This document shows positions 1 through 64,000 of a DNA stretch of 64,000 nt, piece after piece. The stretch is from positions 1-64,000 of the forward strand of contig JACRMR010000002.1 in assembly GCA_016214895.1 (NCBI GenBank), given 5' to 3'. This stretch comes from Candidatus Zhuqueibacterota bacterium (GTDB lineage: Bacteria > Electryoneota > RPQS01). Position 1 is the first letter of the stretch. The number at the start of each line of letters is the position of its first letter. A program made the translations under genes and the position numbers. Under the pieces are notes generated by a model. It saw nothing but the letters and a program-made list of their open reading frames with translations, had not been told where the DNA came from and did no database searches.

Positions 1-1
1 C

Positions 2-127
2 ATTATGTCAGCGGTGGAACAGCACAATGACAACCCAACCCCGTTTCGCTGGGCCGCAACCGCCGACGACATCATTACCAAGTTCCGTCACGCCCGCGCC
101 GCCCTCGATAAGTTGCAATCTGAGTGA
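2..127 (+). mobile_element. 3' fragment of a transposase gene (IS630/Tc1-mariner-like C-terminus); the 5' part lies outside the window
   Basis: Frame 2 reads ...NDNPTPFRWAATADDIITKF... and stops at 125-127. This resembles, from memory, the conserved C-terminal 'N-P-(K/T)-P-F-x-W-T-x-x-A-d-x-I-l' segment of IS630-family transposases. No database check was possible. Confidence 0.45.
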
Positions 128-381
128 GACACTACACTAGTTGGACCCAATGCGGTTCCGAAAATCCTGGTAGTGCTGTTAGTTCCTGACGATGAAGTGA
201 AGTGGCTTGACCACTCTGAGGATCGACTAGAATTGCGCCGATGTGCGTATTGGATTAATCTTGAGTCGCTTGGTCCAACAACAAACCAGGCGAGCGTAAC
301 GATTCGTGTTCCTCGCTCGCAACAATTCACGGCATCTACCCTTAAGGGTCTCTTGGTGACAATCGGAAGCACAGGGGAACT

Positions 382-1545
382 ATGAGCCCGATTGGAATTG
401 ACGACAGTCTCCTGTCTGCTGTCTCTGTCGATAGCCTGCAACTCTACCTTGCGAGCAGACATTGGCGTGAGCGCGAGAGCATTGTGGGGAAGGCTTCTCT
501 CTGGACGAGGGACGACGGCGATGAAGAAGTCCTTGTACCGCAAAACAACCAGTTACGTGACTTTGTCCGGCGGATTTCTGATCTGCTGCAAATCCTCGAA
601 TATGATGAAGCTCGGCCTTCGTACCTGATCCTGAAGGACAGCGTCCTTGCCTGGTTTGACTGCTGGAGAATTCGTCGCGATGAGGAGGACACAAAGAACG
701 GGACAATCTCGTTTGAGGATGGAGCGCGACTCATCGCTGGTATGCGCGACTTGCTATCTGAGTCTACTAGGGGTTTTGTTCAGTCGTTGCAGCTGGACCC
801 GGAACCCTCCCGGCCGAAGTTACGGAGCATCCTTCGTCGATTCAGATTGGGTCAGACGGAAATGGGGAGCTTTGTCGCCACTTTGGTGACGAATGTCAAG
901 CAAGACTCGCCATCAGACCCAATATCTGGCCTCCAAGTGCCCGGTACTCCCGTTCAACGCTTGGTTTTGTACCGTCTTAATAAGACCATTTTTGCTGCCG
1001 TTCGTGCTGCGGAGACATCAAGAGTCGAGCAGTTCCGCGACTCGATTTTGGACGGGGTTACGCCTCGTGTCTGCCGCACACTGGCTGCAATCGGGGCGGA
1101 ACACGATTTGTCATCGTCCGTGGAGATTTCGTTTCAGTATTCTATGGGCCACGTGGTCACAACTCCTTTGGAAGCACGCGTTGCTATTTCTCCCGAGGCG
1201 CGAGAAATGTTGTCGGAGGCTGCGGAGTACTTGACTCATTCAGTCTTGCCCGCGACCGATGAGAAGTTTGCCGTTCGAGGACCAGTTGTTGTTCTCCAGC
1301 GTGATCCCAATGCATCGGAGGGAACCGTTTATGTGTTTTCAGACGTGGAAGGTAGAAATCGGAGAATCCGAGTTGAGCTGAAGGCCAGCGCTTACAGGCA
1401 AGCGATTCACGCGCATGAGCAAAATCTTGAGGTATCATGTCGCGGTACGCTTGTACGTGAAGGTCGTGCCTACCGAATAGACGATCCCAAATCGCTCACA
1501 ATTATGGATTCGGGAGACCAGATCGACCTCGAACTGCCCTCTTAG
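382..1545 (+). CDS. hypothetical protein (387 aa), no recognisable domain; a possible D...ExK nuclease-like motif near the C-terminus (SDVEG...VELK)
   Basis: Long ORF with AGGGGA ribosome-binding site 6 nt upstream. It sits in a lower-GC segment than the rest of the window. It is not shadowed by a better ORF. Confidence 0.6.
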   Translation: MSPIGIDDSLLSAVSVDSLQLYLASRHWRERESIVGKASLWTRDDGDEEVLVPQNNQLRDFVRRISDLLQILEYDEARPSYLILKDSVLAWFDCWRIRRDEEDTKNGTISFEDGARLIAGMRDLLSESTRGFVQSLQLDPEPSRPKLRSILRRFRLGQTEMGSFVATLVTNVKQDSPSDPISGLQVPGTPVQRLVLYRLNKTIFAAVRAAETSRVEQFRDSILDGVTPRVCRTLAAIGAEHDLSSSVEISFQYSMGHVVTTPLEARVAISPEAREMLSEAAEYLTHSVLPATDEKFAVRGPVVVLQRDPNASEGTVYVFSDVEGRNRRIRVELKASAYRQAIHAHEQNLEVSCRGTLVREGRAYRIDDPKSLTIMDSGDQIDLELPS

Positions 1546-1638
1546 CCTGCAGGTTGGTCGCGGCTCTTCCACGCGGCGCACCTGTCGGCATGTGTTCTGC
1601 TCGGCGAAAACTAAGAAGTACTGTCAGGAGAACTTGGC

Positions 1639-2130
1639 GTGAAAGAGAATTTGGCTGTGATCATAGTCGGCAATCCAAACTCGGGTAAGAGTCATACATG
1701 GAATACACTATTCGGAGCAGTCGTAAAGACAGGCTCACAGTTACGTCGACTGTGCTTGACTGTGACAACGAATGTTGAGGTCTTCCTAGTCAGCGGATCG
1801 CCAGAAGAACGCGAGACTTACGTTGGAAAGATTATCGGCGAGAAAGCTCCTCGTATTGTCTTATGCTCAATGCAGTATCGCCAAGACGCAGTTCAGACCA
1901 TCCAGTATTTTGTAGAACACGACTATTTCCTATTTGTTCATTGGCTGAACCCTGGATTTCGAGATGTAATCAGATACGAAGATCGGTTGAATATGGTCTC
2001 GCTTATTCTTGCCGAAGAGTCGTTACTTGGTGTACGTAATGGCTCCACTGATTCGATTTCGCGAGTGCAGGAGATAAAGGACTTCATCTACGGGTGGGCG
2101 TTTAGTAGAGGTCTCGTTCGCACAACTTGA
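1639..2130 (+). CDS. small P-loop NTPase/kinase-like protein (163 aa)
   Basis: GTG start preceded by SD AGGAG (1626-1630). Walker A motif GNPNSGKS in IIVGNPNSGKSHTWNTLFG. It is 93 nt downstream of the 387-aa gene on the same strand, so probably co-transcribed. Confidence 0.65.
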   Translation: MKENLAVIIVGNPNSGKSHTWNTLFGAVVKTGSQLRRLCLTVTTNVEVFLVSGSPEERETYVGKIIGEKAPRIVLCSMQYRQDAVQTIQYFVEHDYFLFVHWLNPGFRDVIRYEDRLNMVSLILAEESLLGVRNGSTDSISRVQEIKDFIYGWAFSRGLVRTT

Positions 2131-2150
2131 CGTTTACCGCCGAGGTAGGT

Positions 2151-2175
2151 CCCCCGACCTGCCCGGAATCGGGGG
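2151..2175 (+). terminator. GC hairpin (CCCCCGA...TCGGGGG) 20 nt after the stop of the P-loop gene; possible terminator, weak U-tract
   Basis: 7-bp perfect inverted repeat read directly. The downstream sequence is T/C-rich rather than pure T. Confidence 0.3.
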
Positions 2176-2180
2176 TATTC

Positions 2181-2450
2181 CTCTTCCTCGCGGCGGCACT
2201 TGTCTCAAAGTGCCCCGCTCGGGCAAATGCGTGAACGTGGATGGGTTTCGCCGAGCGGGTCGGATGATGACATCCAACGCCGCGAAGTCGAATACGAATC
2301 ACGGTCGCGGCGGCACTTGTCTCCAAGTGCCCCGCTCGGGAAAGTGCGTGCACGTGGACGGGTTTCGCCGAGCGGGTCGGATGAAGGCATCCAACGCCGC
2401 GATTCTCCTTCCTCGCGGCGGCACATGTCTTCATGTGCCCCCTTCGGCAA
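2181..2450. repeat. tandem array (2.3 copies; periods 117 and 108 bp) of a structured repetitive element with two conserved hairpins
   Basis: Units begin at 2189, 2306 and 2414 with cgcggcggcac. Hairpin A: GGCACTTG-tctc-CAAGTGCC (2195-2214, 2312-2331, 2420-2439). Hairpin B: CCCGCTCGG-(~27 nt)-CCGAGCGGG (2214-2259, 2331-2376). Copy 3 carries T>A in the left arm and A>T in the right arm, preserving pairing. Confidence 0.75.
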
Positions 2451-2822
2451 CACCTGTGAGCGCGTATACGCCACGCCGAAGCCCGATGAAAATGCCTCTC
2501 GCATTTCCCTCCCGCGCGATAGCTTGATGTATGCCATCACCGGACAGCCGGGCAGTGCCTCTCGCTCCATTTCTGGTAACTCGTTTACGAATAATAGGTT
2601 ACGACCTTTTCCTTCTTTCCACTTGCTTATTGCCCAAAAATGTTGTATATTAGGCTCCAAATGAATTCTGAAATATTCATTAAGGGCACAATTAGTGATA
2701 TCAATCCTCCATTCAGACGTATTTATGATACTTGTTCGCCGACACTACGTATTCCGCCCTACTCCTTGTTTTTCCATCAGTAAACCAGTTCGTTTGGTCA
2801 TAAAATATTTTCATCGACGAGC

Positions 2823-2851
2823 TTGACTTTCTTCTCCATACTTCATATTTC
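2823..2851 (+). promoter_or_regulatory. possible sigma70-like promoter (TTGACT-17-TATTTC) in the AT-rich junction upstream of the PhzF-family gene
   Basis: -35 TTGACT at 2823-2828, 17-nt spacer, weak -10 at 2846-2851. The surrounding 2560-2870 is ~40% GC. Confidence 0.3.
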
Positions 2852-2873
2852 ATAATTCATACCCTCCCCCGCC

Positions 2874-3686
2874 ATGCAGCTCTTCACCGTCGATGTCTTC
2901 ACCGACAAGCCCTTCTCCGGCAACCCGGCGGGCGTGTGCGCAATGGAGGCCCCGCTCGATCCGGCGCAAATGCAGCGCATCGCGTCGGAGCTGAACCTCG
3001 CCGAAACCGCGTTCCTCTATCCCATTTCGGAATCGCCGCTGTTCACGGAAGGGCAGGGAGGGTGGCATCTGCGCTGGTTCACGCCCGCCGTCGAGATCAA
3101 TCTGTGCGGACATGCCACCATCGCCGCCACGCATATCCTCGAACAAACCGGCCGCATCGCCCCCGACTCCTTGGTCCACTATCAAACCAAATCCGGGGCG
3201 CTCACCGCCCGTCGCGTCGGCGACAAGTTCGAGCTTAACTTCCCCGCGGTCCGTGTCGAATCGCGACCGCTGTCCGCCGAGGCCATGCGCGCCCTCGGAG
3301 TTACTCGCGTCAGCTTCAGCACCGGCGGAAACTGGCAATTGGCGGAACTGGAAACCGAAGACCGCGTGCGGATGCTCAGACCCGACGTCCGCGCCCTGTA
3401 TTCCCTCGGCATCGGCAACCTGATCGTTACCGCCCGGGCCTCGACCGCGCCCTTCGATTTCGTCATGCGCGTCTTCGTCCCCGCCTTCGGCATCGATGAA
3501 GATCCCGCCACCGGCGCCGCCCACTGCGTGCTCGCGCCCTACTGGTCCGCCAAGCTGAAACGATCTCCGCTGCTCGCGTGGCAGCTGTCCAAACGCGGCG
3601 GCTTCGCCGAATGCGAACCGCACGGTGACCGTGTCCTCATTCGCGGCGCCGCCGTCACTATGCTTTCCGCCGAACTGAACGTCTAA
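2874..3686 (+). CDS. PhzF-family phenazine-biosynthesis-like isomerase/epimerase (270 aa)
   Basis: N-terminus MQLFTVDVFTDKPFSGNPAGV..., LNLAETAFLYP, RWFTPAVEINLCGHATIAATHIL. These are classic PhzF/YddE family motifs. Confidence 0.85.
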   Translation: MQLFTVDVFTDKPFSGNPAGVCAMEAPLDPAQMQRIASELNLAETAFLYPISESPLFTEGQGGWHLRWFTPAVEINLCGHATIAATHILEQTGRIAPDSLVHYQTKSGALTARRVGDKFELNFPAVRVESRPLSAEAMRALGVTRVSFSTGGNWQLAELETEDRVRMLRPDVRALYSLGIGNLIVTARASTAPFDFVMRVFVPAFGIDEDPATGAAHCVLAPYWSAKLKRSPLLAWQLSKRGGFAECEPHGDRVLIRGAAVTMLSAELNV

Positions 3687-3715
3687 GCTACGCCTCCTAT
3701 TTAGAAATCGCACCT

Positions 3716-4066
3716 ATGCAAGTCCTCACCACCGACGAGAAAGACGTCATCGTGATTCATCTGCACGGCCGCATCACGGGTGTGCAAGACACGGATGATT
3801 TTCACAACGTGATCGAAACCATCCTCACGAGCGACTTCAAGAACGCCGTGCTGGATATCAAAGGCGTGGACTGGATGAATTCCACCGGCCTCGCGCTGCT
3901 GGTGCGCGCCTATACGCAACTGCACGAAGCCGGATGTCGGATGCACATCGCCGGAGCCTCGCCGGCCGTGCAGACCGTCCTGCACACCACCAAGTTGGAC
4001 AGCGTCTTCGGCCTCTTCCCCAACGTCGCCGAAGCCGCCGCGGATCTGCGCCAAACCGTGGCTTAG
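3716..4066 (+). CDS. STAS-domain anti-sigma-factor antagonist (SpoIIAA-like), 116 aa
   Basis: Size and pattern (IHLHGRITGVQDTDDFHNVI..., GVDWMNSTGLALLVRAY) are typical of STAS/SpoIIAA proteins. The stop is 2 nt before the next start. Confidence 0.8.
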   Translation: MQVLTTDEKDVIVIHLHGRITGVQDTDDFHNVIETILTSDFKNAVLDIKGVDWMNSTGLALLVRAYTQLHEAGCRMHIAGASPAVQTVLHTTKLDSVFGLFPNVAEAAADLRQTVA

Positions 4067-4068
4067 CC

Positions 4069-5094
4069 ATGTGGCGCGCGCGGATCTGCCCGCTGCTCAT
4101 TGTCGCCGCACTGCTGAGCGCCGCGAGTCGCGTGCCGGCCGTCGTCGAAGTGGAACCCAATGACAATAACTGGCAAGCTAACCCGGTGGTCTGTGGCGAC
4201 ACGGTCATCTGTGCCGTCCTCAGCAGCGGCACCCCTGCGGACGTCGATAATTTCCGCTTCACGGTACTTGGCCCCGACTCCGTCCTGTTGACAACCTATT
4301 CCTGCTTTGCCTCCGTCAACACCTTCCTGATTCTCTACGACAGCAACGACTCCATCGTCGCGACCGACAACGACAGCGGCCCCGGCTATTGCAGTGAGAT
4401 CCGCTATCGCACGCCCGGCCCCGCAACCTATGTCGCCCGCGTCATGCGCACCCTGCCGACCGTCGATTCCGTGTACTCCCTGACGATCTCGTGCCTGAAT
4501 CCGCCCCCGCAGGAATACGATCTTTGCACCACCCCGCGGATTATCGAAAGCCTGCCTTATTATAATGAAGGCTCGACCTACGGCGCGACCCATCAGGCCG
4601 GCACGGCGGCGCCCGACGTCTTCTATCGCTTTCACAATTACACCGTCGCCAACTACGATATCACGGTTTGCGCTTCGACGTGGGACGCGCGCGTGGGCCT
4701 GCTCTCCTACTGCCACGGCGGCTGGGGTGACGACGAGTCCGTCGGCTGCGGTCTTGGCGCGGCGCTCACAACCTACGGCCTTCCCATCGGAGATTACCTG
4801 ATCATCGTCGAAGGCGTCGCCGCGAATCAACAGGGAGATTTCTCTCTCGAAGTCGCCGCCGACCTGCCGCCTTGCCCCGCCCCCGATGCCGTCGTGATGT
4901 GGCAAGTCGGAGGGTATCCCTTCCTCGAATGGCCCGATCTGGTTGGACCCCAGTCCTTCGCGGTCTGGAACTCCGCGTCACCGGACGGCCCCTGGGAGCA
5001 TCTCGGACTCTCACCGTTCTCCTACTATCTCGATTCCCTCGGCTACAATCCCAGCCGCCGATTCTACCGCGTCACCTCAATCTGTCCGTGGTGA
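4069..5094 (+). CDS. secreted Cys-rich protein with a pre-peptidase-C-terminal (PPC)-like domain; ends in the unusual C-terminus ...RRFYRVTSICPW
   Basis: Signal peptide MWRARICPLLIVAALLSAASRVPA. EPND motif. The PPC-like block (DVFYRFHNYTVANYDITVCAS...GDYLIIVEGV...GDFSLEV) is paralogous to domains in 40573-43143 and 46882-49551. The internal start at 4069 is chosen over the ORF-track start at 3934, which overlaps the STAS gene. Confidence 0.7.
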   Translation: MWRARICPLLIVAALLSAASRVPAVVEVEPNDNNWQANPVVCGDTVICAVLSSGTPADVDNFRFTVLGPDSVLLTTYSCFASVNTFLILYDSNDSIVATDNDSGPGYCSEIRYRTPGPATYVARVMRTLPTVDSVYSLTISCLNPPPQEYDLCTTPRIIESLPYYNEGSTYGATHQAGTAAPDVFYRFHNYTVANYDITVCASTWDARVGLLSYCHGGWGDDESVGCGLGAALTTYGLPIGDYLIIVEGVAANQQGDFSLEVAADLPPCPAPDAVVMWQVGGYPFLEWPDLVGPQSFAVWNSASPDGPWEHLGLSPFSYYLDSLGYNPSRRFYRVTSICPW

Positions 5095-5388
5095 CGCCCC
5101 GCCGCGGCGCCTCAAGTTTAATCTCGAACTCGCCCGTTATCGCCGCCCCCCCGGCAACACGCCCCACGCGTGTGGCGCCATGTGCCCAATCGGGTAAGGT
5201 CCGTAACCGGGCGAGGCTCAGCGCCGCTCAGCACTTCCAATCGTCTCTTCGGCGCGCCTTTCGTCGAATTACATGACATATTGTATCCGTTCATATATGT
5301 CCAATGCTATACATGAATTCTATTTAGTATAGTATAGGCCTTGATTTCGCCGGGTCCGTTACCTATCTTCAAGTACCAAGTGAGATTC

Positions 5389-5422
5389 TTGACAGCTTGC
5401 GTACACAACCTGAAGATGGAGT
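5389..5422 (+). promoter_or_regulatory. possible promoter (-35 TTGACA at 5389-5394) upstream of 5433
   Basis: Perfect -35 hexamer. The -10 is weak (GAAGAT). Confidence 0.3.
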
Positions 5423-5432
5423 GATATACCCC

Positions 5433-7160
5433 ATGCGAATGATGTATGTTTTGGCTCTTGCCCTTTGTATGAGTTGGACCCTGGCGATCGCGCTGCCGCC
5501 GGCAGTCCAGTGGGAGAAGCAGTACGGACCGGGAGCGGCTGGTGAATTCGGTCAAGCGGTGATCCAGACCGCTGACGGCGGTTATGCCGTCGCCGGTGTG
5601 ACGGACTTCCTCGATCTGTTCGGGGATTTCATGCTGCTCCGACTCGACGCCAACGGCGACACCCTCTGGACTCGCATCTATGTCGATTTGGCCGGTGAAC
5701 AGTCGCCGCGGGCGCTGTTCCAAAAACCGGATAACGGATTTGTGATCGGCGGCCAGCATAACGACTTCATGTCCGGCGACGCCGATTATCGTTTGATCGA
5801 GACCGATGCCGCCGGAAACCTCGTCGGTACGCATACCTACGCGGATCCCAATTACGACCTATGCGCCGACATGATCCCGACCGCTGATGGCGGCGTCATG
5901 TTCGTCGGCACGCGCGATGTGTCCGGTGTCATGCAGGCGAACGTGCAGAAGGTCGATAATGCGTGGAATCTCGAGTGGGATTCCACCTACGCCTTCTTTC
6001 CCACCGGGTCGAATGGTGCCGCCGATATTCGCCAAACCGGTGACGGGGGCTACGCATTGGCGGGAACCTTTCAGAACGTGGATTCGACGAAGATCTTCCT
6101 CGCGAAGATCAACGCACTCGGGTTTACGCAGTGGGCGGTTCTGCTCGATCCCTACGGGATGGAATGGGGATACTGCCTCGAATTGGCTGGAAGCGGGTTC
6201 GTCGTCGGCGGCATGGCCGACACCGGCGGCCCGGACCTCTATGACGCGTGTCTGATCGCGACCGATGGCGCCGGAACCCTGCTCTGGAGTGGTACTTACG
6301 GTGGAGCCGACGTTGATTGGGCCCGCGATCTCAGTGCCACGCCTGACGGCGGGTTGGTAGCGACCGGTTACAATGTCGAGGGCTTCGACGATTATACCTA
6401 CATCTTCAAGACGGATGGCAGCGGTATTGAATACTGGTCCGTACTCCTCGGTGCCGCATCGTCCGATGAGGGCCGATCCGTTCGTCCGACCGCTGACGGA
6501 GGCTACGTGGCGACCGGACTCCGTGCGCGTCCCGATGCCGAGGACCAGAACATCTACGTCGTGAAACTCATCGCTGACGTGCCGCTGCCGGTGGAACTGC
6601 TCGCCTTCGATGCTCGGATCGTCGGTGATGGCATCGAGCTCTCCTTCACCACGGCGGCTGAGACCAACACGGCCTATTTCGAGATTCTGCGATCCGCCGG
6701 CGCTGACTTCGCCGCGATCGCCAGACTCGAAGGCGCTGGGAATTCGACCACGGAGCGGCACTACTCTTTCGCCGATCAGCGCGTGAATCCGGGGACGACC
6801 TATCGCTATTTCCTCGCCGACATCGATGCCGACGGAAACCGCACTGAGCATCGCGATCGTATGCAGACCGTGACCTTCGGCGGAACCGCCGAGCTCCCCG
6901 CGGATTTCGCGCTGTCGGCATTTCCCAATCCGTTCAATCCCGGAACCACTGTCGAATTCGCCCTCCCGGAAGCGTTGCGAGCCACCGTGAAGGTGTTCGA
7001 TCCGGCGGGCAGACTCGTCCGCACACTGGCCGACAACGTGTTCCCCGCCGGCAGCCACCGCGTTGCTTTCGCGGCGGCCGGTCTGCCCAGCGGAATCTAT
7101 CTCGTCCGAGTCGAAGCCGGGGAATATTCCAAGATCGCGAAGCTCGTCCTGCTCAAGTAA
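5433..7160 (+). CDS. secreted repeat (beta-propeller-like, TADGGY repeats) protein with T9SS C-terminal sorting domain
   Basis: Signal peptide MRMMYVLALALCMSWTLAIA. Repeated TADGGY/TPDGG motifs. C-terminal ~80 aa (FPNPFNPGTTVEFALP...VKVFDPAGRLV...SGIYLVRVEAGEYSKIAKLVLLK) matches the T9SS type-A CTD pattern shared by five other proteins here. The ATG at 5433 is preferred to the TTG at 5397. Confidence 0.8.
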   Translation: MRMMYVLALALCMSWTLAIALPPAVQWEKQYGPGAAGEFGQAVIQTADGGYAVAGVTDFLDLFGDFMLLRLDANGDTLWTRIYVDLAGEQSPRALFQKPDNGFVIGGQHNDFMSGDADYRLIETDAAGNLVGTHTYADPNYDLCADMIPTADGGVMFVGTRDVSGVMQANVQKVDNAWNLEWDSTYAFFPTGSNGAADIRQTGDGGYALAGTFQNVDSTKIFLAKINALGFTQWAVLLDPYGMEWGYCLELAGSGFVVGGMADTGGPDLYDACLIATDGAGTLLWSGTYGGADVDWARDLSATPDGGLVATGYNVEGFDDYTYIFKTDGSGIEYWSVLLGAASSDEGRSVRPTADGGYVATGLRARPDAEDQNIYVVKLIADVPLPVELLAFDARIVGDGIELSFTTAAETNTAYFEILRSAGADFAAIARLEGAGNSTTERHYSFADQRVNPGTTYRYFLADIDADGNRTEHRDRMQTVTFGGTAELPADFALSAFPNPFNPGTTVEFALPEALRATVKVFDPAGRLVRTLADNVFPAGSHRVAFAAAGLPSGIYLVRVEAGEYSKIAKLVLLK

Positions 7161-7201
7161 TCCGGTGTGAGCGCACCGCTCACGCGCCGCATTGAATGCA
7201 G

Positions 7202-7237
7202 AAGCGGTGGCCGTTCGGGCCACCGCTTGCGTTTTCT
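7202..7237 (+). terminator. rho-independent terminator (AAGCGGTGGCC-gttcg-GGCCACCGCTT + GCGTTTTCT)
   Basis: 11-bp perfect stem followed by a T-run, 40 nt after the stop at 7160. A second hairpin lies at 7166-7182. Confidence 0.65.
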
Positions 7238-7254
7238 ATGCTGCGGTCCAAGCG

Positions 7255-8514
7255 CTATTGCGGCCAGCGCTCCGCAACCCGCACCAGCGGCGTTAATAAA
7301 CGACGGACGATCGCGCGGGCACCGGACGAACGCGCGAGCCGCACCGCCGCCGCCGGCGCCAGCCGATAGTAAAGCCGAATGAACAGCCGGCCCGCGACCG
7401 AACGCTCCAAAACCTGATCGCGGAACCGACGCAGCGCCGCCACTTCCGCCGCCCAGTCCGAACCGTAGGCCGCCGTCGCAATGAAACAACCCGTGCGCAG
7501 CTCGAGCTTTGCCGGACCGCTCCAGTCGCTCAGCGTCTTGCTCAGTTGAATCATCCGCCGCGTCGAGCTGTCCGTGGCGTCAACATCCTCTTTCACCGTC
7601 CAGATCTTGACCACGTCGTCAAGGTCATCGTCAACGAATCGTTCGAGTTGTAATTGGGCTTTCTCCGGCAGCACCGGCTTGTAGCCGCCGATATATTCAG
7701 ATTGACTCGAACTGCCGTCAAGAAAAATGAAATAGCGCACGCCGCCCACGCTCGCCACTGCCGTCCAAAACGGCCAGTACACGCGCTTCACGTTCAGCTG
7801 CTGGAAGTACAGATCCTTGATCTTCGCGCGCGACTCCAGCCAGTTCTTCAGTTGCAACTCCGCCGCCTGCGCCGTGATCGTCAAGGGATACTGCGGCGTG
7901 TCGCCCGCCGATTCTCCGCTGAACGGCACAAGGCACGAGGTCGTGGCGTGCCGCAGCACGTTGCGACAGAAATCGATGTGAACGCTCCCGCGTCGCTCAT
8001 CGAACAGCTCATTCATGATGCGGTCGCTGAGTTCTTCCAGCGACACGTCCGTGGTCGGCGGAGTAAAGAAGCGCACGGCGCGACCGGTCTGTCGCATTTC
8101 GTTCAGCTTCCCGGTCGCCGGAATGAACTCGTTGAAGCCGCCGCTGATCGTGCCATTCGCCCGCCAGCCCGAGTAAACACCGGTCATCAGATAGAACGGC
8201 CAGTACGCCGCCTGTACGCTAACCAGCCGCGAACTCTGCGAGAAGGCCGGCGGGACGTCCTCGTGCGGCGCGCGAATCCAATGGTCGATCAGCCGCCGCG
8301 CCGGGCCTTCCGCCAGCCGCAACGGAGCGATGGAATCGGGAGCGACGCCGGATTCCCGGGCTTCGGCCAGCAGCGCCCGTCCGCAATACTCGCAGACGGG
8401 ACTGGCGGAGCCGAAGTCGAGCTCCGACTGGCCGCCGCAGCCCGGACACTTGACCGTCTTGACTTCGCTCTGTGTGCGCATGGAGTTCACGGGGCGGATC
8501 TCAAATCGTGTCAA
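7255..8514 (-). CDS. zinc-ribbon protein with C-terminal CFIATAAYGS...LRRFRD motif (CFI-box-like), 419 aa
   Basis: N-terminal CxxC...CxxC (KCPGCGG...CEYCGR). C-terminal CFIATAAYGSDWAAEVAALRRFRD. Overlaps the upstream SPFH gene by 14 nt on the same strand, so operonic. Confidence 0.65.
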   Translation of the reverse strand: MTRFEIRPVNSMRTQSEVKTVKCPGCGGQSELDFGSASPVCEYCGRALLAEARESGVAPDSIAPLRLAEGPARRLIDHWIRAPHEDVPPAFSQSSRLVSVQAAYWPFYLMTGVYSGWRANGTISGGFNEFIPATGKLNEMRQTGRAVRFFTPPTTDVSLEELSDRIMNELFDERRGSVHIDFCRNVLRHATTSCLVPFSGESAGDTPQYPLTITAQAAELQLKNWLESRAKIKDLYFQQLNVKRVYWPFWTAVASVGGVRYFIFLDGSSSQSEYIGGYKPVLPEKAQLQLERFVDDDLDDVVKIWTVKEDVDATDSSTRRMIQLSKTLSDWSGPAKLELRTGCFIATAAYGSDWAAEVAALRRFRDQVLERSVAGRLFIRLYYRLAPAAAVRLARSSGARAIVRRLLTPLVRVAERWPQ

Positions 8515-9484
8515 TCAGCTTCTGCTTCAACGTTTCAAACTCCGCCGCCGACAGCGCGCCGTTATCGAGCAGCGCCTTCAGCTGACCGAGCTTCTGCAAC
8601 GCAGCGTCCGCCGTCCCGCGCGCCGTCGGCGCCGCGGACAGCGCCGCCTGAATGTACTGCGGCAAGGCCGCGCCCATGCCGATCCCCGCGCCGAGGCCGA
8701 CGCCCGCGCCCGCGACGCCACCCGGGTTCTCCGCCGCGGTTTCGAGCGCCATCGCCGCCTTGAATTTCATGAATTCGTCCAGATTGCCGAGCGCCGCGAT
8801 GGCCGAACGCGTGTCAATTACGCTCTGCACATCGTCGGGCAGCGAAATCGCGTTGACATGAAAGTCGTGCAACAATAACCCCAGCCCGCGAAACTCCGTC
8901 AACAGACTCTCGCGAACCAGCAGCGCCAGCCGGTTGAACTGCATCGGCAGCTCGAACACGGTCTTCAACTCGCGGCCCAGAAATTCCGTCACCCGGCTGA
9001 CGATCAGATTGCGCAGATAGTTGGCGATCGTGTCGTCATAGTAAAGCCCTTCCGTGCCCACGACCTTATTCAGAAACAGCATCGGATCGCTGATCTGGAT
9101 TGAATAGATGCCGTGGGCGCGCAGCCGAACCATTTTTAGCTCGCTGTCCCGGAACACGATGGCCGCGGGGGTTCCCCATTTCAGATTGGGGAAAAGCTTC
9201 ATGTTGAGGAAGTAAACTTCGGAGCGAAACGGCGACTCGTCACCGTAGCCGAAGCTCGTCACCCATTTTCCGACCAGCGGAATGTTCGGCGTCTTCAGCA
9301 CGTGCCGCCCCGGAGGAAACACGTCCAGCGCGCGCCCATCGCGGAAGAACACGGCGACCTGACTCTCGCGGACCGTCAACTGCGCGCCCCACTTGATCTC
9401 GCACGTGCCGTCCTCGGGCACGCGCGCGACCATGGTCTTACCGCCGTCGTCGAGAAACTCGAGGACTTCCATGAGCTTCGGCAT
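8501..9484 (-). CDS. SPFH/band-7 domain protein with C-terminal SHOCT domain (YdjI-like), 327 aa
   Basis: SPFH-like core. Gly-rich linker (GVAGAGVGLGAGIGMGAA). C-terminal SHOCT-type motif LGQLKALLDNGALSAAEFETLKQKLI. The start overlaps the upstream gene's stop (TAATG). Confidence 0.75.
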   Translation of the reverse strand: MPKLMEVLEFLDDGGKTMVARVPEDGTCEIKWGAQLTVRESQVAVFFRDGRALDVFPPGRHVLKTPNIPLVGKWVTSFGYGDESPFRSEVYFLNMKLFPNLKWGTPAAIVFRDSELKMVRLRAHGIYSIQISDPMLFLNKVVGTEGLYYDDTIANYLRNLIVSRVTEFLGRELKTVFELPMQFNRLALLVRESLLTEFRGLGLLLHDFHVNAISLPDDVQSVIDTRSAIAALGNLDEFMKFKAAMALETAAENPGGVAGAGVGLGAGIGMGAALPQYIQAALSAAPTARGTADAALQKLGQLKALLDNGALSAAEFETLKQKLIDTI

Positions 9485-9948
9485 TATTTGAACTCCTGCA
9501 AGTAGTGACCGCGGGCGTCAACACAATGCTCGAGGCGGTGAATGACGGTCGTAAGGTCCTGCCAGGTCAGTTCGGCCACGCGCTCCGCCAGACGAATCGC
9601 GGACTCCAACAGCTCCAGATCGCGTCTCGTCAACTCTTCGAGTTCCGCCGTGCCGATGGTATCACAGGCCATCAACCCGCTCGCCCCGGCGGGGGCATGG
9701 TGCAGCCGCTCGCGGAGGGTCTGGATTCGCTGGCGGCAATTCTCGGCCATCTGCGCCCGGATCTCCTGATGGCGATCCAGTTCGAGCTGGAGGCGCTCCC
9801 GAACGATTTCCTCGCACTGTTCCAGTGCCGCGCAGACCCGGGCGCGAACCTGCGCGTCGGACTGCCGCCGTTCGTCGCGCTCCGCATAGCCCGTATAGCC
9901 GGGCATATAGCGCATCATTTTGTCGATTATGTTGGGATCTCGCTGCAT
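9484..9948 (-). CDS. hypothetical coiled-coil protein (155 aa), first gene of the SPFH operon
   Basis: Internal Met (MQRDPNIIDKMMRYMPGYTGY...) chosen. The ORF-track N-terminal extension to 10278 is Arg/Cys-rich, low-complexity and looks non-coding. The stop is coupled to the SPFH start. Confidence 0.5.
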   Translation of the reverse strand: MQRDPNIIDKMMRYMPGYTGYAERDERRQSDAQVRARVCAALEQCEEIVRERLQLELDRHQEIRAQMAENCRQRIQTLRERLHHAPAGASGLMACDTIGTAELEELTRRDLELLESAIRLAERVAELTWQDLTTVIHRLEHCVDARGHYLQEFK

Positions 9949-10705
9949 GGGCCGCTCCGCGCTGAAGAAATCATTCACGAGGCTATGTTCCAACGAATTT
10001 CGGCAAGAGATGTGCCAATTCAGCCGACCGGCGCCGGGGGGGAAGCGGGGCCTGCCGGAACGAGTACCGCCGTGAGGGCGCCCCAATTCCGGGCATTTGG
10101 GGAGGAGTCCGGCAGCCGGGTTCACAGAATGACCACTGGCCGAGGACCGTGCATGAATTCCCCGGCTTTTCACAGGATTCGCAGAATTGGCACGCCACCA
10201 TGCAGTGCAGGAGAAGTGGACCGACAATAATTCACACCTAAACACTGCATTGCACTGCGATACGCGCACGGTGTGCATTATGTGAGTGCATGCAACAAAA
10301 ACGTAAATACTTCTTTATCAATATATAAAGTCGTTGGCCTGCACATTGCGTAAGTAATCGTCGGAAGCTAATCGCTTCTCCCGGCCCTTCCGGGATGCTC
10401 GAACCGCCGGTCTCCTCGCGCGGCACACTCTCACCACCGTCGGTTGAGCACAAGAAACGGAACAAGGAGGGCCTCCAGCTAAGGCCAACCTGACACTGAG
10501 ATCTCCCCGGTGTTGCGGTTCACTCAGGTTGACGGCACGAGAAACCGGCACGGCATCCTGACCTGCGAGGCCTTCCTGACTTCCGATTGACCGATCGCCC
10601 ACATTCGCGGAGCTGCCCGGCGCATTATCTCGCCTACCTCAATGCGCTTCGGGAGTGGTGGCTGATTCAACCGCTTCGTCTCGCATCCGACCACTCCCAA
10701 CCAAA

Positions 10706-10733
10706 ACACCGGCGACCTGTCGGTGTTTTTTTT
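10706..10733 (+). terminator. intrinsic terminator (ACACCG-N9-CGGTGT + T8) with no protein-coding gene upstream
   Basis: 6-bp GC stem followed by 8 consecutive T. It lies inside the 1.1-kb non-coding gap 9949-11057. Confidence 0.55.
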
Positions 10734-10808
10734 ACCCCGTGGCCAGCGAACCGCCGGTCTTGCCGAACGGAGTGGGCCGAGACATCTCGACGTAAAGTGA
10801 GACGAGGG

Positions 10809-10837
10809 TTGACATTTGAGAGTTATTTGTTTATCTT
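10809..10837 (+). promoter_or_regulatory. sigma70-like promoter TTGACA-17-TATCTT upstream of icd
   Basis: Perfect -35 hexamer with 17-nt spacer, ~215 nt upstream of the icd start. Confidence 0.4.
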
Positions 10838-11057
10838 CAACCGCGCGTTAAGACGGGGTTATCCGGCACGGTTTCCAGACAGCGCGAGCGGGCTGCCGAA
10901 TTCCATATTAACCGGAGTTTGCACGCCGCGACCACGGATCTCGAAAGCCGCCGCCCGGCGGCAATCCTCCCGCCCTCCGCACCCCTTTTCTCTGTCTGGT
11001 CCCGCGACCGCGCCGCGCGCCGGTTGCCTGACCCTCCCAAATCCCGGTTGAATCCTT

Positions 11058-12308
11058 ATGGCGGCTTACCAGAAACTGACTCCCCCGACCGCGGGCCATG
11101 CGATCACCACGGCCGGAAATCGCTTGAATGTCCCCGACGACCCGATCATTCCGTTCATTGAAGGCGACGGCACCGGCCGCGATATCTGGAAAGCGAGTCG
11201 CCGGGTGTTCGACGCCGCGGTACAGAAGGCGTACAACGGAAAACGCCGCGTCGAATGGTTTGAAGTCTATGCCGGCGAGAAGGCGCTGGGAGTCTATGGC
11301 GAAAACGTCTGGCTGCCGGACGATACGCTCACCGCGATCAAAGCCTATATCGTGGCGATCAAAGGCCCGCTCACGACTCCGGTCGGCGGGGGGATCCGGT
11401 CGCTGAATGTCGCTCTGCGGCAAGTGCTTGATCTGTATGCCTGCGTGCGGCCCGTGCGCTGGTTCACCGGCGTCCCGGCTCCCGTCAAGCATCCGGAAAA
11501 GCTGAACGTGATTATCTTCCGCGAGAATACGGAAGATGTCTATGCGGGAATCGAGTGGAAATCCGGCACGCCGGAATGCAAGAAGGTGCTCGACTTCCTG
11601 AATAACGAGATGGGGAAGAACATCCGCGCCGACAGCGGGATCGGCATCAAGCCGATCTCCAAGGAAGGCACATACCGCATCGTCCGCAAAGCGATCAAGT
11701 GGGCGATCGCCAAGAAGTTATCGTCGGTTACGCTGGTGCACAAGGGCAACATCATGAAGTTCACCGAAGGCGCCTTCCGCGACTGGGGCTACCAGTGCGC
11801 GCGCGAAGAATTCGGTGAGCAGACGGTCAGCGAGCAGGAATTGTGGGATGCGCACGGCGGCAAACTGCCGGCCGGAAAGGTGCTGATTAAAGATCGCATC
11901 GCCGATTCGATGTTCCAGCAGATTCTGCTGCGGCCCGACGAATACGAAGTGCTCTGTACGCCGAATCTGAACGGCGACTATCTGTCCGATGCCTGCGCCG
12001 CGCAGGTCGGCGGCTTGGGACTGGCGCCGGGCGCGAATATCTCCGATTTCTACGCGGTGTTCGAAGCCACGCACGGTACGGCGCCGAAGTACGCGGACCA
12101 GGACATGATTAATCCCGGCAGCGTGATCCTGTCGGGGGTCATGATGTTCGAGTATCTGGGCTGGCCGGAAGTCGCAGATGCCATCGTGCGCGGGGTGGAC
12201 GGCGCGATCAAGAACAAGCGCGTCACCTACGACCTGCACCGGCAAATGGAGGGCGCGACCAAGCTCAAGACCTCCGAGTTCGCCGACGAGATTATCAAGA
12301 ATCTGTAA
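11058..12308 (+). CDS. icd: NADP-dependent isocitrate dehydrogenase (416 aa, prokaryotic homodimeric type)
   Basis: Full-length similarity pattern to E. coli-type Icd: same length, N-terminal ...[15 protein letters not shown]..., Icd-type phosphorylation-loop region, C-terminal ...[11 protein letters not shown]. Confidence 0.95.
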
Positions 12309-12451
12309 GGCGCGGCTGACGGATTCCGGGCGGGTAACGCGCGTCGGCGAGGTGATGGTCGCGCACGCTGATCGCCGAGGAGGGACTGTGTCCCTGCCGG
12401 AATCAACCGCCCATCGCGTCCAGGTGACTTCCGCAATTCCGGCGGAGTATG

Positions 12452-12556
12452 GAGACCCCGCTCGGGGTTTGAAGTGAGACATCGGCCGTGCACTGGGGAG
12501 AATTCCCGACGGGGCACTTGGAGACAAGTGTCGCCAAGAGCATTCCGGGCGGATGA
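12452..12556 (-). repeat. dispersed copy, in inverted orientation, of the 2181-2450 repeat family, located in the icd 3' UTR
   Basis: The reverse complement gcgacacttgtctccaagtgccccgtcggga...gtgcacg...ccccgagcggggtc aligns with unit 2 (gcggcacttgtctccaagtgccccgctcggga...gtgcacg...ccgagcgggtc). The 20-nt core is identical and both hairpins are preserved. Confidence 0.65.
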
Positions 12557-12610
12557 TTGGTAGTGTGCGATTGAGACTTATGCGGTAACGCGCACGGCGG
12601 GAAAAGAAAA

Positions 12611-12647
12611 CCCCTCACGAGGTGAGGGGAGGCTGTTTTGTTTTTGA
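12611..12647 (+). terminator. rho-independent terminator of icd (CCCCTCAC-gag-GTGAGGGG + TGTTTTGTTTTTG)
   Basis: Perfect 8-bp GC stem followed by a U-rich tract. Confidence 0.75.
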
Positions 12648-12873
12648 TCGGTTGCGGACTCGTTGTCCCGCGCCTGATCGTCGTTTGTTTGCGCTACTTC
12701 GCAGACGGGAGATCTCTATCTCTCCGCTTTTTGTTACGCTGTTGCGGGCACTTTGGTTTCCGGTCCCCCGATAATTCACTTCACTCGGGTTCCTTACCTG
12801 TATAGACGTTGAAATGCTTTTCTTGTTGCAGGCTCCCCCACGTTTTTCGAGCCGCCACCGCGAGGACTTCATC

Positions 12874-15800
12874 ATGAATCGATGCCATTGGCTCCCCTTT
12901 GCACTACTCCTGTTGCTGCTCGTGAGCCTGCCGCTGGAACTGCTCGCCGGCCCCGGGAAGATTGCCGGTACCATTCTTGACGAAAACAAGGAGGGAGTGA
13001 TCGGCGCGGCCGTCATGATTGTGCAGACCAATCAGGGCAGCGTGGCGAATATTCAGGGCGACTATACCATCCTGAATGTCCAGCCCGGAAGTTACACGGT
13101 GCGGATCAGCTCCGTCGGCTACGGCACACAGGTGTTTAATGGCGTGACGGTCAGCGGCGACCTGACGACGACGTTGAACGCCACCCTGCGGGATGAGGCG
13201 ATTCAGGTCGAGGAGCAGGAGATCATCTATAAGGCGCCGACGGTCAAGGCCGACGTGCCGAACAAGGAGATCCGCTTTAATCAGGATGACTTCAAGTCGC
13301 GCGCCGTGACCAATATCAAGGATATGCTCACGAAGCAGCCGGGCTTCAAGGTTGACCAGGAAGGCGCGATTCACGTGCGCGGCGGTCGCGAACACGAGGT
13401 GCTGGTCGCCGTGGACGGCCAAGCCTACCGCGATCCGCTGGTCAACAGCTCGAAGCGACTGGTAAACTTCTCCGCGCTGAACGTGGAGGAAGTAGAAGTC
13501 CTGACCGGCGGCGACGCGCGCTACGGCGGTTTCCAGGCGGCGCTCATCAATGTGACCACACCGGAAGGCTCAATGAAGGACTACGCGGGGACCGCCGAGT
13601 GGCGAACCGACCGCGCGTTCCAGACCTACAGCTTCAACACCGACCAGTACGATTACTCCCTGTCGGGACCGGTGCCGTTTGCCGACAAATTGCTCGGCGC
13701 GAAGAAGCTGAGCTTCTTCGCCTCGGGCACGTCCAAGCTGACCAACACTTATACGCCATACAGCGTGCAGCGCGACGCCAACGATTACCTCGGCGTCGGC
13801 CTGGATGTCCCCGAACGGCAGTCCAATGACTACTCCGCGTTCCTCAAGCTGACCTACCGGCTGTCGGGAAACAAGAAGATGAACTTGTCCTACAACCGCG
13901 ATTACTCGCTGTGGGACATCTACCCGGACGGCGAAGCGGCTATCGGCGGCAATTACGGCTGGACCTATAAGTACAACGTCGCCAATCGCCCGTACGCGAA
14001 GAACACGCGGCAGTCCGTCAATCTGGCCTTCTCGCACAACATTTCGAAGAATACGTTCTACGAGATCACGGTCGGCAATTTCCGCACGACGACGCAAATC
14101 CGGCCGCGCGGCAAGAACCCGGACCAATTCACGCTCGCGGATGACGTCGAAGACCAGAGCGTGCTCGACGGAGCCACGGTCGGCGACACGGATAACAATG
14201 GCTTCCTCGACGGCTATATCGACGCCAACCGCAATGGACGCTATGATGGTACCGGTGAAGGTTACGAGGACATCAACCAGAACGGACAGTGGGACCGCGG
14301 CGAAGATTTCGTGGACCTGAACGGCAACGGACTTTACGATGCCGCGGAGCCGTGGATCGATCGCGCCAACCCGCAGGGGGTCAACAATCTCGGCGTGTTC
14401 GACGCGTGGGATCCGTTCGTTGACCTGAACGGGAACGGCCGCTGGGATCCGGCCGAACCGCAGCTGTCCGAGCAGGACTGGAACCAGAACGGCGCGTGGG
14501 ACGGCGAACGCTTCAACGATGCCAACGGCAACGGTCGCTATGACGGCGCCGGCGAGGGTTACGACGACAAGAACCGCAGCGGTGACATCGATCGCAAAGA
14601 TCTCTACGCCATGAGCCAGGACGACCCGGACGTTCCCGAACCTTACGTGGATGGCGACTACTGGCACGATACCGGAGAGCCGTTCATCGATGAGCCGAAC
14701 GCGTTCGGTTATTACAACGGACGCTGGGATGAGGGTGAGGTGTTCTTTGATCTCCCGTCGTCCTATAATGGCCCGTTCTCGCCGCGCTTCCAGGCGTCGT
14801 TGAACAACCGCTATGACGCGCCCAACGGAGCGTTTGACGAGTACGAATTGTGGACCTATCCGGCCGCGGAAGCTTATGGGTCCGATCCGCGCTTCCCCGT
14901 GCTATATACGTGGGAGGACGTGCGCTTCGGAATTCGCGAGTTCGGGGCGCAGTGGATCAACGCTCCTGTGGATCTCGTGACGGGGTACCCGGGGTACTTC
15001 CTGTATGATCCCGATCATTCCACCTGGACCAACGCGACGCTGGATGACCGGGATCGACCGATTGCGGATTTCCCCGATCGCGTGTGGAATTCAGCCGATG
15101 CGGGAACCGATTCCCGCCCCGGTCAGCTCGAAGCCTACGAAGACTACAACGGCAACGGCGTCGCGGATCGCTTCACGGACGGCTTCCTGAATCCGGGCTG
15201 GTGGGATGCCAACGCCTTCTGGCAGAACCGCGAAGCCACCGAGTGGGCCGGGAAGATGGACGTGACCAGCCAGGTCAACAAGTTCCACGAGTTGAAGTCG
15301 GGGATCGAGATGAAGTTCCGTGACCTGGACATGCAGTCGATCATCGGACCGGATCAGCCGTACGATAACCCCGATGTCCCGCTGCCGCCGGACGCGCCGT
15401 ATGCGGGCCGCGGAGCCAAGCGCGACTTCTATACCCAGCAGCCGACCGAAGGCTCGCTCTATTTTCAGGACAAGATGGAATTCGAGGGCATGATCGTGCG
15501 CGCGGGGCTGCGCAGCGACTTCATCGTACAATCCGATGAATTTCTGCAGGCCACGCAGGACCTGATCGATGCCGAACAGCCGGGCGCATTGCTGGCGAAA
15601 CGCGGCCGGTTCGTAGTCGCGCCCCGGCTCGGAATTTCGCACCCGATTTCCACCAAGTCCAAGCTGTATTTCAACTACGGCCACTACTATCAGGCGCCGT
15701 CGTTCGAGTACTTCTATCGCTCGGCAACCGTGAACATCGCGCCCAACACCGAAATCGGGAACCCGAATCTTGAGTACGAAAAGACGGTTTCCTACGAATT

Positions 15801-16578
15801 GGGCGTGAACACGGAGTTCACCGAGGATTGGGTGATCGACGTGGCCGGTTATTACCGTGACGTGTATAATCAGATCGGAACGGTGGAACAGCGCGTCGGA
15901 CCGGTCACGCTGAACCGCTACTTCAATCTCGGTTACGGTCGCGCCCGCGGGTTCGAATTTTCACTGTCGAAGAAGCTGTCCAATATGTGGGCACTCACGG
16001 CCAACTACGACTTCTCCTATGCTTACGGCAAGGAATCGGCGGCCACCGAGGGCCTCACGCAACGGCAGAACTCGCAGGTGGAAAACCGCGACGAGCATCC
16101 GCTGGGCTGGGATGAGACCCACCGCGTCTCGGCGTTCCTCACGTTGTTAATGGGCCAGAAGGACAAGAAGCATCTGTTCGGGCTGCGGCTGCCGTCCGAC
16201 TGGCTGGCGACGGCCGAGTATTCCTACGGCTCGGGCCTGCCCTACACACCGTCAACGTACACCACGGGCAAGAAGGCCAATCTGATTCTGGCCAACTCGG
16301 CCCGCTATCCGATGACGACCCGGACCGACCTGAAGGTTGACAAGTTCTGGACATTGAACCGGAATCTGAAGCTCACGACCGGCGTTGAAATCTATAATCT
16401 GTTCGACAAGAAGAACGTCCGCGAGCTGTACGCCGAAACGGGCAACGCCCACGACGCCTCGCATAAAGAGAATCAGGACGCGCGCGAAGACGACAATCTG
16501 GGCAAGGATGTCGATCACAATCCGCGCAACTACGGGTCGCCGCGCCAGATCATGCTGCACTTCCGGCTGGCCTTCTAA
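12874..16578 (+). CDS. SusC/RagA-like TonB-dependent outer-membrane receptor (CarboxypepD_reg + plug + barrel) with a ~200-aa insertion of thrombospondin-type-3-like calcium-binding repeats
   Basis: Signal peptide MNRCHWLPFALLLLLLVSLPLELLA. CarboxypepD_reg-like GKIAGTILDE...GSYTVRISSVGY. Plug motifs (IHVRGGREHEVLVAVDGQ, LTGGDARYGGFQAALINV). About nine DxNGNGxYD repeats. Terminal aromatic ...HFRLAF. Confidence 0.8.
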   Translation: MNRCHWLPFALLLLLLVSLPLELLAGPGKIAGTILDENKEGVIGAAVMIVQTNQGSVANIQGDYTILNVQPGSYTVRISSVGYGTQVFNGVTVSGDLTTTLNATLRDEAIQVEEQEIIYKAPTVKADVPNKEIRFNQDDFKSRAVTNIKDMLTKQPGFKVDQEGAIHVRGGREHEVLVAVDGQAYRDPLVNSSKRLVNFSALNVEEVEVLTGGDARYGGFQAALINVTTPEGSMKDYAGTAEWRTDRAFQTYSFNTDQYDYSLSGPVPFADKLLGAKKLSFFASGTSKLTNTYTPYSVQRDANDYLGVGLDVPERQSNDYSAFLKLTYRLSGNKKMNLSYNRDYSLWDIYPDGEAAIGGNYGWTYKYNVANRPYAKNTRQSVNLAFSHNISKNTFYEITVGNFRTTTQIRPRGKNPDQFTLADDVEDQSVLDGATVGDTDNNGFLDGYIDANRNGRYDGTGEGYEDINQNGQWDRGEDFVDLNGNGLYDAAEPWIDRANPQGVNNLGVFDAWDPFVDLNGNGRWDPAEPQLSEQDWNQNGAWDGERFNDANGNGRYDGAGEGYDDKNRSGDIDRKDLYAMSQDDPDVPEPYVDGDYWHDTGEPFIDEPNAFGYYNGRWDEGEVFFDLPSSYNGPFSPRFQASLNNRYDAPNGAFDEYELWTYPAAEAYGSDPRFPVLYTWEDVRFGIREFGAQWINAPVDLVTGYPGYFLYDPDHSTWTNATLDDRDRPIADFPDRVWNSADAGTDSRPGQLEAYEDYNGNGVADRFTDGFLNPGWWDANAFWQNREATEWAGKMDVTSQVNKFHELKSGIEMKFRDLDMQSIIGPDQPYDNPDVPLPPDAPYAGRGAKRDFYTQQPTEGSLYFQDKMEFEGMIVRAGLRSDFIVQSDEFLQATQDLIDAEQPGALLAKRGRFVVAPRLGISHPISTKSKLYFNYGHYYQAPSFEYFYRSATVNIAPNTEIGNPNLEYEKTVSYELGVNTEFTEDWVIDVAGYYRDVYNQIGTVEQRVGPVTLNRYFNLGYGRARGFEFSLSKKLSNMWALTANYDFSYAYGKESAATEGLTQRQNSQVENRDEHPLGWDETHRVSAFLTLLMGQKDKKHLFGLRLPSDWLATAEYSYGSGLPYTPSTYTTGKKANLILANSARYPMTTRTDLKVDKFWTLNRNLKLTTGVEIYNLFDKKNVRELYAETGNAHDASHKENQDAREDDNLGKDVDHNPRNYGSPRQIMLHFRLAF

Positions 16579-16687
16579 GCCCATGACAGCGCGCAGTGCA
16601 TCCCCCAATCAGGTACGCTTGCAAACCTGCAATTCACCCCAGTGCGGTCATCCGGCCGGCACTCACGGTCCCGATATCCGGAGTAGA

Positions 16688-18748
16688 ATGGCAAATATGA
16701 CGAAATTTTTCGGCTCGCTTGGGAGCCTGCTCCTGGTCGGTCTGCTGATCGGCTGCACCAGCCCGACGTCCCACAAACCGGAGCCGCCCACCCCGAAGCG
16801 CGACGGCGTACCGCTCGACCGAACGCTGACGGAGATCTTCCCGTCCGCCACGGGCAAGCCGTGGTTGATCGATTCCGACTGGGTGATCGGCCCGGACGAT
16901 GTAGTGCGGATTCACGAGGGTACGGAGTTCATCTTCGACATCAATCCCAGCGACACAATCGGCCCGGTGTGGGTGGACGTGCAAGGTCAGTTGATCGCCG
17001 ATGGCTCGCCCGACGCGCCGATTATCTTCACGACGGCGTTCGTGGACAAGGATCGCGGGCACTGGCGCGGCTTCAAGCTGCGCAACCCCGATCCGGCGCG
17101 CGGGTCCGTGTTCGAACATTGCGTGTTTGAATACGGCGCCTATTTCGACGTGGATACGGTGTCCGATCGCGGGACGGACGCTCAGCTCTATCGCGGGATG
17201 CTCTCGATCATCAACAGCAGCCCGCGCATCGAACGCTGCGTCGTGTACTACAATCAGAACAACGCGGTGTTTATCAGCGGCCAGAACGCGCGGCCGACGA
17301 TCCGGTTCAACATTTTCACGGAAAACGACGCCTCGGCGGTCCGCGCGGATACGCTCGTCGATCTGGACGAGATCGTGCTGGCCTACAACGACGTCGCGGA
17401 CAACTCGGCCATCGCGTTCCTGATGGGTTACGATAGCACGCGATTCGGCAAGTTCACGCAGGTGAATTCGAATCTGGATAGTTGCGACCAGTTCTTCAAC
17501 GTCGAGATCTCGCCGCTGTTTGTCGATGCGCCCAACGGCGATTTCGGGCTGCAACCCTGCTCGCCCGCGATCGATGCCGGTCCAACCGACTCGCCGCAAT
17601 TCAACGATGCGGACGGCACCCGGGCGGACATGGGGATCTCGCCCTATTTGCAATCGCCGGGCGAATTGCGCGGCGTGCTGGCGGGAACGGACATCGTGCT
17701 GGATCCGGCCGTTGCCTATCGCATGTCCTGCGATTTGCGCGTGAATTTCGGACAGACGCTGACGATCCCGGCGGGAACGACCATCGAAATCAACGACGTT
17801 TACGACATCGAAGCGTTCGGTCGAATCCGCTGCATGGGCACCGCCGACAACCCGGTGCGCTTCTGGCGGCAGGGCGGCACGAATTCGTGGGGGACGATGA
17901 CGATTCACGAAGTCGATAGCATGCAACGGCGGCCGGCACCGTGGACCTTCCCCTCCGAGTTCCGCTATACGGAATTCGTCAATTATCAATCGATCAACAT
18001 CGAGAAACCGGGCGCGGTGTTTGAAGCCTGCAAATTCGAGCGCGGCTTCTTCTATGGCGCCTGGGTGAATCTGCCCAGCAAGAACATCGAAGACAGTGTC
18101 AATTTCAGCTATTGCGACTTCCTCGAGTGCGGAGCCTTCGGGCTGGTGATCGCGGAAAGCCCGGCCGGAGTCCGCAACTGCAAAGTCGTGCACGCGAAGG
18201 GGCGCGGGATCACCGTGTGGAAGGGCGGCGACAAGGTCGCGATCTCGAATTGCATCGTCGATGCGTGCAGCACGAGCGGCATCGTCATCGAAGTGCACGC
18301 GCATCCGCTGATTCTCAACAACTCCATTCGCGATTGCGGTTACTACGGACTCCAGATTACCGACCAATCCCGGCCGGTGGTGATGAACACGATCGTCGTC
18401 AACTCGGCACGCTATGGGGTTTACACCTACGCCAGCGCGCTTCCGTATCTGGACTACAACTGCTTCTTCAATAACTACACGCTGGGGAATCAGAATCTGA
18501 ATTTCGGTCCGCCGGAATCCGGCGGCGATACGTTGGATTCGTTCAACGACGTCACGGATAATCCGCTGCTCGGCGCCGATTTCCAGCTGGGAGCCGGTTC
18601 CCCGGCCATTGACGCCGGCAATCCCGAAGCGCCATACAACGACGTGGACGCGTCCCGCAATGACATGGGCGCCTTCGGCGGCCCGCAGGGCGGCCGCGTC
18701 GGTCGGTTCAGTCTGCCCCGCAACCCGCACACCTTGGCCGCCAAATGA
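16688..18748 (+). CDS. right-handed parallel beta-helix repeat lipoprotein
   Basis: Lipobox LLIGC after MANMTKFFGSLGSLLLVG. Repeated beta-helix signatures (NNSIRDCGYYGLQITDQS, CIVDACSTSGIVIEV, NCKVVHAKGRGITV). No terminator between the upstream gene and this one. Confidence 0.7.
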   Translation: MANMTKFFGSLGSLLLVGLLIGCTSPTSHKPEPPTPKRDGVPLDRTLTEIFPSATGKPWLIDSDWVIGPDDVVRIHEGTEFIFDINPSDTIGPVWVDVQGQLIADGSPDAPIIFTTAFVDKDRGHWRGFKLRNPDPARGSVFEHCVFEYGAYFDVDTVSDRGTDAQLYRGMLSIINSSPRIERCVVYYNQNNAVFISGQNARPTIRFNIFTENDASAVRADTLVDLDEIVLAYNDVADNSAIAFLMGYDSTRFGKFTQVNSNLDSCDQFFNVEISPLFVDAPNGDFGLQPCSPAIDAGPTDSPQFNDADGTRADMGISPYLQSPGELRGVLAGTDIVLDPAVAYRMSCDLRVNFGQTLTIPAGTTIEINDVYDIEAFGRIRCMGTADNPVRFWRQGGTNSWGTMTIHEVDSMQRRPAPWTFPSEFRYTEFVNYQSINIEKPGAVFEACKFERGFFYGAWVNLPSKNIEDSVNFSYCDFLECGAFGLVIAESPAGVRNCKVVHAKGRGITVWKGGDKVAISNCIVDACSTSGIVIEVHAHPLILNNSIRDCGYYGLQITDQSRPVVMNTIVVNSARYGVYTYASALPYLDYNCFFNNYTLGNQNLNFGPPESGGDTLDSFNDVTDNPLLGADFQLGAGSPAIDAGNPEAPYNDVDASRNDMGAFGGPQGGRVGRFSLPRNPHTLAAK

Positions 18749-18810
18749 GTCATCGATTCGAACAAACGGGCTGGCACGCTGCTTTGAGTCCGATGGGAGG
18801 TTTGACTTCT

Positions 18811-21756
18811 ATGCACAGGAACATGAAGGTCGGTCTCATGCTGGCCGCCCTCGCGCTCGGCTGGTCGTCAACGGCGCTCGCGCGCAATGACGCCTTCAAT
18901 CCGGATCGCGTACGCGGCCCGGTCCGGCCCGCGGTCAGCAACCCGAATATTGAGAACCGCGTCCACGACAAAGGCCGGATGTGCATGAACGTCACCAACT
19001 ACGGGTACTTCGGCAACTCCGACCCGTCACAGGACGCCCTGCCCAACCCGTGCCCGCCGGGCAACTGGGCCGAACAGTGCGAGTATCCCTGCGGCGGCGA
19101 TCAGAACTATCTGTATCAGGCCGGGCTGTGGATCGGCGCACTGATTGTCGAAGAGGGCTTTGAAACCAAGCGCGTCAGCGTCGGCGTGGACGGCTGGCTG
19201 AATCCGTCGGTCAACGAGTTCTGGCCGGGGGAAGGCTCGGCGGGCGGAATTACCGAGCGGTCGATCCGTCCCGGTTCGACGAACTGTCTCGGCGTGATGG
19301 TCAGCGATCCCGCGGCCGTCTCCGACCAGGATTTCATCGCCGCGATGGCCGATACACTGCGCGACGATTTCTGGCTGACCGACGATCCGGTCGATGGTAA
19401 ACACAGGCCGCTCGGTCTGAAAATTACGCAGACATCCTATTCCTTCAGTCAGGCGTTCGCGGAAGATTTCATCCTGATTGACTACGAAATCGAGAATATC
19501 GCCTCGAACTTCCTGAAGAACGTGTATGTCGGTCTGTATGTCGATGCCGATGTCGGCGACAAGAACCTCTTCAACGAGCATACAGACGACATCTGCGGGT
19601 TCCGCCGGTCCACACGCGAGGCGTCGCCGAATGGCGAAGACGTGCTCGTGCCGATCGACGTGGCCTGGATTGCCGATAACGACGGGCGTCCGTCAACGCG
19701 GGGCAGCGGAGCGCTGACGTGTCCGAATGTGACCGGAACGCGAGTAATTCGCGGGCCGAATCCGCGGCTCGAGACCTCATTCAATTGGTGGATATCGAAC
19801 AGCGACCAGTCATTGGACTTCGGACCGTTCTGGGATATCCACTGCGATAATCCGCTCGATCCGCTCTATTGGAACCGCACGCTCGGCACCCCGATGGGTG
19901 ACGAACACAAGTATCAGATTCTGAGCAATACGGAGTTTGATCCGGATCAACTCTGGGTCTGCGATATGGCCGCCGCGCCGCCGCAAATCATCGATCCGCC
20001 GGGAGGGAATCCCGATGATACCGTCCGAACGTGGGCCGTGTGCGACCCGTCCACCGAACAAGCGGATATCTGCAACGGCTACGATACGCGCTACCTGCTG
20101 TCCTGGGGGCCGCTCGGGATTCGTGACTATCAGGACCAGACCGGTCGGTGGATCTACCGCCTGAATCCGGGCGAGAAGTTCAATATGACCATCGCCTACG
20201 TCGGCGGCGAGAATTTCCACGATCCGACGCATCCGCAGAACGGCAATGAAGTCATCGACTCCACGCTGTTCAATTTCGCCGATCTCGAATTGAATGCGCG
20301 GTGGTCGAAAGATGTCTATGACAACCGCGGGACCGATACCCCGCAGTGGGACTGGGGTAACGATCACATTGACGGCACGGCGGATGATGACGGCAGCGAG
20401 GGCGATGGCATCCTGGATACCGGTGACGGCTGGTACGGGGAAGACGTCGGGAATGACGGCCTCTACACCGAAGTGCCCTCCGGTTTCCGGCCCGGTATCG
20501 ACAGCGTCGTCGTGACCTATTGGAAGGGTACGCGCTGGGAGAAATTTGCCGGATATTATCGCGGTCCGGATGCGGGTGAACGTGACGGCATCATTTCCGC
20601 CGTCAATAACAGCTTCTTGTTCCCGGAAACGGGAGGCGCGGGCACTGAAGACGGAATTATTCCCTTCGATCTGGCCTACGAGCATCCCGTCTATCGTTAC
20701 TGGGATATGGGGTGGATGAGCGGGAACGGGTTGCTGGACCAAGGGGACGGTTTGCCGGACTTCACGGGTCCGCCTCCGCCGCGACTCCCCGCGCTGTTGC
20801 ATTGTGTGGAGAACACCAGCAACGCTTCCGCGCATCTGGGCGGCGTGGTGCGATCTCAACAGAACGGCACTTGCTTTACCGGCGGTCTGGGCTATGAACT
20901 CCTCAACACGGCGGTCACCCTGCGCTGGTCCAAACGCGCATCGGAAGACCCGGACTACGTGGATCCGTTCTCCCGCGTGCAGGACTTTGAAGGCTATCGT
21001 ATTCATCGCGGCACGACACCGTTGGATACGTCGTTCTCCTTGCTCGCCGAATACGACCTGATCGACTTTGCCTACTTCTCGTCCACGGATTCGATGATGA
21101 CGATTCCGATCGTCACCACGCGTCCCGATACGCTGCCGCAGGATACGACGATTCTCGAAGTTCAGGGCACGCTCAAGCCCTATGGCAACAACACCGGACT
21201 GCAAGATATCATCCGCGACGACTCGACGTATCAATTCACCGAGTCCGCGCATCCGCTGGCGCCGCTGTACTACTCGGTGACGGCGTTCGACTTCGGAGAT
21301 CCGAAATCCGGGTTAGGCTCGCTGGAAACCCGTCCGACCGCCAACGCCGTGCTGCTGGCTCCTGCCGGCACACCCAAAGAGCCGGTCAAGGTCGTGCCGA
21401 ATCCCTACCGTGCGTATGAAGACTACACGGTGTCCTCGCTGGGAATCAGCTGGGAAAATCAGAATGACGGGACCAAAGACTTCTACGCGCAGCAGGATCG
21501 TCGCATCGAGTTCATCAATCTGCCGGAGAAGTGCCTGATCCGCGTGTTCACGACCGCCGGGGACCTGGTCCAGATTATTCCTCACAATACCGACGGTGAC
21601 AAGAGCGCCTGGGCGTCGATGGCTTCTGAACGCTGGGACCTCAACTCGCGCAATCGTCAACAGGTCGTTTCGGGGATCTACCTGTACTCCGTCGAAAACC
21701 TGACCGACGGTCATGGTTACGAAATCGAGACCGGCAAATTCGTTATCATCCGCTAA
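18811..21756 (+). CDS. large secreted protein (~980 aa) with a CTD-like C-terminal beta-sandwich; candidate PorU-like partner of the downstream PorV-family protein
   Basis: Signal peptide MHRNMKVGLMLAALALGWSSTALA. C-terminus ...CLIRVFTTAGDLVQII...SGIYLYSVENLTDGHGYEIETGKFVIIR resembles a T9SS CTD. It sits immediately upstream of the PorV-like gene. The PorU role is inference from synteny only. The ATG at 18745, overlapping the upstream stop (ATGA), is an alternative start. Confidence 0.55.
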   Translation: MHRNMKVGLMLAALALGWSSTALARNDAFNPDRVRGPVRPAVSNPNIENRVHDKGRMCMNVTNYGYFGNSDPSQDALPNPCPPGNWAEQCEYPCGGDQNYLYQAGLWIGALIVEEGFETKRVSVGVDGWLNPSVNEFWPGEGSAGGITERSIRPGSTNCLGVMVSDPAAVSDQDFIAAMADTLRDDFWLTDDPVDGKHRPLGLKITQTSYSFSQAFAEDFILIDYEIENIASNFLKNVYVGLYVDADVGDKNLFNEHTDDICGFRRSTREASPNGEDVLVPIDVAWIADNDGRPSTRGSGALTCPNVTGTRVIRGPNPRLETSFNWWISNSDQSLDFGPFWDIHCDNPLDPLYWNRTLGTPMGDEHKYQILSNTEFDPDQLWVCDMAAAPPQIIDPPGGNPDDTVRTWAVCDPSTEQADICNGYDTRYLLSWGPLGIRDYQDQTGRWIYRLNPGEKFNMTIAYVGGENFHDPTHPQNGNEVIDSTLFNFADLELNARWSKDVYDNRGTDTPQWDWGNDHIDGTADDDGSEGDGILDTGDGWYGEDVGNDGLYTEVPSGFRPGIDSVVVTYWKGTRWEKFAGYYRGPDAGERDGIISAVNNSFLFPETGGAGTEDGIIPFDLAYEHPVYRYWDMGWMSGNGLLDQGDGLPDFTGPPPPRLPALLHCVENTSNASAHLGGVVRSQQNGTCFTGGLGYELLNTAVTLRWSKRASEDPDYVDPFSRVQDFEGYRIHRGTTPLDTSFSLLAEYDLIDFAYFSSTDSMMTIPIVTTRPDTLPQDTTILEVQGTLKPYGNNTGLQDIIRDDSTYQFTESAHPLAPLYYSVTAFDFGDPKSGLGSLETRPTANAVLLAPAGTPKEPVKVVPNPYRAYEDYTVSSLGISWENQNDGTKDFYAQQDRRIEFINLPEKCLIRVFTTAGDLVQIIPHNTDGDKSAWASMASERWDLNSRNRQQVVSGIYLYSVENLTDGHGYEIETGKFVIIR

Positions 21757-21821
21757 GCCGTGGCCAATCCCCTCAACCCAATCAACGCTCCTGCATCCTT
21801 GATATACGGAAGGATTCTCCC

Positions 21822-22907
21822 ATGATGCGATGGACTTCCCTTGCTCTTCTTGCCGCGCTGTGTCTCCTGCCGGAATTCGGCTGGGCACAGGCCAAAGTGG
21901 GAACCGCCGGTGTGCAGTTTCTTAAGATCAGCCCGAGCTGCCGAGCGGTCGGAATGGGCGAAGCGTATGTGGCCGTCGCCAACGACGCCTCCGCTATTTT
22001 CCATAACCCGGGCGCGCTGGCCCGGATCGCGGAACCGCATGCCACGCTCAGCTATATCGATTACGCCGCGGGTTTGCAGTATGGCTATATCGGAATGTCG
22101 CAACCGATGAAGAAACTGAACGGAACGGTCGCCGCCTCCGTGGTCTATCTGACCACGGACGAAATGGAAGAGACGACGTCCCTCCAGCCACAAGGTACGG
22201 GCCGGACGTTCACCGCGGGCGACATGGCCGTCGGACTCAGCTACAGCCAGCAACTGACGAACAAGTTCTCGGTCGGCGGAACGCTGAAAGTCATCAATGA
22301 ATCGCTCGCCGACAAGTCCGCGACCGGTTGGGGCGCCGATCTCGGGACGTACTATTACACCGGCTGGCGCAGCGTCCGGCTGGCGATGTTGACCTCGAAT
22401 TTCGGTCCGGACATGAACTTCGTGGACAATCCGTTCCCGCTGCCGATGAATTTCACGTTCGGCATGGCCGGCTACATCATGAACTCCGGTCCGCGCGATT
22501 TCTGGACCGGCTCCGATTCGGTCGGTTGCCATGCCGTGCTGCTGTCGGGCGCCTGGTCGCATCCCAACGACAACCTTGAAGTCTATAATGTCGGGCTCGA
22601 ATACGGTTTCGCGAATTCGGCCTTCCTGCGCTTCGGCAAAAAGATAAACGGCCTGACCCGCAAAGGTTGGGACGAATATCAGCGCAAGATCGAAGCCGGG
22701 GAAGACGCGACGAGCGAGAACCCGTTTTATGAGTATCCGCTGTTCTCGAAAACCGGAAAGTTCTTCCAGAACGGCGCCTCGGTCGGCGCCGGACTGAAGT
22801 TCGACAAGATAGGACTGACCATTGACTATGCCTTCAACGGCATCGCCTATCTCGACAACATCCACCGGTTTTCGCTCGGGTACCGTTTCAACCGACCGCT
22901 GTTTTGA
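21822..22907 (+). CDS. PorV/PorQ-family T9SS outer-membrane beta-barrel protein (361 aa)
   Basis: Signal peptide. N-terminal motif AGVQFLKISPSCRAVGMGEAYVAVANDASAIFHNPGALA parallels the PorV family signature PFLxIxPDARsGGMGDAGVA...NPA. C-terminal aromatic end. Confidence 0.7.
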   Translation: MMRWTSLALLAALCLLPEFGWAQAKVGTAGVQFLKISPSCRAVGMGEAYVAVANDASAIFHNPGALARIAEPHATLSYIDYAAGLQYGYIGMSQPMKKLNGTVAASVVYLTTDEMEETTSLQPQGTGRTFTAGDMAVGLSYSQQLTNKFSVGGTLKVINESLADKSATGWGADLGTYYYTGWRSVRLAMLTSNFGPDMNFVDNPFPLPMNFTFGMAGYIMNSGPRDFWTGSDSVGCHAVLLSGAWSHPNDNLEVYNVGLEYGFANSAFLRFGKKINGLTRKGWDEYQRKIEAGEDATSENPFYEYPLFSKTGKFFQNGASVGAGLKFDKIGLTIDYAFNGIAYLDNIHRFSLGYRFNRPLF

Positions 22908-22930
22908 TCCGCGACCTCAGGAGATCCCCC

Positions 22931-25141
22931 ATGAGAAACACAAAATACTTCCTTGCGGCTTGCGCGGTGCTGATTGCGGTATTCGTCTTTGATGGCTGTG
23001 ACCGCCTAACCGGCGACGCGAACCCGAATGCCGCCCCCGACGTCCGATTCGTGAATACCCCGATGGATACGTCCACCTTCAATTATGCCCCGATCGTGTA
23101 CTGGATTGGTTACGATTCGGACGGTCTGATCAGCGGCTACGAGTACTACGACGACTCGACCGAAGCCGCGCGCGAGGCCTATCGGCAGGATCGCACGACG
23201 CCGGGAACCTTGAAAGCCTACATCGACGCGATCCCGGCGGACGACTGGGTGCGCACGTCACGCACGCAAGAGACGATCTATCTCGGAACGGCCGCCGGAG
23301 AAACGAAGGAACACGTCTTTATCGTGCGGGCGATCGACGACAAAGAAGCGCGCTCGCTGCCCAAAGTGCGCACGTATTTCCGCACCAACGTAGCGCCCGA
23401 CCCGCCGCTCGTCAAGTGGTCGCAGTCGGCGGACGAGGTCGCATTTGCCCGCGTTATCGTGATTGCGGAGACGCTGTTCTGGGGCGATACGGTCAGCACG
23501 ACCTATCCCGGAATCGAGTTTCTCTGGCAAGGCAATGATGCCGACAGCCGCGACCTCAATATCATTCCCCTCGAATTCAGCTATGCGCTCGTGCGCTTGC
23601 CGAACGACACGATCCCGCACCCGATCTACGGTGACAGCCTGAATATTGTCGGCTACGAAGGCGGCTGGAGTCCGTGGTCGGAGGACGCCTCCGTTGTGTT
23701 CTTTGGCCAGGAAACGGGTGACTACGTGCTAACGTTGCGTGTGCGCGATGACGGCTTGACCCTGTGCCATCCTGATTCCTTCGCCTACGCGTATTTCAAG
23801 GCCATCAAGCCGACGTTCGCGTACCAGTTGCTGATCGTAGACGAAACGTCGATCCCCACCAACAACGAACTCAATCTGTTCGGCGCGCGCAATGCCGACT
23901 CCGTGATGGCCTTCTACTACGACCTCGTGCCGCAGGCGTTTCACATCGCCGAGCTGTTCAGGTCGATGGCGTATGATTCGCTGATCCCGACGCCGTTTGA
24001 GGACTACGAGATTCAACCGGCCGGAAGTGGCGCGCAGGTGCAGGAGTTCGACAACAAGAACGTCAACGATGGACACACGATTCCGTATGGCTTGATCGGA
24101 CAGTTCAAGTGGGTGTGGGTCATTCACGATAACAATGCCAACAATACGGATGACATCGGTGTGGACGCCCGTCAGCACGTGATGGACCGTTACCTCCGAG
24201 TCGGCGGGCAGATCATGCTGTCGGGACGACGCCTGTTTTCCGGTGGGTACCTGCTGGCCGAAGGCGGCGAACAACCGCTTTCCGCGCAGGACAACGGCAC
24301 GTTCTTCACGACGTTTTTCAACCTCAATACGGTGTCCGCCAAGTCGCAATGGGGGACCGCGCAACCGCCACCCGAATTCTCGGGAGCTACGACGTCGAAC
24401 ACCTTCCTGCCCGACCTGAAGGTTGACACCGCGGTCTGTGCATCGCTCAACTGGCGGGGTCGGCATTTCCCGAATCTCACGGAAATCGACTACTTCAGCC
24501 GGGCGACCAGTCAGACCAGCTACGACCTTTCGCTCACGCTCTACGATTACAACTCGGCAACCCGTGATGCGAGCTACGACACCACGAACGTGGACTGCAG
24601 AGTGCACGCGTCCTCGCCGTCCGTGGCCTACCTGCAGCCGGCGCCCGGCCACAACATCATTTTCCAGGTGGACCGGATTTTCAACGTGACGCGGGATGTC
24701 TATGCGCAGTTCCTCTGGATGGACCATGGCGGACCGTTTGACTCCGCCAGAATCGTTTGTTCGACACCCGAGCAGGCGGGTGCGTGGCTGACCAGCGATT
24801 CGCTTCAAGTTGACTACGTTTTCAGCCCGATCTCGGTGAATCACAACAAGCCGGTGGCCTGTCACTTCCAGAAGCATGAAGTGGTGCAGACTCGTGATCC
24901 GCGAAATCCGAACGCCTTTCTCTTCCAGTTGGCCGTGTTGTACCGGACATCGCTATTTACCTTCCCGTTCTCCTTCCTGGATACCACCGAGCAGGAGATC
25001 CTGCCGCAATTCGGACCGATGAATCCGGTAGCGTATATGGTCGCGAACGAGATCATCAACTTCAATTTGCCGCGAAATCTCGGTGATTTCAATTTTGATT
25101 TCAGCCGAGACCGCCCCGGTCCGGTCGGCCCGGTGCGATGA
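22931..25141 (+). CDS. hypothetical lipoprotein (737 aa), last gene of the 12-kb operon
   Basis: SD AGGAGA 10 nt upstream. Signal peptide MRNTKYFLAACAVLIAVFVFDGC with Cys. No recognisable catalytic motif. Confidence 0.7.
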   Translation: MRNTKYFLAACAVLIAVFVFDGCDRLTGDANPNAAPDVRFVNTPMDTSTFNYAPIVYWIGYDSDGLISGYEYYDDSTEAAREAYRQDRTTPGTLKAYIDAIPADDWVRTSRTQETIYLGTAAGETKEHVFIVRAIDDKEARSLPKVRTYFRTNVAPDPPLVKWSQSADEVAFARVIVIAETLFWGDTVSTTYPGIEFLWQGNDADSRDLNIIPLEFSYALVRLPNDTIPHPIYGDSLNIVGYEGGWSPWSEDASVVFFGQETGDYVLTLRVRDDGLTLCHPDSFAYAYFKAIKPTFAYQLLIVDETSIPTNNELNLFGARNADSVMAFYYDLVPQAFHIAELFRSMAYDSLIPTPFEDYEIQPAGSGAQVQEFDNKNVNDGHTIPYGLIGQFKWVWVIHDNNANNTDDIGVDARQHVMDRYLRVGGQIMLSGRRLFSGGYLLAEGGEQPLSAQDNGTFFTTFFNLNTVSAKSQWGTAQPPPEFSGATTSNTFLPDLKVDTAVCASLNWRGRHFPNLTEIDYFSRATSQTSYDLSLTLYDYNSATRDASYDTTNVDCRVHASSPSVAYLQPAPGHNIIFQVDRIFNVTRDVYAQFLWMDHGGPFDSARIVCSTPEQAGAWLTSDSLQVDYVFSPISVNHNKPVACHFQKHEVVQTRDPRNPNAFLFQLAVLYRTSLFTFPFSFLDTTEQEILPQFGPMNPVAYMVANEIINFNLPRNLGDFNFDFSRDRPGPVGPVR

Positions 25142-25172
25142 GGGCGCCTACGCCGTAACAGACGACGAACAA

Positions 25173-25209
25173 AGGCCGCGGGCAACAGCCCCGCGGCCTC
25201 TCTCTTCAT
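25173..25209 (+). terminator. hairpin GGCCGCGGG-caacag-CCCGCGGCC followed by TCTCTCTTCAT; probable operon-end terminator
   Basis: 9-bp perfect stem. The U-tract is interrupted by C, hence moderate confidence. Confidence 0.45.
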
Positions 25210-25219
25210 AAACTCCGGG

Positions 25220-26722
25220 ATGATGCTGAAGCGCTGGAATACGTATCGTGTGCTATGGTCGCTGCTCGTGCTGCCGGCCGCATGGTTTGGACCGGAGCAC
25301 GGGAGTTGGTCGCTGGAGGATCAGTTGCGCCGATTGGACTTCTGCACGCACGGCGACTCGCTCGCGCGGACGCATAATTCCGTGGTCGTCGCGGATCTGG
25401 GAGTGACACCGCTGGCGACGGCCTTGCATCGCGGCGCGCACGCGTTCGGGGAGCGCCCGTATCGCCTGCTCTTTGCGATAATTGCGGTCGGCGCCGGGTG
25501 GCTCTGTGCCGCCGGCGGTTATGCCGCGGCCTGGTTGCTGATCCCGCTCACCCTGTCGGCGATCATCCCCGGTGAATACGGGCTGACGCTACTGCTGGTC
25601 TGGCCGTTACTCTATCTGCTGACGCGCGACAAGCGTCCGGGAGCGGCTCAGATCGCCGTGGCAGCCGTGGCCGGCGCCGTGGCCACCGCGCTGTCGCCGC
25701 TGCTAATTCCCGTCATCGTAATTCTGCTGTTTCAGGCGGGAGCCCGCGGCTGGTCCCGCGAGGCGATCATCGCGGCAGGCTGCTGGGGCATCGTGGCTTC
25801 TTTCCTCAGCGCGGAATTCGCGTCGCACCTGCCGCTCTTTGCCGCTCCGTCCGGCGAGAGCATCTTGATGAACTTGAGACGGGTCGCGGGAATGGATTCT
25901 GACCCAGTTTGGTCGGGAGTCGTGCTTGCGAGCTGGCTGATGGGCACGTTGCTCATGACTCGCAACGGGACGGTTCCGCGAACGGCCGGCGGCGGGTTGC
26001 TTGCCGTCGGCTTCGGTGTATTTCAGCACCGGTTGTGGAGTGCAGCCTTGACCTCTGGGCAGATTGACGGGCAGATCTCGCTGCTCGCGCTTGCGCCGTG
26101 GATCCTGCTCGCGGGATTGCCGCCCTATCGACGGCGTCCGACAGGCGTCGCGCTGCTGCTGGCACTCCTGTTTGGCGTGCTGGCATTGCGGATACCCGAA
26201 GACCCGCAGGCACTGCCGGTGGCTGCCGCCGTTCTGCTGCCGCTCTGGCTCATCGATCTCAAAAAAAATGGCCGCGATCGCGGCCCGGCATTTGTCAGTT
26301 TGTTGCTGCTGACCGCGCTGAATACGGCCGCGTTTTCCGCCATCGTATATGACCGCGCGCAGGCCACAGCGGATCACGTCCGGCTGCTCGAACCCCGAGC
26401 GGGTTCACCGCTCGTCATTTCACCGCCTAAACTCGGCTTCGAGGTGGCGCCGCTCTGGCGGCAGCGGGAGATCTACGGTGCGCATGACCGCGATCAACTG
26501 CTGGCGACCGCGCTCGAGTTTCGCCAGACCCACGTGGACACGTTCTATCTCCTGCTCGATGCGCACTATCCGCTGTATGTCGAGACCTTCCCGGGTGGAA
26601 AACCCGCCTGGCCGACGCAGATGACCGTTACCAACGGCGGTACAATCCATCGCACGCAGCGCCGGCTCTACCAACTCGTCACCAACCCGACGGATTCACT
26701 CTGGCAGCAGTGGGAGCAGTGA
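25220..26722 (+). CDS. polytopic integral membrane protein (500 aa), possibly GT-C-type glycosyltransferase-like; hypothetical
   Basis: About 10 predicted hydrophobic helices. No soluble catalytic motif recognised. Confidence 0.65.
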   Translation: MMLKRWNTYRVLWSLLVLPAAWFGPEHGSWSLEDQLRRLDFCTHGDSLARTHNSVVVADLGVTPLATALHRGAHAFGERPYRLLFAIIAVGAGWLCAAGGYAAAWLLIPLTLSAIIPGEYGLTLLLVWPLLYLLTRDKRPGAAQIAVAAVAGAVATALSPLLIPVIVILLFQAGARGWSREAIIAAGCWGIVASFLSAEFASHLPLFAAPSGESILMNLRRVAGMDSDPVWSGVVLASWLMGTLLMTRNGTVPRTAGGGLLAVGFGVFQHRLWSAALTSGQIDGQISLLALAPWILLAGLPPYRRRPTGVALLLALLFGVLALRIPEDPQALPVAAAVLLPLWLIDLKKNGRDRGPAFVSLLLLTALNTAAFSAIVYDRAQATADHVRLLEPRAGSPLVISPPKLGFEVAPLWRQREIYGAHDRDQLLATALEFRQTHVDTFYLLLDAHYPLYVETFPGGKPAWPTQMTVTNGGTIHRTQRRLYQLVTNPTDSLWQQWEQ

Positions 26723-26735
26723 GTTGCATGGGTGA

Positions 26736-28670
26736 CTACTGCCCAAACAGCGGCAGGAGCTGATCCCGCAGTCTGCGCGCCTCGGACAGGCCCGGATCGA
26801 GCACCAAAGCGCGATCGAGATGGGCGATGGCTTCGCCCTGGAAATTCATCCGGCCCAACGCGATCGCGAGATTGTAATGAGCGACCGGCGTTGGCTCGTA
26901 GAATATGCACGAATCGAGATAGGCCGCGCCCAACGAGTCCGCGCCCAACTTCAAATAACGAATTCCGACGCGGAAATTCAGCCCCGCGAGATTGTGCCTT
27001 GCATCCAGCGCCAACGGCCGCTCCTGAATCGCGCGGCGATAGCTCGCGAACGCGCCCGCCGTATCGCCCAACATCTCCTGCACGGTGCCGAGGTTGTTCC
27101 ACGCTTGCGGATTGTGCGGATCGTAGCGCAATGATGTTTCATACCAGTAGCGCGCGCTGTCCAGCCGCTGCTTGCGGTAGAACACCACACCGAGGTTGAG
27201 CGCGTCGCGGGCCGGTTGTTCGCCGTCGCGGAGTCCGTCGCTGAAACAGACCCGTGCCGAATCGAGCTGATTCAGTTTCAGGTATGCATTTCCTTCCATG
27301 CTCCGCGCCCAGCCCTCCGGGGCTTCGCGCAACTGCCAGAGGTTCAGATAGGCCAATGCGCAGCCCGGGATCAGCAAGGTGAGCGGCAGCAACCTGCGAG
27401 TCCGGCCCCCGCGAATCACCGAAACCGACCAGGCGACGCCAATGCCCGATAGCCAACAAAGCCACGGGACGGCGGGCAATCGAAAGCGACTGGTCACAAA
27501 GAACAAGATCACGCTCACCGCGTAGGCGGCAACCATCCCGACCAGCAACCGTGTCCCAGCCTCACGCCGAGTGACCCAGCCCCCCAGCAGACTCAGCGGC
27601 ACGAGCACCCCGAAGTTCAGGTAAATCAGCCACGGAAGCCAGGGACTCAGAGCGCTGAAATGAAGGATATGTTTGTTGTTCGAAATCTCAAACCGGTTGC
27701 AAAACAGAGCCGTCTTGTGTATCATAAAGCGGAAGCTGTCCCACGGATGCGAAAGCAGGAAGCGCCACGCCTTGTCCGCATAGAAATCGGAAAGTTCGCC
27801 GCTGCGGAGTTGTCGCCCGGTTTCGCGCTCGGCTTGCAGCTCGGCATCCTGCATGGTCCAGGTACTGCCGTATCCCGGGAGCACGGAGAGAATCCCGGTG
27901 GATTCGGGATTGTTACCGATCCAGAGATTGACTCCCCCCTGCGTGGCAATCAGCACGAACTCGTGGCCGCGCACGTAATTCGCCGCGGTTACGGGTACGA
28001 TCGGTAGCGCGAGGCCGACCAGCCACACTCCGAGCAGCTTGAGCGGCGCGTTCGACCGCCGCATCCAGTAGGCCGCTGCGAGCAGCGCCAGAGGAGCGAC
28101 CATTAAGAAATTCGGTCGCAGAATTGCCGCCGCGCCCCAGACCAGCCCGCACAGCAGGAGCGACGCCGGAGTCGAATCGCGACTCAGCCGCAGTGTGGCC
28201 CAGGCCACCAACGTGGCCGCGAGAATCTCCGCACTGACGGAGAGCAGCTCGCCGCCGTAGAAGATGCAAGTGCCGTTCAGCGCGAGCAGCGCCGCCGCCA
28301 CGATGGCCGCGATGCTGCCGAAGTACGACTTTCCCGCGCGGAACACTGCCCACACCGCCGCCCCTTGCAGCAGCACATTCAGCATCCGCGCCGCGACCAG
28401 ATCGCGCCCGAAGACCGCATAGACCCCGGCCAGCAGGGTAGGGTAGAGTGGAGCACGAAACAGCGGAAACGGCCCCCATTCACCGCGGGTGATTCGTTGC
28501 GCCGCCTCGTCGTACCACTGCGGATCTACCGCCGGGACCCAAAACGTCGGGTTCGTGTGGCTATTCCAGATGTGCAGGACACGCAGCAGCACGGCCAGCC
28601 CAACTAATAGCACCGGCCAGCCGTGCCACTCCGCCCAACGGGGTCCCTGTACTGTCGCATCGGCACTCAT
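26736..28670 (-). CDS. GT39/PMT-family (ArnT-like) membrane glycosyltransferase with C-terminal TPR repeats (644 aa)
   Basis: N-terminal membrane domain with the PMT_2-type pattern. C-terminal TPR-like repeats (AWNNLGTVQEMLGDTAGAFASYRRAIQ...). Confidence 0.8.
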   Translation of the reverse strand: MSADATVQGPRWAEWHGWPVLLVGLAVLLRVLHIWNSHTNPTFWVPAVDPQWYDEAAQRITRGEWGPFPLFRAPLYPTLLAGVYAVFGRDLVAARMLNVLLQGAAVWAVFRAGKSYFGSIAAIVAAALLALNGTCIFYGGELLSVSAEILAATLVAWATLRLSRDSTPASLLLCGLVWGAAAILRPNFLMVAPLALLAAAYWMRRSNAPLKLLGVWLVGLALPIVPVTAANYVRGHEFVLIATQGGVNLWIGNNPESTGILSVLPGYGSTWTMQDAELQAERETGRQLRSGELSDFYADKAWRFLLSHPWDSFRFMIHKTALFCNRFEISNNKHILHFSALSPWLPWLIYLNFGVLVPLSLLGGWVTRREAGTRLLVGMVAAYAVSVILFFVTSRFRLPAVPWLCWLSGIGVAWSVSVIRGGRTRRLLPLTLLIPGCALAYLNLWQLREAPEGWARSMEGNAYLKLNQLDSARVCFSDGLRDGEQPARDALNLGVVFYRKQRLDSARYWYETSLRYDPHNPQAWNNLGTVQEMLGDTAGAFASYRRAIQERPLALDARHNLAGLNFRVGIRYLKLGADSLGAAYLDSCIFYEPTPVAHYNLAIALGRMNFQGEAIAHLDRALVLDPGLSEARRLRDQLLPLFGQ

Positions 28671-28739
28671 CTTGCACGCACAATATAACTATCCGTCTTC
28701 AATTCTGCCAATCCCGTTCGCCACAAGCCGGAGGAACCG

Positions 28740-31700
28740 ATGAACCGCCTACTCAAACTACTCACGTGCACTGCGTGTGCGCTCGCCGTCCTGATCGGAC
28801 CGGGTGGACTGTCGCAGGCCGCGGAGCACTCGCCGACGCTTGACGAAACCATACAAACCACGCCCGCCGGGAAACTGATCCCCGTGGTGCTCGTACTGGA
28901 CAGCCGGGTCAGCATGGACGAGGTGTATCCGAATGCGCTCGCCCTCGCGATGGACGCCCGCCGCGACTATGTGATCCGCACGCTTAAAGAGCGCTTTGCC
29001 ATGATGAGTGAAAGCGTGTGGCCGTACCTCGCCGATGAGAAGAAAGCCGGTCGCGTTTCATTGCTGCGACCACTCTGGGTCGTGAACTCGATCCGGGTCG
29101 TGCTCGATCCTGCGCTGATCGCTGACATCGACAGCAAGTTTCCCGAAGTCGTGTACATCCTGAGCGATCAGCGGTACGACAACACGCTCGATGCGGCGGG
29201 CTGGGGATTGCTCGACATCGAAGCGCCGCGCTGTTGGGAGGAGGTTGAAGCGAACGGCAGCGGCGTGATTCTCGGCCACAAGGACTCCGGTTGTAATACC
29301 GCGCTGCCCGCATTCGCCAATAATTTGTGGGTGAATCCCGGCGAGGACCTGAATGGCAACGGCCATGTGGACACGATCGAACAAAACGAAATCGATGATG
29401 ACGGCAACGGATATGTGGACGACTTCTACGGCTGGAACTTCGAGGACGACAACGCATACTTGTATCCCACGGATGGCAGCGGCCACGGAAATCTGACTGC
29501 GTCGGTGATCGCCTCCGCGCTCGGCACGGCGACCAATCCGTGTGACACCTCCGCCGTCGCACCGGGAGTGAAGCTGATGATCCTGAAGAGTTACACTTCG
29601 CAGAGTTCTGTCTGGGAAGCGAGTCAGTATGCGATTGACCATGGTGCGATGGTCATCTCCGCGAGTTTGAGCTTCAAACTCTCCGATTGCGGAGATACCG
29701 TGCGCGATTGCCCGAATCTGGTCATGCATCGCCGGGTCAGCGAGATGGAACTTGCGGCGGGCATCATTCACGCGAATTCCACGGGAAACTACGGGCTGTC
29801 GAATCCGGTTCCCATGTCATGTTCAGCCCCTTCGACCTGCCCGCCGCCGGCGATGACCGACGGTCACGAACAGCAGGGCGGAGTCAGCTCGATCGTCGCG
29901 GTTTCCGCCTACCTCTCCGGGCATGTCCATTTCTCACAGTCCGGTCACGGTCCGGGCGGCTGGTCGCGCGATGACATCTGCTTCACCGCGGGGAGCCCGA
30001 TCTCACGTATGCCATTCTGCGGACCCGCCGGTAGCAGCAACGCATATCCGGCCGAATACGAGGACTATCCGTGGCAGGACGGAGCATTCCCGGGATTGGC
30101 AAAGCCTGATGTGACCGCGCCGACGGTGGTTAGTGCGGTTGATCGCGGCGGCTTCTGCTCGAGCATTAACGGCACCAGCGGCGCGACTCCGCATGTCGGC
30201 GCGGCACTCGCCTTGATCTACTCGGCCTTTCCGGGGATTACGCCGGAAGACTGCTACCGCTACCTGATCGCCGGAATTCAAGATCAAGGCGAGGCGGGCT
30301 GGGATTCCCTGTGGGGATTCGGAATGGTGCGGCCGTATGCCGCGATTCTCGAAGGTCGCGGCCTGCGCGGGACCATCGCCGGAACCGCGGCGATCGGCCA
30401 ATCACCGGTCGAGGGTGTGCGCGTCTCCGTCGCCGGGAATCAGCCGGTCTATTCGAATAGCAACGGAGTGTTCCGGCTCGTTGTCGCGGCGGGCGACTAC
30501 GACGTGCTGTTCGAGCGGTACGGCTATCTCGACATTCATTTGAATCGTCACGTCACCGCGCAGGGAACGGTGAATGCCGACGTGGAATTGCAGGTTGCGC
30601 CGCAGACCACGCTGGCGGTCTCCGTCGTGAATTATGCGGGAGCCCCGCTCGCCGACATGCCCGTCTGGATTCCTGAGATCGAGCGCTCGGGGATAACCGA
30701 TGTGAATGGATACGCGACCTTCAACGACATCTACGCCGGGGCCTACGACGTGCACTGCGGGGCCTTGCCGTGGGCTGAACACGTCGTGAACGCGGACGTC
30801 CACAGCGACCCATTGACGGTCACCGCTACGTTGAACTACTCGCCGCAGGCCACGGTCAGCGGACCGGATGAGTACGGATACTACATCTACGACAACTATG
30901 ATTCGCCCCAGGCCGCGTTCGAGTGGGTGGAAATCAATCCGAATGCCGGCGGATTGAACGGAGAGTGCCTGAATATCACCGGCGACAATTGCGCCCCGCG
31001 CACACTGCCGTTCGACTTCCAATTCTACGGAGTAAGCACTACGTCCGTGCGAATTCACGCGAACGGTTTTGTCCTGTTCGGCACGACGTGTTCGCAAGAC
31101 TGGGGTTCGAATCCGATTCCGCGCGTCGAAGCGCCGAATGGTTACGTCGCGCCGATGTTCACGGACTGGATGCCGACCGCCGCGTCGTGCGTCTATTACC
31201 TGGCCGACAATGCCAACCACCGCGTCATCGTCGAGTGGTACAATGTAATCGAGTATTACGAGACCGGTCCGGCGCGCTTCGAGATCATTCTCTACGATCC
31301 GCAATTCATGCCGACGCCCAGCGGTGACGGCGCGATGAAGATGCAGTATGATGGGTGGGAGGGCCGCTACGAGGGATCGGTCGGCGTCGAAAACCCGACC
31401 GGAACCGACGGATTGCAGTATTACTTCCAGGGCTATTATGAACCGCACGCCGCGCCGATCGTGCCCGGCCGGGCGCTGCTCGTCACCACCGACCCGAACC
31501 TCTCCGCGGCCGACGAGGCGCGTCCAACTTCGCCGCAGCAGTTCCTGCTGTCGCAAAACTATCCCAATCCGTTCAATCCGTCCACGACCTTTGCGATCAC
31601 CGTGCCGCATCGGGCGCAGGTCCGCCTGACCTTGTTTGACGTGCTTGGTCGCGAAGCCGCCGTGTTACTTGACGGAGTTCGCGAACCCGGCGTACACTCG

Positions 31701-31802
31701 GTCACGTTCAACGCCACCGGACTCAGCAGCGGCATCTACTTCGCCCGCCTCGAATCCGGAGGCGCGATCTACACCGTGCGCAAGATCATGCTGCTGAAGT
31801 GA
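28740..31802 (+). CDS. S8-family subtilisin-like serine peptidase with T9SS C-terminal sorting domain (1020 aa)
   Basis: SD GGAGG 7 nt upstream. Signal peptide. Catalytic triad motifs HKDSG (Asp), GSGHGN (His), GTSGATPHVGAALALI (Ser). C-terminal CTD QNYPNPFNPSTTFAITVP...LFDVLGREAAVL...SGIYFARLESGGAIYTVRKIMLLK. Confidence 0.9.
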   Translation: MNRLLKLLTCTACALAVLIGPGGLSQAAEHSPTLDETIQTTPAGKLIPVVLVLDSRVSMDEVYPNALALAMDARRDYVIRTLKERFAMMSESVWPYLADEKKAGRVSLLRPLWVVNSIRVVLDPALIADIDSKFPEVVYILSDQRYDNTLDAAGWGLLDIEAPRCWEEVEANGSGVILGHKDSGCNTALPAFANNLWVNPGEDLNGNGHVDTIEQNEIDDDGNGYVDDFYGWNFEDDNAYLYPTDGSGHGNLTASVIASALGTATNPCDTSAVAPGVKLMILKSYTSQSSVWEASQYAIDHGAMVISASLSFKLSDCGDTVRDCPNLVMHRRVSEMELAAGIIHANSTGNYGLSNPVPMSCSAPSTCPPPAMTDGHEQQGGVSSIVAVSAYLSGHVHFSQSGHGPGGWSRDDICFTAGSPISRMPFCGPAGSSNAYPAEYEDYPWQDGAFPGLAKPDVTAPTVVSAVDRGGFCSSINGTSGATPHVGAALALIYSAFPGITPEDCYRYLIAGIQDQGEAGWDSLWGFGMVRPYAAILEGRGLRGTIAGTAAIGQSPVEGVRVSVAGNQPVYSNSNGVFRLVVAAGDYDVLFERYGYLDIHLNRHVTAQGTVNADVELQVAPQTTLAVSVVNYAGAPLADMPVWIPEIERSGITDVNGYATFNDIYAGAYDVHCGALPWAEHVVNADVHSDPLTVTATLNYSPQATVSGPDEYGYYIYDNYDSPQAAFEWVEINPNAGGLNGECLNITGDNCAPRTLPFDFQFYGVSTTSVRIHANGFVLFGTTCSQDWGSNPIPRVEAPNGYVAPMFTDWMPTAASCVYYLADNANHRVIVEWYNVIEYYETGPARFEIILYDPQFMPTPSGDGAMKMQYDGWEGRYEGSVGVENPTGTDGLQYYFQGYYEPHAAPIVPGRALLVTTDPNLSAADEARPTSPQQFLLSQNYPNPFNPSTTFAITVPHRAQVRLTLFDVLGREAAVLLDGVREPGVHSVTFNATGLSSGIYFARLESGGAIYTVRKIMLLK

Positions 31803-31822
31803 TTTGAAAACACCGGCAAACG

Positions 31823-31857
31823 AAAGCCCGATGTCGCAGCATCGGGCTTTTCTCGTT
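31823..31857. terminator. terminator hairpin (AAAGCCCGAT-N8-ATCGGGCTTT + TTCTCGTT), probably bidirectional between convergent genes
   Basis: 10-bp perfect stem with T-rich flanks on both strands. Confidence 0.6.
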
Positions 31858-31897
31858 GTGCCGGGGACTTCCAGGCTCACCGGCATACTCAAGGACG

Positions 31898-32332
31898 CTA
31901 CAGAATATCGTGGCGATCCGCCATCGGCGTGGCTTCCTTGGAAGCACCCCAGGCTTGCTCGATGGCGGGCTGCAGCGAGTCGATGGCCTGCTTCAATTGA
32001 TCCAGCGTAAACGGTTTTTCCATGTAGATATCGGGCCGCACGGCCTCCATGTTCAGAACCGCTTTCAGGTGCATTAAGCCGGTCACCAGTATCACAGGAA
32101 TGTCGGGATTCATCGACTTGATGTCCGCCAATAACATCAGCCCATTCCGGTTCGGCATGTGAATGTCGGAAACCACCAGATCGGGATGATGCTCACGGAA
32201 GGCGGCAAATCCTTCGTCACCATCCTGTGCCGTGATCGTCTCGAACCCAAATTGCTGAATTGCCGTCTTCATCAGCATCAGAAAACTGCTATCGTCGTCC
32301 ACGAGCAAGCACTTGTGAGTCGTTGCGGGCAT
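31898..32332 (-). CDS. stand-alone CheY-like response-regulator receiver protein (144 aa)
   Basis: LLVDDDSSFLMLMK...VVSDIHMPNRNGLMLLADIK...PVILVTGL. REC domain with the conserved Asp pocket and no output domain. Confidence 0.85.
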   Translation of the reverse strand: MPATTHKCLLVDDDSSFLMLMKTAIQQFGFETITAQDGDEGFAAFREHHPDLVVSDIHMPNRNGLMLLADIKSMNPDIPVILVTGLMHLKAVLNMEAVRPDIYMEKPFTLDQLKQAIDSLQPAIEQAWGASKEATPMADRHDIL

Positions 32333-32465
32333 GTTTCAATCTCGATTCATGAGTAGGCTGTTGCCTCAGGAATCGGCAAACGATATGCCCAACTTCCGGC
32401 GCCATTCGTCCCGCCCTTCCGTTGCGATTCGTCAACCTGCAATCCGGGGCCGAGATTAGTAGCGA

Positions 32466-32596
32466 CCCCCCCCGGCCCCCCACAGGATGTGGGGGGAGGG
32501 CGGAGGCCGATTCCGGCGGGGTCCAGCGGATGCGCGAAGCCGCGCCCCCCCCGGCCCCCCACAGGATGTGGGGGGAGAGCGGAGGCCGATTCCGGC
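32466..32596. repeat. two tandem copies (period 79 bp) of a G/C-rich ~52-bp element containing the hairpin CCCCCCACAGG-a-TGTGGGGGG
   Basis: Copy 1 32466-32517, copy 2 32545-32596. Sequence ccccccccggccccccacaggatgtggggggag(g/a)gcggaggccgattccggc. Lies between the rtcB stop and the response-regulator start on the minus strand. Confidence 0.65.
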
Positions 32597-32635
32597 CGCG
32601 CGGGGACGCACGGCTCGGCGGGCGGGAATCGCGTG

Positions 32636-34090
32636 CTATCCCTTGATCCCGCCGACCGGACGCAGCTTCGCCACGGGTCGCGCCAGACCAACTCCGGCGG
32701 CGACCGCCACAACATCATCCACGTTCTTGTAAACTTCCGGTTGTTCTTCAGCCAGTGTTGACCCGGTACGTGCCTGCACGATGATCCCGCGGGCCGCCAG
32801 TTGTTCCCGCACCTCGTTGGAGCGCCGCAGCTTCAGTCCGGCATTACGCGACATCAGCCGACCCGCGCCGTGCGGCGCGGAGCCGAAGGATTCCGTCAAC
32901 GCGTTCGGTTCGCCGACCAACACCCAGGATGCGCGGCCCATGTCGCCCGGAATCAGCACCGGCTGACCGACTTGCCGGTACGCGAGCGGCACGAGCGGAT
33001 GCCCGGCCGGGAGTGAACGCGTCGCACCTTTACGATGCACGCACACGCGGGCTTCGTCGCCGGCGACGAGGTGTTGCTCGAACTTGGCAATGTTGTGACA
33101 GACGTCGTACACCAGGCCGAAGCCGCAGTCTTCAATGCGTCGTTTCATAATTTCCGCGAAGACCTGCATCCAGTGCCAGCGCATGGTCAACCGATTCACC
33201 CACGCGAAGTTCGCCGCGCATTTCATTGCCGCAAAATACCGTTGGCCCTCCTTGCTGGTGAGCGGAGCACAGGCTAACTGCCGATCGGGCAATTCAATCC
33301 CGAACTTGCTGGCCGCTCTGTCCATCACGGGCAGGAAATCCGTGCAGACCTGATAACCGAAGCCGCGCGAACCTGAATGCACCATGCAACAAACCTGGCC
33401 CGGAAACAGTCCGAATACTTGAGCGACGCGCTCGTCGTGAATCTCCTCAACCACCTGGACCTCGACAAAGTGGTTGCCCGCGCCCAGCGTGCCGAGCTGC
33501 TCGAAGCCGCGTTCCCGCGCGCGCGCCGAGATTTCGCCGGGGTCGGCTCCGGCGAGCGCCCCTTGCTCTTCCATGTGCAGCGGATCATCCGCCCCGCACA
33601 CCCCTCGCCGGACGGCAAACTGAGCGCCGGTCAGCAAGACCTGCTCGAATTCCGGCTTTGTCACCCGCAGCCCGCCCTTGGATCCCACGCCCGTCGGAAT
33701 CCGCGCGAACATCGTGTTGATCAACCGCTCCAGCGGCCCCTGTACTTCCTGCCAGTGCACCGCGGTTCGCGTAAGATTCACTCCGCAGTTGATGTCGTAG
33801 CCCACGCCGCCCGGAGAGATCACGCCCTCGGTGGCATGGAAGGCCGCAACACCCCCGATCGGGAATCCATACCCCCAATGCATGTCCGGCATCGCTAGGC
33901 TGCACCCGACGATGCCCGGCAGAGTGGCGACATTCGCCACTTGGGTCGGCGACATGTCGGCCCGGAGCTGGCCGAACAGAGAATCGTTCAGGAACATGAT
34001 CCCGTCCGTCCGCATGTCAGCGCGGCTTTCCTGCGGAATTCGGTAGCGGAACGGCCCGGCGCGCTCGATGGTTGCTTGTGGTTGTGCCAT
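32636..34090 (-). CDS. rtcB: RNA-splicing ligase RtcB (484 aa)
   Basis: Conserved RtcB motifs (GYDINCG, GNHF, SAPHGAGR) and full-length co-linearity. Confidence 0.95.
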   Translation of the reverse strand: MAQPQATIERAGPFRYRIPQESRADMRTDGIMFLNDSLFGQLRADMSPTQVANVATLPGIVGCSLAMPDMHWGYGFPIGGVAAFHATEGVISPGGVGYDINCGVNLTRTAVHWQEVQGPLERLINTMFARIPTGVGSKGGLRVTKPEFEQVLLTGAQFAVRRGVCGADDPLHMEEQGALAGADPGEISARARERGFEQLGTLGAGNHFVEVQVVEEIHDERVAQVFGLFPGQVCCMVHSGSRGFGYQVCTDFLPVMDRAASKFGIELPDRQLACAPLTSKEGQRYFAAMKCAANFAWVNRLTMRWHWMQVFAEIMKRRIEDCGFGLVYDVCHNIAKFEQHLVAGDEARVCVHRKGATRSLPAGHPLVPLAYRQVGQPVLIPGDMGRASWVLVGEPNALTESFGSAPHGAGRLMSRNAGLKLRRSNEVREQLAARGIIVQARTGSTLAEEQPEVYKNVDDVVAVAAGVGLARPVAKLRPVGGIKG

Positions 34091-34524
34091 TAGAGATCGC
34101 AGACAAAGTAAATCTTTACCATCCCCGTCTCCTTAGTAACGCGGAAGCCGTGGTACGTGACCGCTTTGACGTCGTATTTCAACTCGTGGCGCGTCGGGTC
34201 GAGGGGTTCGCCACCCAGAACTACCTGTAATTCGTTACAATCTTTAGAGTTACAATTTGTCATGTATTTTACCGAGCATGGCAACCAGCGTCTCGCAGAT
34301 ATAAGATAAATAATTTCATTAAGATAGGCGATCATCCGCCGATCTACATCTTCGTCAGCTATCCACAACGGAAACTGTTCTCGCTCTTCAATCGTATCAA
34401 GCGGAACCAACTGAGCCACCAGTCCAAGAGAGGCATTGGCCAGTGCCTCCAATTCGTCGGCGCCCCAAGCCTCAACTGCGAGGTCGCCGGAGTGGTCAAC
34501 TGCCCGGAATCGTTTGTCGATCAT
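34090..34524 (-). CDS. archease (RtcB activator), 144 aa
   Basis: Archease signature RAVDHSGDLAVEAWGADELEALANASLGL. Stop overlaps the rtcB start (TAATG), giving the canonical archease-rtcB pair. Confidence 0.8.
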   Translation of the reverse strand: MIDKRFRAVDHSGDLAVEAWGADELEALANASLGLVAQLVPLDTIEEREQFPLWIADEDVDRRMIAYLNEIIYLISARRWLPCSVKYMTNCNSKDCNELQVVLGGEPLDPTRHELKYDVKAVTYHGFRVTKETGMVKIYFVCDL

Positions 34525-34707
34525 GGACTTGGGTATTTCTGTGGATATGTGGATAACTCCAATATTTACGGAACCTTTACAATCCGCTGCGCGTTACATT
34601 TCGTAACCCGTTTGAGCAAAATAGTACATGCGATTCCCGCTGCGCAAGCCCTTGAGTTGACATAAAGATAGTCACTTTCTGCGATGGAAAAAAGTGGGGA
34701 AAAGGCA

Positions 34708-34736
34708 TTGACAATCCTCGCAGAATTCACTATAAT
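34708..34736 (+). promoter_or_regulatory. consensus sigma70 promoter TTGACA-17-TATAAT for the downstream OMP gene
   Basis: Perfect -35 and -10 hexamers with 17-nt spacer. SD GGAGAAGG before the ATG at 34779. Confidence 0.65.
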
Positions 34737-34778
34737 ACCTGCCGATTTTCCCCAACCAACACCGGAGAAGGAACCCCT

Positions 34779-35951
34779 ATGCTGAGTTTTAAGAAGTTTT
34801 TCGCAATTCTCGTCATCTGCGCTGTAATGATCCCGATGGTCGCCAGCGCAACGGTCACCCGCATGGTCGGCCTAGGCGGCGGCGATGTCACCTACATCAC
34901 CAAGGACCAGTCCAACTCGAATGTCTGGCCGCAGCTCGTCAAGAAGTACGGCAATCGCGCCGGGGCCGAATTCGCCGGCAACTCGGTCACCTGGGATGCC
35001 AATGCCGTCTGGGCTACCTATGACTTCGGCGATGAGAAGTCGGTCCTCTACTTCGGTCTGAACAAGTATCAGGTCACGAAGTACACCGAGATGCCCGATG
35101 CCGTCAATGACGGACCCGGGATCAACAACGCGCTGTCGATCAAGTACGGTCGTCCGCTGGGCGAGAACATGCTGATCGGCGCGGGCCTGTCCTACGCGAG
35201 CGAAGGCTTCACGCAGAAGGCTACGGCTGGCGAGACGAACACCAATGCCAGTGACTTCGGCCTTGATCTCGGTGTTTCCTGCATCAAGAACAACTGGGAC
35301 CTCGTGGTGGGCTTCGACATGGCTTCGTTCACGGATGAAGCCGGCGGCACCAAGCTCAGCGAGCCGAACGGCATGATGGGGATCCACCTTGATGGCCGCT
35401 GGTGGTACAACTACTCCGACAACGCGTCGCTCATTCCGAACCTCCGCTTCAGCACCCTGTCCGACGGGATGAAGGCGTCTGGTGGCTTCGAGCGTACGCA
35501 CAAGACCACGGCGTTCTCCTTCGGTGCCGGTCACAACTGGTGGCCTGCCGACAATGCGCTCGTGATTTTCGACTTTGGTTTCGCGATGCGCTCGACCGCG
35601 CATGAGTTCAAGCCGGCGACGACCCCGTCCAGCGATTCAACTGACTCGTGGAGCGCTATGCCTTACTGGCGCGTGGGCGCCGAGACCAAGGTGTTCGGTT
35701 GGCTCGATGGCCGCATTGGTGCCGAGCGTTTCTGGGCGAGCCACACGCCGAACGGCGATCGCGACGACGAGATGACCCACAGCTACATGCAGACGAACAC
35801 CTATGTCGGCGCGACGGCGCATTGGAATCGCCTGTCGCTCGATCTGTTGGTGCATCCAGACTTCCTGATGAAGGGCCCGTACTTCGTCTCCGGCGATGCG
35901 ACCACTGAAATGTTCTCGCAGGTCTCGCTGGTTTACGACTTCAAGCAGTAA
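34779..35951 (+). CDS. hypothetical outer-membrane beta-barrel (porin-like) protein, 390 aa
   Basis: Signal peptide MLSFKKFFAILVICAVMIPMVASA. Alternating amphipathic beta-strand pattern rich in Gly/Tyr/Trp. Strong promoter and terminator flank it. Confidence 0.65.
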   Translation: MLSFKKFFAILVICAVMIPMVASATVTRMVGLGGGDVTYITKDQSNSNVWPQLVKKYGNRAGAEFAGNSVTWDANAVWATYDFGDEKSVLYFGLNKYQVTKYTEMPDAVNDGPGINNALSIKYGRPLGENMLIGAGLSYASEGFTQKATAGETNTNASDFGLDLGVSCIKNNWDLVVGFDMASFTDEAGGTKLSEPNGMMGIHLDGRWWYNYSDNASLIPNLRFSTLSDGMKASGGFERTHKTTAFSFGAGHNWWPADNALVIFDFGFAMRSTAHEFKPATTPSSDSTDSWSAMPYWRVGAETKVFGWLDGRIGAERFWASHTPNGDRDDEMTHSYMQTNTYVGATAHWNRLSLDLLVHPDFLMKGPYFVSGDATTEMFSQVSLVYDFKQ

Positions 35952-35974
35952 GCTCGCGTAGTTGGCAGTTCTCA

Positions 35975-36010
35975 GCCGGCTCACGGGTTCCCGTGAGCCG
36001 GTTTTGTTAT
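35975..36010 (+). terminator. rho-independent terminator (CCGGCTCACGGG/CCCGTGAGCCGG + TTTTGTTAT)
   Basis: 11-12-bp GC-rich stem followed by a T-tract, 24 nt after the stop codon. Confidence 0.7.
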
Positions 36011-36174
36011 TCTCCCCCCCCCCGTTTACGGGAGGGCTGGGGGGGTCTCGGCTGAGCCGGGTTGTGTCGTCGCAACCCGGCCTGATTCGGAAGTAGGGTG
36101 CGTTCAGAGCGGGCGATGCAATCGGCCCCTGCACTCTCCACGGGATCTGGAACGGCTCAATAGGCGCAAAGGTA

Positions 36175-36200
36175 AGGAGCGGGGCCGAAACCCCGCTCCT
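36175..36200 (-). terminator. hairpin AGGAGCGGGG-ccgaaa-CCCCGCTCCT 28 nt downstream of the minus-strand gene 36228-38213; weak U-tract
   Basis: 10-bp perfect stem. The flanking T-tract is poor on both strands. Confidence 0.3.
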
Positions 36201-36227
36201 TGCTTTACAGCAGATTTCATCCCCCGA

Positions 36228-38213
36228 CTACTTCGTCAGCAACAGCTTTCTTACCGCGATGTATTCGCCGGCACGCACGCGCATGAAATAGACGCCGGTA
36301 GCGAAGTCGCCGAGGTCTATTTCCAAACGATGATTGCCTGCACTCATCCCCTCGTGCCTGAGTTCGCGCACCGTACGTCCGACAACGTCAAACACGCGCA
36401 GCGCAACATCCGCCGCACGCGGTAGCGTCAGCTCCAGAGTCGTGATGCCATTGAACGGATTCGGATAGACCTCGGAGACCGCGAACTCCCCCGCAAGTCC
36501 GGGTTCAGTCTCCGCATCCAGCACGGTCACAAACACCGGAATCTCCGCGACCGTGTCCGGACACGTATTCGTACGCACCGTGAGCCGGCCGTAGAACTCG
36601 AAGACACCGTCATCCGTCGTGTCAGCGGTCACCGTGATCTGCACGGTTTCCGTTTGCAGCGGCGCGATGGAGCCGACCGGCGGATCGACCGATAACCAAG
36701 CTTCGTCCGGGCCGGGGTTGAACATCTCGACAGCGATCGAATAGGACAGATCCCCGTCGCCATCGTTGCGCAAGGTTAACGTGCCCCCCGCGGTCACGTG
36801 GTTGTACGCGATCAGGTTGATCGACGTCGGCAGCGACCCGATCGCGGGTTCGTGGGCCGTGATTGCGTACGCGAGCAGACTGTCCGCGGCCACGGTGATC
36901 CACGCGGTAGTGTCCGTGTCGATGCAGTTGCCGGAGTAGATCAAGCGGTGTTGACCGGCCGCCAGCCCGAGCACGAACCGGCCATCCGCGGTACTGACCG
37001 CCGTGCAGCTTTCTCCGACCGCCCGCACCCGGATTCCGCTCAGAGCATCGCCGTGGGCATTCCGCACGACGCCCAACACGCCCTGCTCCGGCGCAAGGCG
37101 CAGCGCGAACGCGCGCGAAGTGCCGCCCTCATTCGCGAATCCATAGACCAAGTATCCGCTGCAATTCAGGCCTTCGATGCCCCAGAAGCCTGAAGAATCA
37201 CCCAAGTTGGGCGTCCAACTCCAGAGCGAATCGCCGTGCGAATCCGCGAGCATGATCAGGCACTGGCGATCCCCCGCGATTTCCACCCAGCCCGCGCAGA
37301 TCGGCTGGTCGCCCCCGTACATGGCCACGCCGCGGAGGTGGCCGGTCATTCCTGACGCGAAATAATCGGAGCGCGACCAAATCAGATTCAGCTCCGGATC
37401 CGTCTTCGCCAAAAACGGCACGGCCGCTTCCCGGCCGCCGACATAGACATCTCCCGCTGCGCCGATCGCAGCGGCATACGCCAGTTGATCCCCGTCCAGC
37501 TCGATCCGTTGTCCGCTGCCCCACGCCAACGCCGTGTCGAACTTGGAAACATACAGGTCATACTCGCCGTTCGTCTCCGCCTGATCGTAACCTGCCGTGA
37601 CAAAGTAGTCATCACGGAACTCGATTGAGATCGCGGCATCGATTCCGGAACTGTGTTCCATCATCGACCACAGGGTGTCTCCGGTCGCGGACTTGCGCAT
37701 GGTCCACGCGTCCGAACCCATACCGATGCCACCGTAACCGTAACCGACCACGCCGAGATCGCCGCCCGGCCACAACGCGATATCCATCCCCTTCGTGCGC
37801 CCGCCCGGGGTTTCATAGCTCCAGACATGAATCACGTTGCCCTCCGAATCCACATCGAGCACATTCAGTGTGTACGAATTCGCAGACCAACCCACGACCC
37901 GCAGTTCACCGCTCGGCAACTCAACAACCGAACTGGCCTGATCCACGTCTTCGAACCCGCTCGTCGGCCGCGTCGTCCAGAGCACCTCGCCGTTATCGGC
38001 CAACCTGACGATCAGCATGTCCTGCGACGAGGCCTCACCATCGTCGATCGATCCCACCAAGACGAAGTCGCCGTTCGCGCAAGCGGTCGCGCCATAGAAG
38101 ACCGAGTTACCGGTCAGGTCCGGCAGAGCCGACCATAACGTGTCGGGACGCGCGACGGCAAGCCGCGATGAAATTACCGTCAGCGCGATTACGAACATGG
38201 CTCGAAGCGTCAT
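36228..38213 (-). CDS. secreted repeat protein with T9SS C-terminal sorting domain (661 aa)
   Basis: Signal peptide MTLRAMFVIALTVISSRLAVA. CTD VYPNPFNGITTLELTLP...RVFDVVGRTVREL...GVYFMRVRAGEYIAVRKLLLTK. Confidence 0.8.
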   Translation of the reverse strand: MTLRAMFVIALTVISSRLAVARPDTLWSALPDLTGNSVFYGATACANGDFVLVGSIDDGEASSQDMLIVRLADNGEVLWTTRPTSGFEDVDQASSVVELPSGELRVVGWSANSYTLNVLDVDSEGNVIHVWSYETPGGRTKGMDIALWPGGDLGVVGYGYGGIGMGSDAWTMRKSATGDTLWSMMEHSSGIDAAISIEFRDDYFVTAGYDQAETNGEYDLYVSKFDTALAWGSGQRIELDGDQLAYAAAIGAAGDVYVGGREAAVPFLAKTDPELNLIWSRSDYFASGMTGHLRGVAMYGGDQPICAGWVEIAGDRQCLIMLADSHGDSLWSWTPNLGDSSGFWGIEGLNCSGYLVYGFANEGGTSRAFALRLAPEQGVLGVVRNAHGDALSGIRVRAVGESCTAVSTADGRFVLGLAAGQHRLIYSGNCIDTDTTAWITVAADSLLAYAITAHEPAIGSLPTSINLIAYNHVTAGGTLTLRNDGDGDLSYSIAVEMFNPGPDEAWLSVDPPVGSIAPLQTETVQITVTADTTDDGVFEFYGRLTVRTNTCPDTVAEIPVFVTVLDAETEPGLAGEFAVSEVYPNPFNGITTLELTLPRAADVALRVFDVVGRTVRELRHEGMSAGNHRLEIDLGDFATGVYFMRVRAGEYIAVRKLLLTK

Positions 38214-38276
38214 TGTCTCACCTCGATATGTAGGAAGCGGGCGCGGCCTGGCAGCCCGCGCCGAAAAACCGATTCG

Positions 38277-40295
38277 CTATTTCAGCAACAACAGCTTCGT
38301 CATGCGCGTCTCGGCTCCCGCGCGCAGCACGGCGAAATACATCCCGGTCGCTAAATCCGTTCCGTCAAAGCTCAACTCGTGAAGGCCCGCGCGCTGTGCC
38401 GCATCAACGAGCACCGCGGACTCGCGACCCTGAATGTCGAACACGCGCAAGGAGACCCGCGAATCCCGCGGCAGCGCGTAGCGAATGGTCGTCCGCGCAT
38501 TGAACGGATTCGGATAGGCATCCCAGAGCCGGAACTCATGCGCGAGGGACGGCGGCGCAGCCGCATCGAGGACCGTGACCAGAATCGGGATAGCGTCCGT
38601 GCTGTCCGGGCAGGAGTTGGTGCGCACGCTCAGTGTCCCGGCAAAGTCATAGACGCCGTCATTTGTCGTGTCCGGCGCGACCGTCAGCATGACCGCAATG
38701 GAATCGTGCGCGCCGACGAGTCCTGCGGCAGGGGAAACACTCAACCAGGGCCCGACCGGCGCCTCAGCCTGAACCGACACCCGGAACCGCAATGCTCCCG
38801 AACCGCTATTGTAGAGGTACACCGGGGATGTCTGCGATACATCATTCCAAGCCAGCAGATTAATCGAGGTATGGTGCTTCGCGTAGTCCGGGACGCCGAT
38901 TTCCAGATCCGTCACGAGATCCGGGTTGTCTGTCACTGTAATCCCGTGAAGCGTGTCCGTTTCTACGCAGGCGCCGGAAAGAATGAAGTCGAAGGTCCCC
39001 GCGGGCAGCTCCAGCGCATAGTAGCCATCGTCCGTTGAGATCGTGTATTGCCAGCCATCCGCTCGCTGCACCCACACACCACTCTGCGGGACTCCGCCTT
39101 CGCGATCCAGCACGCGGCCATGCAGCCCGCGCGGCCGCTGAAGTCGCGCAACAAAACCCTGGCTCTTGCCATTGACGACGCCCGCGCCAAAGGCCAGCCA
39201 TCCGCCCGTTGACAACGCCGACACCCCGTAAAACCCGCTGCTGTCCGTCGGCCCATACGCCCACGTGCCTTCGCTGTCGCCCGCCGATGTGTACATCGCC
39301 AGCAAGAACTGTCGATGCGCGCCGCCGGTTCCGGCCGTACCCACGCAAATCGCCCCGCCCGCCGGACGTGCCGCGACGCCGCGCAGGCGCGAGTAGGGGT
39401 AACCGCCGCTTACCAATCGATCCCAATCGCGAAAGCCGTCTTCGGAAACCTTCACGAGATAGCCCGTGGTCAGATTCGACGACGTGCCCGCGCCACCGAG
39501 ATACAAATCGCCGAACACCGAGCGGTCCATGTCCGCCAGCTCATCCGCGCCCGTGTGAGAATACGACGTGCCCCATTCCTGCACTCCGTTCGTGTCCGCG
39601 CGCAACAGCCAGAAATCATAGTTCTGGGTTCCGGCCTGGCGATAACCCGCAAGGTAGTAGGCATCGGCCACCGCGACGCCGCGCATGCCGTAGTCGTAAA
39701 GCGCGTTCATTCCGAACTGCGCGGACCACGCCTGCTCACCGGAAAAATTCCGAACGGAGAGCAGCATGTTCGGCGCCGCGTAAGGCGAATCAGCACGACG
39801 AAAGCCCACCGCCGCCACTTGACCGCCACCGGGAGTAAAGAAGAGGTCGTTCAGCCGCGCGCTGGAATCCGCGCCGCCGACGAAATACTCGGTCAGAAGC
39901 GATCCGGTTGACGACAGCCGGAGCAGCATTCCGCGTGTCGAGTTTCCTGAGACCAGTTGCCAACCGCTCACCAGCAGCTCGCCGTTCGGAAGTTCGATGA
40001 CCGCCGTTCCCTGCTCCTGATGGCCAACGTACGCTCCGCCGCTGACCACGGAAGTCCAAGTCAAGTCGCCGGAAGCGGACAGCCGCGCAATGATCATGTC
40101 CTGTTGCTGAACTTCGCCAGAACTGCGCAAGTTGGTGACACCCGTCAGCAGGAAGTCGCCGTTGGCCGCCTCCGCCGCCCCCAGAAACACCGTGGCGCTG
40201 TCCGTTTCCACGTAGCGAGTCCACAGGGTGTCAGGCTGAGCGGCAACGTACTGTGCGGCAAACAGGATCAAGCTCGTGAAAACAAGAGGGCGCAT
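38277..40295 (-). CDS. paralogous secreted repeat protein with T9SS C-terminal sorting domain (~672 aa)
   Basis: Shares DTLW, LxVRTNxCPD and CTD motifs (AYPNPFNARTTIRYALP...RVFDIQGRESAVL...GMYFAVLRAGAETRMTKLLLLK) with 36228-38213. Internal Met (MRPLVFTSLILFAAQYVAA) chosen as start. Confidence 0.8.
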   Translation of the reverse strand: MRPLVFTSLILFAAQYVAAQPDTLWTRYVETDSATVFLGAAEAANGDFLLTGVTNLRSSGEVQQQDMIIARLSASGDLTWTSVVSGGAYVGHQEQGTAVIELPNGELLVSGWQLVSGNSTRGMLLRLSSTGSLLTEYFVGGADSSARLNDLFFTPGGGQVAAVGFRRADSPYAAPNMLLSVRNFSGEQAWSAQFGMNALYDYGMRGVAVADAYYLAGYRQAGTQNYDFWLLRADTNGVQEWGTSYSHTGADELADMDRSVFGDLYLGGAGTSSNLTTGYLVKVSEDGFRDWDRLVSGGYPYSRLRGVAARPAGGAICVGTAGTGGAHRQFLLAMYTSAGDSEGTWAYGPTDSSGFYGVSALSTGGWLAFGAGVVNGKSQGFVARLQRPRGLHGRVLDREGGVPQSGVWVQRADGWQYTISTDDGYYALELPAGTFDFILSGACVETDTLHGITVTDNPDLVTDLEIGVPDYAKHHTSINLLAWNDVSQTSPVYLYNSGSGALRFRVSVQAEAPVGPWLSVSPAAGLVGAHDSIAVMLTVAPDTTNDGVYDFAGTLSVRTNSCPDSTDAIPILVTVLDAAAPPSLAHEFRLWDAYPNPFNARTTIRYALPRDSRVSLRVFDIQGRESAVLVDAAQRAGLHELSFDGTDLATGMYFAVLRAGAETRMTKLLLLK

Positions 40296-40572
40296 CTGGG
40301 AGGGGGTACGGTTCTGTACGACAAGGAGCGGCGGTTCGCCGTCCGGACAATCCGGTTGAATATACCCTCCTTTCAATCAAGGGTCAAGGCTACACCCCTG
40401 TTTTCCACACGATGACAGACCCCCCGGGGCGCCCGGGTGTGCAAGATTTTCAGCCGCTTGGCTGGTAGCCAGACCCCAACCCAAAAGAGAGGCACAGCGT
40501 TCGCCGTGCCTCTCTTCATCAATGCCTCCGCCGCAGTCGCGCAAGAGTGCGGGGAGATGTGCTGCGCGTGGC

Positions 40573-43143
40573 CTATTTCATCAAGATCATCTTCCGCAAC
40601 TGTGAAAAGTCGGCGGCCTCGATCCGGTACAGATATAGTCCGGACGGCAGTCCCTGCGCCGCAAACTCGACGCGATGGCGACCGGCATCCTGCCGGCCAT
40701 TCTGCAACACGGCGATTTCGCGGCCCAGCACGTCGAAGACGCTGAGCTTCACGTGTCCGGCTTCCATCAAGTCGTACACGATGGTCGTGGACGGATTGAA
40801 CGGATTCGGGAAGTTCGCATGCAGTTTGTATTCGCTGACCGTCTGCGGGTCAGCGGCGGTCACCGCGACCGAGCGCTCCGCGACGATGGAACGGTGTCCG
40901 TTCACATCGACCGTGAGGAGTCGATAGGCGTAGGTCGTGCCGATCAGCACCTCCGCGTCGCTGAATGCATAGTTGCGCGTTTGCGTGGACGTGCCTGCGC
41001 CGTCGAGCCGCTCGATCATGAGCCACTCGCCGCGAATCTGCTTTTCGATCTCGAAAGAGCGGTTATCGCGTTCACTCGCGGTGCTCCACTCGAGTCGAAC
41101 TTCGCCATTGCCCGCGAGCGCCGGTTGATGCGCTGCCGAGAATGAAAGCAGTTCGACGTCGAGTTGCAGATCTCGAATCAAATAGTCTTCGACTTCGCCC
41201 AAGACCGGATCCACGCCGGCCTGCGCTTCGATGCAGCCCGGAGCGGAAGACATGAGCCGGAAGCGCAAGCGACCCTGATAGCGCCCGATATCCGTGACGC
41301 CGGGGTCGGGAAAACAGAATTGCAGTGTCTGAGTTCCATTGGCCTCCATCGGCGGAACGAGCGCGCCCTGAATAATGCACTCCGAAGCCTGGCCGTTGCA
41401 AAGCACGTCATCCCAACTGCAATCCAGATCCCCGTCTTTCCAGCCATAGATGTACATCGGCTCGCCAAAGTAGAACGGGCCGGTTCGCACCGTCACCCTC
41501 ACGCAGACGTTCGCGCAGGGCTCCCACGGCGTCAGCAGAAACTCCACGCCGTCGTCGCCTGCGTCCGTGTCGGGTACGTTCGGTACGTCCTCGGCGGTGA
41601 CCGTGTCCCCCAACCACGCCAGCGGAAGCGCCTGGACCACATTGGCCGGGCCGCCTGTCTCTAACGTTCCCAGCGGATAGCCCAACTGACACTCGGGCAC
41701 CTGAATGTCGCCGAGGTCATACACTTCCGGGACCTGCGGACCGCACGGACCGCGAATGATCGACGGAAATTGCAGCGTGGCGTGGTCCAGACTCAGGGTT
41801 CCCTGGGCGTCCACGGCATAAACCTCGACCAGCCAGATGTCGTCGATCTCCGTGTCAGCCGCCGGAATACAGCTTCCCGAGTGATCCACCGGATGCAACG
41901 GATTCCACTCGTCGTCCACAAATCCGCCGTTGGTCTGATCGTTCATCACGAACCAGCGGTACTGATAGGTAACCGCGTCGCCGTCGGGGTCGGCAGGCTG
42001 CGGTCCGGTCACCAGAACGCATAGATCCTCATCCGCGGTGTAGCACGGTCCGCTTTCCACCAGCGGAGTGTAGGGCGGCTGGTTGCAGGCCTGCGTCCGA
42101 TAGCGGACAATCAATTGCGACCAGTGAACCGTCGTCGCCCACGTGCAGGTGTAGTTCCAGACGTCGATGTCCAGAAACATTTCCAGGCCGCCGTCCGCCA
42201 GCAGCGCCCCGGGCGATACGTCGAACGTCGTTACCGCCCAGTCGCCATCGTTCCCTTGCAAATAGTTCGGATTCAGGAGCACCGCGTCCGCGAAGAGATT
42301 GTCGAGCTCGCAAGCCTGCGGATTGTTCGGATGCAATTCACTGCAATCGCTCTGATCGACATCGTATGAGCAGACGACGATCTCCACCGACTGCACGCAC
42401 ACCCCGCCTTCGGCATTGTAACCCGGCCAAGTGTGGAGCCAGCCGTAATCCTGATCGTACCAACTGTAGATGTCGAAGCCGTACTCGGTCATGCCGGAGA
42501 CGCAGGGATTCGATCCCGCCGGGTACGGACCGCCATACAGCTCCGTGCCCGCGTCCGAGGCATCGACGGTCTGCACGTACGTCAGCGTACCGTCGCCGTT
42601 GTCATGCACGCCGTCGGCCAACTGCACTTGCTCGCACGTGTTCCGGCACTGCGAAATATCGAGCGTGTACGGCCCTTCGCCCCCGGCGGTGCGCGGCTCG
42701 ATGATCAACCAGTACGTGCCTGCCGTCAGGGGCACGCAGTCAATGCGTGCCGGGCCGAAGGTCGTGCCACAGCCGTCGTCGTTCGTCGCGATCGTGCTGC
42801 CGCTGCAACAGCCCGTCTTGATGTAGATCTGGGTGTTCGTGGCGGCGGGTCCGTCGCAGAGCGAAAATGTGTATTCGTCCGCCACCGTCACCACGACTTG
42901 ATAGATGTGCTCCTGGCCGGAGCGCACCAGACAATCGTTCACCGCGTCCACCAGCGTCGATTCGTGGTGATAGGGGAACGAAGTCACATTGAAGTCCGCG
43001 AGGCACGTGCGCGGACCGTCGTCCAGAATCGTACCGGTCTCGGTCCGGTCGGCCGCCTGCAGCTCATCCCAGTCGGAGGCTGCGGCAATCCCAAAGATCC
43101 CGAGCAGGCAAATCAACAGCAAAATCGGATATAGGTTCTTCAT
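40573..43143 (-). CDS. secreted Cys-rich PPC-like domain protein with T9SS C-terminal sorting domain (~856 aa)
   Basis: SD AGGAGG 9 nt upstream of MKNLYPILLLICLLGIFGIAAA. PPC-like block (IYQVVVTVADEYTFSLCDG...NDDGCG...AGTYWLIIE...GPYTLDI). CTD ANFPNPFNPSTTIVYDL...SVFDVLGREIAVL...SGLYLYRIEAADFSQLRKMILMK. Confidence 0.8.
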   Translation of the reverse strand: MKNLYPILLLICLLGIFGIAAASDWDELQAADRTETGTILDDGPRTCLADFNVTSFPYHHESTLVDAVNDCLVRSGQEHIYQVVVTVADEYTFSLCDGPAATNTQIYIKTGCCSGSTIATNDDGCGTTFGPARIDCVPLTAGTYWLIIEPRTAGGEGPYTLDISQCRNTCEQVQLADGVHDNGDGTLTYVQTVDASDAGTELYGGPYPAGSNPCVSGMTEYGFDIYSWYDQDYGWLHTWPGYNAEGGVCVQSVEIVVCSYDVDQSDCSELHPNNPQACELDNLFADAVLLNPNYLQGNDGDWAVTTFDVSPGALLADGGLEMFLDIDVWNYTCTWATTVHWSQLIVRYRTQACNQPPYTPLVESGPCYTADEDLCVLVTGPQPADPDGDAVTYQYRWFVMNDQTNGGFVDDEWNPLHPVDHSGSCIPAADTEIDDIWLVEVYAVDAQGTLSLDHATLQFPSIIRGPCGPQVPEVYDLGDIQVPECQLGYPLGTLETGGPANVVQALPLAWLGDTVTAEDVPNVPDTDAGDDGVEFLLTPWEPCANVCVRVTVRTGPFYFGEPMYIYGWKDGDLDCSWDDVLCNGQASECIIQGALVPPMEANGTQTLQFCFPDPGVTDIGRYQGRLRFRLMSSAPGCIEAQAGVDPVLGEVEDYLIRDLQLDVELLSFSAAHQPALAGNGEVRLEWSTASERDNRSFEIEKQIRGEWLMIERLDGAGTSTQTRNYAFSDAEVLIGTTYAYRLLTVDVNGHRSIVAERSVAVTAADPQTVSEYKLHANFPNPFNPSTTIVYDLMEAGHVKLSVFDVLGREIAVLQNGRQDAGRHRVEFAAQGLPSGLYLYRIEAADFSQLRKMILMK

Positions 43144-43282
43144 GCGTCTTACCTCCTTGGTCATCCGTTGTCGGTAACCACTTCATACCTGCAATGCACG
43201 CGTATCTGTTTTCGGCGCCCGGGCCGACCCGCCGGAATCCGGACTACTTCTCCGAATCCCGCCTCCAAGGGTGGAGGGGGGG

Positions 43283-43311
43283 TTGACTTTTGGGCGGCTA
43301 ACTCGTAAATT
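43283..43311 (+). promoter_or_regulatory. sigma70-like promoter TTGACT-17-TAAATT for tRNA-Phe
   Basis: -35 at 43283-43288 and -10 at 43306-43311. The tRNA 5' end is at 43323. Confidence 0.5.
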
Positions 43312-43322
43312 CTCGCTCCCAT

Positions 43323-43398
<76 letters not shown>

Positions 43399-43407
43399 AG
43401 GCAAATG

Positions 43408-43439
43408 GCCCGCAGATCTCCGGATTTGCGGGCTTTTGA
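43408..43439 (+). terminator. rho-independent terminator after tRNA-Phe (GCCCGCAGATC...GGATTTGCGGGC + TTTTGAT)
   Basis: Approximately 11-bp stem including G-U pairs, followed by TTTT. Confidence 0.7.
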
Positions 43440-43779
43440 TTGTCCGCTTGTGATTCCGGTCCACCATAGTTAGTCGATTCGCTACGGCCCAAATGTACTC
43501 CACGATTTACCGTAAGTCAATAATGAATAACTCTTTATTGCATAATGCAATCATCGTGTGCTGAGTGCCACCGATCCCAACAGATTTCAAGGGCTTGCGA
43601 CCCCATGAAGCATGTCAAGCCAAATAAGAACCTAAAGTTAAAGTGGGCATTTGGGCCACTAATAGACACGGTGCCGGCCGCCTCTGCCTCCTCAAGCGAG
43701 GCAATCTCCCGTGGGCTCGGTGAACAGGCTGACTGGTCGGACCGACCGCGGGTCGAGATCGCTATATCCGGCCGTGGCC

Positions 43780-43828
43780 TTGACTATTCTCCTCTCAGAT
43801 GTTAAATTATGTAAGGCCTTACGTAATA
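43780..43828 (+). promoter_or_regulatory. promoter TTGACT-17-TAAATT overlapping a 12-bp perfect palindrome GTAAGGCCTTAC; probable MarR autoregulatory operator
   Basis: -35 at 43780-43785, -10 at 43803-43808, palindrome at 43811-43822, immediately upstream of the ATG at 43853. Confidence 0.5.
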
Positions 43829-43852
43829 TCTAACCATCAGAGCATCCTCCGC

Positions 43853-44857
43853 ATGGACCTAATCGATACCCTCGGATACCTCGCGGTCGGCAGCCGCCTC
43901 CGCCGACTCAGCGACCGCTTCATGCGGGACGCAGCGCGGGCCTACGAATCCCAGGAGCTCGACTTCGAGCCGCGCTGGTTTCCCGTTTATTATTTGGTGC
44001 TGAAGGCGCAGCAGCCGATCACGGTTACCGAAATTGCCAAGCGACTCGGAGTCACGCACCCCGCCGTCGTCCAGATTGTCAAAGACATGAGTCGCGAAGG
44101 TGTCATCCTGACCGACGAGGGCAAAGCGGATCGCCGGCAGCGGCTCGTCACGCTTTCGGAAAAGGGCCGGCGAATGGCCCCGCCGCTCGAAATACTGTGG
44201 GACGATATTCGCCAAGCGACCGTTGAGCTCGTGCGCGAAACCGATCTCGATCTGATCGCGGTTTCCGAGACGCTCGAAGCCGCGCTCGCCAAACGCGGCG
44301 TGTTCGAGCGCGTACAGGAACGCGTCAAGGCGCGTCAATTGGACGCCGTGCGGATTGTTGATTACCGCCCGACCTTTCGCGCGCTGTTCCGCACGCTCAA
44401 TGAAGAGTGGCTGCGGAAATTCTTCGTGCTCGAACCACACGATGTCGAAATGCTCTCGGATCCGGAGGGCTGCATCATTGCGCGCGGCGGCGTCGTGCTG
44501 TTCGCGGAACTCGAGGGCGAAATCCTCGGCACCTGCGCGTTGCTGCCGCACGCGCCACACGTCTTTGAGCTGGCCAAGATGGCGGTGACGGAACGAGCGC
44601 AGGGCAAACAGATCGGCAGGAAGCTCGCGCTCGCCGCGATTGAGCGGGCGCGAACGCTGCAAGCGAACGCCGTTATCCTGGAAAGCAGCACTAAACTCGG
44701 GCCCGCGCTGGCCCTCTACGAAAAGCTGGGCTTCCGCCATGTGCCGCGTGAACGCCCCTCCGCATACGCCCGCGCGGATGTCTTCATGCGGCTGGAGCTC
44801 GACGGATCCGCTCGACGGGCGGAAGGTTCCGCACCGCACGCGAAGCCGGCGAATTGA
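43853..44857 (+). CDS. MarR-family winged-helix regulator fused to a GNAT N-acetyltransferase domain (~334 aa)
   Basis: MarR HTH (ITVTEIAKRLGVTHPAVVQIVKDMSREGVI...DRRQRLVTLSEKG). GNAT motifs (ELAKMAVTERAQGKQIGRKLALAAIERAR...LYEKLGF). The ATG at 43799 lies inside the promoter, so 43853 is preferred. Confidence 0.75.
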   Translation: MDLIDTLGYLAVGSRLRRLSDRFMRDAARAYESQELDFEPRWFPVYYLVLKAQQPITVTEIAKRLGVTHPAVVQIVKDMSREGVILTDEGKADRRQRLVTLSEKGRRMAPPLEILWDDIRQATVELVRETDLDLIAVSETLEAALAKRGVFERVQERVKARQLDAVRIVDYRPTFRALFRTLNEEWLRKFFVLEPHDVEMLSDPEGCIIARGGVVLFAELEGEILGTCALLPHAPHVFELAKMAVTERAQGKQIGRKLALAAIERARTLQANAVILESSTKLGPALALYEKLGFRHVPRERPSAYARADVFMRLELDGSARRAEGSAPHAKPAN

Positions 44858-45035
44858 CGAGCAACGCTAACTGCTCGGCCCGTGACGGGGTTCGGTACTA
44901 AACTTCGCTCTATGCAACCGCTCCAAGTCGTTATCGCCGCGGTGTGCGGACGCTTGCAGTCCGGCGCCCGGCCTGCCGCTCAGGAACTCCTCGCTCGTGA
45001 TTCCGCACATCAATCACATCGCTTATGAGGCCCGT

Positions 45036-46724
45036 ATGACTACTCGCACGCTGCTCCTGCTCGCCAGCATGATCCTGCATGGTTCCGCGAATGCCGTAAC
45101 GCGCAACGTCCCGGCGCAATATGCGACGATCCGAGAGGCAATCGTGGCTGCCGATCCCCACGATACCGTGCTCGTCGCCCAGGGTACTTACGCCGAGAAC
45201 CTGAACTTCTACGGCAAGAATATCGTGGTCGCGAGTCACTATGTGCTCGACGGCAATCCGCTCACGGTCCGTCAGACGACGATCGACGGCAGTCAGCCCG
45301 TTGACCCCGATTCCGGTTCCGTTGTCGCCATCATTTCCGGCGAAGACGGAACCGCGGAATTGGCAGGCTTCACGATCACCGGCGGCACGGGGATGCCACT
45401 CGAAGATGACGACAACCACAGTTTCTACGTGGAGGGTGGCGGGATCATCATCGAGAATTCCACACCCTATGTTCATCACAATTTGATTGTCGGCAATGCC
45501 GCATCACGGCGACCCGCCGGAATCACGAGCGCGGGCGGCGGCGGGATCCGCTGCGGCTTCAGCGACGGCACGCGCATCCTGAATAACGTGGTGATCGGCA
45601 ACAGCGGCCGCTACGGCGGCGGCATTGTCATCAATTATGCAATCGCCGAAGTGAGCAACAATATTATTGCGCTCAACTCCGGCGGTCAGGATTACGGCGG
45701 CGGAGGGTTGTGGACCAACGGCGCCCAAAGTGATACCCTTTTCGTCTGGAACAACACGATTGTGGGAAACAGCTCCGCGCTGCCCGGCGGCGGCATTCGC
45801 CGCTTCAGCCAACGGATCATCGGCGGCAACAACATCGTCTGGGGAAACCGGTCCGCGCAAGGCGGCGCGCAAATACACGGCGGCGGAGCGTCGCTGCTCC
45901 TGACCTATAGCGGCGTACAGGGCGGCTATGCCGGGACCGGAAATATCACGGACTATCCCGGCTTCGCCGATTCGCTGCTGGCGCTACTCGACGGCTCACC
46001 GTGCGTGGACAGCGGCGATCCGAATCCGATCTTCAATGATGCCAATGGCACGCGCAATGACATGGGCGCCTATGGCGGACCGCGCGCAACCGGCTTCAGT
46101 TTTGACAGCCCCCCGACGGTCTCGGCGCCCGCGTCCCGGCTGGCGAGCAGTGCGGGCCCGGGATCGGTTGATACGATCGGAGTCGCGATTTCAAATTTCG
46201 GATTGACAACATTACTGATCGAAAACGCGTCTTTCGTGACGGGCGAATCCAACGGGCTGCGAGTGGTCAATACTCCGATGCAGGTCCGCCCGGTTGCCGT
46301 TGACAGCTTGTACGTGCGCTGGGCGGCGCCGGGAAGCACTGACGTGTTTGATACCCTGCTGATCTTCCACAACGATCCGGCAGCGATGAATCCGGCGCGC
46401 ATCGCATTCCACGGTCAGCTGTCGGCGGCCGCGGATCCGCGTCGTGAATCCGCCGTGGCTGGGGACCTGTGGATGTCGCAGAACTTCCCGAATCCGTTCA
46501 ATCCGGAAACCGAGCTTCGTTTCACCCTCCCGTACGATACGCACGTCGTGCTCCAGGTCTTTGATCTCGCGGGGCGGTTGACCACCACGCTCGTCGCCGG
46601 CAGGTACGCTGCCGGGAGCCACACCATCAAATGGGACGCAGGCGACACGCCCACCGGTATGTACTTTGCCCGCTTGACGGCGGGAAACCAAACCGTCATG
46701 CTGAAGATGCTCTTGCTCAGATGA
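45036..46724 (+). CDS. right-handed beta-helix protein with T9SS C-terminal sorting domain (562 aa)
   Basis: Signal peptide MTTRTLLLLASMILHGSANA. Beta-helix repeats (GGGIRCGFSDGTRILNNVVIGNSG...). PbH1-like DMGAYGG segment. CTD SQNFPNPFNPETELRFTLP...VFDLAGRLTTTL...GMYFARLTAGNQTVMLKMLLLR. Confidence 0.8.
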   Translation: MTTRTLLLLASMILHGSANAVTRNVPAQYATIREAIVAADPHDTVLVAQGTYAENLNFYGKNIVVASHYVLDGNPLTVRQTTIDGSQPVDPDSGSVVAIISGEDGTAELAGFTITGGTGMPLEDDDNHSFYVEGGGIIIENSTPYVHHNLIVGNAASRRPAGITSAGGGGIRCGFSDGTRILNNVVIGNSGRYGGGIVINYAIAEVSNNIIALNSGGQDYGGGGLWTNGAQSDTLFVWNNTIVGNSSALPGGGIRRFSQRIIGGNNIVWGNRSAQGGAQIHGGGASLLLTYSGVQGGYAGTGNITDYPGFADSLLALLDGSPCVDSGDPNPIFNDANGTRNDMGAYGGPRATGFSFDSPPTVSAPASRLASSAGPGSVDTIGVAISNFGLTTLLIENASFVTGESNGLRVVNTPMQVRPVAVDSLYVRWAAPGSTDVFDTLLIFHNDPAAMNPARIAFHGQLSAAADPRRESAVAGDLWMSQNFPNPFNPETELRFTLPYDTHVVLQVFDLAGRLTTTLVAGRYAAGSHTIKWDAGDTPTGMYFARLTAGNQTVMLKMLLLR

Positions 46725-46762
46725 GAGCGGTGCGAGGTTCGTCGCGCTCCCGGAATACAAGA

Positions 46763-46805
46763 CAAACAGGTGCAGCCGTGGGCCGCACCTGTTTGCGTTT
46801 TTTCG
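46763..46805. terminator. strong hairpin terminator (CAAACAGGTGC...GCACCTGTTTG + CGTTTTTTCG), plausibly bidirectional
   Basis: 11-bp perfect outer stem plus inner GC pairs and a T6 run. Lies between convergent genes. Confidence 0.75.
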
Positions 46806-46881
46806 AGATTTGAACTACCTTAGTGCGGTCGACCGTCCCGCCGACGTCCAATGTCGGCATTTTCCGAGGAATCGATCCCGG

Positions 46882-49551
46882 TTATGGACAGTGGAACGTG
46901 ACCACGTACTGTCGAAACGTCACCGGTGGACGACTGTCCGTGTAACTGACTGCACCGGCAATCGCCGCGGCGGCGTCCACCAACTCCCATGCCGGGTCGG
47001 CGCCCTCGTCGGGGTCGCCGTCGTTCTGCAAGTCGCTCGTGCTGTAGATCCGATAGTCCCCGTCGTGCAGCGCCGTCCAGAACAGCCGCACCCCGTCCAG
47101 CAGGCTGCGCGTGATTCGCAGATCGGGAACTGTATCGCAGGGAATTTGCACCTGCCCGCAATCGATCACGAGCGAGATCAGTCCGCAGGTCGTGCCCACC
47201 GTACTTTCATCGTAAGCGGAAACGCCAAGATAGTAGGTCCCGGGCCACAGCGAGTCGCAGCCCTGCTCCGTGTTGTACCGGCCCGTCAGCTCCAGCCCCG
47301 GATAGTTCACGTCCTGGCTGAAGATACAAGTGCTGTCCGGATTTGCACAATCCGTGAAGATTGCGAATTGAACGTCGCCGCCGAACGAAAGTGTATCGCC
47401 CGTGACCGTAAAGCAATACTCCCCGGCCGCGGTGACGACCAGGCGGGCGAACTGCTGCGGCCCGGCAATCCAGTGCGGACCCTCGCAGTTCGCTTCGGCC
47501 GTGCCGGGATAAAGTAAACAGCCGTCGCACGTATTCAGAAGCAGCGCGCTGTCGCACGTCGCCGTGACGGAGTTGGCGCAGGAAATCGTGCAGACGCCCA
47601 ACGCGAGTTCGCTCAAACGGAGTTGGTAGTCCCCGCTGCCGGCCGCGAACGCCGCTTCCACCGATACAATGACATCGGCCGGGCCGTCGATCAGCCACCC
47701 GGTGGAGGTCGGAGGTTGACCGCCCGTTGCATCCTGGCAGGTGACCGGATCGAACAGCGACAACACCACAGCCGCCGGCTGAAGCAGGCAGTCCGTGTCC
47801 GATCCGCTATGAACTTCCAGCGTCGCCCGGATTCCCGCTGGAATGGACCAAGAGTAGAAATCGCGATCCCCAATCGGACAGACCGTCCCCGCGAGCGTCA
47901 TGGCCCCACCGAGCACGCTCGGGTCAAGCGTTGCGCCGCAGATGCTATTCGGCTCTAATTCCGTGACGTCGCCGACGCAAAACTGCGGCAACATCGAGCA
48001 CGGAAGCTGCAAGTCGGTCGTCAGCGCCAGGATGTAGCTTGACTGACACGCCGTGACGGAGCTGTCCGTCAGCTCGACGCGAATGTAGTACTCTCCGACC
48101 GGCAAGGCGAATGTCTCACAGTAATTGCTGCAGGCCGGAACACTGGCAGCCGCGAGACAGGGTAGAGTGTCACAATTCTCCACGGTGGACATGAGCACTA
48201 ATCGCGTCGCATGCTGCGGCGCGAAGCAAATCGTGACGTCCGCGGACAGCGATAATACCAGCCGATACCAATCCGTGTCGTGAAGGAGTGAATCGTTGCG
48301 AACAAACGCTCCGGCCGCGCCCCAAACGGTTTCGTTCCCGGCGAGATCCACGAACGCAAACGGCAGGGATTCACAGCCGCCGTTGAACTGGTCGGTGTAG
48401 TCGGGGCCGCAGGGGGGCTCGCCTTCGTCAATCGCAAGACTTGGCCGCAGCAGCGTGCACGACGCGCACGGCGCGGACAGCAGCTGAAGCTGGTAGTCGC
48501 TGCCGCCGGTCAGGGAGTCGTCGGAGAGCGGATAGTAATAATCACCGGCCGCGAGGTTTGTCCAACTCAGAATAACGTTGCCATCCCCGCAGGACGCCGA
48601 ATTCAGCGTAGCGGCGGCGCTCAGTGTGGCGCAGTCGCAGTCCCGTGCCAGATTCAACCAGACCGCGGAGAGCACCGGCAGCGAGCCACACAGCCGCAGC
48701 TCCACGTCCGCGCACTCCGGCAACGTGAATCCGATCCAAACATGGCGGCCGGGAAAAGTCGGGCAATCTTCCGTCGCGCAGCGCGTCGCCCCACTCATCA
48801 CGGCGGGCAACGTCTGGAGCGCGACACTCACGCAACTGTCGTTCGGCGGTTGCACCGTGCATGGCGGATGCAGATCGATTCGCAAATCATATTGGCCGCC
48901 GACGGACTCGACGCCGTCGATCACGATGAAGTACTGCTCGCCCGGCTGTAGTACCATCGAATCCAGTCGGGATGCGGTAGGCGTTCCGCCGTTATTCAGG
49001 CAGCCGTCATCGTCGCAGGCGATCACCGTTTCCCCGCAACTGCCGGACAGGAGATACAGCTCCGTGTCAAAGGCTGACTGGCACAGCGTAATATCCACTG
49101 CGGTTGTCGAGTCCACCGTCACAAAATAGAAGACATCGGGGGCGTTGTGGCCGATCGCGGGACACGGCACTTCGATATCGTCGGCATAGCCGATCGTGGT
49201 TCCCGTCGCCTGGTAGGGCAGGGATTCCACCGCGGTCGCCGTTAGACAATCGTCGCCGCCCTGATCCAGCGTCGGTCGCTCACTTTGCCGTGGTGCGTCC
49301 ACTCGCAGCAACACCGGCCCGGCTCGCCGCACCGGAGCCAGCGGTGTCACCATCGGCGGCGCCGTTCGCCGGGCGGATGGGAGCGCGCGTGGAAGTTCGG
49401 CCCGCCACCGTGTTACCGTGCGCCCGGAGGTCCCGCGAGCCGGGGAGTCTTGCTGACCCCCGAGCGCGGCGGCCGCTACGATGAACCAAAGGCCTGCAAT
49501 GCGATACCAACGCCGCAAGTAACCCGACCTCTCTATTTGGTGATGAGACAT
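46882..49551 (-). CDS. large secreted Cys-rich protein with multiple PPC-like domains; non-T9SS C-terminus ...FRQYVVTFHCP (889 aa)
   Basis: N-terminal hydrophobic segment IAGLWFIVAAAALG. PPC-like block (DVFYFVTVDSTTAVDITLCQS...GEQYFIVIDGV...GQYDLRIDL). C-terminal ~80 aa alignable with the C-terminus of 4069-5094. Confidence 0.7.
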   Translation of the reverse strand: MSHHQIERSGYLRRWYRIAGLWFIVAAAALGGQQDSPARGTSGRTVTRWRAELPRALPSARRTAPPMVTPLAPVRRAGPVLLRVDAPRQSERPTLDQGGDDCLTATAVESLPYQATGTTIGYADDIEVPCPAIGHNAPDVFYFVTVDSTTAVDITLCQSAFDTELYLLSGSCGETVIACDDDGCLNNGGTPTASRLDSMVLQPGEQYFIVIDGVESVGGQYDLRIDLHPPCTVQPPNDSCVSVALQTLPAVMSGATRCATEDCPTFPGRHVWIGFTLPECADVELRLCGSLPVLSAVWLNLARDCDCATLSAAATLNSASCGDGNVILSWTNLAAGDYYYPLSDDSLTGGSDYQLQLLSAPCASCTLLRPSLAIDEGEPPCGPDYTDQFNGGCESLPFAFVDLAGNETVWGAAGAFVRNDSLLHDTDWYRLVLSLSADVTICFAPQHATRLVLMSTVENCDTLPCLAAASVPACSNYCETFALPVGEYYIRVELTDSSVTACQSSYILALTTDLQLPCSMLPQFCVGDVTELEPNSICGATLDPSVLGGAMTLAGTVCPIGDRDFYSWSIPAGIRATLEVHSGSDTDCLLQPAAVVLSLFDPVTCQDATGGQPPTSTGWLIDGPADVIVSVEAAFAAGSGDYQLRLSELALGVCTISCANSVTATCDSALLLNTCDGCLLYPGTAEANCEGPHWIAGPQQFARLVVTAAGEYCFTVTGDTLSFGGDVQFAIFTDCANPDSTCIFSQDVNYPGLELTGRYNTEQGCDSLWPGTYYLGVSAYDESTVGTTCGLISLVIDCGQVQIPCDTVPDLRITRSLLDGVRLFWTALHDGDYRIYSTSDLQNDGDPDEGADPAWELVDAAAAIAGAVSYTDSRPPVTFRQYVVTFHCP

Positions 49552-49685
49552 CTGAATGTGTTCCTACTGTCTGCAATATACATTCCCTCCCGCCGATTTG
49601 CAATGGTTCATGACCCCACGCCGGAGAACGCGCCCGCGCCAACGTCAGCTGGTTCTTCCCGGAGGTCAAGCCTGATGATCTGCCC

Positions 49686-51050
49686 ATGAATATTTTGCTG
49701 CAACACCTCGCTGCCGTGTTCCAATCCGCGGAGCGCGAACTGCGCGATGCCGATATCCTACTCAGCGATGAACGGATCGTCGAGGTCGGGCAGGCGATCG
49801 AACCGCCCGCAGGGGCACAAGTTATCGATTGCCGGGGTAAGGTAGCGATCCCGGGACTTATCAACTGCCACCACCATTTCTTTCAGATTCTCACCCGCTG
49901 TTTGCCCGGTGCGCAGGACGCGAAGTTGTTTGACTGGCTGGTCTTCCACTATCCCGTCTGGCGGCACATGAATCCCGCGGCGTTCCGCGCCGCCAACAGG
50001 CTGGCGATTTGTGAATTGCTGCTCACCGGCTGTACGACGACCTCGGATCACCTCTACCTCTTTCCGCAGGCCCAGTCCGAGGATCCGCTGTCGCTGCAAG
50101 TCGAGAACGCGCGCGAACTCGGCATCCGCTATTGTGGCACTCGCGGCTCCATGTCACGCGGCCGCTCGCAGGGCGGTCTCCCGCCGGACGATTTGTGCGA
50201 AGCTGACGAGCGCGTCCTCCTCCACAGCGAAGATTCGATTCGTCGTTATCATGATCCGCGGCCATTCGCCATGTCGCAACTGCACCTCGCCCCTTGCAGT
50301 CCGTTCAATGTCACGCGTGACCTGCTGATCCAGACGGCGCGACTGGCCCGCAAACACGGCGTCCGGCTGCATACACATCTGGCCGAGACGACCGACGAGC
50401 ACGAGTACTGTCGCGAAGTTTACGGCTGCACTCCCCTCGAACTCATGGAACAGGTCGAGTGGCTTGGACCCGATGTATGGTTCGCGCACGGCGTCTGTTT
50501 TTGCGATGCCGAGCTCGACGCACTGGCGACCGCGCGATGTGGAATCTGTCATTGCCCGTCCAGCAACATGCGCCTCGGGTCGGGCGTGGCGCGGGTTCCC
50601 GAGATGCTGTTGCGGGATATTCCGCTCGGCCTCGGTGTGGATGGCAGCGCGTCCAACGACAGCTCGGATATGCTGGGCGAACTCAGACAGGCGATGCTGC
50701 TCGCCCGAATGAACTATGGCGCCGCCGCGATGAATGCGCGCACGGTCTTGCGGATGGCCACCGAAGGGTCCGCACGCCTGCTCGGTCGGCCTGAACTGGG
50801 CCGGATCGAACCGGGAATGGCGGCGGACATCGCGGTTTTCGACGTGGAACGTCTCGGCTTCGCCGGGGCCGCCGATCCTATCGCTGCCCTGCTGTTCTGC
50901 GGCTTCGACCACCGGGCCTGGCTCGTCATGGTCAACGGGCGAATCCTCGTCGAGAAGGGCCGCCTGACCACCGCGGACGAAACCCAGATTGCCGCCGATG
51001 CCGTTCGAGAGGCACGAGCGATGTGGGCAAGATCCGGCGTGATTCGGTAG
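49686..51050 (+). CDS. metal-dependent amidohydrolase of the 8-oxoguanine deaminase/chlorohydrolase (TRZ/ATZ-like) family (454 aa)
   Basis: HxH motif in AIPGLINCHHHFFQILTR. Downstream HTH...AET, FAHGV, VGLGVDGSASNDS motifs fit the amidohydrolase family. Specific substrate not determinable. Confidence 0.8.
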   Translation: MNILLQHLAAVFQSAERELRDADILLSDERIVEVGQAIEPPAGAQVIDCRGKVAIPGLINCHHHFFQILTRCLPGAQDAKLFDWLVFHYPVWRHMNPAAFRAANRLAICELLLTGCTTTSDHLYLFPQAQSEDPLSLQVENARELGIRYCGTRGSMSRGRSQGGLPPDDLCEADERVLLHSEDSIRRYHDPRPFAMSQLHLAPCSPFNVTRDLLIQTARLARKHGVRLHTHLAETTDEHEYCREVYGCTPLELMEQVEWLGPDVWFAHGVCFCDAELDALATARCGICHCPSSNMRLGSGVARVPEMLLRDIPLGLGVDGSASNDSSDMLGELRQAMLLARMNYGAAAMNARTVLRMATEGSARLLGRPELGRIEPGMAADIAVFDVERLGFAGAADPIAALLFCGFDHRAWLVMVNGRILVEKGRLTTADETQIAADAVREARAMWARSGVIR

Positions 51051-51292
51051 CTGGTTGTACCGGATCAGTCTGCCAGAACCGTTGCGGGAGAGCAGCGTAT
51101 CAAAACGTTATATTTCAGGTCGAAATGGTGAAATGACAGATTCGGGCTCACATGACTCGCTGCGTCCAAGACCGATACCGAATCGGCCGGGCCGCACAAC
51201 GGCCTATTGCATTTTCGCCCGCTCGTCCTATCTTGTCAGGATTGAATCGATCTTGACCCATTCCTAAGATTAACGACCCGGCTGCCATAATC

Positions 51293-52237
51293 GTGACCAA
51301 CTCTTCCGATAGTCGCCTCGATGAAGACCTGCGCGATCTGACCGAGCTTCGCGCCGGATCGCAAGGCGCCGCCAACCGGCTGATCAACAGGTACCAGAAA
51401 CCCCTTACAGGCTTCGTGCTCGGACACTGCACTTGCGCCCGCGATCAAGCCGCCGATCTCGTGCAGGAAATCTGGATCCGCACACTTCCCGAACTGACCA
51501 AGCCCGCAGATGCCGGGGGCTACGATCCCGCCAAAGGGTCGTTCTATACTTTTCTGATTAACCGCCACGCTCGCTATCTCGTCCTGCAGTTCATCGATCG
51601 CACACGCCGCCGCCCGGAATCCGTGGTTGCATCGGCGGATGATGGTGCCGTGGAATCGCGATCCGCGCTGACCGACGAGCAGGACAATGCTGAGTCCCTC
51701 CTCATCAAGCGCGAGGAGCTGCGCCGGCGCCACGATCTGCTCACCGAGTGCTTTCGGTTGACCTTTCTCCACGGCGGCTATCCCCATCAAGTACTCGCCT
51801 TTGGATTCTCCAAACTCATCCTGGGCCAATCTACGCGTCGCGACTCCGTGAACTCGGCCGCCGGCGCTAAACGCAGACGCGAGATCGAAGGCGATCCGCA
51901 ACGGCTGGATACCGAACGTGGCGGAGAGGACCTGAAGCAGCTTGCGGACGCCTTCTGGGAGTGTTTTCAGCGCGGCTCCGGGCTCGATCAGCCCGCTTTG
52001 GACCGCCTCGCCCAGGCGATGCAACCGACTCGCAACAGCCTCCCGCTGACCGTCGAACAAATGGCGGTCGGCAACCGTCTCTTTCTGGACCATCATGCGG
52101 CCATCGCCGGACGAATCGTCGGCCAGACCGCCTTGCGGGACTACTATGGCGCCCGCGGCCTGAATGCGATTGCCGACTGGTGCGACAAGGTCCAGAACCG
52201 GGTTCGTGATAGGCTTGGAGTAGGTCGGCATAAGTGA
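51293..52237 (+). CDS. ECF-type sigma-70 family sigma factor with ~130-aa C-terminal extension (314 aa)
   Basis: Region 2 motifs DLVQEIWIRTL and FYTFLINRHARYLVLQFIDRTRRR. Degenerate region 4. Long C-terminal tail. Confidence 0.65.
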   Translation: MTNSSDSRLDEDLRDLTELRAGSQGAANRLINRYQKPLTGFVLGHCTCARDQAADLVQEIWIRTLPELTKPADAGGYDPAKGSFYTFLINRHARYLVLQFIDRTRRRPESVVASADDGAVESRSALTDEQDNAESLLIKREELRRRHDLLTECFRLTFLHGGYPHQVLAFGFSKLILGQSTRRDSVNSAAGAKRRREIEGDPQRLDTERGGEDLKQLADAFWECFQRGSGLDQPALDRLAQAMQPTRNSLPLTVEQMAVGNRLFLDHHAAIAGRIVGQTALRDYYGARGLNAIADWCDKVQNRVRDRLGVGRHK

Positions 52238-52356
52238 CCGGCCCGGACTCCGCAATCTCGTGCATGATTCCTCGCCCGCTTTCGACCTGTCCCGCGAGAA
52301 CTCCGCCCCCCCTGCGTAATTGAGCATGAACTCCCGATGCCAGTCGGATCATTAGC

Positions 52357-53145
52357 ATGAATCACCTCAACGACAACATCCTCTTGGCCTACGTGGCTAA
52401 TGAGATCGCCGATGACGTCCGGATCAGTACGGATCGGCATCTCAGCGAGTGTGACGATTGTGTTCGACGTGTCCGCGCACTACTCGCCCTGCGCGGTTCC
52501 TTCGAGGAGGTCTGGATGTCCTGGAGCGCGGATGAACATGCGCGCATCGCGCGTCAATTGCAATTGCTGCAGGCGCTGAATCCTGCCACCGAGTCCTTGT
52601 CGAAACGCGCGGCCGAGTGGCTGAGCGCGATTTCCGCGGGTGCCGAACTCGCTGTCAGTGTGCTGTTGCATCGCGGCGAGCGTGTCGCCGGACTCGCAGC
52701 GAGCAGCCTGCCGCCCGCATTCCGATTCGAATTTCATCCGGCCATCTCCGGCGTCGGCTCGCCCGCCGAAGAAGCACTGCTCGATCGCATGATTGCCGAC
52801 AGCAGCGTGGCGCTCGCGGACCATCAGACCGAACGGGCGCTGGCCGCGCTGCGAGAGGTTTCGCACATCAATGCGATCGTGGCGCAGTCCGCGTCGTCGA
52901 TCATCTACCGCGATAACCGTAAGTACGCGGAAATTGTGGCTGACGGCCGCCGCGGATCGCTGATGGTCAAACACTGGCCGGGCCCGAATCCATCCGCGGA
53001 ATACGTCCTGCTGATCCCCGCCGACCCGACGAAACTCCCCGCGCTCGGTGTGCTCGCTGCGGTCGCAGGCGAAGAGTATTTGCTGGCGGCCTTTGCCGAC
53101 TTTCCCGACGGCGCCTGTGATGTGATTATCGGGCCGTCGCGCTAA
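52357..53145 (+). CDS. zf-HC2 (ChrR/RsrA-like) putative anti-sigma factor (262 aa)
   Basis: N-terminal MNHLNDNILLAYVANEIADD...HLSECDDCVRRV matches the zf-HC2 anti-sigma signature. It is adjacent to the sigma gene. Confidence 0.65.
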   Translation: MNHLNDNILLAYVANEIADDVRISTDRHLSECDDCVRRVRALLALRGSFEEVWMSWSADEHARIARQLQLLQALNPATESLSKRAAEWLSAISAGAELAVSVLLHRGERVAGLAASSLPPAFRFEFHPAISGVGSPAEEALLDRMIADSSVALADHQTERALAALREVSHINAIVAQSASSIIYRDNRKYAEIVADGRRGSLMVKHWPGPNPSAEYVLLIPADPTKLPALGVLAAVAGEEYLLAAFADFPDGACDVIIGPSR

Positions 53146-53205
53146 TTCCCCAAGCCCTCCGCAATCGCCCGTGCCCGCTTCGCGTTCCGCCGAGCGGGCC
53201 ATTCC

Positions 53206-55170
53206 ATGTTACATCCCGCAACCCCACAAGACCTCCCGCACGAGCGCGTCAGAATCGTCATCATCCCGGCCGATGGCATTCGAGCGCCCATCGAACGCGT
53301 GTTCGCTCAGCCGGTGATTCGCGTCGGACGACCCGATCCGGCCAATCCCGGCCAAGCGCCCGAGCTGAACTTGCATCCGGACATGACGGTGAGCCGGGAG
53401 CATGCCACGATTCTGCGTCAGGGTGCACGCTGGCTCGTCGAAGATCAACGGAGCAAGCACGGTACCGCCCTCAACGGGAAACAAATTCAAGGCGCCGGCG
53501 CCGTTGAAATTCCGTTCGGCGCGCTGATCCGAACCGGCGATTCGCTGTGGACGTTGATCCCGGAAGATTGGTGGTCCGTGCCGTTCGACTCCGTCCTGAT
53601 CGTGGCCCCCTGTGCACGCGTCCTCAACTACGCATCGTATCATTGCGGCATGCCGATCATGCCGCGACTGGTCGCGATCAACACGGCGCGCAGCGTGTCA
53701 CGCCCGTTCATGCTGCGGCTGCAGGTCTCCGGACTTTCGACTCCCGTGGACATCCGAGTGGCGCCACTCGAACCTGAAATGTCGCGGGAAATCGCCGTGC
53801 CTGCCCTGGCGTTTGACACGGCTTCACTGCGCGCGCAGATCGAACCCATCCGCGCCTCGATCCGGTTGGACTATGAAGCCAAACTCGGAGTCGAGCCTTC
53901 CGTGGATACCTTGGGCGGCCGCGGCGCGCTTCCGCAATACCCGCCTGATGCGACACCGCTCCGGTTGCGTGGTGAGCGCGAGCTGACGGTGCTGGGCTTC
54001 TGGGACTGGCCGTATGATTCCGCTTCACGACGCACGATCGCGGCGTTCGTTACCCCGCGCAATCCGGCCGTCGAACGGATCATAAACGAAGCACAAGCTA
54101 AGCCCGGCGCACGCGCGTTTCGTGAACTCCTGCGGACCGGTGCCCCTGACGCCGAACTCGAAATTCTCCGCTCCTTATACGACTTTCTGGCCACGCAGCG
54201 GTGTATTCACTATGAGGATCCGAAGCTCAAGTCCGGCGTGGCGTTGACCCCCTATCAGTCGATTCGATCCCCGCACCGCATCTTTCACGGTGATAACCCC
54301 CGCGATCCCGGGCGCGCCACCTGCATCGACCTCGCGGTGTTGTTTGCCGCGTGTCTCGAGCATGTCGGGCTGTGCCCCTTGATCATCTTCTCCGGTGCCG
54401 CTGATATCGCGCCGCGTCACGCGCTCGTCGGAGTGTGGGTCGGTTCGACACCGGGAGGTCAACCGGTCATCGACGATCAGGCCATGCTGATCCGCGAAAT
54501 CCGCTCCGGCCGGATGCACACGGTCGAAGGCACCGGAGTCACCCTCGATGTCGGTGGCGGCAAACCGCGCCTCGCGTTCGCCGATGCGGTCGCGCAGGCC
54601 GCCGCGCTGATCGAACGCGCCGCATGGGTGAGCGCCGTCGATGTGCTGGCGTTGCGGCCGCCGCACGGCACCATTACGCCACTTGAGAATGCCTACGAAC
54701 CGGAAGTCGCGCGTATCTATGACGAGTGCCGGCGGCTGGCGACCGTGCAGGGAGCGCGACATGTGGAGACCGGGCATCTCTTTTGCGCGATCATCACGGC
54801 AGGCGGGGAAATCACCGACCGCTTGTTCTCGCGCATGAATCTGAATCTTGCCGAAATGCGCGCGGCGGTCCGGGGACCCGAATTGGCCCGCGAGGGCATT
54901 TTGCGCGTGGTCGCGACGCAAAACGTGCTCGAGACGCAGCAGCTGGCGTTCAACTTTGCGCGCGATGCCGGTTCGCCCTCCGTGCGCGAACAGGATTTGC
55001 TCTGGGCCGTCATGCAAAAGGCGCCGCTCAGCCCCAAGCTGCAGGACCTGCTGCGCAAGTTGCAAATTGACCTGGCGCGCATGCGCGAACTGCTCGCCGA
55101 CGAGTTTCCCTCGCCGTTGCTGGCGGCGACCGGCGTGTTCGCAAATGAGCGCTTAGGCCAAGCCGAATGA
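53206..55170 (+). CDS. multidomain FHA - transglutaminase-like (TGc Cys/His core) - Clp-N-repeat protein (654 aa)
   Basis: FHA domain (VIRVGR...DMTVSREHATIL...WLVEDQRSKHGTALNGKQI). TGc-like GRATCIDLAVLFAACLEHVGLCPLIIFSG...HALVGVWV. Clp-N-like repeats (ARHVETGHLFCAII..., SPSVREQDLLWAVMQ). Stop overlaps the next start (ATGA). Confidence 0.7.
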   Translation: MLHPATPQDLPHERVRIVIIPADGIRAPIERVFAQPVIRVGRPDPANPGQAPELNLHPDMTVSREHATILRQGARWLVEDQRSKHGTALNGKQIQGAGAVEIPFGALIRTGDSLWTLIPEDWWSVPFDSVLIVAPCARVLNYASYHCGMPIMPRLVAINTARSVSRPFMLRLQVSGLSTPVDIRVAPLEPEMSREIAVPALAFDTASLRAQIEPIRASIRLDYEAKLGVEPSVDTLGGRGALPQYPPDATPLRLRGERELTVLGFWDWPYDSASRRTIAAFVTPRNPAVERIINEAQAKPGARAFRELLRTGAPDAELEILRSLYDFLATQRCIHYEDPKLKSGVALTPYQSIRSPHRIFHGDNPRDPGRATCIDLAVLFAACLEHVGLCPLIIFSGAADIAPRHALVGVWVGSTPGGQPVIDDQAMLIREIRSGRMHTVEGTGVTLDVGGGKPRLAFADAVAQAAALIERAAWVSAVDVLALRPPHGTITPLENAYEPEVARIYDECRRLATVQGARHVETGHLFCAIITAGGEITDRLFSRMNLNLAEMRAAVRGPELAREGILRVVATQNVLETQQLAFNFARDAGSPSVREQDLLWAVMQKAPLSPKLQDLLRKLQIDLARMRELLADEFPSPLLAATGVFANERLGQAE

Positions 55171-56984
55171 CAACGGTGCTGCCCGCCGTCCTCGCCGCTC
55201 TTTGTTACCCGCTGGCCGCCGGCCTCTGCCTGTTCGCCCTCGCGCGCTTCCTCTATCCTACTCCCGCCCGGGTCAATGCGGTGTTCAGTCAATATCGCCG
55301 GCCCCCGAAACTCCGCAAGCTGATTGTTGCCTGGTTTCTGATCATGGTGGGCGTGTTCATCGCCGTACAGGTCATCCGTGTCCCGATCCTGTTCAGTACG
55401 CTCGATCGGATCGCCGGGCAGCAAGCGGGGTCGTGGAAATCGGTCGTGGGCGTGATCGGATTCTGCGGTTTGATCGCGACGGAACTTGTGATCGCGGCTA
55501 ACTGGCTCATCTACATCGGGTACGCATGGCTGGGTGCTTCGCGATATCAACTGCCGGTCCCGCAGCCCGGGAATTCGCGCGTGGTGCCCGTGGCCGTGGT
55601 CATTGCCTGCTGCGATGAGGACCCGCGGATTCTCGAACGCAGTCTATCGTCGTGCGCCCGACTGAATTACCCCGACTTCGAGGTGTTCCTCCTTGAGAAC
55701 TCCCGGCGACCTGACGCCAAAGCCGCGGCGATCGATCTGGCGAAGCGCTGCGGCGCGACGATCATTGATCTGCCGAACCGCGGCCATAAGCAGGGCGCCA
55801 TGAACGATGGCGTGCCCTTCATCGACCGCCGCTATGAATACTGGGCCGTGCTGGATGCCGATCAGCGAGTCCGCCGGAATTTCCTCGGTGAGCTTGTCCC
55901 GCTCTTGAGCGGCGATGAGCGGGTCGCGTTCGTGCAGACGCCGCAGTTCTACGAGAACTCCGACGAATCCTGGTTGACCCGCGCGGCCGCGCAACAGGAG
56001 ATGCTCTCCTACGATACCGTGATGGAGGGCAAGGGCGCGCTCGAACGCGCGATGTGTTGCGGCACCAACTACGTGATTCGACGCTCGGCCATCGAAAGCG
56101 TCGGCGGCTACGATGAAACCTCGCTGTCCGAAGATATGATCATGTCGTATCGCCTGCATTGCGCTGGCTGGAAATCGCTCTTTGTGCGCCGGGCCTATGC
56201 GTTCGGGATCGGGCCGCGGGACCTGTCGGCGTACTGGAAACAGCAGCGACGCTGGGTGATCGGCAACACGACCATCGCCAAGGAGATCGTCCTGTCGGCG
56301 TTCTCCGCGCGACGCAAGCAGATTCCGTTGAGCGTCGGCATCGAATACTTGTGGAGCTCCGGCTACTACATTGCCACGTTGCTGCTGGCCGCGCTCGCTA
56401 CCGTGCCGATGCTCATGTTGACCTATCATCTCCTGCGCTTCGGGATCGACGCCACGTTTCCCGTCGGCGGCGGTTCGGAATGGCTGTACCTCTCCGTGCT
56501 GCCCTTCTACGCGGTGGTGATGGCCTTTCCCTATCTGCATATGCGACTGCGCGGCTACCGGCTGCGACACCTGCTCATGGTGCAGGGAATCCTCGCCGTG
56601 ACCATGCCCGTTTATGCGACCGGAGTGCTTCGTGCATTACGCAAACGGGATATGAAATGGGACGTCTCACCGAAGGCGCGCGGAGCGCGGATCAACCTCC
56701 TCACATCGCCGCAAACCTATGTATTTCTTGCGGCGCTGGCGGTTGGTTCCGTTCTTGCCTTTCGCCTCGGTGAGCGGCCCCAGGCACCGCTCGGCTGGGT
56801 CGCGTTGTTCTGGCTGTTCTTCTATACGATCAGCTTCGGACACTTCTTCTTCTATGCCGCAAATCCGCGGGCGGACGCCGCGCTTGAGACCGACCTGCCC
56901 GAAGACACGACCGCAGTTGATCACAGTTACGCGGAGGCGGAAGGAACTGCATCCGCGTCACGCAGGGAGGCGATTCCTGAATGA
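55167..56984 (+). CDS. family-2 processive glycosyltransferase, cellulose-synthase-like membrane synthase (605 aa), no PilZ domain
   Basis: Motifs VIACCDEDP (D,D), VLDADQ (DxD), QTPQFY, SEDMIMSYRL (TED), QQRRW (QxxRW). Multiple TM helices on both sides of the catalytic domain. The C-terminus lacks the RxxxR/DxSxxG PilZ motifs. Confidence 0.85.
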   Translation: MTTVLPAVLAALCYPLAAGLCLFALARFLYPTPARVNAVFSQYRRPPKLRKLIVAWFLIMVGVFIAVQVIRVPILFSTLDRIAGQQAGSWKSVVGVIGFCGLIATELVIAANWLIYIGYAWLGASRYQLPVPQPGNSRVVPVAVVIACCDEDPRILERSLSSCARLNYPDFEVFLLENSRRPDAKAAAIDLAKRCGATIIDLPNRGHKQGAMNDGVPFIDRRYEYWAVLDADQRVRRNFLGELVPLLSGDERVAFVQTPQFYENSDESWLTRAAAQQEMLSYDTVMEGKGALERAMCCGTNYVIRRSAIESVGGYDETSLSEDMIMSYRLHCAGWKSLFVRRAYAFGIGPRDLSAYWKQQRRWVIGNTTIAKEIVLSAFSARRKQIPLSVGIEYLWSSGYYIATLLLAALATVPMLMLTYHLLRFGIDATFPVGGGSEWLYLSVLPFYAVVMAFPYLHMRLRGYRLRHLLMVQGILAVTMPVYATGVLRALRKRDMKWDVSPKARGARINLLTSPQTYVFLAALAVGSVLAFRLGERPQAPLGWVALFWLFFYTISFGHFFFYAANPRADAALETDLPEDTTAVDHSYAEAEGTASASRREAIPE

Positions 56985-57335
56985 GCGGACTCCGGTTTTC
57001 GCCAAAATAGCATTCGATTTTCGATGCTTGTTGATGACAAACGCCTCGCGGATTCGCTGTGAAGATTTTTGCATCCGCCCGGAACCCGGAGCCGGTTACG
57101 CGGGTATCATCAACGTCAGACAGTCAGCAAACGACACGACTCAGCTGCCGCTTTCGCGGAACTGATTACGCATAAGTTTAAGGCGTGCCGTGGAGATCAC
57201 CGACGACGGAGGCCACGTCGTAGTTTCTTCTCGGGCCGCGGCTCGCCGCCAATTTCGCGTGGTAGGGTAGGACCGGTCTTCGACGGCTGGAACCGCGCTT
57301 CCCAGACTCAGGCCTCCTCCACGCGCATCAATAGT

Positions 57336-57376
57336 GACCGGGTCATCAACTTGCTGGTGACCCGGTTTCTTTTTGC
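57336..57376 (+). terminator. terminator-like hairpin (ACCGGGTCA-N12-TGACCCGGT + TTCTTTTTG); a second hairpin at 57394-57416
   Basis: 9-bp stem followed by a T-run, ~350 nt after the GT2 stop. Second hairpin GCCTCTCC-atcccac-GGAGAGGC. Confidence 0.45.
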
Positions 57377-57492
57377 CTCTCTTCCATATTCAAGCCTCTC
57401 CATCCCACGGAGAGGCGTTGTCTTATCATAGCTGACCCACTGGCATGTTCTATACATAAGTATTTTAATAATTTATGTAAATACGATGCGAC

Positions 57493-57574
57493 TTGACAAT
57501 ATGCTGTTTTATTACTAAACTATGTTCAGTGACTGAAACACGATTACCGACCATGTAGTCAATTAAGGTAATCG
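57493..57574 (+). promoter_or_regulatory. promoter TTGACA-17-TAAACT plus 8-bp inverted repeat CGATTACC-N18-GGTAATCG in the leader; putative TetR operator
   Basis: -35 at 57493-57498, -10 at 57516-57521. Inverted-repeat arms at 57541-57548 and 57567-57574. A further inverted repeat TACATAA-N13-TTATGTA at 57453-57479. Confidence 0.5.
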
Positions 57575-57634
57575 ACGCAGAATTCCGTTAGCTCGCGCAG
57601 GCACACACCGAGCTGAGCCTGACGAGAGGCACAC

Positions 57635-58267
57635 ATGACCATCGCCGAACGAAAGTCCCGTGAACGCCAGGAAATGCGTTCGCTGATCCTCGAAACTGCG
57701 CGCGCCCTCTTTGTCGAGGAAGGCTTCGCCACGGTGTCGATCCGCCGCATTGCCGAAAAGATCGAGTACAGCCCGGCCACGATCTACCTCTATTTCAAGG
57801 ACAAGGACGAGATTCTCTATGCCGTTCACAATCTCGGCTTCGAGATGCTCATGGAGAAATTCCGCGATACGGCCACGATCTCCGATCCGTTTGAGCGCCT
57901 GCAGGCCATCAGCCGCCGCTACCTCGAATTTGCTATCGAGCACCCCGGATACTACGATCTGATGTTCATCATGCGCGGCCCGATTAAGACGATCGAGGAG
58001 GGCAGCGACGAATGGAATTACGGCCGCAAGTCCTTTGACTTCTTCAATGCCACGGTTCAGGAATGCGTGGATGCCGGCTACCTGCCCGCCGATTCGCGCG
58101 AGATAGCGGCCTTTGCGCTCTGGGGCTACGTACATGGCGTGGCCGCGTTGATTATCCGCCGCCGCTGTCCGATGCTTGATCAGGACAATATCGAAAATAT
58201 CGCGCTGGCCAGCGGGGACATGCTGAACCAACTTATCGCCGCGCACAAGCAGCGGACCCCGCATTGA
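57635..58267 (+). CDS. TetR/AcrR-family transcriptional regulator (210 aa)
   Basis: N-terminal HTH LILETARALFVEEGFATVSIRRIAEKIEYSPATIYLYFKDKDEIL is the canonical TetR signature. Confidence 0.9.
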   Translation: MTIAERKSRERQEMRSLILETARALFVEEGFATVSIRRIAEKIEYSPATIYLYFKDKDEILYAVHNLGFEMLMEKFRDTATISDPFERLQAISRRYLEFAIEHPGYYDLMFIMRGPIKTIEEGSDEWNYGRKSFDFFNATVQECVDAGYLPADSREIAAFALWGYVHGVAALIIRRRCPMLDQDNIENIALASGDMLNQLIAAHKQRTPH

Positions 58268-58307
58268 GACTTCCGCGCTATTCATGTTGGCCGCTTACTA
58301 CATCCCT

Positions 58308-59690
58308 ATGAAACGAACTCCACTCATCCGTCTCGCCGCCGGCACCCTGTTGCGCGCGGCGGCTCTCAGCGGCGCGCTGCTGCTCAGCTCGCTGACCGCC
58401 CGGGCGCAAGATACGCTGCGGTTGTCCCTCGACTCCGCCATCACGATTGCGCTACAGAATAGCAAGACGCTGCTGATCGCCCGGCAACAATCCGAAGCCG
58501 CGCAAGCGGCGGCGCAGGCCGCGCAGACGACGATGCTCCCGACACTTAAGGCAGGCGCATCCTACGCGCGGCTCTCCGATGTACCGGCGTTCGCGGTTAC
58601 GACGCCCTTTCCCGCGCCGCTGGACAAGATCACGTTGTCGGATCCGATTCTCGATAACTACTCCGCGAAGCTCGCGCTCGAGCAACCGCTGTTCACCGGC
58701 GGCAAGCTCAAGGCCGCGGTCGATGCACAGCGCGCCGCCGCCGGGGTCGCCGGCGCGGACCTCCAGACCACGCGAAGCCAACTGATCTATGATGCCCAGA
58801 AAGCGTATTGGCAACTCTACAAGGCGACGGAATTCAAAAGCGTCATTGACGATAATCTCGCGACCGTCGAAGCGCACTTGAAGGATGTCCGGAATCTGGT
58901 CGAGCAAGGATTAGCAACCACCACCGACGCACTGGCGGTCGAAGTGCAACTCGCAGATGTCCGACTGACGCAAATCGACGCCACCGACAACGTGCGCTTG
59001 GCAGCGATCGCGCTCTGCAATCAAGTCGGCTTGCCGCTGAACACTCCGATCAACGTGAGCACGCGGCCCGATCGCGCGGATGACATCGAGATCCCCGTGC
59101 GATTCCGGGATGGCGCGGCGCTCGATCAGACCGCACTGGCTCGTCGCGCAGAGCTGAACGCCGCCCAACACCGAATCGAAGCCGGTTCGGCCGGCGTGCG
59201 GTTGGCCCGTGCGGGATGGCTGCCGCAATTCGCAGGGGTGGCGAATTTCTCTTATCAGAATCCGAATCAACGCTATCAGCCGCTCACGCATGAGTGGAAC
59301 GACAGTTGGGATGTGGGTATTGCCGCCACCTGGACGCTCTGGAACTGGGGCGCCACGAAACATCAGACTCGATTGGCGCGCGCCCAACTCGCCCAAGCCG
59401 AGACGGCCAGGGCCGCCATGCAGGACGCGATCCGGCTCGAAGTCACCGCCGATCTCCTCCATCTAAACGAAGCCCGGCAGAAGATCTCCGTCGCCGCCGA
59501 CGGTGCGCGCTTGGCGGAAGAAAACTACCGGGCCACCCGCGAGAAATTCAAAAACGGCCTCGCCCGCAATTCCGAACTCCTGGACGCCGAAGACGATCTG
59601 CTGCGCGCGCGCTGGAATCAGACGCAGTCCATCGTTGATTTCCAGGTCGCGATTGCCAGGCTCGACAAGTCAACGGCAGCCACGCGCTGA
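58308..59690 (+). CDS. TolC-family outer-membrane efflux protein (~460 aa)
   Basis: Signal peptide. Two-repeat TolC architecture with LxxAxxNNxxL motifs (LSLDSAITIALQNSKTL; LAQAETARAAMQDAIRLEV). Confidence 0.85.
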   Translation: MKRTPLIRLAAGTLLRAAALSGALLLSSLTARAQDTLRLSLDSAITIALQNSKTLLIARQQSEAAQAAAQAAQTTMLPTLKAGASYARLSDVPAFAVTTPFPAPLDKITLSDPILDNYSAKLALEQPLFTGGKLKAAVDAQRAAAGVAGADLQTTRSQLIYDAQKAYWQLYKATEFKSVIDDNLATVEAHLKDVRNLVEQGLATTTDALAVEVQLADVRLTQIDATDNVRLAAIALCNQVGLPLNTPINVSTRPDRADDIEIPVRFRDGAALDQTALARRAELNAAQHRIEAGSAGVRLARAGWLPQFAGVANFSYQNPNQRYQPLTHEWNDSWDVGIAATWTLWNWGATKHQTRLARAQLAQAETARAAMQDAIRLEVTADLLHLNEARQKISVAADGARLAEENYRATREKFKNGLARNSELLDAEDDLLRARWNQTQSIVDFQVAIARLDKSTAATR

Positions 59691-59750
59691 GGTCGCGCAC
59701 GCCGTTGCCGCATGACCGATTTCAATCCACAATTCCGATAGGACGCCCCC

Positions 59751-60800
59751 ATGAGCAAGATAAGAACCGCCGGAATCACGATCATTCTGCTGGCCGTGAT
59801 CGTATTCGTCCTGCTGAGTAACAAGCAACACCTCGCCGCGATCTCCGTGCCCGATGTCCAGCTCACGATTCCGGTCCGCGTGCAGCAGGTGCAGCGCGCG
59901 CCGCTGGCCAACCAGGTCTCCCTTGTCGGCATGATCGCCGGGGCGAGCGACGTGACGATCGTGGCCGAAGCCGAGGGCCGGATCACCGCCGTCACGGCCG
60001 AGGTCGGCGATCAGGTCCGGGCCGGAGACGTGCTTTTTCAAATCGAAGACGAGTTGAAGCGCGCGGCCTTTGCGACCGCCGAAGTGAATTACGAAAAAGC
60101 CCGGCGCGATCTTGAACGCTATCAGAGCCTGCATCTTGACAGTACCGTCTCCGACACGCAGCTCGAGGGCGCGCGGTTGGCCGCCAAAACGGCCGAAGCC
60201 GCCTTCATTACGGCCCGCCGGCAACTCGCCGACTGCCGGGTAACGTCGCCGATCGACGGTGTGATCACGGCGCGACCACTCGATCTCGGAACGCGCGTGA
60301 AAATCGGCGATGTCGTCGCCAATGTCGTGGATATCGCGAAACTCAAAGTACGGGTCCAAGTTGCCGAAAAGGACGCCTTCCGGCTCAAACCGAAGGATGC
60401 GGTCGAAATCCACACGGACGTCTATCGCGATCAGTCATTCCGGGGAGAGATCGCGACCATCAGCGACAAGGCTGATGACGCGCACACGTATGCCGTCGAG
60501 ATCGCATTGTCGAACAGCGCCGCGCATCCCTTGAAAGCCGGCATGTTCGCGCGCGTGCAGTTCGCGATGGGCGATGTCAACCCGGTGCTGGCAATTCCGC
60601 GCGATGCGCTCACCGGCAGCTTGCGCGATCCGCACGTGTATATCATCGACGAGGGCGTGGCCCGGCTGCGAAGCGTCGTCATCGGCGACCAGGCCGGAAC
60701 CCTGCTGGCGGTCGAGGGCGGTCTGCGCGAAGGCGAAACTGTCGTCACCAGCGGGCAGAACAACTTGCGCGACAGCGCGAATGTCAGTATCGTCGAGTGA
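59751..60800 (+). CDS. efflux RND transporter periplasmic adaptor subunit (HlyD/MFP family), 349 aa
   Basis: N-terminal TM anchor. Biotinyl/lipoyl-like hairpin (GDQVRAGDVLFQIED). Coiled-coil. C-terminal beta-barrel motifs. Confidence 0.85.
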   Translation: MSKIRTAGITIILLAVIVFVLLSNKQHLAAISVPDVQLTIPVRVQQVQRAPLANQVSLVGMIAGASDVTIVAEAEGRITAVTAEVGDQVRAGDVLFQIEDELKRAAFATAEVNYEKARRDLERYQSLHLDSTVSDTQLEGARLAAKTAEAAFITARRQLADCRVTSPIDGVITARPLDLGTRVKIGDVVANVVDIAKLKVRVQVAEKDAFRLKPKDAVEIHTDVYRDQSFRGEIATISDKADDAHTYAVEIALSNSAAHPLKAGMFARVQFAMGDVNPVLAIPRDALTGSLRDPHVYIIDEGVARLRSVVIGDQAGTLLAVEGGLREGETVVTSGQNNLRDSANVSIVE

Positions 60801-60843
60801 GCCGGACCAGACACAAGCAACGTGACTCCGCGGAAACGACACT

Positions 60844-63800
60844 ATGAGTATCACTGAACTATCGATCAAGCGACCGACGCTCGTCATCGTGGGCTTCACG
60901 ATTCTGATGCTGCTCGGCGCATTTGGATACACGCAGCTCAATTATGAGCTGCTGCCGAAGATTACGCCGCCCGTGATCACGATCACCACGGTCTATCCCG
61001 GTGCTTCGCCGAGCGAAGTCGAGAATTCCGTCACGAAGGTGCTCGAGGATGCGGTGTCGGGACTCGACAAGGTGGACGCGCTCTATGCGCAGTCGCAAGA
61101 GGGCGCGTCGCTGCTGACCGTGAATTTCGAACAGTCCGCCGACATCGACAAAGCGCTGAGTGACGCCCAACGCGAGATTTCACAGGTCCAATCGCGCTTA
61201 CCCGACGGCATCAAAGCACCGATCATCGACCGCTTCGCGCTGGACGAATTCCCCGTGCTGCGCGTGGCCATGACCGGCACGCTTCCGGGAACGCAATTCT
61301 ATCAGTTGCTCAAAGACAAGGTGCAGCCCCGCCTCGCGCGGCTCGCCGGCGTCGGTCAAGTTACGCTGATCGGCGGCGAGGAACGCGAAATCCGGATCGC
61401 CCTCGACGCGCAGAAGATTCGCGCCAACAACTTGTCGATCTTGCAGGTCACCCAGGCGATCAAGAGCGCGAATCTCGATATTCCCACCGGCAAGGTCAAC
61501 GATACCGACGGTGAGTACATCGTCAGGCTCGCGGGAAAATTCGCGAGCGTCGACGATCTGCGCACGCTGGTGGTGGCGGAGGCGCGTGACGGCAGCCGGA
61601 TTCATCTGGCCGAGATCGCCGAGGTGCACGATGGCACTAAGGAAATTGCGACGTACAGCCGCTTGAATGGCGTGGACGCCGTGACCGTGCAGATCTTCAA
61701 GCAGTCGGACGCCAATCAGCTCGAAGTCAGCCGTCTCGCACGGGCGGAACTTGTGAATTTGGAGCAGGACTTCAAAGCGATCGGCCTCAAAGCGGATATT
61801 GCGCAAGACGGTTCGACGTTCACGGTGGATGCCGCGAATGCGGTGAAGCAGGACCTCAGCGTAGCGATTCTGCTTGTGGCGCTCGTCATGCTGGCGTTTC
61901 TGCACAGTGTGCGCAATTCCCTCATCGTCATGGTCGCGATTCCGGCGTCCCTGATCTCGACGATCTTCGCCATGTTTCTGCTTGGCTATACGCTGAATCT
62001 GATGACGTTGCTCGCCATGTCGCTGGTGATCGGAATCCTGGTGGACGACTCCATCGTCGTGCTCGAGAACATCTATCATCACATGGAGAAAGGCGAAGAC
62101 CGGCGCCAGGCGTCGGTTACCGGGCGCAGCGAGATCGGCTTCGCCGCGCTCGCCATTACCCTGGTTGACGTCGCCGTGTTCGTGCCGCTCATCATGGTAA
62201 CCGGAATCGTCGGCAACATCATGCGGCAATTCGCCGCCGTGGTCGTGGTCTCGACTCTGCTCAGCTTACTCGTGTCGTTCACGCTCACCCCGATGCTGGC
62301 GTCGCGCTTTGCGATCTTGCAGCCCTTGACGGCCAAATCGGTCATGGGACGGATCGGGCTGTTCTTTGAAGCGATGTACGACCGCTTCGCGAATCACTAC
62401 TCCGGAATACTCCACTGGAGCCTGCGCCACCGCAAGACCGTCGGAATCGCCACCCTCGTCATGTTCTTCGCGTCTGTGGCCCTGGTGCCGCTGGGCTTTA
62501 TCGGCGGCGAGTTCATTACGAAATCCGATCGCGGCGAGTTTTCGGTCACCGTTGAATTGCCACTGGGTACGCCGGTCGAAGAGACCAATCGCTTGACCCG
62601 CGACATCGAGGAGCGGCTGGCGGCTGTGCCCGAGGTACGAAAACTACTGACCAACGTCGGCACGTCCTCGGAAGGGTGGATCGGTCTAACGTCTCCGCAC
62701 GCCGCGGAAGTGAATGTGACGCTGGCAGCGCGGAGCGAACGCGAACGAACCACCGCGGAAATCGCGCGCGAGATCAAAGCAATCGTGCGGTCGTTTCCGG
62801 GAGTCAAGGTACGCGTGAATGAGATCGGCATCTTCGGCACGGCCGACCAGTCCCCGATCCAATTGGTCGTGAACGGCACGGACTACGACGAGGTTAGAGC
62901 CGGAGCCGAGCACTTGGCAACCGTGGTTCGACACGTTCCGGGCGCCACGGACGTTCGGCTGTCGAGTGAGGATGGCAAGCCCGAAACGCGCATCGACTTT
63001 GACCGCGAGAAAATGGCCGCTTTAGGTCTCTCCGTCGCCGAAGTCGGGCAGACACTGCGCGTGGCGCTGGACGGCGATGATGATTCAAAATTCCGCGACG
63101 GTCCGAACGACTTCGGCATTCGTATTCAATTGGACAGCTATGACCGGTCGCGCACCGCTAATCTCGCGAATTTGACTTTCTTCAACCGCTCCGGTCAGCA
63201 GATCGAGCTGCAACAATTTGCGACGATTCAGCAGACCTCCGGGCCGACCAAGCTGTTGCGACGCGACCGAAACTACGGGATCACCGTGCTCGCCAACTCG
63301 ACGGGACGACCCATCGGCTCGATCGGTCAGGATGTCGCCACCGCGCTCAAGAGCAATCCGCTCCCGGCGGGTGTCGGCATGGCGTACGAAGCGGACTTGA
63401 AGATGCAGCAGGAATCGAACTCGAGTCTCGGGATGGCGTTTCTCGCGGGCATCGTATTCACCTACCTGATCATGGTTGCCCTGTACAACTCCTGGATCTA
63501 CCCGTTCGTCGTTCTATTCTCGATCCCGGTGGCGATGATCGGCGCGCTGCTGGCGTTGGCGCTGACGATGAAGAGTCTGAGTATCTTCTCAATGCTCGGC
63601 ATCATCATGCTGATCGGACTCGTCGGCAAGAATGCGATTCTGCTCGTGGACCGCGCCAATGTGAACAAGGCCTCCGGGATGCCGACTTTCGCGGCGCTGA
63701 TGGAGGCGGGCAAGACGCGCCTGCGGCCGATTGTGATGACCACGATCGCGATGATCCTCGGAATGGTTCCGCTCGCGTTGCATTCCAGCGCCGGCGCCGA

Positions 63801-64000
63801 GTGGAAGTCGGGCCTCGCCGCGGCCCTGATCGGCGGACTCACCAGTTCGTTGCTGTTGACGTTGGTGCTCGTGCCCGTCGTTTACATCAAAGTCGATCAG
63901 TGGCGCGAATCCGTACCGGCCTTCTTCGGTCGCCTGTTCGGTCGTCGGATTGCGGTTCGGCCGATCCGTGTAGCGGTCGCCGCCGAGCATACGTCCGTAT
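60844..64000 (+). CDS. efflux RND transporter permease subunit (AcrB/HAE1 family), 3' end beyond the window
   Basis: MSITELSIKRPTLVIVGFTILMLLGAFGY... Canonical AcrB N-terminus. The open frame runs to the window end with the TM/periplasmic domain alternation of RND pumps. Confidence 0.9.
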   Translation, partial: MSITELSIKRPTLVIVGFTILMLLGAFGYTQLNYELLPKITPPVITITTVYPGASPSEVENSVTKVLEDAVSGLDKVDALYAQSQEGASLLTVNFEQSADIDKALSDAQREISQVQSRLPDGIKAPIIDRFALDEFPVLRVAMTGTLPGTQFYQLLKDKVQPRLARLAGVGQVTLIGGEEREIRIALDAQKIRANNLSILQVTQAIKSANLDIPTGKVNDTDGEYIVRLAGKFASVDDLRTLVVAEARDGSRIHLAEIAEVHDGTKEIATYSRLNGVDAVTVQIFKQSDANQLEVSRLARAELVNLEQDFKAIGLKADIAQDGSTFTVDAANAVKQDLSVAILLVALVMLAFLHSVRNSLIVMVAIPASLISTIFAMFLLGYTLNLMTLLAMSLVIGILVDDSIVVLENIYHHMEKGEDRRQASVTGRSEIGFAALAITLVDVAVFVPLIMVTGIVGNIMRQFAAVVVVSTLLSLLVSFTLTPMLASRFAILQPLTAKSVMGRIGLFFEAMYDRFANHYSGILHWSLRHRKTVGIATLVMFFASVALVPLGFIGGEFITKSDRGEFSVTVELPLGTPVEETNRLTRDIEERLAAVPEVRKLLTNVGTSSEGWIGLTSPHAAEVNVTLAARSERERTTAEIAREIKAIVRSFPGVKVRVNEIGIFGTADQSPIQLVVNGTDYDEVRAGAEHLATVVRHVPGATDVRLSSEDGKPETRIDFDREKMAALGLSVAEVGQTLRVALDGDDDSKFRDGPNDFGIRIQLDSYDRSRTANLANLTFFNRSGQQIELQQFATIQQTSGPTKLLRRDRNYGITVLANSTGRPIGSIGQDVATALKSNPLPAGVGMAYEADLKMQQESNSSLGMAFLAGIVFTYLIMVALYNSWIYPFVVLFSIPVAMIGALLALALTMKSLSIFSMLGIIMLIGLVGKNAILLVDRANVNKASGMPTFAALMEAGKTRLRPIVMTTIAMILGMVPLALHSSAGAEWKSGLAAALIGGLTSSLLLTLVLVPVVYIKVDQWRESVPAFFGRLFGRRIAVRPIRVAVAAEHTSV

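Follow-up and report, generated by a model that had tools for sequence, protein, structure and literature searches.

The locus at the start of the stretch of DNA analysed here (64,000 nt in length, referred to throughout as the window) is probably a decayed copy of the candidate two-gene cassette PDC-M02, lying beside an unrelated and solitary P-loop gene. The PDC systems are a set of 145 "phage defence candidates" drawn from genes that were found nested within BREX, DISARM and type I R-M loci (Payne et al., bioRxiv 10.1101/2024.01.29.577857), and PDC-M02 is entered in the supplementary table of that work as cassette CAS_00021, FAM_01850>>FAM_00842, with 894 RefSeq occurrences (bioRxiv 10.1101/2024.01.29.577857). 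A literature search on the name "PDC-M02" returned no paper text, only this supplementary table entry. Below, the two genes of the cassette are called A (PDC-M02A) and B (PDC-M02B). The features of the locus, in window coordinates, are as follows:

2 to 127, + strand: 3' end (last 41 codons) of an IS630-family transposase gene that runs off the start of the window (tblastn)
128 to 139, no strand assigned: presumed right end of the insertion sequence (IS), where it joins the truncated A gene (sequence reading and A alignment)
140 to 385, + strand: 3' remnant of PDC-M02A (DUF4365), about 80 of ~170 codons (PADLOC profiles, our own HMM and alignment)
382 to 1545, + strand: PDC-M02B, full length, 387 aa (PADLOC profiles)
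1639 to 2130, + strand: solitary minimal P-loop NTPase, 163 aa, outside PDC-M02 (Walker A, homologues and structural model)
2160 to 2177, + strand: terminator-like hairpin followed by a T-rich run (consensus scan)
2188 to 2450, no strand assigned: tandem repeat with a structured 117-bp unit, marking the right-hand boundary of the low-GC island; given for context only, as it belongs to neither gene system (TRF)

The two open reading frames described in the initial annotation (382-1545, with an ATG start, and 1639-2130, with a GTG start) are both present, and their products match HZB60_00085 and HZB60_00090 of a candidate division KSB1 MAG exactly. Overlooked at that stage was a 70-aa ORF at 173-385 (+), which is the remnant of the real partner of B. 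The remark that both genes carry Shine-Dalgarno (SD) sequences was borne out, with a canonical GGAG 8 nt before the start of the P-loop gene and only a weaker, SD-like AGGGGA before B, as was the remark that such sequences are scarce in the window, an SD core being found at the longest-ORF start of ~7 of 37 long ORFs by a rough count. The locus had also been called a mobile-looking island, and its composition agrees with this: the first ~2.7 kb of the window has a GC content of 0.46-0.53 compared to about 0.61 elsewhere, the GC3 of the island is a foreign-looking 0.45-0.56 compared to 0.72-0.80 in adjoining genes, and the island abuts the tail of the IS630-family transposase. An independent Logan assembly matched window positions 112-2334 with zero mismatches, including the junction between the IS and the A remnant. 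A promoter scan of the locus, restricted to the sigma-70 type, returned no site. The terminator-like site after the P-loop gene is weak evidence, as the region contains no more such sites than expected from shuffled sequence. Rfam and tRNA scans at the island edge returned nothing relevant to an integration site or RNA element.

The initial annotation had treated the 387-aa protein as unannotatable. Searches of Pfam, NCBIfam and PHROGs indeed retrieved nothing informative for it; in PADLOC, however, it matched 37 PDC-M02B profiles with a best E-value of 3.7e-76, and the best of these alignments places residues 6-376 on profile positions 6-375 of 380, which makes the protein a full-length member of this family. 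An exhaustive HMMER search for B homologues yielded 5,525 representatives at 50% identity, 1,849 of them at E <= 1e-30, and almost all representatives are 375-395 aa long. A viral fold library contributed one full-length, uncharacterised relative, in the Leptospira phage LE1. Sequence profiles of both A and B found no relatives among all PDB chains.

The predicted structure of B consists of an N-terminal alpha-beta3-alpha domain, a central helical/beta region and a C-terminal OB fold, and these modelled folds suggest a nucleic-acid sensor that controls the A nuclease. A possible D...ExK arrangement had been noted near the C-terminus of the protein; the K of VELK varies among family members, so the arrangement is not conserved, and the region is modelled as the OB fold. 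Compared to the OB-fold ssDNA-binding proteins SSB, RPA and PriB, B shows only 8-15% identity and no Pfam SSB match, its predicted OB fold is part of a larger, multi-domain protein, and B is a putative nucleic-acid binder. The N-terminal domain gave a fold match to 1whz, which we take to be HicA/YcfA-like. A kinship with HicA was rejected at the sequence level: when the B profile was aligned to E. coli HicA with hhalign, the probability was 0.2%, and B residues 1-90 contain no conserved His that could correspond to the catalytic His of HicA.

The B gene of the window is intact, and its product retains every residue that is invariant in the family. Of 49 highly conserved positions, 8 are changed in it, where the family median is 3 and the maximum is 9, and four consecutive changes fall within one signature motif (GVSANLC to GVTPRVC). 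These changes are compatible with relaxed constraint, yet they lie within the range of loci with an intact A, some of which reach the same count of 8.

Upstream of B, the 70-aa ORF overlaps the B start through its stop codon, as ATGA at 382-385. It matched 24 PADLOC PDC-M02A profiles, with a best E-value of 2.1e-20, and the match is confined to profile positions 99-163 of 167, that is, to the C-terminal third; against our own A HMM, the remnant aligns to positions 111-191 of 194 only. The conserved core of A reads VDDDSxD ... PKxDxQLKCT ... KNYxDLR, a D...(D/E)xQxK nuclease motif. In the alignment, VDDDSxD and PKxDxQLK are found in 24 full-length A homologues and are missing from the window copy, as is KNYxDLR. 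As the window copy begins to align only at VPKILVVLLVP, at about nt 155, every catalytic motif is missing from it, and the 5' ~55-60% of the gene has been lost. GTG 173 is the sole in-frame start left to the remnant and is not preceded by an SD sequence. No other A fragment and no missing 5' half of A was found in the 64-kb window.

Compared to PDC-M02 as defined in PADLOC, the window shares the full-length B, an A match upstream of it, the A>>B gene order, the strand and the stop/start overlap, a geometry also seen in a metagenome contig (L003), in genes 1-2 of a prophage and across the 80-locus survey described below. The cassette is incomplete in that no complete PDC-M02A lies directly upstream of B, and the A that is present has been cut to its C-terminal ~80 residues, without the D...(D/E)xQxK catalytic core of DUF4365. 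With the nuclease core of A gone and B left without a nuclease partner, the copy of PDC-M02 in the window is most likely dead.

That A is the regular partner of B is evident from other genomes. A scan with one peptide pattern matched relatives of B in at least 520 of 185,579 species genomes, and from the 520 matched genomes we took 80 B-encoding loci, each from a different species genome. In 76 of the 80 loci, which come from many phyla, the gene immediately preceding B in the same orientation is an A-family ORF, and one of the four remaining loci is explained by a contig edge. DUF4365 was matched by all 25 aligned A sequences (25/25), and A is usually a stand-alone protein of ~170 aa. In the L003 metagenome contig, a full-length, 211-aa A with Pfam DUF4365 is found directly upstream of B; the pair is also carried intact on the Methylobacterium bullatum plasmid NZ_LR743513, and genes 1-2 of an M. 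abscessus prophage, at the very end of the element, are an intact A-B pair with a 4-bp overlap. Two longer members of the family (P0124 and P0237) have a partial DUF4365 fused to B. In the M. abscessus prophage, which is Mycobacterium phage prophi102-2 (L175, pair at positions 398-2160), A and B are annotated only as hypothetical proteins; this pair would be a convenient cultivable source of the system.

The window is not the only place where A has decayed. A is decayed or absent beside B in at least 7 of 79 informative loci: an in-frame stop was found in L035, a frameshift in L078 and fragments in L050 and L055, and no A was found in L031, L042 and L052. The recurrent loss of A with B kept fits A being a costly or toxic component. 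One locus (L032) shows the reverse case, a frameshifted B beside an intact A, and this reverse pattern is under-sampled here because the loci were chosen by the presence of B.

The truncated end of A meets the remains of a mobile element. On 305 plasmids, annotated IS630-family transposases have C-termini that share 44-54% identity with the 41-aa tail encoded at 2-127 (tblastn, best E-value 5e-5), and we assign the tail to this family on that similarity; it is the only visible part of the element, whose left end lies beyond the window. The Logan contig breaks at window position 112, as is expected of a repeated element. IS630-type elements target TA, and the CTAG at 137-140, at the presumed junction, has a central TA compatible with such targeting. 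In the alignment of A homologues, similarity fades upstream of about nt 140-155. No second copy of the IS end was found in the 64-kb window. We infer that an IS630-family element was the cause of the A truncation, and both an insertion and an IS-adjacent deletion would fit.

The 163-aa protein belongs to a different family. The clean Walker A motif reported for it, GNPNSGKS, is present at residues 11-18, and 53 sequences all share its G11, G16 and K17; the motif conforms to GxxxxGK[ST], and the structural model shows a P-loop fold. The N-termini of 52 homologues support the GTG start. The family comprises 519 clusters of 161-170 aa, with 53-70% identity in Bacteroidota, Planctomycetota and KSB1 and a 45%-identical copy on a cyanobacterial plasmid, and it has 28 invariant residues, including those in GxxxxGK, FLVSGSPEE, LCSxQY and WLNPG. 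Pfam, NCBIfam, PADLOC and PHROGs offered no model for the protein beyond Walker A matches, and the family profile found no relatives at the sequence level among all PDB chains. In structure it comes closest to minimal P-loop proteins designed de novo. Compared to the minimal P-loop kinases and kinase-GTPase class NTPases (adenylate kinase, APS kinase and hCINAP), it is without a lid or a substrate-binding domain, and it also has neither of the GTPase motifs NKxD and DxxG. TRAFAC GTPases (MMR_HSR1, Era and EngA) were considered and rejected, given that their matches span only residues 2-34, around the Walker A motif, and that neither NKxD (G4) nor DxxG (G3) is conserved in the family. No recurrent neighbour and no conserved flanking DNA (cassette or MITE ends) was found at the P-loop loci beyond those that are near-identical. 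The P-loop gene is an independent, horizontally mobile and solitary gene that sits in the same low-GC island as B by chance. The loci surveyed for this family (L004-L009 and L090-L173) always carry it as a solitary gene, several times beside known defence systems; it is possibly an unrecognised island gene.

The initial annotation had read the 387-aa protein and the 163-aa P-loop NTPase as one defence or toxin-antitoxin cassette, and the two genes are indeed adjacent, on the same strand and in a low-GC island, with SD-like sequences on both. The defence-like part of that reading stands for the 387-aa gene, through its membership of the PDC-M02B family, and the pairing with the P-loop NTPase falls. 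Absence of conserved co-occurrence, which the initial annotation itself had named as evidence against the pairing, is what we found: in none of the 80 B loci did an HMM search place a member of the P-loop family 6 kb or less from B (0/80), and neither A nor B appeared in any of 89 P-loop loci (0/89), so the proposed two-gene module is not real. In addition, B has another partner (A), conserved in 96% of loci, the stop of B and the start of the P-loop gene are separated by a 93-nt spacer, their GC3 values differ (0.56 for B and 0.47 for the P-loop gene), and the neighbours of the P-loop gene are different in every locus. We consider such a cassette extremely improbable. A separate question is whether the P-loop gene has a defence or defence-accessory role of its own, standing alone and inserting beside various immune systems. 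Its homologues adjoin a Gabija-like OLD/TOPRIM and UvrD pair, a type III R-M system and an M78/DUF4411 and MmeI pair, and the gene is solitary, found in hypervariable contexts and 45-70% identical across phyla. Among 149 P-loop neighbour ORFs, OLD/ABC-type ATPases (AriA/GajA/PtuA-like) occur 3-4 times, integrases 3 times and HNH nucleases 3 times, these being raw counts without a control set. Nevertheless, many neighbours are housekeeping genes (PurA, GidA, GuaA and PhoU), PADLOC has no match for the protein beyond Walker A, the fold is a generic minimal P-loop fold without an effector or sensor domain, and the family is nearly absent from phages and plasmids, which together leave a defence role quite unlikely.

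Two further readings concern PDC-M02 itself. It could be mainly a toxin-antitoxin or addiction module of mobile elements, and not a specialised anti-phage system, with A as the toxin and B as its inhibitor, in which case the toxin has been lost in the window and the antitoxin remains. The compact, overlapping two-gene operon on plasmids and prophages is what such a module would look like, and the loci with B beside a decayed or absent A show the safe order of decay if A is toxic. However, the sample was selected on B and includes the frameshifted B beside an intact A in L032, and B, far exceeding the usual size of antitoxins, lacks a recognisable DNA-binding repressor domain. We regard this reading as unlikely overall, with the proviso that toxin-antitoxin and abortive-infection roles are not mutually exclusive. 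Rather less plausible still is that the orphan B keeps an independent cellular role, for example as an ssDNA- or RNA-binding protein, for which it is selected without A. The intact ORF, the full-length profile match, the retained invariant residues and the SD-like AGGGGA of its own would all agree with a B that is still in use, but B without A is almost never found, and the changed conserved positions in the window copy, including those in the GVSANLC motif, speak against it, with the reservation made above for loci with an intact A. A decayed PDC-M02 copy beside an unrelated P-loop gene remains the reading that we prefer.

For an intact PDC-M02, the most economical model is that B senses nucleic acid and controls A, with an abortive-infection or toxin-antitoxin-like outcome. 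The OB fold or the N-terminal domain of B would bind nucleic acid from the phage; the nucleic-acid-bound B would then release or activate the A nuclease; and active A may degrade DNA non-specifically, aborting the infection, by analogy with SPARDA. DUF4365 is the PD-(D/E)xK effector nuclease of SPARDA, with the active-site residues Q62 and K64, and its non-specific degradation of DNA once the Argonaute partner recognises a target has been demonstrated experimentally (PMC10810196). Like SPARDA, in which the DUF4365/DREN-APAZ nuclease has a short Argonaute as its sensing partner and non-specific DNA degradation as its output (PMC10810196, PMC12205087), an intact PDC-M02 has a DUF4365 nuclease (PD-(D/E)xK, QxK) and a separate partner encoded alongside it. 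It differs from SPARDA in that the nuclease is a stand-alone protein of ~170 aa and the partner, of ~380 aa and with a predicted OB fold, is an unrelated protein. Membership of the SPARDA or short pAgo systems was rejected, there being no Argonaute (MID/PIWI) and no APAZ domain here, and no sequence-level match to the solved SPARDA chains was obtained. DUF4365 is also present in the Divona system (bioRxiv 10.1101/2024.07.02.601686), a Vibrio integron-cassette defence. The likeness there is a DUF4365/Mrr-like nuclease domain in an anti-phage protein; in contrast to PDC-M02, Divona combines this domain with a crr6 domain in one fused protein and lacks a B-like partner.

Within the window itself, these results have little significance: the two genes of the proposed cassette came to lie side by side by chance, and what is really there is a catalogued candidate in broken form. 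They do provide a domain-level description of PDC-M02, as a stand-alone DUF4365 nuclease with a ~380-aa partner modelled with an OB fold, which lets this widespread candidate be tested directly for a nuclease effector working under a sensor other than Argonaute. They also flag a large, conserved and unannotated family of minimal P-loop proteins that recurs in variable, partly defence-rich neighbourhoods. A more far-reaching joint reading would be that PDC-M02 is a genuine immune system, its SPARDA-type DUF4365 nuclease answering to a new OB-fold nucleic-acid sensor in place of an Argonaute, and that the P-loop family is a new stand-alone defence or accessory gene found beside diverse immune loci. 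We hold this combination to be doubtful; if it were true, the window would contain a degraded example of the former and one more instance of the latter.

The stretch from 2131 to 2460, right after the P-loop gene, is non-coding and contains the 117-bp repeat (2188-2450), for which TRF reported a period of 117, 1.8 copies and 92% matches; a third, degenerate copy extends to 2450 (about 2.3 copies). Each copy of the unit contains several GC-rich hairpins, and the region has an RNA fold z-score of -7.1. No Rfam family matched the repeat. A partial copy is found at 12503-12535 (-). The Logan contig stops inside the repeat, at 2334, and for this reason the element is probably a genome-wide repeat, REP- or MITE-like in kind.

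Further into the window, ARAGORN called a 93-nt tRNA-Val(gac) at 5542-5634 (+). The call lies inside the ORF 5397-7160, was not confirmed by the Rfam tRNA model and is probably a false positive. From a reading of their translations, the products of ORF 5397-7160 (+) and of ORF 3934-5094 (+) look like secreted proteins, and the former has an apparent T9SS-type C-terminal sorting domain, as judged from the translation and not from a domain search. Together with the scarcity of SD sequences, these secreted-looking ORFs suggest an FCB-group-like biology, in keeping with KSB1.

Follow-up and report, generated by a model that had tools for sequence, protein, structure and literature searches.

A probable BIME-like cluster of REP doublets from a KSB1/Calditrichaeota-like REP-RAYT system

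Clusters of repetitive extragenic palindromic elements (REPs) in E. coli carry the name BIME. The arrangement that defines a REP-RAYT system is a gene for a REP-associated tyrosine transposase (RAYT) bracketed by its own REPs (PMC3337134, PMC3733652), and REPINs can stand in tandem, with up to five in a row in SBW25 and tandem copies also in E. coli (PMC3337134). REP heterodimers in which the two partners have different stems have been described, as have REP spacers 20-100 bp long in which the ends are complementary or small stem-loops form (PMC3733652). PMC3733652 also describes REPs as preferring sites downstream of genes, most of them between convergent or co-directional ORFs, and a part in mRNA stabilisation and termination is reported for REPs (PMC3733652, PMC3479197).

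Here we describe a tandem array found near the start of a contig stretch of 64,000 nucleotides, the whole of which we refer to as the window. The array is very probably a BIME-like REP/REPIN cluster belonging to a KSB1/Calditrichaeota-like REP-RAYT system; its sequence family is new, whilst its kind (REP/REPIN with RAYT) is well known. We establish the repeat architecture, the dispersal of the repeat across genomes, the covariation of its stem, its organisation into doublets and the bracketing of RAYT genes by its modules. A preliminary description made from the letters of the window alone had recognised the tandem structured repeat, but missed what kind of element it is, namely a dispersed REP/REPIN family, with a hairpin of the sort that a RAYT recognises, and not a locus-specific structured RNA.

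Layout and fold of the array

The cluster is made of one B-type REP singlet followed by three tandem A-type REP doublets (REPINs), and two more intergenic clusters with copies of these units are found further into the window. The features are as follows, with coordinates counted from the first letter of the window.

2137..2169, plus strand: single B-type REP, CCGCCGAG-GTAGGTC-cccc-GACCTGC-CCGGAAT, 7 nt 3' of the stop codon of ORF 1639-2130
2188..2285, plus strand: REPIN-like doublet 1, 98 nt, MFE -56.3 kcal/mol, z = -4.76, four-way junction; A-type REP at 2188-2222 (plus) with its hairpin at 2195-2214, a 28-nt structured spacer, and an inverted REP at 2251-2285 (minus) with the same flanks and the core TTGGATG-tcat-CATCCGA
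2286..2304, no strand: linker between doublets 1 and 2, 19 nt
2305..2402, plus strand: REPIN-like doublet 2, 98 nt, 93% identical to doublet 1; A-type REP at 2305-2339 (plus) with a perfect 8-bp hairpin at 2312-2331, and an inverted REP at 2368-2402 (minus)
2403..2412, no strand: linker between doublets 2 and 3, 10 nt, pyrimidine-rich, TTCTCCTTCC
2413..2519, plus strand: REPIN-like doublet 3, 107 nt, diverged; A-type REP at 2413-2447 (plus) with the hairpin GGCACATG-tctt-CATGTGCC at 2420-2439, and a degenerate inverted partner at about 2475-2519 (minus)
12511..12537, minus strand: A-type REP copy, TTGGCGACACTTGTCTCCAAGTGCCCC, in the second intergenic cluster (about 12300-12650), which also holds a B-type REP at 12371-12405
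32460..32625, minus strand: third intergenic mosaic cluster, with a B-type REP at 32587-32622 and a C6/G6/G8 hairpin motif

Tandem Repeats Finder reports 2188-2402 as 1.8 copies of a 117-nt period (92% matches, score 381), and a repeat search returned the 98-nt copies at 2188-2285 and 2305-2402 at 93% identity, together with a recurrence of the first 38 nt of the unit at 2413-2450 (84%). For the 18-nt head motif the window has four occurrences, where 0.19 would be expected. The tandem repeat of about 117 bp that had been reported is present by both searches and by the fold z-scores given below, but the 2.3 units attributed to it are in fact three complete structural units arranged head-to-tail from 2188 to 2519, two of 98 nt (93% identical) and a diverged one of 107 nt, the last running to 2519 and past the end at 2450 that had been assigned to it. 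On the upstream side, the cluster also takes in the related single palindrome at 2137-2169, which lies ahead of the start that had been assigned. A CCCCCGA/TCGGGGG terminator hairpin just upstream of the array was considered for a time and was replaced by the B-type REP reading after the relatives were compared. The 10-nt linker at 2403..2412 resembles CCTCTTCC, which lies directly 5' of doublet 1. The unit periods, 117 and 108 nt, are both multiples of three. Two assembled contigs (L040 and L041) begin at about window position 2308; that is, short-read assemblies break inside the array, as is expected of a repeat.

Folded singly on the plus strand, the three units gave z = -4.8, -4.7 and -2.6 against shuffles, with an MFE per unit of -56 to -61 kcal/mol. 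Each folds as a four-way junction, with a closing stem formed by TCGCGGCG and CGCCGCGA and, within it, hairpin A, a small 3' hairpin and a longer one in the middle, which is CCGCTCGG...CCGAGCGG for units 1 and 2 and CTTCGGC...GCCGAAG for unit 3. There are thus three local hairpins and a closing stem in each unit, where two hairpins per unit had been counted, and doublet 3 keeps this architecture with different stem sequences. The sequences first given for hairpin A are right for unit 2 (GGCACTTG-tctc-CAAGTGCC) and for unit 3, but wrong for unit 1, whose 3' arm is AAAGTGCC and not CAAGTGCC; this hairpin reads GGCACTT-gtctca-AAGTGCC, its top pair being a G.A mismatch that leaves a 7-bp stem. The compensatory T-A to A-T swap that the preliminary description had reported is real when GGCACTTG/CAAGTGCC of unit 2 is set against GGCACATG/CATGTGCC of unit 3. 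Units 1 and 2 differ at seven positions, all in loops, in the spacer or in a loop-closing pair. Aligned alone, the three window units show double-sided changes at two pairs and a weak covariation term of +1.45, because unit 3 is isostructural with the others without being column-alignable.

The cloverleaf-like fold notwithstanding, ARAGORN found no tRNA-like gene in the array. Across the whole window the only Rfam match at the gathering threshold was a tRNA at 43323, and no family matched in the array; at permissive E-values the best match in 2000-2900 was a plant miRNA model, which reached 20.9 bits where its gathering score is 142, with nothing relevant among the rest. Four ORFs run across the array (2200-2664 and 2210-2527 on the plus strand, 2205-2660 and 2102-2434 on the minus strand; 105-154 aa), and with both periods divisible by three one could imagine that it is translated as a low-complexity repeat protein. 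We regard this as extremely unlikely. None of these ORFs matched NCBIfam, and none matched Pfam above the curated cut-off, the only Pfam line being FluMu_N for ORF 2210-2527 at 21.2 bits against a cut-off of 25.8. GC-rich palindromes are expected to leave frames open on both strands, as they are here. Sorted by codon phase, the seven changes that separate units 1 and 2 split 3/3/1, and each of them lies in a loop or the spacer. The module is elsewhere intergenic and in both orientations, and the multiple-of-three periods look like a coincidence. The earlier judgement that these ORFs are unlikely to be real is borne out, both by the absence of NCBIfam matches and of Pfam matches above cut-off and by the lack of codon-phase bias.

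Dispersal, stem covariation and doublet anatomy of the module

The A-type REP is a module of 35 nt, TCGCGGCG-GCACNTG-TCTN-CANGTGC-CCCGCTCGG, in which an 18-nt palindrome core with a TCTN loop lies between two conserved flanks, TCGCGGCG on the 5' side and CCCGCTCGG on the 3' side; the family-wide consensus is (T/C)CGCGGCG - GCA[C/G]NTG - TCTN - CAN[G/C]TGC - CCCGCTCGG. As in a REP, a short palindrome stands between non-identical flanks, and flanks and stem are 87% conserved on average among 41 distinct copies. Conservation is confined to these ~35 nt, and the sequence that follows the module varies from copy to copy.

Scanning genomes (one per species) with the pattern TCGCGGCGGCACNNGTCTNNNNGTGCC, in which stem positions were left partly free, placed the module on 14 contigs of three MAGs (seven in one MAG, six in another, one in the remaining MAG), namely the 'bacterium' LacPavin_0920_SED4_MAG_61_11, Calditrichaeota DeMMO2_36 and candidate division KSB1 metabat2.380, and a metagenome scan added 25 further contigs. 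A scan of viral contigs for the module gave 0 matches, and a phage origin was dropped on this ground. The 288 kb of locus sequence collected, which is a biased sample, holds 56-63 copies of the module. The window has four A-type and at least three B-type copies in its 64 kb, all intergenic, and its three clusters (2137-2519, about 12300-12650 and 32460-32625) all lie between ORFs. A-type copies occur alone, in doublets, in either orientation and mixed with other hairpin repeats. The resulting mosaic intergenic clusters combine the module with the B-type unit, which is its sister (CCGCCGAG-[hairpin]-CCGGAAT), with a C6..G6..G6 motif and with GTAG-headed hairpins; the latter adjoin copies in five loci (L007, L010, L012, L013 and L030) and are a separate repeat from the module. 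The cluster at 32460..32625 holds a tandem duplication with a period of about 79 nt.

For the analysis of covariation, copies were gathered with a pattern fixing the flanks and the loop TCT only, and unit 3 of the window and two variants were added, which gave an alignment of 41 distinct 35-mers with an 8-bp stem to score; the scans that retrieved the genome and metagenome loci fixed several stem positions, and among their copies only the free positions are unbiased tests of pairing. Standard pairs made up 98.2% of the stem cells; shuffles averaged 87.6%, with none of 500 reaching the observed value, and sliding the partner gave 21-62%. Double-sided changes were present at four of the eight stem pairs (27 cells), and their covariation score was reached by 0 of 500 shuffles. 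For example, stem position 6 is G-C in 23 copies, U-A in 11 and A-U in 4, and stem position 5 is C-G in 31, G-C in 8 and U-A in 1. The wider set of copies therefore does not show stem variation without compensation, which the preliminary description had named as the result that would count against it, but a stem that is kept through double-sided change at four pairs; the single compensatory pair seen in the window is one instance of a family-wide rule. Its claim that a hairpin or palindromic site, and not a coding sequence, is under selection agrees with this pairing in the 41 copies and with the lack of database matches for the array ORFs.

On the minus strand, units 1 and 2 have in their 3' parts the sequence tCGCGGCG-TTGGATG-tcat/cctt-CATCCGA-CCCGCTCGG. 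These inverted REPs match the plus-strand module exactly in flanks and in length, but the 18-nt core between the flanks is another palindrome. Each unit is therefore a pair of modules inverted around a ~28-nt spacer, a heterodimeric REP doublet (REPIN), and the inverted REP pair by which a REPIN is recognised is present in the window units. The matching flanks pair with each other and so build the closing stem as well as the lower part of the middle hairpin, while the cores fold separately, each onto itself; the result is a four-way junction and not one long hairpin. Elsewhere the core of the partner is approximately the inverse of the first (GGCACGTG..CACGTGCC with GGCATGTG..CACATGCC) or its perfect inverse. 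Doublets of 97 nt in seven LacPavin-type loci (L001, L003, L004, L020, L024, L030 and L032) form one long hairpin, as do a 99-nt doublet in L027, a 78-nt doublet in L038 and the near-perfect inverted doublets of 102-146 nt in L002, L006 and L010. The long REPIN hairpin is out of reach for the heterodimeric doublets of the window, which may be relics that no longer move.

Fold z-scores of -4.7 to -6.5 on either strand, and one architecture shared by three units despite the divergence of unit 3, are also what one might see in tandem genes for a structured non-coding RNA of ~100 nt, for example a regulatory or protein-sponging sRNA. This is nevertheless very unlikely here, as conservation across the family stops at the 35-nt module, which stands singly or in doublets whose 20-90-nt spacers are unrelated, has either orientation and is interspersed with other hairpin repeats. 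In most genomes the doublet is one long hairpin instead of a junction, there is neither an Rfam match nor a promoter-like site, and the module brackets a transposase gene (see below).

Neighbouring genes and RAYT genes

The array starts 7 nt past the stop codon of ORF 1639-2130, with which it is co-oriented. In a crude ORF-based count of the copies with both neighbours called, 11 were convergent, 15 co-directional and 1 divergent, in agreement with the REP distribution reported in PMC3733652. The same count placed 19 copies 'inside' ORFs, mostly of 116-218 aa, which span repeat clusters or run off contig ends; most of the ORFs that contain copies are treated as spurious. One copy (L016) is within an ORF of 675 aa that is truncated at the contig end. 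A scan of 1900-2950 found promoter and terminator sites no commoner than in shuffles, the only terminator-like site being a weak one at 2160-2177, and the units have no U-tails. The PhzF of the window is 100% identical to a candidate division KSB1 protein (P0100); the nearest homologue outside the source genome, in the collections searched, is 56% identical.

This position raises the question of what the array does at present, which is compatible with its identity as a REP cluster. It is possible, though on the whole doubtful, that the host has adopted it as an RNA element, with the array serving as the 3' UTR of ORF 1639-2130 and blocking 3'-5' exonucleases or attenuating read-through into the PhzF gene. 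The cluster lies close behind that ORF and in its orientation, its units have MFEs of -56 to -61 kcal/mol, copies are found mostly downstream of ORFs (26 of 27 typed contexts convergent or co-directional), and a part in mRNA stabilisation and termination is reported for REPs (PMC3733652, PMC3479197). The attenuator role, however, finds no support in a single weak terminator-like site at shuffle level, the units are without U-tails, and copies occur in both orientations relative to their neighbour genes.

Directly 5' of the array is a lower-GC block of two genes, the first of which (382-1545) matches the PADLOC candidate defence system PDC-M02B with E = 3.7e-76. A tandem structured repeat adjoining a defence gene could be the non-coding RNA part of that system, for example a type III antitoxin-like array, but we find this scarcely credible: the module stands beside unrelated genes in the other 39 pattern-retrieved loci (e.g., PGK/TIM, citrate synthase and T9SS proteins), and the two further window clusters are far from the PDC-M02B block. 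The repeats of type III toxin-antitoxin RNAs or CRISPR are locus-specific arrays, whereas this family is dispersed, and the neighbouring ORFs matched no toxin or Cas family above threshold. The tie to the PDC-M02B candidate defence gene was set aside on the ground of this dispersal beside unrelated genes.

The REP/REPIN reading is tied to an enzyme by the RAYT genes of the relatives. An ORF motif screen for HUH ... Y..NP over the collected loci found two small proteins beside copies of the module, at 763-1257 of L021 and 5127-5723 of L006. Both match Pfam Y1_Tnp and the NCBIfam equivalog NF047646 (REP_Tyr_transpos), with 98.9 bits for L021 and 99.2 bits for L006 against a cut-off of 80, whilst on the IS200 transposase model, with its cut-off of 55, they reach no more than 26-30 bits. 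The L021 RAYT gene is bracketed by TCGCGGCGGCAGGTGTCTTCACCTGCCCCGC upstream and CCGGGCAGGTGAAGACACCTGCCGCGGCGA directly after its stop codon. All five orthologues (L021, L042, L045, L046 and L047) have GGCAGGTG-TCTT-CACCTGCC upstream and the inverse downstream, with the family flanks; the four besides L021 came from a protein search, L042 at 73% identity. The two more distant paralogues, L043 (51%) and L044 (48%), are bracketed by the B-type unit CCGCCGAGGCAGGTCC..GACCTGCCCGGAAT, which is the type present at window 2137-2169, and the L006 RAYT gene by another B-like long inverted repeat. P0011 is a KSB1 RAYT homologue. A cognate RAYT is therefore present in the relatives, outside the window; a regex screen of the 64-kb window itself found no RAYT gene. 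The core that brackets the RAYT genes is the GGCAGGTG variant and not either of the window cores, GGCACTTG or GGCACATG.

Where the neighbours of the orthologues are visible, the gene order is DUF1232 ... RAYT - PGK - TIM. This conserved chromosomal position fits vertical inheritance, and the RAYT gene seems to be both syntenic and present in one copy instead of many. Between L042 and L046 the orthologous RAYT-PGK spacers differ in REP content, which may be an indirect sign of mobility.

Established knowledge of IS200/IS605 and RAYT enzymes is the basis of the mechanism that we propose. The single-copy HUH/Y1 RAYT would bind the hairpin in single-stranded DNA, then cut and rejoin beside it. An enzyme that reads the folded hairpin together with its flanking bases would let the stem drift by compensatory change whilst flanks and loop stay fixed. 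In this way the RAYT could mobilise or maintain the copies of the module, the tandem triplication in the window may have come about by local duplication or by recombination between REPINs, and the cluster might have a role for the host at the 3' end of the upstream gene.

Another route to dispersed doublets would be MITEs moved by a DDE-type insertion sequence with terminal inverted repeats, the link to RAYT being incidental, and some doublets (L002, L006 and L010) do have near-perfect inverted ends of ~30 nt. We consider this highly improbable. An unsystematic look through the 288 kb of flanking sequence met no DDE transposase with these ends, and no target-site duplication is evident beside the copies. 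Each supposed terminal repeat is itself a hairpin with asymmetric flanks, as in a REP, and family modules bracket 5 of 5 RAYT orthologues and two paralogues.

A bolder proposal joins two parts: that the A-type and B-type modules are an undescribed, untagged REP superfamily co-evolving with a RAYT clade of KSB1/Calditrichaeota (FCB group), and that the window doublets are retained by the host for an RNA or DNA role, as a 3'-UTR stabiliser or a boundary element by the defence island, and are not active mobile elements. We offer the two together as a speculation that is unlikely to hold in full.

In these GC-rich, uncultured lineages, intergenic 'structured repeats' that seem to covary are REP/REPIN populations. 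Such repeats should be masked before searches for novel RNAs or ORF calling, and they also break short-read assemblies. The array opens no new biological question, and its value lies mainly in annotation and scanning; it adds a REP-RAYT system from a poorly studied phylum, and the clean pairings of REP core and RAYT, for both the A-type and the B-type, are usable in studies of RAYT-hairpin specificity.

Comparison with known systems

In the subterminal hairpins of IS200/IS605 and their non-autonomous derivatives (PATEs), as here, an HUH/Y1 enzyme is associated with imperfect hairpins in single-stranded DNA. Unlike those of IS200/IS605, the enzymes found beside the present family score as RAYTs (99 bits) and not as IS200 transposases (26-30 against 55). 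KSB1/Calditrichaeota and RAYT/REPIN terms occurred together in no paper among the top-ranked full-text matches, which is not proof of absence.

The GTAG/CGTC superfamilies and the TIR/'TIRYT' elements (Di Nocera et al. 2013, PMC3733652) share with this family heterodimers with different stems, spacers of 20-100 bp, sites mostly between convergent or co-directional genes, and Y1 transposase genes bracketed by inverted repeats that form repeat families. Neither a GTAG nor a CGTC tag is found on either strand of the modules, the A-type flanks being (T/C)CGCGGCG and CCCGCTCGG and the B-type flanks CCGCCGAG and CCGGAAT. Lacking both tags, the modules are filed as a REP/REPIN family in neither tagged superfamily. 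In its self-complementarity the module is like a REP, though by tag it would stand closer to the likewise self-complementary 'TIR' families around some Y1 transposase genes.

With the REP/BIME and TnpA-REP system of E. coli (Ton-Hoang 2012; Messing 2012, PMC3479197) the window shares mosaic intergenic clusters in which types of palindromic unit alternate in orientation, stand in tandem and are mixed with short motifs. The E. coli Y1/HUH enzyme recognises the hairpin and its flanking bases, and by analogy the same recognition may operate here; E. coli REPs have a GTAG head, which the window family does not.

The REPINs of Pseudomonas fluorescens SBW25 (Bertels & Rainey 2011; PMC3116915, PMC3337134) also consist of a palindrome with conserved 5' and 3' flanks, and the two systems have in common the inverted REP pair around a spacer, an apparently extragenic dispersal of copies, tandem arrays and a RAYT gene of about 500 bp bracketed by the same REPs. 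They differ in that the present family is of other sequence and lives in KSB1/Calditrichaeota-like hosts, and in that the partners of the window doublets have unrelated cores, which give a four-way junction.

Surroundings of the REP array

Two Logan assemblies carrying an identical PhzF gene, L040 and L041, both stop 566 nt upstream of it, at about window position 2308 and within unit 2 of the REP array; short-read assemblies therefore break in the array repeat. Between the array and PhzF, GC content falls to 38% at 2550-2850 in a genome of ~62% GC, and no sigma-70-like promoter was called within this stretch.

Upstream of the array, a 387-aa open-reading frame (382-1545, plus strand) matches PDC-M02B, a candidate defence family in PADLOC, over its full length (E = 3.7e-76) and has no match in Pfam or NCBIfam. 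It is followed by a 163-aa open-reading frame (1639-2130, plus strand) whose sole feature is a P-loop-like N-terminus. Both sit in a stretch of 46-54% GC, against ~62% downstream, a shift in composition which suggests that the pair is an acquired defence islet; a partner 'A' gene may be located further upstream, or may be truncated by the start of the window.

Downstream, ARAGORN called a 93-nt tRNA-Val(GAC) at 5542-5634 (plus strand), which is probably a false positive because it falls within an open-reading frame (5397-7160) with a T9SS sorting domain. The Rfam gathering scan did not report 5542-5634, its sole tRNA being at 43323-43395.

Further REP clusters in the window

Two other intergenic regions of the window contain REP modules, as follows.

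12300-12650, second mosaic cluster, in the spacer separating the open-reading frames 11058-12308 and 12814-16578
12371-12405, plus strand, B-type REP of this cluster
12511-12537, minus strand, A-type REP of this cluster
32460-32625, minus strand, tandemly duplicated ~79-nt unit, flanked by a 484-aa open-reading frame and a response-regulator-like open-reading frame

The mosaic cluster holds additional fragments ending CCGGAAT. Its minus strand also carries, at ~12610-12645, a clean hairpin with a T-run that resembles a terminator, and no minus-strand gene is obvious upstream of this hairpin. The ~79-nt unit consists of a B-type REP (CCGCCGAG..CCGGAAT) and CCCCCCACATCCTGTGGGGGGCCGGGGGGGG. The C6/G6/G8 motif also adjoins A-type REPs at numerous loci elsewhere, among them L003, L008, L015 and L037.

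RAYT position and REP arrangements in other genomes

Orthologues of the REP-associated tyrosine transposase (RAYT) lie at the following positions on other contigs.

L042, 10001-10489
L045, 1501-2001
L046, 218-535
L047, 777-1094
L021, 763-1257

Their chromosomal position is conserved in several MAGs, with DUF1232 genes upstream and PGK-TIM downstream, which is consistent with vertical inheritance of a single-copy RAYT. The spacer between RAYT and PGK varies in REP content from genome to genome: in L042 it is 353 nt long and includes additional hairpin repeats, whereas in L046 it is 75 nt.

In Calditrichaeota DeMMO2_36 (L010, 981-1220), an A-type REP is joined to a GTAG-headed hairpin (GTAGCGCCGCATGGATATGCGC) in a 97-nt tandem repeat closed by an inverted A-type REP, and this is a further tandem arrangement of the A-type REP family.

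Follow-up and report, generated by a model that had tools for sequence, protein, structure and literature searches.

The spacer downstream of icd, the gene for NADP-isocitrate dehydrogenase, raises the question of what kind of sequence can recur, in inverted orientation, some 10 kb from a tandem repeat on the same contig. The DNA analysed here was a stretch of 64 kb (hereafter the window), and a preliminary description of it had proposed that the reverse complement of 12452-12556 matches the repeat unit found near 2.2 kb, as a dispersed, orientation-independent element of REP or MITE type. The present analysis leads to a narrower and more specific answer. The minus-strand sequence at 12503-12538 is very probably a unit of a REP family of KSB1/Calditrichota, residing in a partly decayed cluster in the icd 3' UTR and belonging to a REP/REPIN system served by REP-associated tyrosine transposases (RAYTs).

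The 20-nt core reported as identical between the two regions (CACTTGTCTCCAAGTGCCCC) was confirmed. It is present on the minus strand at 12511-12530 and on the plus strand at 2314-2333 without change, at 2197-2216 with one mismatch, and at 2422-2441 with three, two of which form a compensatory T>A/A>T pair in the hairpin stem. No match to this 20-mer occurred in dinucleotide shuffles. When the reverse complement of 12452-12556 was aligned locally with a single 117-nt unit of the array, the score was 56, which is better than chance when compared with 1000 dinucleotide shuffles (mean score 15.6, maximum 29). The significance was confined to 34 nt, GGCGACACTTGTCTCCAAGTGCCCCG-TCGGGAA against GGCGGCACTTGTCTCCAAGTGCCCCGCTCGGGAA, with 32 identities, one mismatch and one 1-nt gap. 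After removal of this core, the best match of the rest of 12452-12556 was the 9-mer CCGAGCGGG (score 18), which was equalled by 58 of the 1000 shuffles and is not significant. The homologous element is therefore 12503-12538 and not the whole 105 nt, and the original claim of a match holds for this 36-nt unit only, the remainder showing no significant similarity. The unit reads CTTGGCGA-CACTTG-TCTC-CAAGTG-CCCCGTCGGGAA, with its hairpin at 12513-12532. It is an imperfect copy, in which the head carries three changes and one base pair is broken (G>A at the base of the stem), and given these imperfections it may no longer be mobile. Of the two hairpins thought to be retained, the first is present apart from the same G>A change, and the second proved to be only the unit's 3' flank, repeated in inverted form over a short length. 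This short repeat is plausibly the remnant of a partner unit and is not significant alone.

A-type units have the form CGCGGCGG-CA-NNNG-TCTY-CNNN-TG-CCCCGCTCGGGA, a 36-nt palindromic unit with an 8-bp hairpin. The 5' head, CGC-S-G-M, is unpaired and conserved, and is CGCGGC or CGCCGA in all aligned units. The base of the stem is fixed as GGC/GCC while its middle covaries, and the loop is pyrimidine-rich with TC first. The 3' flank is specific to the subfamily, CCCCGCTCGGGA in type A and CCCGGAATC in type B. In a hairpin scan, type A appeared as CGCGGC-GGCACTTG-TCTC-CAAGTGCC-CC and type B as CGCCGA-GGCAGGTG-TCTT-CACCTGCC-CGGAATC, together with several further stem variants of the same architecture. 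A covariance model, R1, was built from 35 units and supersedes a census by fuzzy regular expression that had missed one known copy. In the R1 seed alignment 97.4% of cells are paired and five of the eight pairs have changes on both sides, a statistic that is biased because the seeds were picked for pairing. Sites were also chosen by the 9-nt 5' motif CGC[CG]G[ACG]GGC alone; a perfect 8-bp hairpin was found at 87 of 243 of these (36%) and at 7 of 476 control GGC sites (1.5%). At least 12 recurrent stem variants were seen among the motif sites, and their loops are nearly always TC-initial. A head, stem base and loop that remain fixed while the mid-stem covaries fit a protein that reads structure and a few specific bases. 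Neither a GTAG nor a CGTC tag is present in the aligned units, which thus lack the classical GT(A/G)G head.

The protein encoded by icd matches P0001 (MBI5058170.1, candidate division KSB1 bacterium) at 100% identity and belongs to Pfam PF00180. The 3' UTR of the gene holds a small, partly decayed mosaic of A and B units in both orientations (Table 1). The motif ATTCCGGSCRG has five matches in the window, where 0.34 are expected, and two of the five are in this 3' UTR. The pattern GCCGAGG-N10-28-CCGGAAT has two matches in 64 kb against 0.02 expected, both within the two REP clusters. The B unit at 12373-12404 was undetected by R1, and its stem register is 1 nt shorter. The 3' flank of the possible remnant at 12439-12467 faces and complements the 3' flank of the A unit at 12503-12538, through a 9-mer match that alone is not significant. 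A terminator scan reports only the hairpins at 12611-12629 and 12707-12724, and the first of these, with its T run, is likely the icd terminator. The placement of the copy between the icd stop codon and the icd terminator, as first described, was thereby upheld, and from its position upstream of the terminator the REP cluster is probably transcribed within the icd 3' UTR. The REP hairpin at 12513-12532 was itself considered as an intrinsic terminator and rejected, being absent from the terminator scan and without a T run. Shuffled versions of the entire icd 3' UTR fold about as well as the real sequence (z = -1.2), and no larger RNA structure is claimed for it.

Table 1 Positions of icd, REP-family units and associated features in the window.
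Feature	Positions	Strand	Evidence
B-type REP unit, array head	2138-2173 (R1 match 2134-2173)	+	R1 22.1 bits, E 0.0024; flank pattern also matches
A-type REP unit, array copy 1	2189-2224	+	R1 45.2 bits; member of R1 seed alignment
Diverged unit, inverted partner of 2189-2224	2249-2284 (R1 match 2249-2288)	-	R1 19.3 bits, E 0.011; fold z = -4.4
A-type REP unit, array copy 2	2306-2341	+	R1 46 bits; core identical to icd copy
Diverged inverted partner of 2306-2341	2366-2401 (R1 match 2366-2405)	-	R1 17.4 bits, E 0.035; fold z = -5.0
A-type REP unit, array copy 3	2414-2449	+	R1 49 bits; compensatory stem change CACATG/CATGTG
icd (NADP-isocitrate dehydrogenase) CDS	11058-12308	+	ORF list; stop codon TAA 12306-12308
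Possible decayed B-type unit GATTCCGGGCGGGTAACGCGCGTCGGCGAGG (weak call)	12322-12352	-	By-eye reading against B consensus; missed by R1
B-type REP unit CGCCGAGG-AGGGAC-TGT-GTCCCT-GCCGGAATC	12373-12404	+	Flank-only pattern
Possible A-type remnant (CCGGCGG...CCCCGCTCGGGG), hairpin largely lost (weak call)	12439-12467	+	Direct sequence reading
A-type REP unit, core of the finding	12503-12538	-	R1 27.9 bits, E 8e-5; exact 20-mer; 32/34 aligned positions as in array units
Probable decayed remnant (weak call)	near 12541-12552		
Terminator-like hairpin CCCCTCAC-GAG-GTGAGGGG, then T-rich tail	12611-12645 (hairpin 12611-12629)	+	Hairpin/T-run scan
B-like REP unit CGCCGAGCCGTGCGTCCCCGCGCGGCCGGAATCGGC, spacer downstream of rtcB	32585-32620 (R1 match 32585-32624)	-	R1 21.9 bits, E 0.0026

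The repeat near 2.2 kb was detected by TRF as a 117-nt tandem array at 2188-2402. R1 resolves this region into the order B(+), A(+)/D(-), A(+)/D(-), A'(+), in which D denotes a diverged minus-strand partner. R1 finds diverged units on the minus strand at 2249-2288 and 2366-2405, and the 117-nt "repeat unit" is therefore a composite, an inverted, REPIN-like doublet of REP units formed by one A(+) unit and its diverged partner. The partner at 2249-2288 keeps A-type flanks (CGCGGCG...CCCGCTCGG) and differs in its stem (TTGGATG/CATCCGA). The unit downstream of rtcB strongly resembles units beside a RAYT gene in a metagenomic locus, L046.

R1 detects eight units in three intergenic regions of the window. 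A degenerate 25-nt core, searched in 185,579 species genomes (one each), was found at 16 sites in 13 contigs of Calditrichaeota DeMMO2_36 and at one site in a second metagenome-assembled genome (MAG). In the 14 loci drawn from this core scan (L001-L014), R1 gives 40 units at E <= 1e-5 and 44 matches at E <= 0.05. Classical REP families have more than 100 copies per genome. The element is dispersed and not a local duplication, as had been proposed: the window has it in three intergenic regions, a related MAG has it in 13 contigs, and a third MAG carries it too. The copies in the MAGs conserve a stretch of only about 28-36 nt, and the surrounding and inter-unit sequences are unrelated among loci. 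Inverted doublets or clusters occur in L003, L004, L007, L010 and L013, with doublets in L003 and L004 and arrays in L010 and L013. Units of the window and of the MAG loci sit between same-direction or convergent genes and are found downstream of genes in both orientations, in agreement with the suggested independence of orientation; no unit was seen between divergent genes. The copies are intergenic, and none was found inside a long gene in the loci examined, with the exception of a RAYT gene. Naive ORF calling had put 24 of 48 units inside ORFs; on inspection, nearly all of these cases involve short ORFs (<=201 aa) made of the GC-rich repeat arrays, the RAYT gene, or overlaps at gene ends. 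This pattern of locations resembles the distribution reported for known REPs (PMC3733652).

The order of icd and a TonB-receptor gene is kept in relatives with icd proteins that are 82-91% identical. The spacer between the two genes is 505 nt here versus 276, 246, 200 and 109 nt in four relatives, the value of 276 nt for the closest relative (P0002, 91% identity) coming from gene coordinates only. R1 found no unit in the three relative spacers for which DNA was available (L015/L016, L017 and L018; 109-246 nt), and in L017 a comparable terminator is located directly after the icd stop codon. Since the spacers of relatives are shorter and without R1 units, and the L017 terminator directly follows the stop codon, the REP cluster of about 250 nt appears to be an insertion specific to this lineage, placed between the stop codon of icd and its terminator. 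The search for an empty site suggested in the preliminary description thus revealed a difference of presence and absence at orthologous icd sites, a signature of mobility, among relatives that are too diverged to give the boundaries of the insertion.

An association of these units with a transposase was observed in relatives. In L010, an ORF encoding a Y1 transposase is bracketed by inverted units of the family at 3261-3303 (+) and 3955-3997 (-). The protein contains the HUH motif YVLMPDHFHALV and the tyrosine motif YIHANPVRRGL...YLWSS, and scores 32.4 bits with PF01797 (Y1_Tnp, cut-off 23) and 96.1 bits with NF047646, the NCBIfam equivalog model for 'REP-associated tyrosine transposase' (cut-off 80). 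Scores with NF047646 range from 88.9 to 100 bits for the L010 and L004 proteins and two further homologues, P0240 and P0187, and all four fall below the cut-off of the IS200 model (22-30 bits vs 55). All of the aligned RAYTs share the HUH histidines, the Tyr and the NP motif, and the NCBI pipeline gives the name 'REP-associated tyrosine transposase' to Calditrichota homologues. Three REP-derived units are in frame within the L010 RAYT gene. L004 carries a second RAYT of the same MAG, flanked by an unrelated repeat family, which agrees with the usual pairing of each REP family with a single RAYT.

A metagenome scan with the RAYT alignment yielded 80 loci, and R1 was run over all of them. Among 40 close relatives (>=45% identity), 13 RAYT genes are bracketed by a (+) unit <=20 nt upstream and a (-) unit <=55 nt downstream, and four more have an R1 unit on one side only. 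In 37 distant RAYT loci (L062-L098, 30 of them with <35% identity to P0240) there was no R1 match. The boundaries of the RAYT-flanking units in L019 and L020 are exactly those of the A unit of the window, from CGCGGCGG to GCTCGGGA, and the B units of the window match those flanking RAYT genes in L031, L046, L042 and L050. The 3' flanks of RAYT-flanking units face the gene; the doublets of the window have the same topology without a gene. The REP part of the proposed REP/MITE-like identity is therefore supported, by units that bracket RAYT genes in inverted orientation, and the MITE part is not.

No RAYT gene was found in the 64-kb window by tblastn with the L010 RAYT, and Pfam identified no Y1 transposase among the nine window ORFs near the repeats. 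P0240 (MBI5058672.1, on a 521-kb contig) and P0187 (MBI5059004.1, on a 96-kb contig) are RAYT homologues from candidate division KSB1 that both pass NF047646, and the sole PDB match of P0240 is 4ER8, the E. coli TnpA-REP. Their accession numbers are within about 830 of that of the icd protein, which is encoded on a 525-kb contig, and from this closeness we infer that the three proteins belong to one MAG submission. The source MAG thus seems to have two such RAYT genes, on contigs other than that of the window; the putative link between these enzymes and the units of the source genome is drawn from the relatives and from the proximity of accession numbers. P0240 scores best with A-flanked RAYTs and P0187 with B-flanked RAYTs. 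The margins are small, and the pairing of the A and B subfamilies with the two paralogues is for that reason suggestive only.

A mechanism can be proposed on the model of the E. coli and Pseudomonas systems (PMC2817692, PMC3116915, PMC3479197). By analogy with E. coli TnpA-REP, the unit would fold as a hairpin in single-stranded DNA and would be recognised, cut and rejoined by its cognate RAYT, a Y1 HUH nuclease. Through such activity, units would be copied into intergenic DNA singly or as inverted doublets (REPINs), for the most part downstream of genes, and their insertion would leave no target-site duplication. The 117-nt units at 2.2 kb could then be REPIN doublets amplified in tandem, comparable to a BIME (bacterial interspersed mosaic element). 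A broader proposal, for which we put the chances slightly below even, is that a previously undescribed, GTAG-less REP superfamily with its own RAYT clade is specific to KSB1/Calditrichota. The in-frame units of the L010 RAYT gene would then hint at feedback between repeats and transposase. In that proposal there would be at least two co-resident subfamilies, A units co-evolving with P0240-like and B units with P0187-like enzymes, and the recognition code would consist of the CGC-S-G-M head, the GGC/GCC stem base and the TC loop, unlike that of TnpA-REP.

The hairpins could instead be host regulatory elements, for example 3' UTR stabilisers, partial terminators or protein-binding sites, whose spread was incidental or ancient and for which RAYT activity is irrelevant now. 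The units of the examined loci are downstream of genes and never between divergent genes, and the icd cluster precedes a terminator and so is probably transcribed, as this explanation would predict; relatives with the same icd-to-TonB-receptor synteny, however, have no units. E. coli REPs provide a precedent as dual 3' UTR terminator-stabilisers, through which upstream mRNA is stabilised and read-through attenuated (bioRxiv 10.64898/2026.03.23.713779). In the present family both orientations occur, so that the RNA differs among copies, the icd units are decayed, and RAYT bracketing accounts for the family without a host function. As the primary explanation a host role is therefore considered unlikely, while being the most serious of the alternatives. 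The host-regulatory and REP-RAYT readings are mutually compatible. By analogy, REP hairpins could impede 3' exonucleases or modulate read-through of icd mRNA; any such effect would, we infer, be a side effect of residence and not the reason for the existence of the sequence.

A structured small RNA gene or a cis-regulatory RNA motif, of which the units would be copies, is a much less probable reading. Stem covariation and the stable fold of the 117-nt array units, a four-way junction with z = -4.4 to -5.0, would suit an RNA; this fold follows from the array unit being an inverted doublet, and both strands fold equally well. Only about 36 nt are conserved between loci, with flanks that differ, and the icd copy lies in antisense orientation to those of the array. 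Rfam has no relevant match at gathering or permissive thresholds: tRNA alone reaches a gathering score in the window, and at E <= 10 only chance-level matches are obtained in both regions.

Slightly less probable again is a MITE, that is, an element derived by deletion from a DDE-type insertion sequence, which would have terminal inverted repeats and be flanked by target-site duplications. The element is short, intergenic and multi-copy and occurs in both orientations, all of which a MITE would share, yet its conserved unit is only about 36 nt long and is itself a hairpin, with unrelated sequences between units at different loci. No flanking direct duplication is evident around the aligned copies, where the preliminary description had suggested looking for one. 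No DDE transposase or parent IS is associated with the units, which bracket Y1 HUH transposase genes instead. Finally, a chance similarity or a local duplication within a single window, for which nothing but the short length of the match speaks, is refuted by the shuffles described above and by an identical 28-mer in another MAG. CRISPR (irregular spacing, no spacers) and integron attC sites (no cassettes, no integrase) were also considered and rejected.

The REP-RAYT reading places the element among a well-known kind, here in a little-studied phylum. The closest counterparts are the REP/REPIN-RAYT systems, or 'REPtrons', of Proteobacteria, namely the E. coli REP/BIME with TnpA-REP (YafM, PDB 4ER8), the REPINs of P. 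fluorescens and the REPs of Stenotrophomonas (PMC2817692, PMC3116915, PMC3479197). Shared with these are extragenic palindromes of 20-40 nt with an unpaired conserved head, compensatory changes that keep the stem, inverted doublets and mosaic tandem clusters, and a transposase gene placed between two inverted units (here seen in relatives). Also shared are a transposase of about 160 aa with HUH and Tyr motifs (PDH[LF]H ... Y[IM]HxNP) that passes the NCBIfam RAYT equivalog, several REP subfamilies and RAYT paralogues per genome, and a preference for sites downstream of genes. The differences are the head, CGC-S-G-M here and GT(A/G)G there (Nunvar 2010; Di Nocera 2013), the host, KSB1/Calditrichota of the FCB group, and the 3' flank, which here is long and subfamily-specific (CCCCGCTCGGGA or CCCGGAATC); activity is presumed here by analogy.

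The missing GT(A/G)G head is not disqualifying, because some RAYT and TIRYT systems are also without GTAG (PMC3733652, PMC6006769). In TIRYTs or 'TIRtrons' (Di Nocera 2013, PMC3733652) and in TnpA-Y1 subclasses 2.4 and 2.6 of Cyanobacteria and Bacteroidetes (Quentin 2018, PMC6006769), GTAG-less repeats flank Y1 genes. As in the present family, the flanking inverted repeats are self-complementary, and the families are moderately abundant, with dimers and clusters. Repeat units inside the transposase gene are typical of subclass 2.4 (PMC6006769), and L010 has such units. In a comparison by motifs alone, the set found here (DH[LF]H, W[RQN], Y[IM]HxNP, ~160 aa) is nearer to the proteobacterial subclasses 2.2 and 2.5, and the motifs of subclasses 2.4 (NH[IFV]H) and 2.6 (NH[LIV]H) are farther from the RAYTs described here. 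The IS200/IS605 elements (IS608, ISDra2) offer a further analogy in that a Y1 HUH enzyme recognises imperfect single-stranded DNA hairpins at the element ends. Those elements differ in that the transposase gene moves with its ends, whereas the hairpins here have been multiplied alone across the genome, and the four proteins scored with the IS200 model fall short of it, as noted above.

Among the best matches of a literature search, no paper joins RAYT or REP terms with KSB1 or Calditrichota, and to our knowledge REP/REPIN-RAYT systems have been studied almost entirely in Proteobacteria. An example from the uncultured KSB1/Calditrichota lineage, with a different head and two subfamilies, widens the range of persistent, vertically inherited intragenomic replicators and offers a second recognition code for testing the structural model of TnpA-REP. 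For icd itself the implication is modest: a lineage-specific addition of about 250 nt of hairpins in the 3' UTR, which might tune the fate of the mRNA. The REP family also accounts for several odd repeats between genes and for spurious ORFs in these MAGs, and it likely breaks assemblies. In the window, a 154-aa ORF at 2200-2664 is a spurious ORF explained by the repeat family.

The REP family of the window is also present in GCA_964406405.1, a metagenome-assembled genome deposited under an alphaproteobacterial label. The icd protein encoded by this assembly is 82% identical to that of the window, and the synteny running from icd to the TonB receptor is common to both. The deposited label looks wrong, and the assembly is probably a KSB1/Calditrichota relative. 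Immediately 3' of the icd stop codon, the window and the relative's icd locus share the motif ATTCCGG-S-CGGGT-W-ACG, which could be an old B-type remnant shared by both lineages. Two high-scoring A units were also observed on L099, a 7.7-kb contig that is classed as 'viral' in IMG/VR. Either a fragment of bacterial DNA has been misclassified here, or the contig is a provirus of the KSB1/Calditrichota lineage.

GC content is 46-54% across window positions 1-2870, versus 60.6% for the whole window. Two ORFs (387 aa and a 163-aa P-loop ORF), the REP array, and an AT-rich segment follow one another in this region. It may have been acquired by horizontal transfer, as an islet bordered by the REP array. 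The ORFs that run through the array itself on both strands arise artefactually from the GC-rich repeats, and annotation could mistake them for hypothetical proteins.

A pair of 52-nt direct repeats adjoins the B-like REP unit located 3' of the rtcB-archease operon. Both copies contain the hairpin CCCCCCAC-AGGAT-GTGGGGGG together with G/C runs. Because locus L013 of the Calditrichota MAG contains tandem copies, with a period of 243 nt, of a similar module that combines a B unit with CTCCCTCCAC..GTGGGGGG, the B-like unit and the direct repeat pair may together form a larger composite element.

REP-derived units were also found within a coding sequence. Three of these units lie in frame in the L010 RAYT (REP-associated tyrosine transposase) gene of the Calditrichota MAG, between the HUH and Tyr motifs, and lengthen the predicted protein by ~35 residues (AGHVKNEDTCRREEPEHVRNEDTCRRVKMED...). 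A second RAYT paralogue of that MAG, at L004, is flanked by a ~90-nt repeat that differs from the REP family and carries the hairpin GACCCTGCCG...CGGCAGGGTC; two copies are located upstream of the gene and one downstream, all in one common orientation.

Features in the window and at related loci
Feature	Locus	Position	Strand	Remark
387-aa ORF	window	382-1545		Pfam: no match
163-aa P-loop ORF	window	1639-2130		weak MMR_HSR1 match
ORFs through REP array	window	2200-2664; 2205-2660	+; -	151-154 aa
AT-rich ORF-free segment	window	2500-2870		~38% GC; 3' of REP array
Post-stop-codon stretch	window	12309-12335		GGATTCCGGGCGGGTAACGCG
Post-stop-codon stretch	L018 (CAYORN01 relative)	4252-4275		GATTCCGGCCGGGTTACGTCC
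52-nt direct repeat	window	32466-32517; 32545-32596		98% identity; 79-nt spacing
rtcB-archease operon	window	32636-34524	-	
RAYT gene	L010 (Calditrichota MAG)	3344-3949		three REP-derived units inside, 3624-3735
Second RAYT paralogue	L004 (same MAG)	5232-5726		region 4990-5890
Two A units	L099	5389-5428; 5767-5806		49-51 bits; intergenic
GCA_964406405.1 (CAYORN01)	L005, L018			label 'uncultured Alphaproteobacteria'

Follow-up and report, generated by a model that had tools for sequence, protein, structure and literature searches.

Organization of the locus

The window analysed here is a 64,000-nt stretch of DNA from a candidate division KSB1 MAG. Five + strand genes, G1 to G5, span 12874-25141. 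The features of the locus, counted from the first nucleotide of the window, are:

11058-12308, upstream gene icd (Iso_dh, 287.6 bits)
12309-12873, icd-G1 intergenic region, 565 nt
12611..12629, + strand, GC-rich hairpin (8-bp stem, 6 GC pairs) and T-run, GGCTGTTTTGTTTTT
12874-16578, + strand, G1, 1234 aa
14194..14553, + strand, aa 441-560 of G1, an insert rich in Asp, Asn and Gly whose Dx[DN]x[DNG] repeats are calcium-binding-like
16688-18748, + strand, G2, 686 aa
18811-21756, + strand, G3, 981 aa
21376..21753, + strand, last ~125 aa of G3, an enlarged beta-sandwich similar to T9SS CTDs, its PNPY strand followed by ~30 inserted residues
21822-22907, + strand, G4, 361 aa
22931-25141, + strand, G5, 736 aa
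25173..25209, + strand, GC-rich hairpin 3' of G5, with a weak U tract
25220..26722, + strand, G6, 500 aa, a hydrophobic, apparently polytopic membrane protein directly after the cluster

The gaps G1-G2, G2-G3, G3-G4 and G4-G5 measure 109, 62, 65 and 23 nt, in exact agreement with a preliminary description of the locus. The same description had seen no hairpin terminators between the genes, and our terminator scan of the region detected no terminator-like site within any of the four gaps. The 13 sites found in the whole region equal the shuffle expectation (11.2 +/- 3.6). Folded alone, the three longer gaps were no more structured than their shuffles (z +0.10, -0.41 and +0.63, respectively). 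The proposed boundaries were recovered as well. The hairpin at 12611-12629 is likely the icd terminator and the upstream boundary of the cluster. The downstream hairpin is real, the 78-nt stretch containing it (25142-25219) folding at -29.6 kcal/mol (z -2.5), and is possibly a terminator or an attenuator.

G6 begins on the same strand 10 nt beyond this hairpin. Family searches with G6 gave no match. It shares 29% identity over 448 aa with the same-position gene in a related MAG and is dissimilar to the downstream gene of a more distant lineage, so that G6 is possibly a lineage-specific extension of the cluster. A PMT_2/TPR glycosyltransferase is also encoded shortly downstream. The exact sequences of all five proteins are already in public collections. 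The starts used here are identical to those in GenBank for four of the five genes (MBI5058171, 73, 74 and 75); for G2 (MBI5058172, 683 aa) GenBank has a start three codons downstream of ours.

Proteins encoded by the cluster

G1 consists of a signal peptide, a CarboxypepD_reg domain, a Plug and a barrel. The Pfam matches were all above the cut-offs: CarbopepD_reg_2 with 57.5 bits, Plug with 36.6 bits (cut-off 23.9) and OMP_b-brl_3 with 69.4 bits (cut-off 27). The C-terminus reads ...FRLAF, and a candidate TonB-box strand, EEQEIIY, was spotted by eye in the stretch that joins the N-terminal domain to the Plug. The Plug and C-terminal beta-barrel expected of a TonB-dependent transporter are therefore both present, and GenBank names the protein (MBI5058171) 'TonB-dependent receptor'. 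All NCBIfam TBDR models scored below cut-off. SusC/RagA (TIGR04056) reached 60.9 bits against a cut-off of 368 and covered only the N-terminal 184 positions. The best conserved stretch of G1 is the Asp/Asn/Gly-rich insert, with a conservation of 0.77-0.82 versus about 0.45-0.7 in most other blocks (36 orthologues). D, N and G make up 42-50% of its residues. Dx[DN]x[DNG] motifs number seven within aa 421-700 and three in the remainder of the protein.

G2 encodes a right-handed beta-helix lipoprotein, as previously described (Pfam Beta_helix 94.1 and NosD 37.5 bits; NCBIfam choice-of-anchor Q domain 27.2 bits; lipobox LLIGC), and is fast evolving (28% median identity, 36 loci). G5, which had been called a 737-aa lipoprotein, is probably a lipoprotein of an unnamed family: the Cys of its signal peptide is kept in at least 90% of the homologues, and its lipobox, FDGC, is atypical. 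It has N-terminal Ig-like repeats with W.G.D.DG motifs and is 100% identical to HZB60_00155 in GenBank, from a candidate division KSB1 MAG. Searches of G5 against Pfam, NCBIfam and PDB gave no match; an orthologue weakly matched Y_Y_Y. The G5 profile retrieved 1100 cluster representatives at E<=1e-3. In a scan of ten remote representatives, Pfam domains were absent from eight, and the other two had only Ig-like/CTD domains. Neither G2 nor G5 had a SusD-like match in Pfam or NCBIfam.

G3 encodes a secreted protein of a conserved but unnamed family. Its layout comprises a signal peptide, a supersandwich (aa ~46-505), an Asp/Gly-rich middle (506-690), an Ig/FN3-like sandwich (691-855) and a CTD-like end (856-981). 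The predicted structure, of high confidence, is all-beta, with a supersandwich of the galactose-mutarotase type. In the model, aa ~46-505 match the supersandwich of GH15, GH65, GH94 and GH116 enzymes and of aldose epimerases. Supersandwich domains occur as purely structural modules too, e.g., in YidC, and for this reason glycan binding by G3 is only likely.

The preliminary description had called G3 PorU-like and suggested looking for a C25/gingipain-like fold with a Cys-His dyad. G3 would then be a sortase of this type acting with PorV, and the locus would combine an uptake system with an attachment complex of the T9SS. G3 indeed adjoins a PorV/PorQ-family gene and has a CTD-like end, its His198 is invariant and its Cys262 nearly so (at least 90% in 135 sequences), and PorU (6za2) gave a weak Foldseek match to the model (E 2.9e-4, TM 0.08). 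Against this, neither Peptidase_C25 nor any other Pfam or NCBIfam family was matched in 22 members of the G3 family. Both residues lie within the beta-supersandwich region of the confident all-beta model, not in a caspase-like alpha/beta fold, and G4 is far under the PorV equivalog cut-off. Given the all-beta model, the missing Peptidase_C25 match and the not fully invariant Cys262, we rejected G3 as a PorU-type C25 cysteine peptidase; the lack of a peptidase fold is among the grounds that the preliminary description itself had named for abandoning the idea. The sortase reading is highly improbable. A PorZ homologue was likewise rejected: the two beta-propeller domains that accompany a retained CTD in PorZ were not found, and the structural matches listed held neither a beta-propeller nor a PorZ entry.

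With respect to its C-terminus, G3 resembles a T9SS CTD with modest statistical support. The motifs PNP[FY], LP, xVF..G.LV, SGIYL and GKxVxx[KR] are common to this end and to six Por_Secre_tail CTDs of the window, the model shows seven strands at the very end of the protein, and hhalign aligned it with the CTDs at P = 7.7e-4 over 52 columns. Por_Secre_tail was not matched in the Pfam or NCBIfam searches, a local CTD HMM gave a non-significant E of about 1, and CHU_C (type B) an E of 0.21. The CTD-like end noted previously is thus partly supported, by motifs and profile alignment and not by a significant CTD HMM or Pfam match. Within G3, conservation peaks in this domain (0.74 versus 0.62 overall). 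At least six other genes of the window matched Por_Secre_tail, four of them above the Pfam cut-off, showing that the host organism uses CTD-type secretion. No T9SS core genes were found among the ORFs scanned in the window.

G4 is a PorV/PorQ-family (FadL-like) outer-membrane barrel. It passed the cut-offs of the NCBIfam PorV/PorQ family model (NF033709, PorV_fam; 183.4 bits, cut-off 90) and of Pfam PorV (PF19572; 31.9 bits, cut-off 27), confirming the family assignment made earlier, and it matched the F. johnsoniae PorV chain 6h3i_F (E 1.7e-7). At the equivalog level it scored best on PorQ and stayed below all cut-offs (PorV, NF033710, 67.8 versus 250; PorQ, NF033711, 110.3 versus 220; PorV2, 83.7 versus 325). 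We therefore rejected G4 as PorV or PorQ proper, and the "porU-porV synteny" of the preliminary description was too specific.

Conservation across lineages

Among the related loci with sufficient flank, 28 of 29 had the order G1-G2-G3-G4-G5. They belong to KSB1, Calditrichota, Electryoneota and LCP-89. The cluster was also present in a MAG labelled Caldithrix abyssi in the collection. The locus is not patchy and holds the same genomic position across phyla, with one cluster copy per genome wherever two loci originated in the same genome. A second G3 paralogue was found in every genome examined, without conserved neighbours or an adjoining PorV-family partner. Median identity was 47-48% for G1, G3 and G4, which form the conserved core, and 28-30% for the faster evolving G2 and G5.

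The icd gene was likewise syntenic (24 of 28 loci), and gene order in this clade can therefore persist without a functional link. The flanking genes other than icd vary, while the five cluster genes keep their co-orientation and tight spacing. They behave as one conserved, co-oriented unit, which most likely predates the split of KSB1, Calditrichota, Electryoneota and LCP-89 and has stayed together since. The preliminary description had drawn attention to the association of G4 and its large neighbour with a beta-helix lipoprotein and a barrel of the TonB-receptor type, and this association is thus kept across phylum-level distances. Strict adjacency is not universal: two genes intervene between G3 and G4 in LCP-89 genomes. 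Extra genes were inserted at differing positions in differing lineages, and the insertions encode similar kinds of proteins (beta-helix and CTD).

Relation to known systems and possible function

The closest analogues of the cluster are PorQ-PorZ and PorF. In the attachment complex of P. gingivalis, PorQ-PorZ and PorV-PorU likewise pair a PorV/PorQ-family 14-strand-type barrel with a large protein that is secreted to the surface. The sorting domain is longer than usual in PorZ and PorU, as is the CTD-like domain in G3 (the retained CTDs of PorU and PorZ have 108 and 96 aa, versus 67-88 aa for cleaved CTDs; PMC11285876), retention being shown for PorZ and PorU and only presumed for G3. PorZ binds carbohydrate, and the fold predicted for G3 is of a carbohydrate type. 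However, G3 lacks both the double beta-propeller of PorZ and the C25 peptidase domain of PorU, and G4 remains under the equivalog cut-offs of PorQ and PorV. Here, moreover, the pair is joined in one cluster by two lipoproteins and a TonB-receptor-like barrel, whereas the P. gingivalis loci of PorF (PG0534) and PorZ (PG1604) were identified separately, PorU (PG0026) and PorV (PG0027) being neighbours. The hosts of the attachment complex are Bacteroidota, that of the cluster is KSB1.

PorF is a TonB-receptor-like T9SS component, for which glycan import was proposed (PMC12704123). Like G1, PorF (PG0534/PGN_1437) has a signal peptide, CarbopepD_reg_2, a Plug and a large barrel, and it provides an earlier case in which such a barrel is functionally linked to late T9SS steps (PMC12704123). 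The TonB receptor-T9SS link is thus not unprecedented (PMC5445135, PMC12704123). G1 exceeds PorF by about 400 aa and has the conserved Asp/Asn/Gly-rich insert, and its barrel matches OMP_b-brl_3, which that of PorF does not. A profile of five PorF sequences (PMC7323717 supplement) gave 44 bits on G1, with 39.1 in the N-terminal 210 aa and 4.7 in the barrel, indicating no specific relationship beyond generic domains. G1 was therefore rejected as a PorF orthologue.

The SusC/SusD-type polysaccharide utilisation loci found in Bacteroidota, among them loci whose enzymes are secreted by the T9SS, also have a TonB transporter with an N-terminal carboxypeptidase-regulatory-like domain, followed by lipoproteins. 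Carbohydrate-type folds occur in both (beta-helix and supersandwich in the cluster). Unlike these patchy loci, the cluster keeps its genomic position across phyla and includes a PorV/PorQ-family gene. A SusC/RagA plus SusD system was rejected, because both a full-length SusC match and an adjacent SusD-like lipoprotein are absent. SprF/PorP adaptors (e.g., sprF-sprB in Flavobacterium johnsoniae) resemble the cluster in placing a small outer-membrane barrel beside the large CTD protein it serves. G4, however, is of the PorV/PorQ and not the PorP/SprF family, and the C-terminus of G3 resembles the type A CTDs that this genome encodes rather than type B cargo.

Our best explanation, with a probability of about 0.4, is that G1-G5 encode one outer-membrane/surface complex, in which a glycan-binding G3 would be anchored by G4 next to the TonB-dependent transporter and the two lipoproteins. 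The signal peptide would take G3 through the inner membrane, and the type IX-type system of the organism would take it through the outer one, using the CTD-like domain. This domain would stay on the protein and dock onto G4 as a dedicated barrel, like the CTDs of PorZ and PorU on PorQ and PorV. At the surface, the supersandwich would bind a glycan or glycoconjugate, and G2 and G5 would bind or process the same substrate, joined in other lineages by the additional beta-helix CTD protein. G1, with its conserved calcium-binding-like loop domain, would transport the product through the outer membrane, most probably in the inward direction. A secretion-plus-uptake module for a polymer, as suggested in the preliminary description, is plausible. 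Several points count against our best explanation: the CTD assignment is weak by standard models, the scanned ORFs of the window yielded no T9SS core gene, LCP-89 genomes have two genes between G3 and G4, and the second G3 paralogue has no PorV-family neighbour. The near-universal, single-copy, fixed-position conservation is also unlike that of typical nutrient-uptake loci.

Such conservation resembles that of a core function, and it is conceivable, if doubtful, that the cluster is a housekeeping secretion component and not a nutrient system, G3 and G4 presenting a surface glycan or glycolipid that anchors CTD cargo and G1 handling the glycan. Somewhat less probable is that it represents the T9SS surface-attachment stage outside Bacteroidota, with PorQ-like G4, G3 replacing PorZ and PorF-like G1 as one machine. 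Several observations favour the housekeeping secretion component: the best equivalog-level score of G4 on PorQ (110 bits); the carbohydrate-type fold and enlarged, conserved CTD-like domain of G3, functionally as in PorZ (PMC8754138, PMC11285876); the CarbopepD_reg_2, Plug and barrel architecture common to G1 and PorF; the similarity of the porF mutant phenotype to porQ/porZ mutants (PMC12704123); the density of CTD cargo genes in the window; and the glycosyltransferase and polytopic membrane protein shortly downstream. Against it stand the lack of homology between G3 and PorZ, the score of the PorF profile on G1, which comes nearly all from generic N-terminal domains, the lack of a sortase-like protein in the cluster, and the lack of counterparts of G2 and G5 in the attachment complex.

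The fixed position across lineages suggests an envelope function and would also suit a cluster that builds or anchors a surface structure (S-layer, fibril or exopolymer), with G1 as an anchoring or export barrel and G2, G3 and G5 as structural surface proteins. Beta-helix, Ig-like and calcium-binding-like repeats are frequent in surface and adhesin proteins, and Asp-rich loops are among the best conserved parts of both G1 and G3. The Plug of G1, however, is typical for TonB-dependent import and not export, and the cluster includes no polysaccharide export or synthesis gene, making this reading unlikely. Inherited neighbours without joint function, e.g., a TonB transporter and lipoprotein beside an unrelated T9SS cargo/carrier pair, would agree with the synteny of the unrelated housekeeping gene icd and with the lineage-dependent sites of insertion. 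The close spacing and co-orientation of the five genes amid changing flanks, the similar kind of the inserted genes and the equal conservation level of G1, G3 and G4 speak against this, and we regard it as improbable.

If the cluster is indeed an attachment-stage machine, it would provide the first genomic evidence on the role of the enigmatic PorF-type barrel. G3 and G5 would then be two new protein families acting as secretion-system components, G3 with a new fold class.

Layout and conservation of the five-gene unit

Five genes of the region form a conserved, co-oriented unit, whose core consists of a TonB-receptor-type barrel (G1), a PorV/PorQ-family barrel (G4) and a secreted carbohydrate-type-fold protein (G3) with an end resembling the T9SS C-terminal sorting domain (CTD). 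The open reading frames with the most plausible starts were:

12874-16578, + strand, G1, TonB-dependent-receptor-like barrel, 1234 aa
16688-18748, + strand, G2, beta-helix lipoprotein, 686 aa
18811-21756, + strand, G3, secreted protein with no family match, 981 aa
21822-22907, + strand, G4, PorV/PorQ-family barrel, 361 aa
22931-25141, + strand, G5, probable lipoprotein, 736 aa

All five sequences are present in public collections. In GenBank, four have identical starts (MBI5058171, 73, 74 and 75, from a candidate division KSB1 MAG), and G2 (MBI5058172) starts three codons later, giving 683 aa. The gaps of 109, 62, 65 and 23 nt given in the preliminary description matched the ORF calls exactly. 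The lack of internal terminators was also borne out, as a consensus scan placed no terminator-like site in the four gaps; the total count over the region equaled the shuffle expectation. The three longer gaps (109, 62 and 65 nt; the 23-nt gap was left out) folded no better than shuffles. The boundaries proposed earlier were recovered too, upstream as icd followed by a hairpin and T-run at 12611-12629, and downstream as a strong GC hairpin near 25173-25209 (z -2.5). The U tract of the latter is poor, and 10 nt past this hairpin begins a sixth gene on the same strand. The icd-to-G1 spacer (within region 11058-12873) measured 565 nt and gave no Rfam match; across the whole window, Rfam identified one tRNA only.

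The G3 family is large, tightly conserved and entirely “hypothetical”, with at least 890 full-length homologues, at 45–70% identity among the matches listed. With each species represented by one genome, 436 places encoding G3 homologues were counted. The titled records were from KSB1, Calditrichaeota/Caldithrix, AABM5-125-24 relatives (Candidatus Electryonea, Tariuqbacter, Hatepunaea) and LCP-89. Cluster genes adjoined G3 in 52 of the 80 loci fetched. G1, G2, G4 and G5 kept strand and order around G3 in 28 of the 29 sufficiently flanked loci. The icd gene lay directly upstream in 24 of 28 loci (L006-L083), across phylum-level distances. Median identity to the window proteins (36 loci) was 47–48% for G1, G3 and G4, 28–30% for G2 and G5, and 62% for icd. 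Many MAGs with this KSB1/Calditrichota-type cluster (L004-L020) go under the titles “uncultured Alphaproteobacteria bacterium”, “Candidatus Puniceispirillum sp.” or “uncultured Bacteroidaceae”; the public entries in question probably carry wrong labels.

In more distant lineages the cluster has two additional genes, missing from the window’s lineage and inserted between G4 and G5, except in LCP-89, where they separate G3 from G4. Both are seen in loci L045 and L056 (Por_Secre_tail is the Pfam model of the type A CTD):

L045 13847-18650 and L056 12794-17952 region, extra gene 1, 1388–1459-aa beta-helix, HYDIN-like Ig and Por_Secre_tail protein
L045 13847-18650 and L056 12794-17952 region, extra gene 2, 208–249-aa protein; of the two lineages scanned, L045 alone has TPR repeats in it

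A standalone G3 copy was found at 14 loci, with no conserved partner adjoining it. At least 14 genomes yielded two G3 paralogues, of which one belongs to the cluster and the other is standalone (or insufficiently flanked). The expected two ancient clades, cluster and standalone, did not emerge in a neighbour-joining tree (L004-L083), in which standalone copies were sister to same-group cluster copies in the KSB1-like, Calditrichia-like and LCP-89 groups. This grouping by lineage instead of type suggests repeated duplication or gene conversion of G3, not one ancient split.

Protein families and the predicted fold of G3

G1 matched the Pfam models CarbopepD_reg_2 (57.5 bits), Plug (36.6) and OMP_b-brl_3 (69.4), each above cut-off, and was below cut-off for all NCBIfam TonB-receptor models (SusC/RagA 60.9 vs 368). 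The cluster is not a SusC/SusD locus, for it lacks a SusD and G1 stays below the TIGR04056 cut-off. G2 has a lipobox (LIGC), indicating a lipoprotein, a right-handed beta-helix (94 bits) and a choice-of-anchor Q domain. The PorV-family barrel of the preliminary description stood at the family level, G4 exceeding the NCBIfam PorV/PorQ family (183.4 vs 90) and Pfam PorV (31.9 vs 27) cut-offs and matching the solved F. johnsoniae PorV with E 1.7e-7. It did not extend to PorV itself, as all equivalog scores were under cut-off (PorQ 110.3 vs 220, PorV2 83.7 vs 325, PorV 67.8 vs 250).

G5 matched nothing in Pfam, in NCBIfam or, when searched with a G5 profile, among PDB sequences. Its N-terminal part carries Ig-like repeats. 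It is probably a lipoprotein, with an atypical lipobox (FDGC) whose Cys is kept in at least 90% of homologues. Its family comprises ~1100 cluster representatives (E<=1e-3), and none of them was informative. A Pfam scan of ten remote relatives found Ig-like/CTD domains only, in two multidomain proteins.

G3 likewise matched no Pfam or NCBIfam model and no PDB sequence, a PDB profile search gave no meaningful result, and 22 family members searched against Pfam at E<=5 shared no consistent weak family. A structure prediction from a 22-sequence alignment was set aside (pLDDT 50.9), and one from 135 sequences was confident (pLDDT 87.6, pTM 0.86). The model is almost wholly beta, with a predicted galactose-mutarotase-like supersandwich at aa ~46-505. 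The preliminary description had read G3 and G4 as a PorU-like/PorV pair, for which a C25/gingipain-like fold and a Cys-His dyad were looked for in G3. Fold searches against PDB libraries named no caspase/C25-type peptidase or beta-propeller protein among the structural matches listed, and PorU (6za2) was a weak Foldseek hit (E 2.9e-4, probability 0.54, TM 0.08). His198 is invariant and Cys262 is not, both lying inside the supersandwich. Because of this fold and the failed dyad, we rejected the PorU-like peptidase, in line with the refuting condition set in the preliminary description; the cluster is not the PorU/PorV pair, and it is most improbable that G3 acts as a PorU-type sortase.

An Asp/Asn/Gly-rich insert with Dx[DN]x[DNG] repeats at aa ~441-560 of G1 (window 14194-14553) was that protein’s best conserved part among 36 orthologues, its best conserved residues forming DLNGNGxxD-type calcium-binding-like repeats. 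A conserved Asp/Gly-rich, calcium-binding-like stretch was also seen in G3 at aa 506-690 (window 20326-20880), with D539, G543, D545, G547 and D549 invariant. Judging from these motifs, G1 and G3 may form a shared calcium-dependent interface.

CTD proteins and other genes of the window

At least six other window genes matched Por_Secre_tail, four of them above the Pfam cut-off, indicating that the organism uses CTD-type secretion:

5397-7160, + strand, Por_Secre_tail gene (T9SS type A CTD)
28740-31802, + strand, Por_Secre_tail gene (T9SS type A CTD)
44997-46724, + strand, Por_Secre_tail gene (T9SS type A CTD)
36228-38213, - strand, Por_Secre_tail gene (T9SS type A CTD), CarboxypepD_reg-containing
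38277-40376, - strand, Por_Secre_tail gene (T9SS type A CTD), CarboxypepD_reg-containing tandem paralogue of the preceding
40573-43164, - strand, Por_Secre_tail gene (T9SS type A CTD)

One of the six encodes an S8 subtilase. Pfam and NCBIfam scans of ORFs from the 64-kb window found no T9SS core genes.

The last ~125 residues of G3 form a 7-strand sandwich in the predicted model. The CTD-like end described earlier was partly supported, by its hallmark motifs, which aligned with the six bona fide window CTDs at PNP[FY], LP, xVF..G.LV, SGIYL and GKxVxx[KR], with an insert of ~30 aa after the first strand, and by hhalign (P 7.7e-4 over 52 columns). Pfam gave no support (no hit; CHU_C E 0.21), nor did a profile built from the six window CTDs (E about 1), so that statistical support is modest. 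With its insert, this domain exceeds every other part of G3 in conservation (0.74 vs 0.62 for the whole protein). In P. gingivalis, cleaved CTDs are 67–88 aa long and poorly conserved, and the retained CTDs of PorZ and PorU have 96 and 108 aa, with an additional hairpin (PMC11285876). By analogy with the retained CTDs, we infer that the G3 domain stays on the protein and serves as an interface.

Further genes observed in the window were:

7255-8514 and 8501-9484, - strand, CFI-box-CTERM protein (NCBIfam 83.9 bits) and SPFH/Band 7 plus SHOCT protein, overlapping by 14 nt
25220-26722, + strand, directly downstream of the cluster, 500-aa hydrophobic, apparently polytopic membrane protein, no family match
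26736-28670, - strand, convergent, PMT_2 (dolichyl-phosphate-mannose-type glycosyltransferase) plus TPR protein
34779-35951, + strand, PopA-family porin-like protein, under cut-off (49 vs 150 bits)
53206-56984, + strand, FHA-domain protein (654 aa), overlapping by 4 nt a family-2 glycosyltransferase (605 aa) with a cellulose-synthase-like region
58284-63999, + strand, OEP, HlyD-type adaptor and AcrB-type RND efflux operon, continuing past the window end

The positions of the 500-aa membrane protein and the PMT_2 gene are both kept in the KSB1-like lineage, and some of the more distant genomes again have a PMT_2 gene close to the cluster. These two genes may tie a glycosylation function to the cluster. 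The FHA protein and the family-2 glycosyltransferase may be a regulated exopolysaccharide synthase pair.

Possible function of the cluster

PorZ docks on PorQ, and PorU on PorV (bioRxiv 10.1101/2020.05.13.094771; PMC8754138). By analogy, G3 would be exported by a T9SS-type system and kept docked on G4 by its C-terminal domain. On the surface it would bind a glycan or glycoconjugate, which G2 and G5, and in other lineages the extra beta-helix CTD protein, would bind or process. G1 would transport the product, probably inwards. We give this mechanism as a whole a probability of about 0.4.

The main alternative places the module itself within the T9SS, as a late stage analogous to PorF, PorZ and PorQ. 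PorF likewise combines CarbopepD_reg_2 with a Plug barrel, the porF mutant resembles porQ and porZ mutants, and PorF has been proposed as a glycan importer for A-LPS attachment (PMC12704123). However, a profile of PorF sequences from a published supplement scored 44 bits in total against G1 and 4.7 on the barrel, a similarity confined to generic N-terminal domains, and G1 was rejected as a PorF orthologue. We regard a late T9SS stage as unlikely. A role in assembling a surface structure seems slightly less probable again, and that the genes are a mere conserved neighbourhood is a reading to which we give little credence.

Returning to the docked glycan-binding module, its identifiable parts are each of a known kind: a TonB-dependent transporter, a PorV/PorQ barrel, a beta-helix lipoprotein and a CTD protein. 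The literature searched has no description of their combination, of its cross-phylum conservation outside Bacteroidota or of the G3 and G5 families, and nothing relevant in it connects the T9SS with KSB1, Calditrichaeota or Caldithrix. To our knowledge, T9SS biology comes almost solely from Bacteroidota. A MAG labelled Caldithrix abyssi DSM 13497 carries the cluster, so that experiments on a cultured species look feasible.

The predicted model gives the large “hypothetical” G3 family a first structural annotation. The cluster physically joins a TonB-dependent-type barrel, a PorV/PorQ-family barrel and a CTD-like carbohydrate-type-fold protein across several candidate phyla, and thus offers a concrete, testable hypothesis on a possible coupling of such barrels to PorV-family carriers. 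This bears on how CTD proteins are held at the surface in other phyla of the FCB group, and on the role of the TonB-receptor-like PorF.
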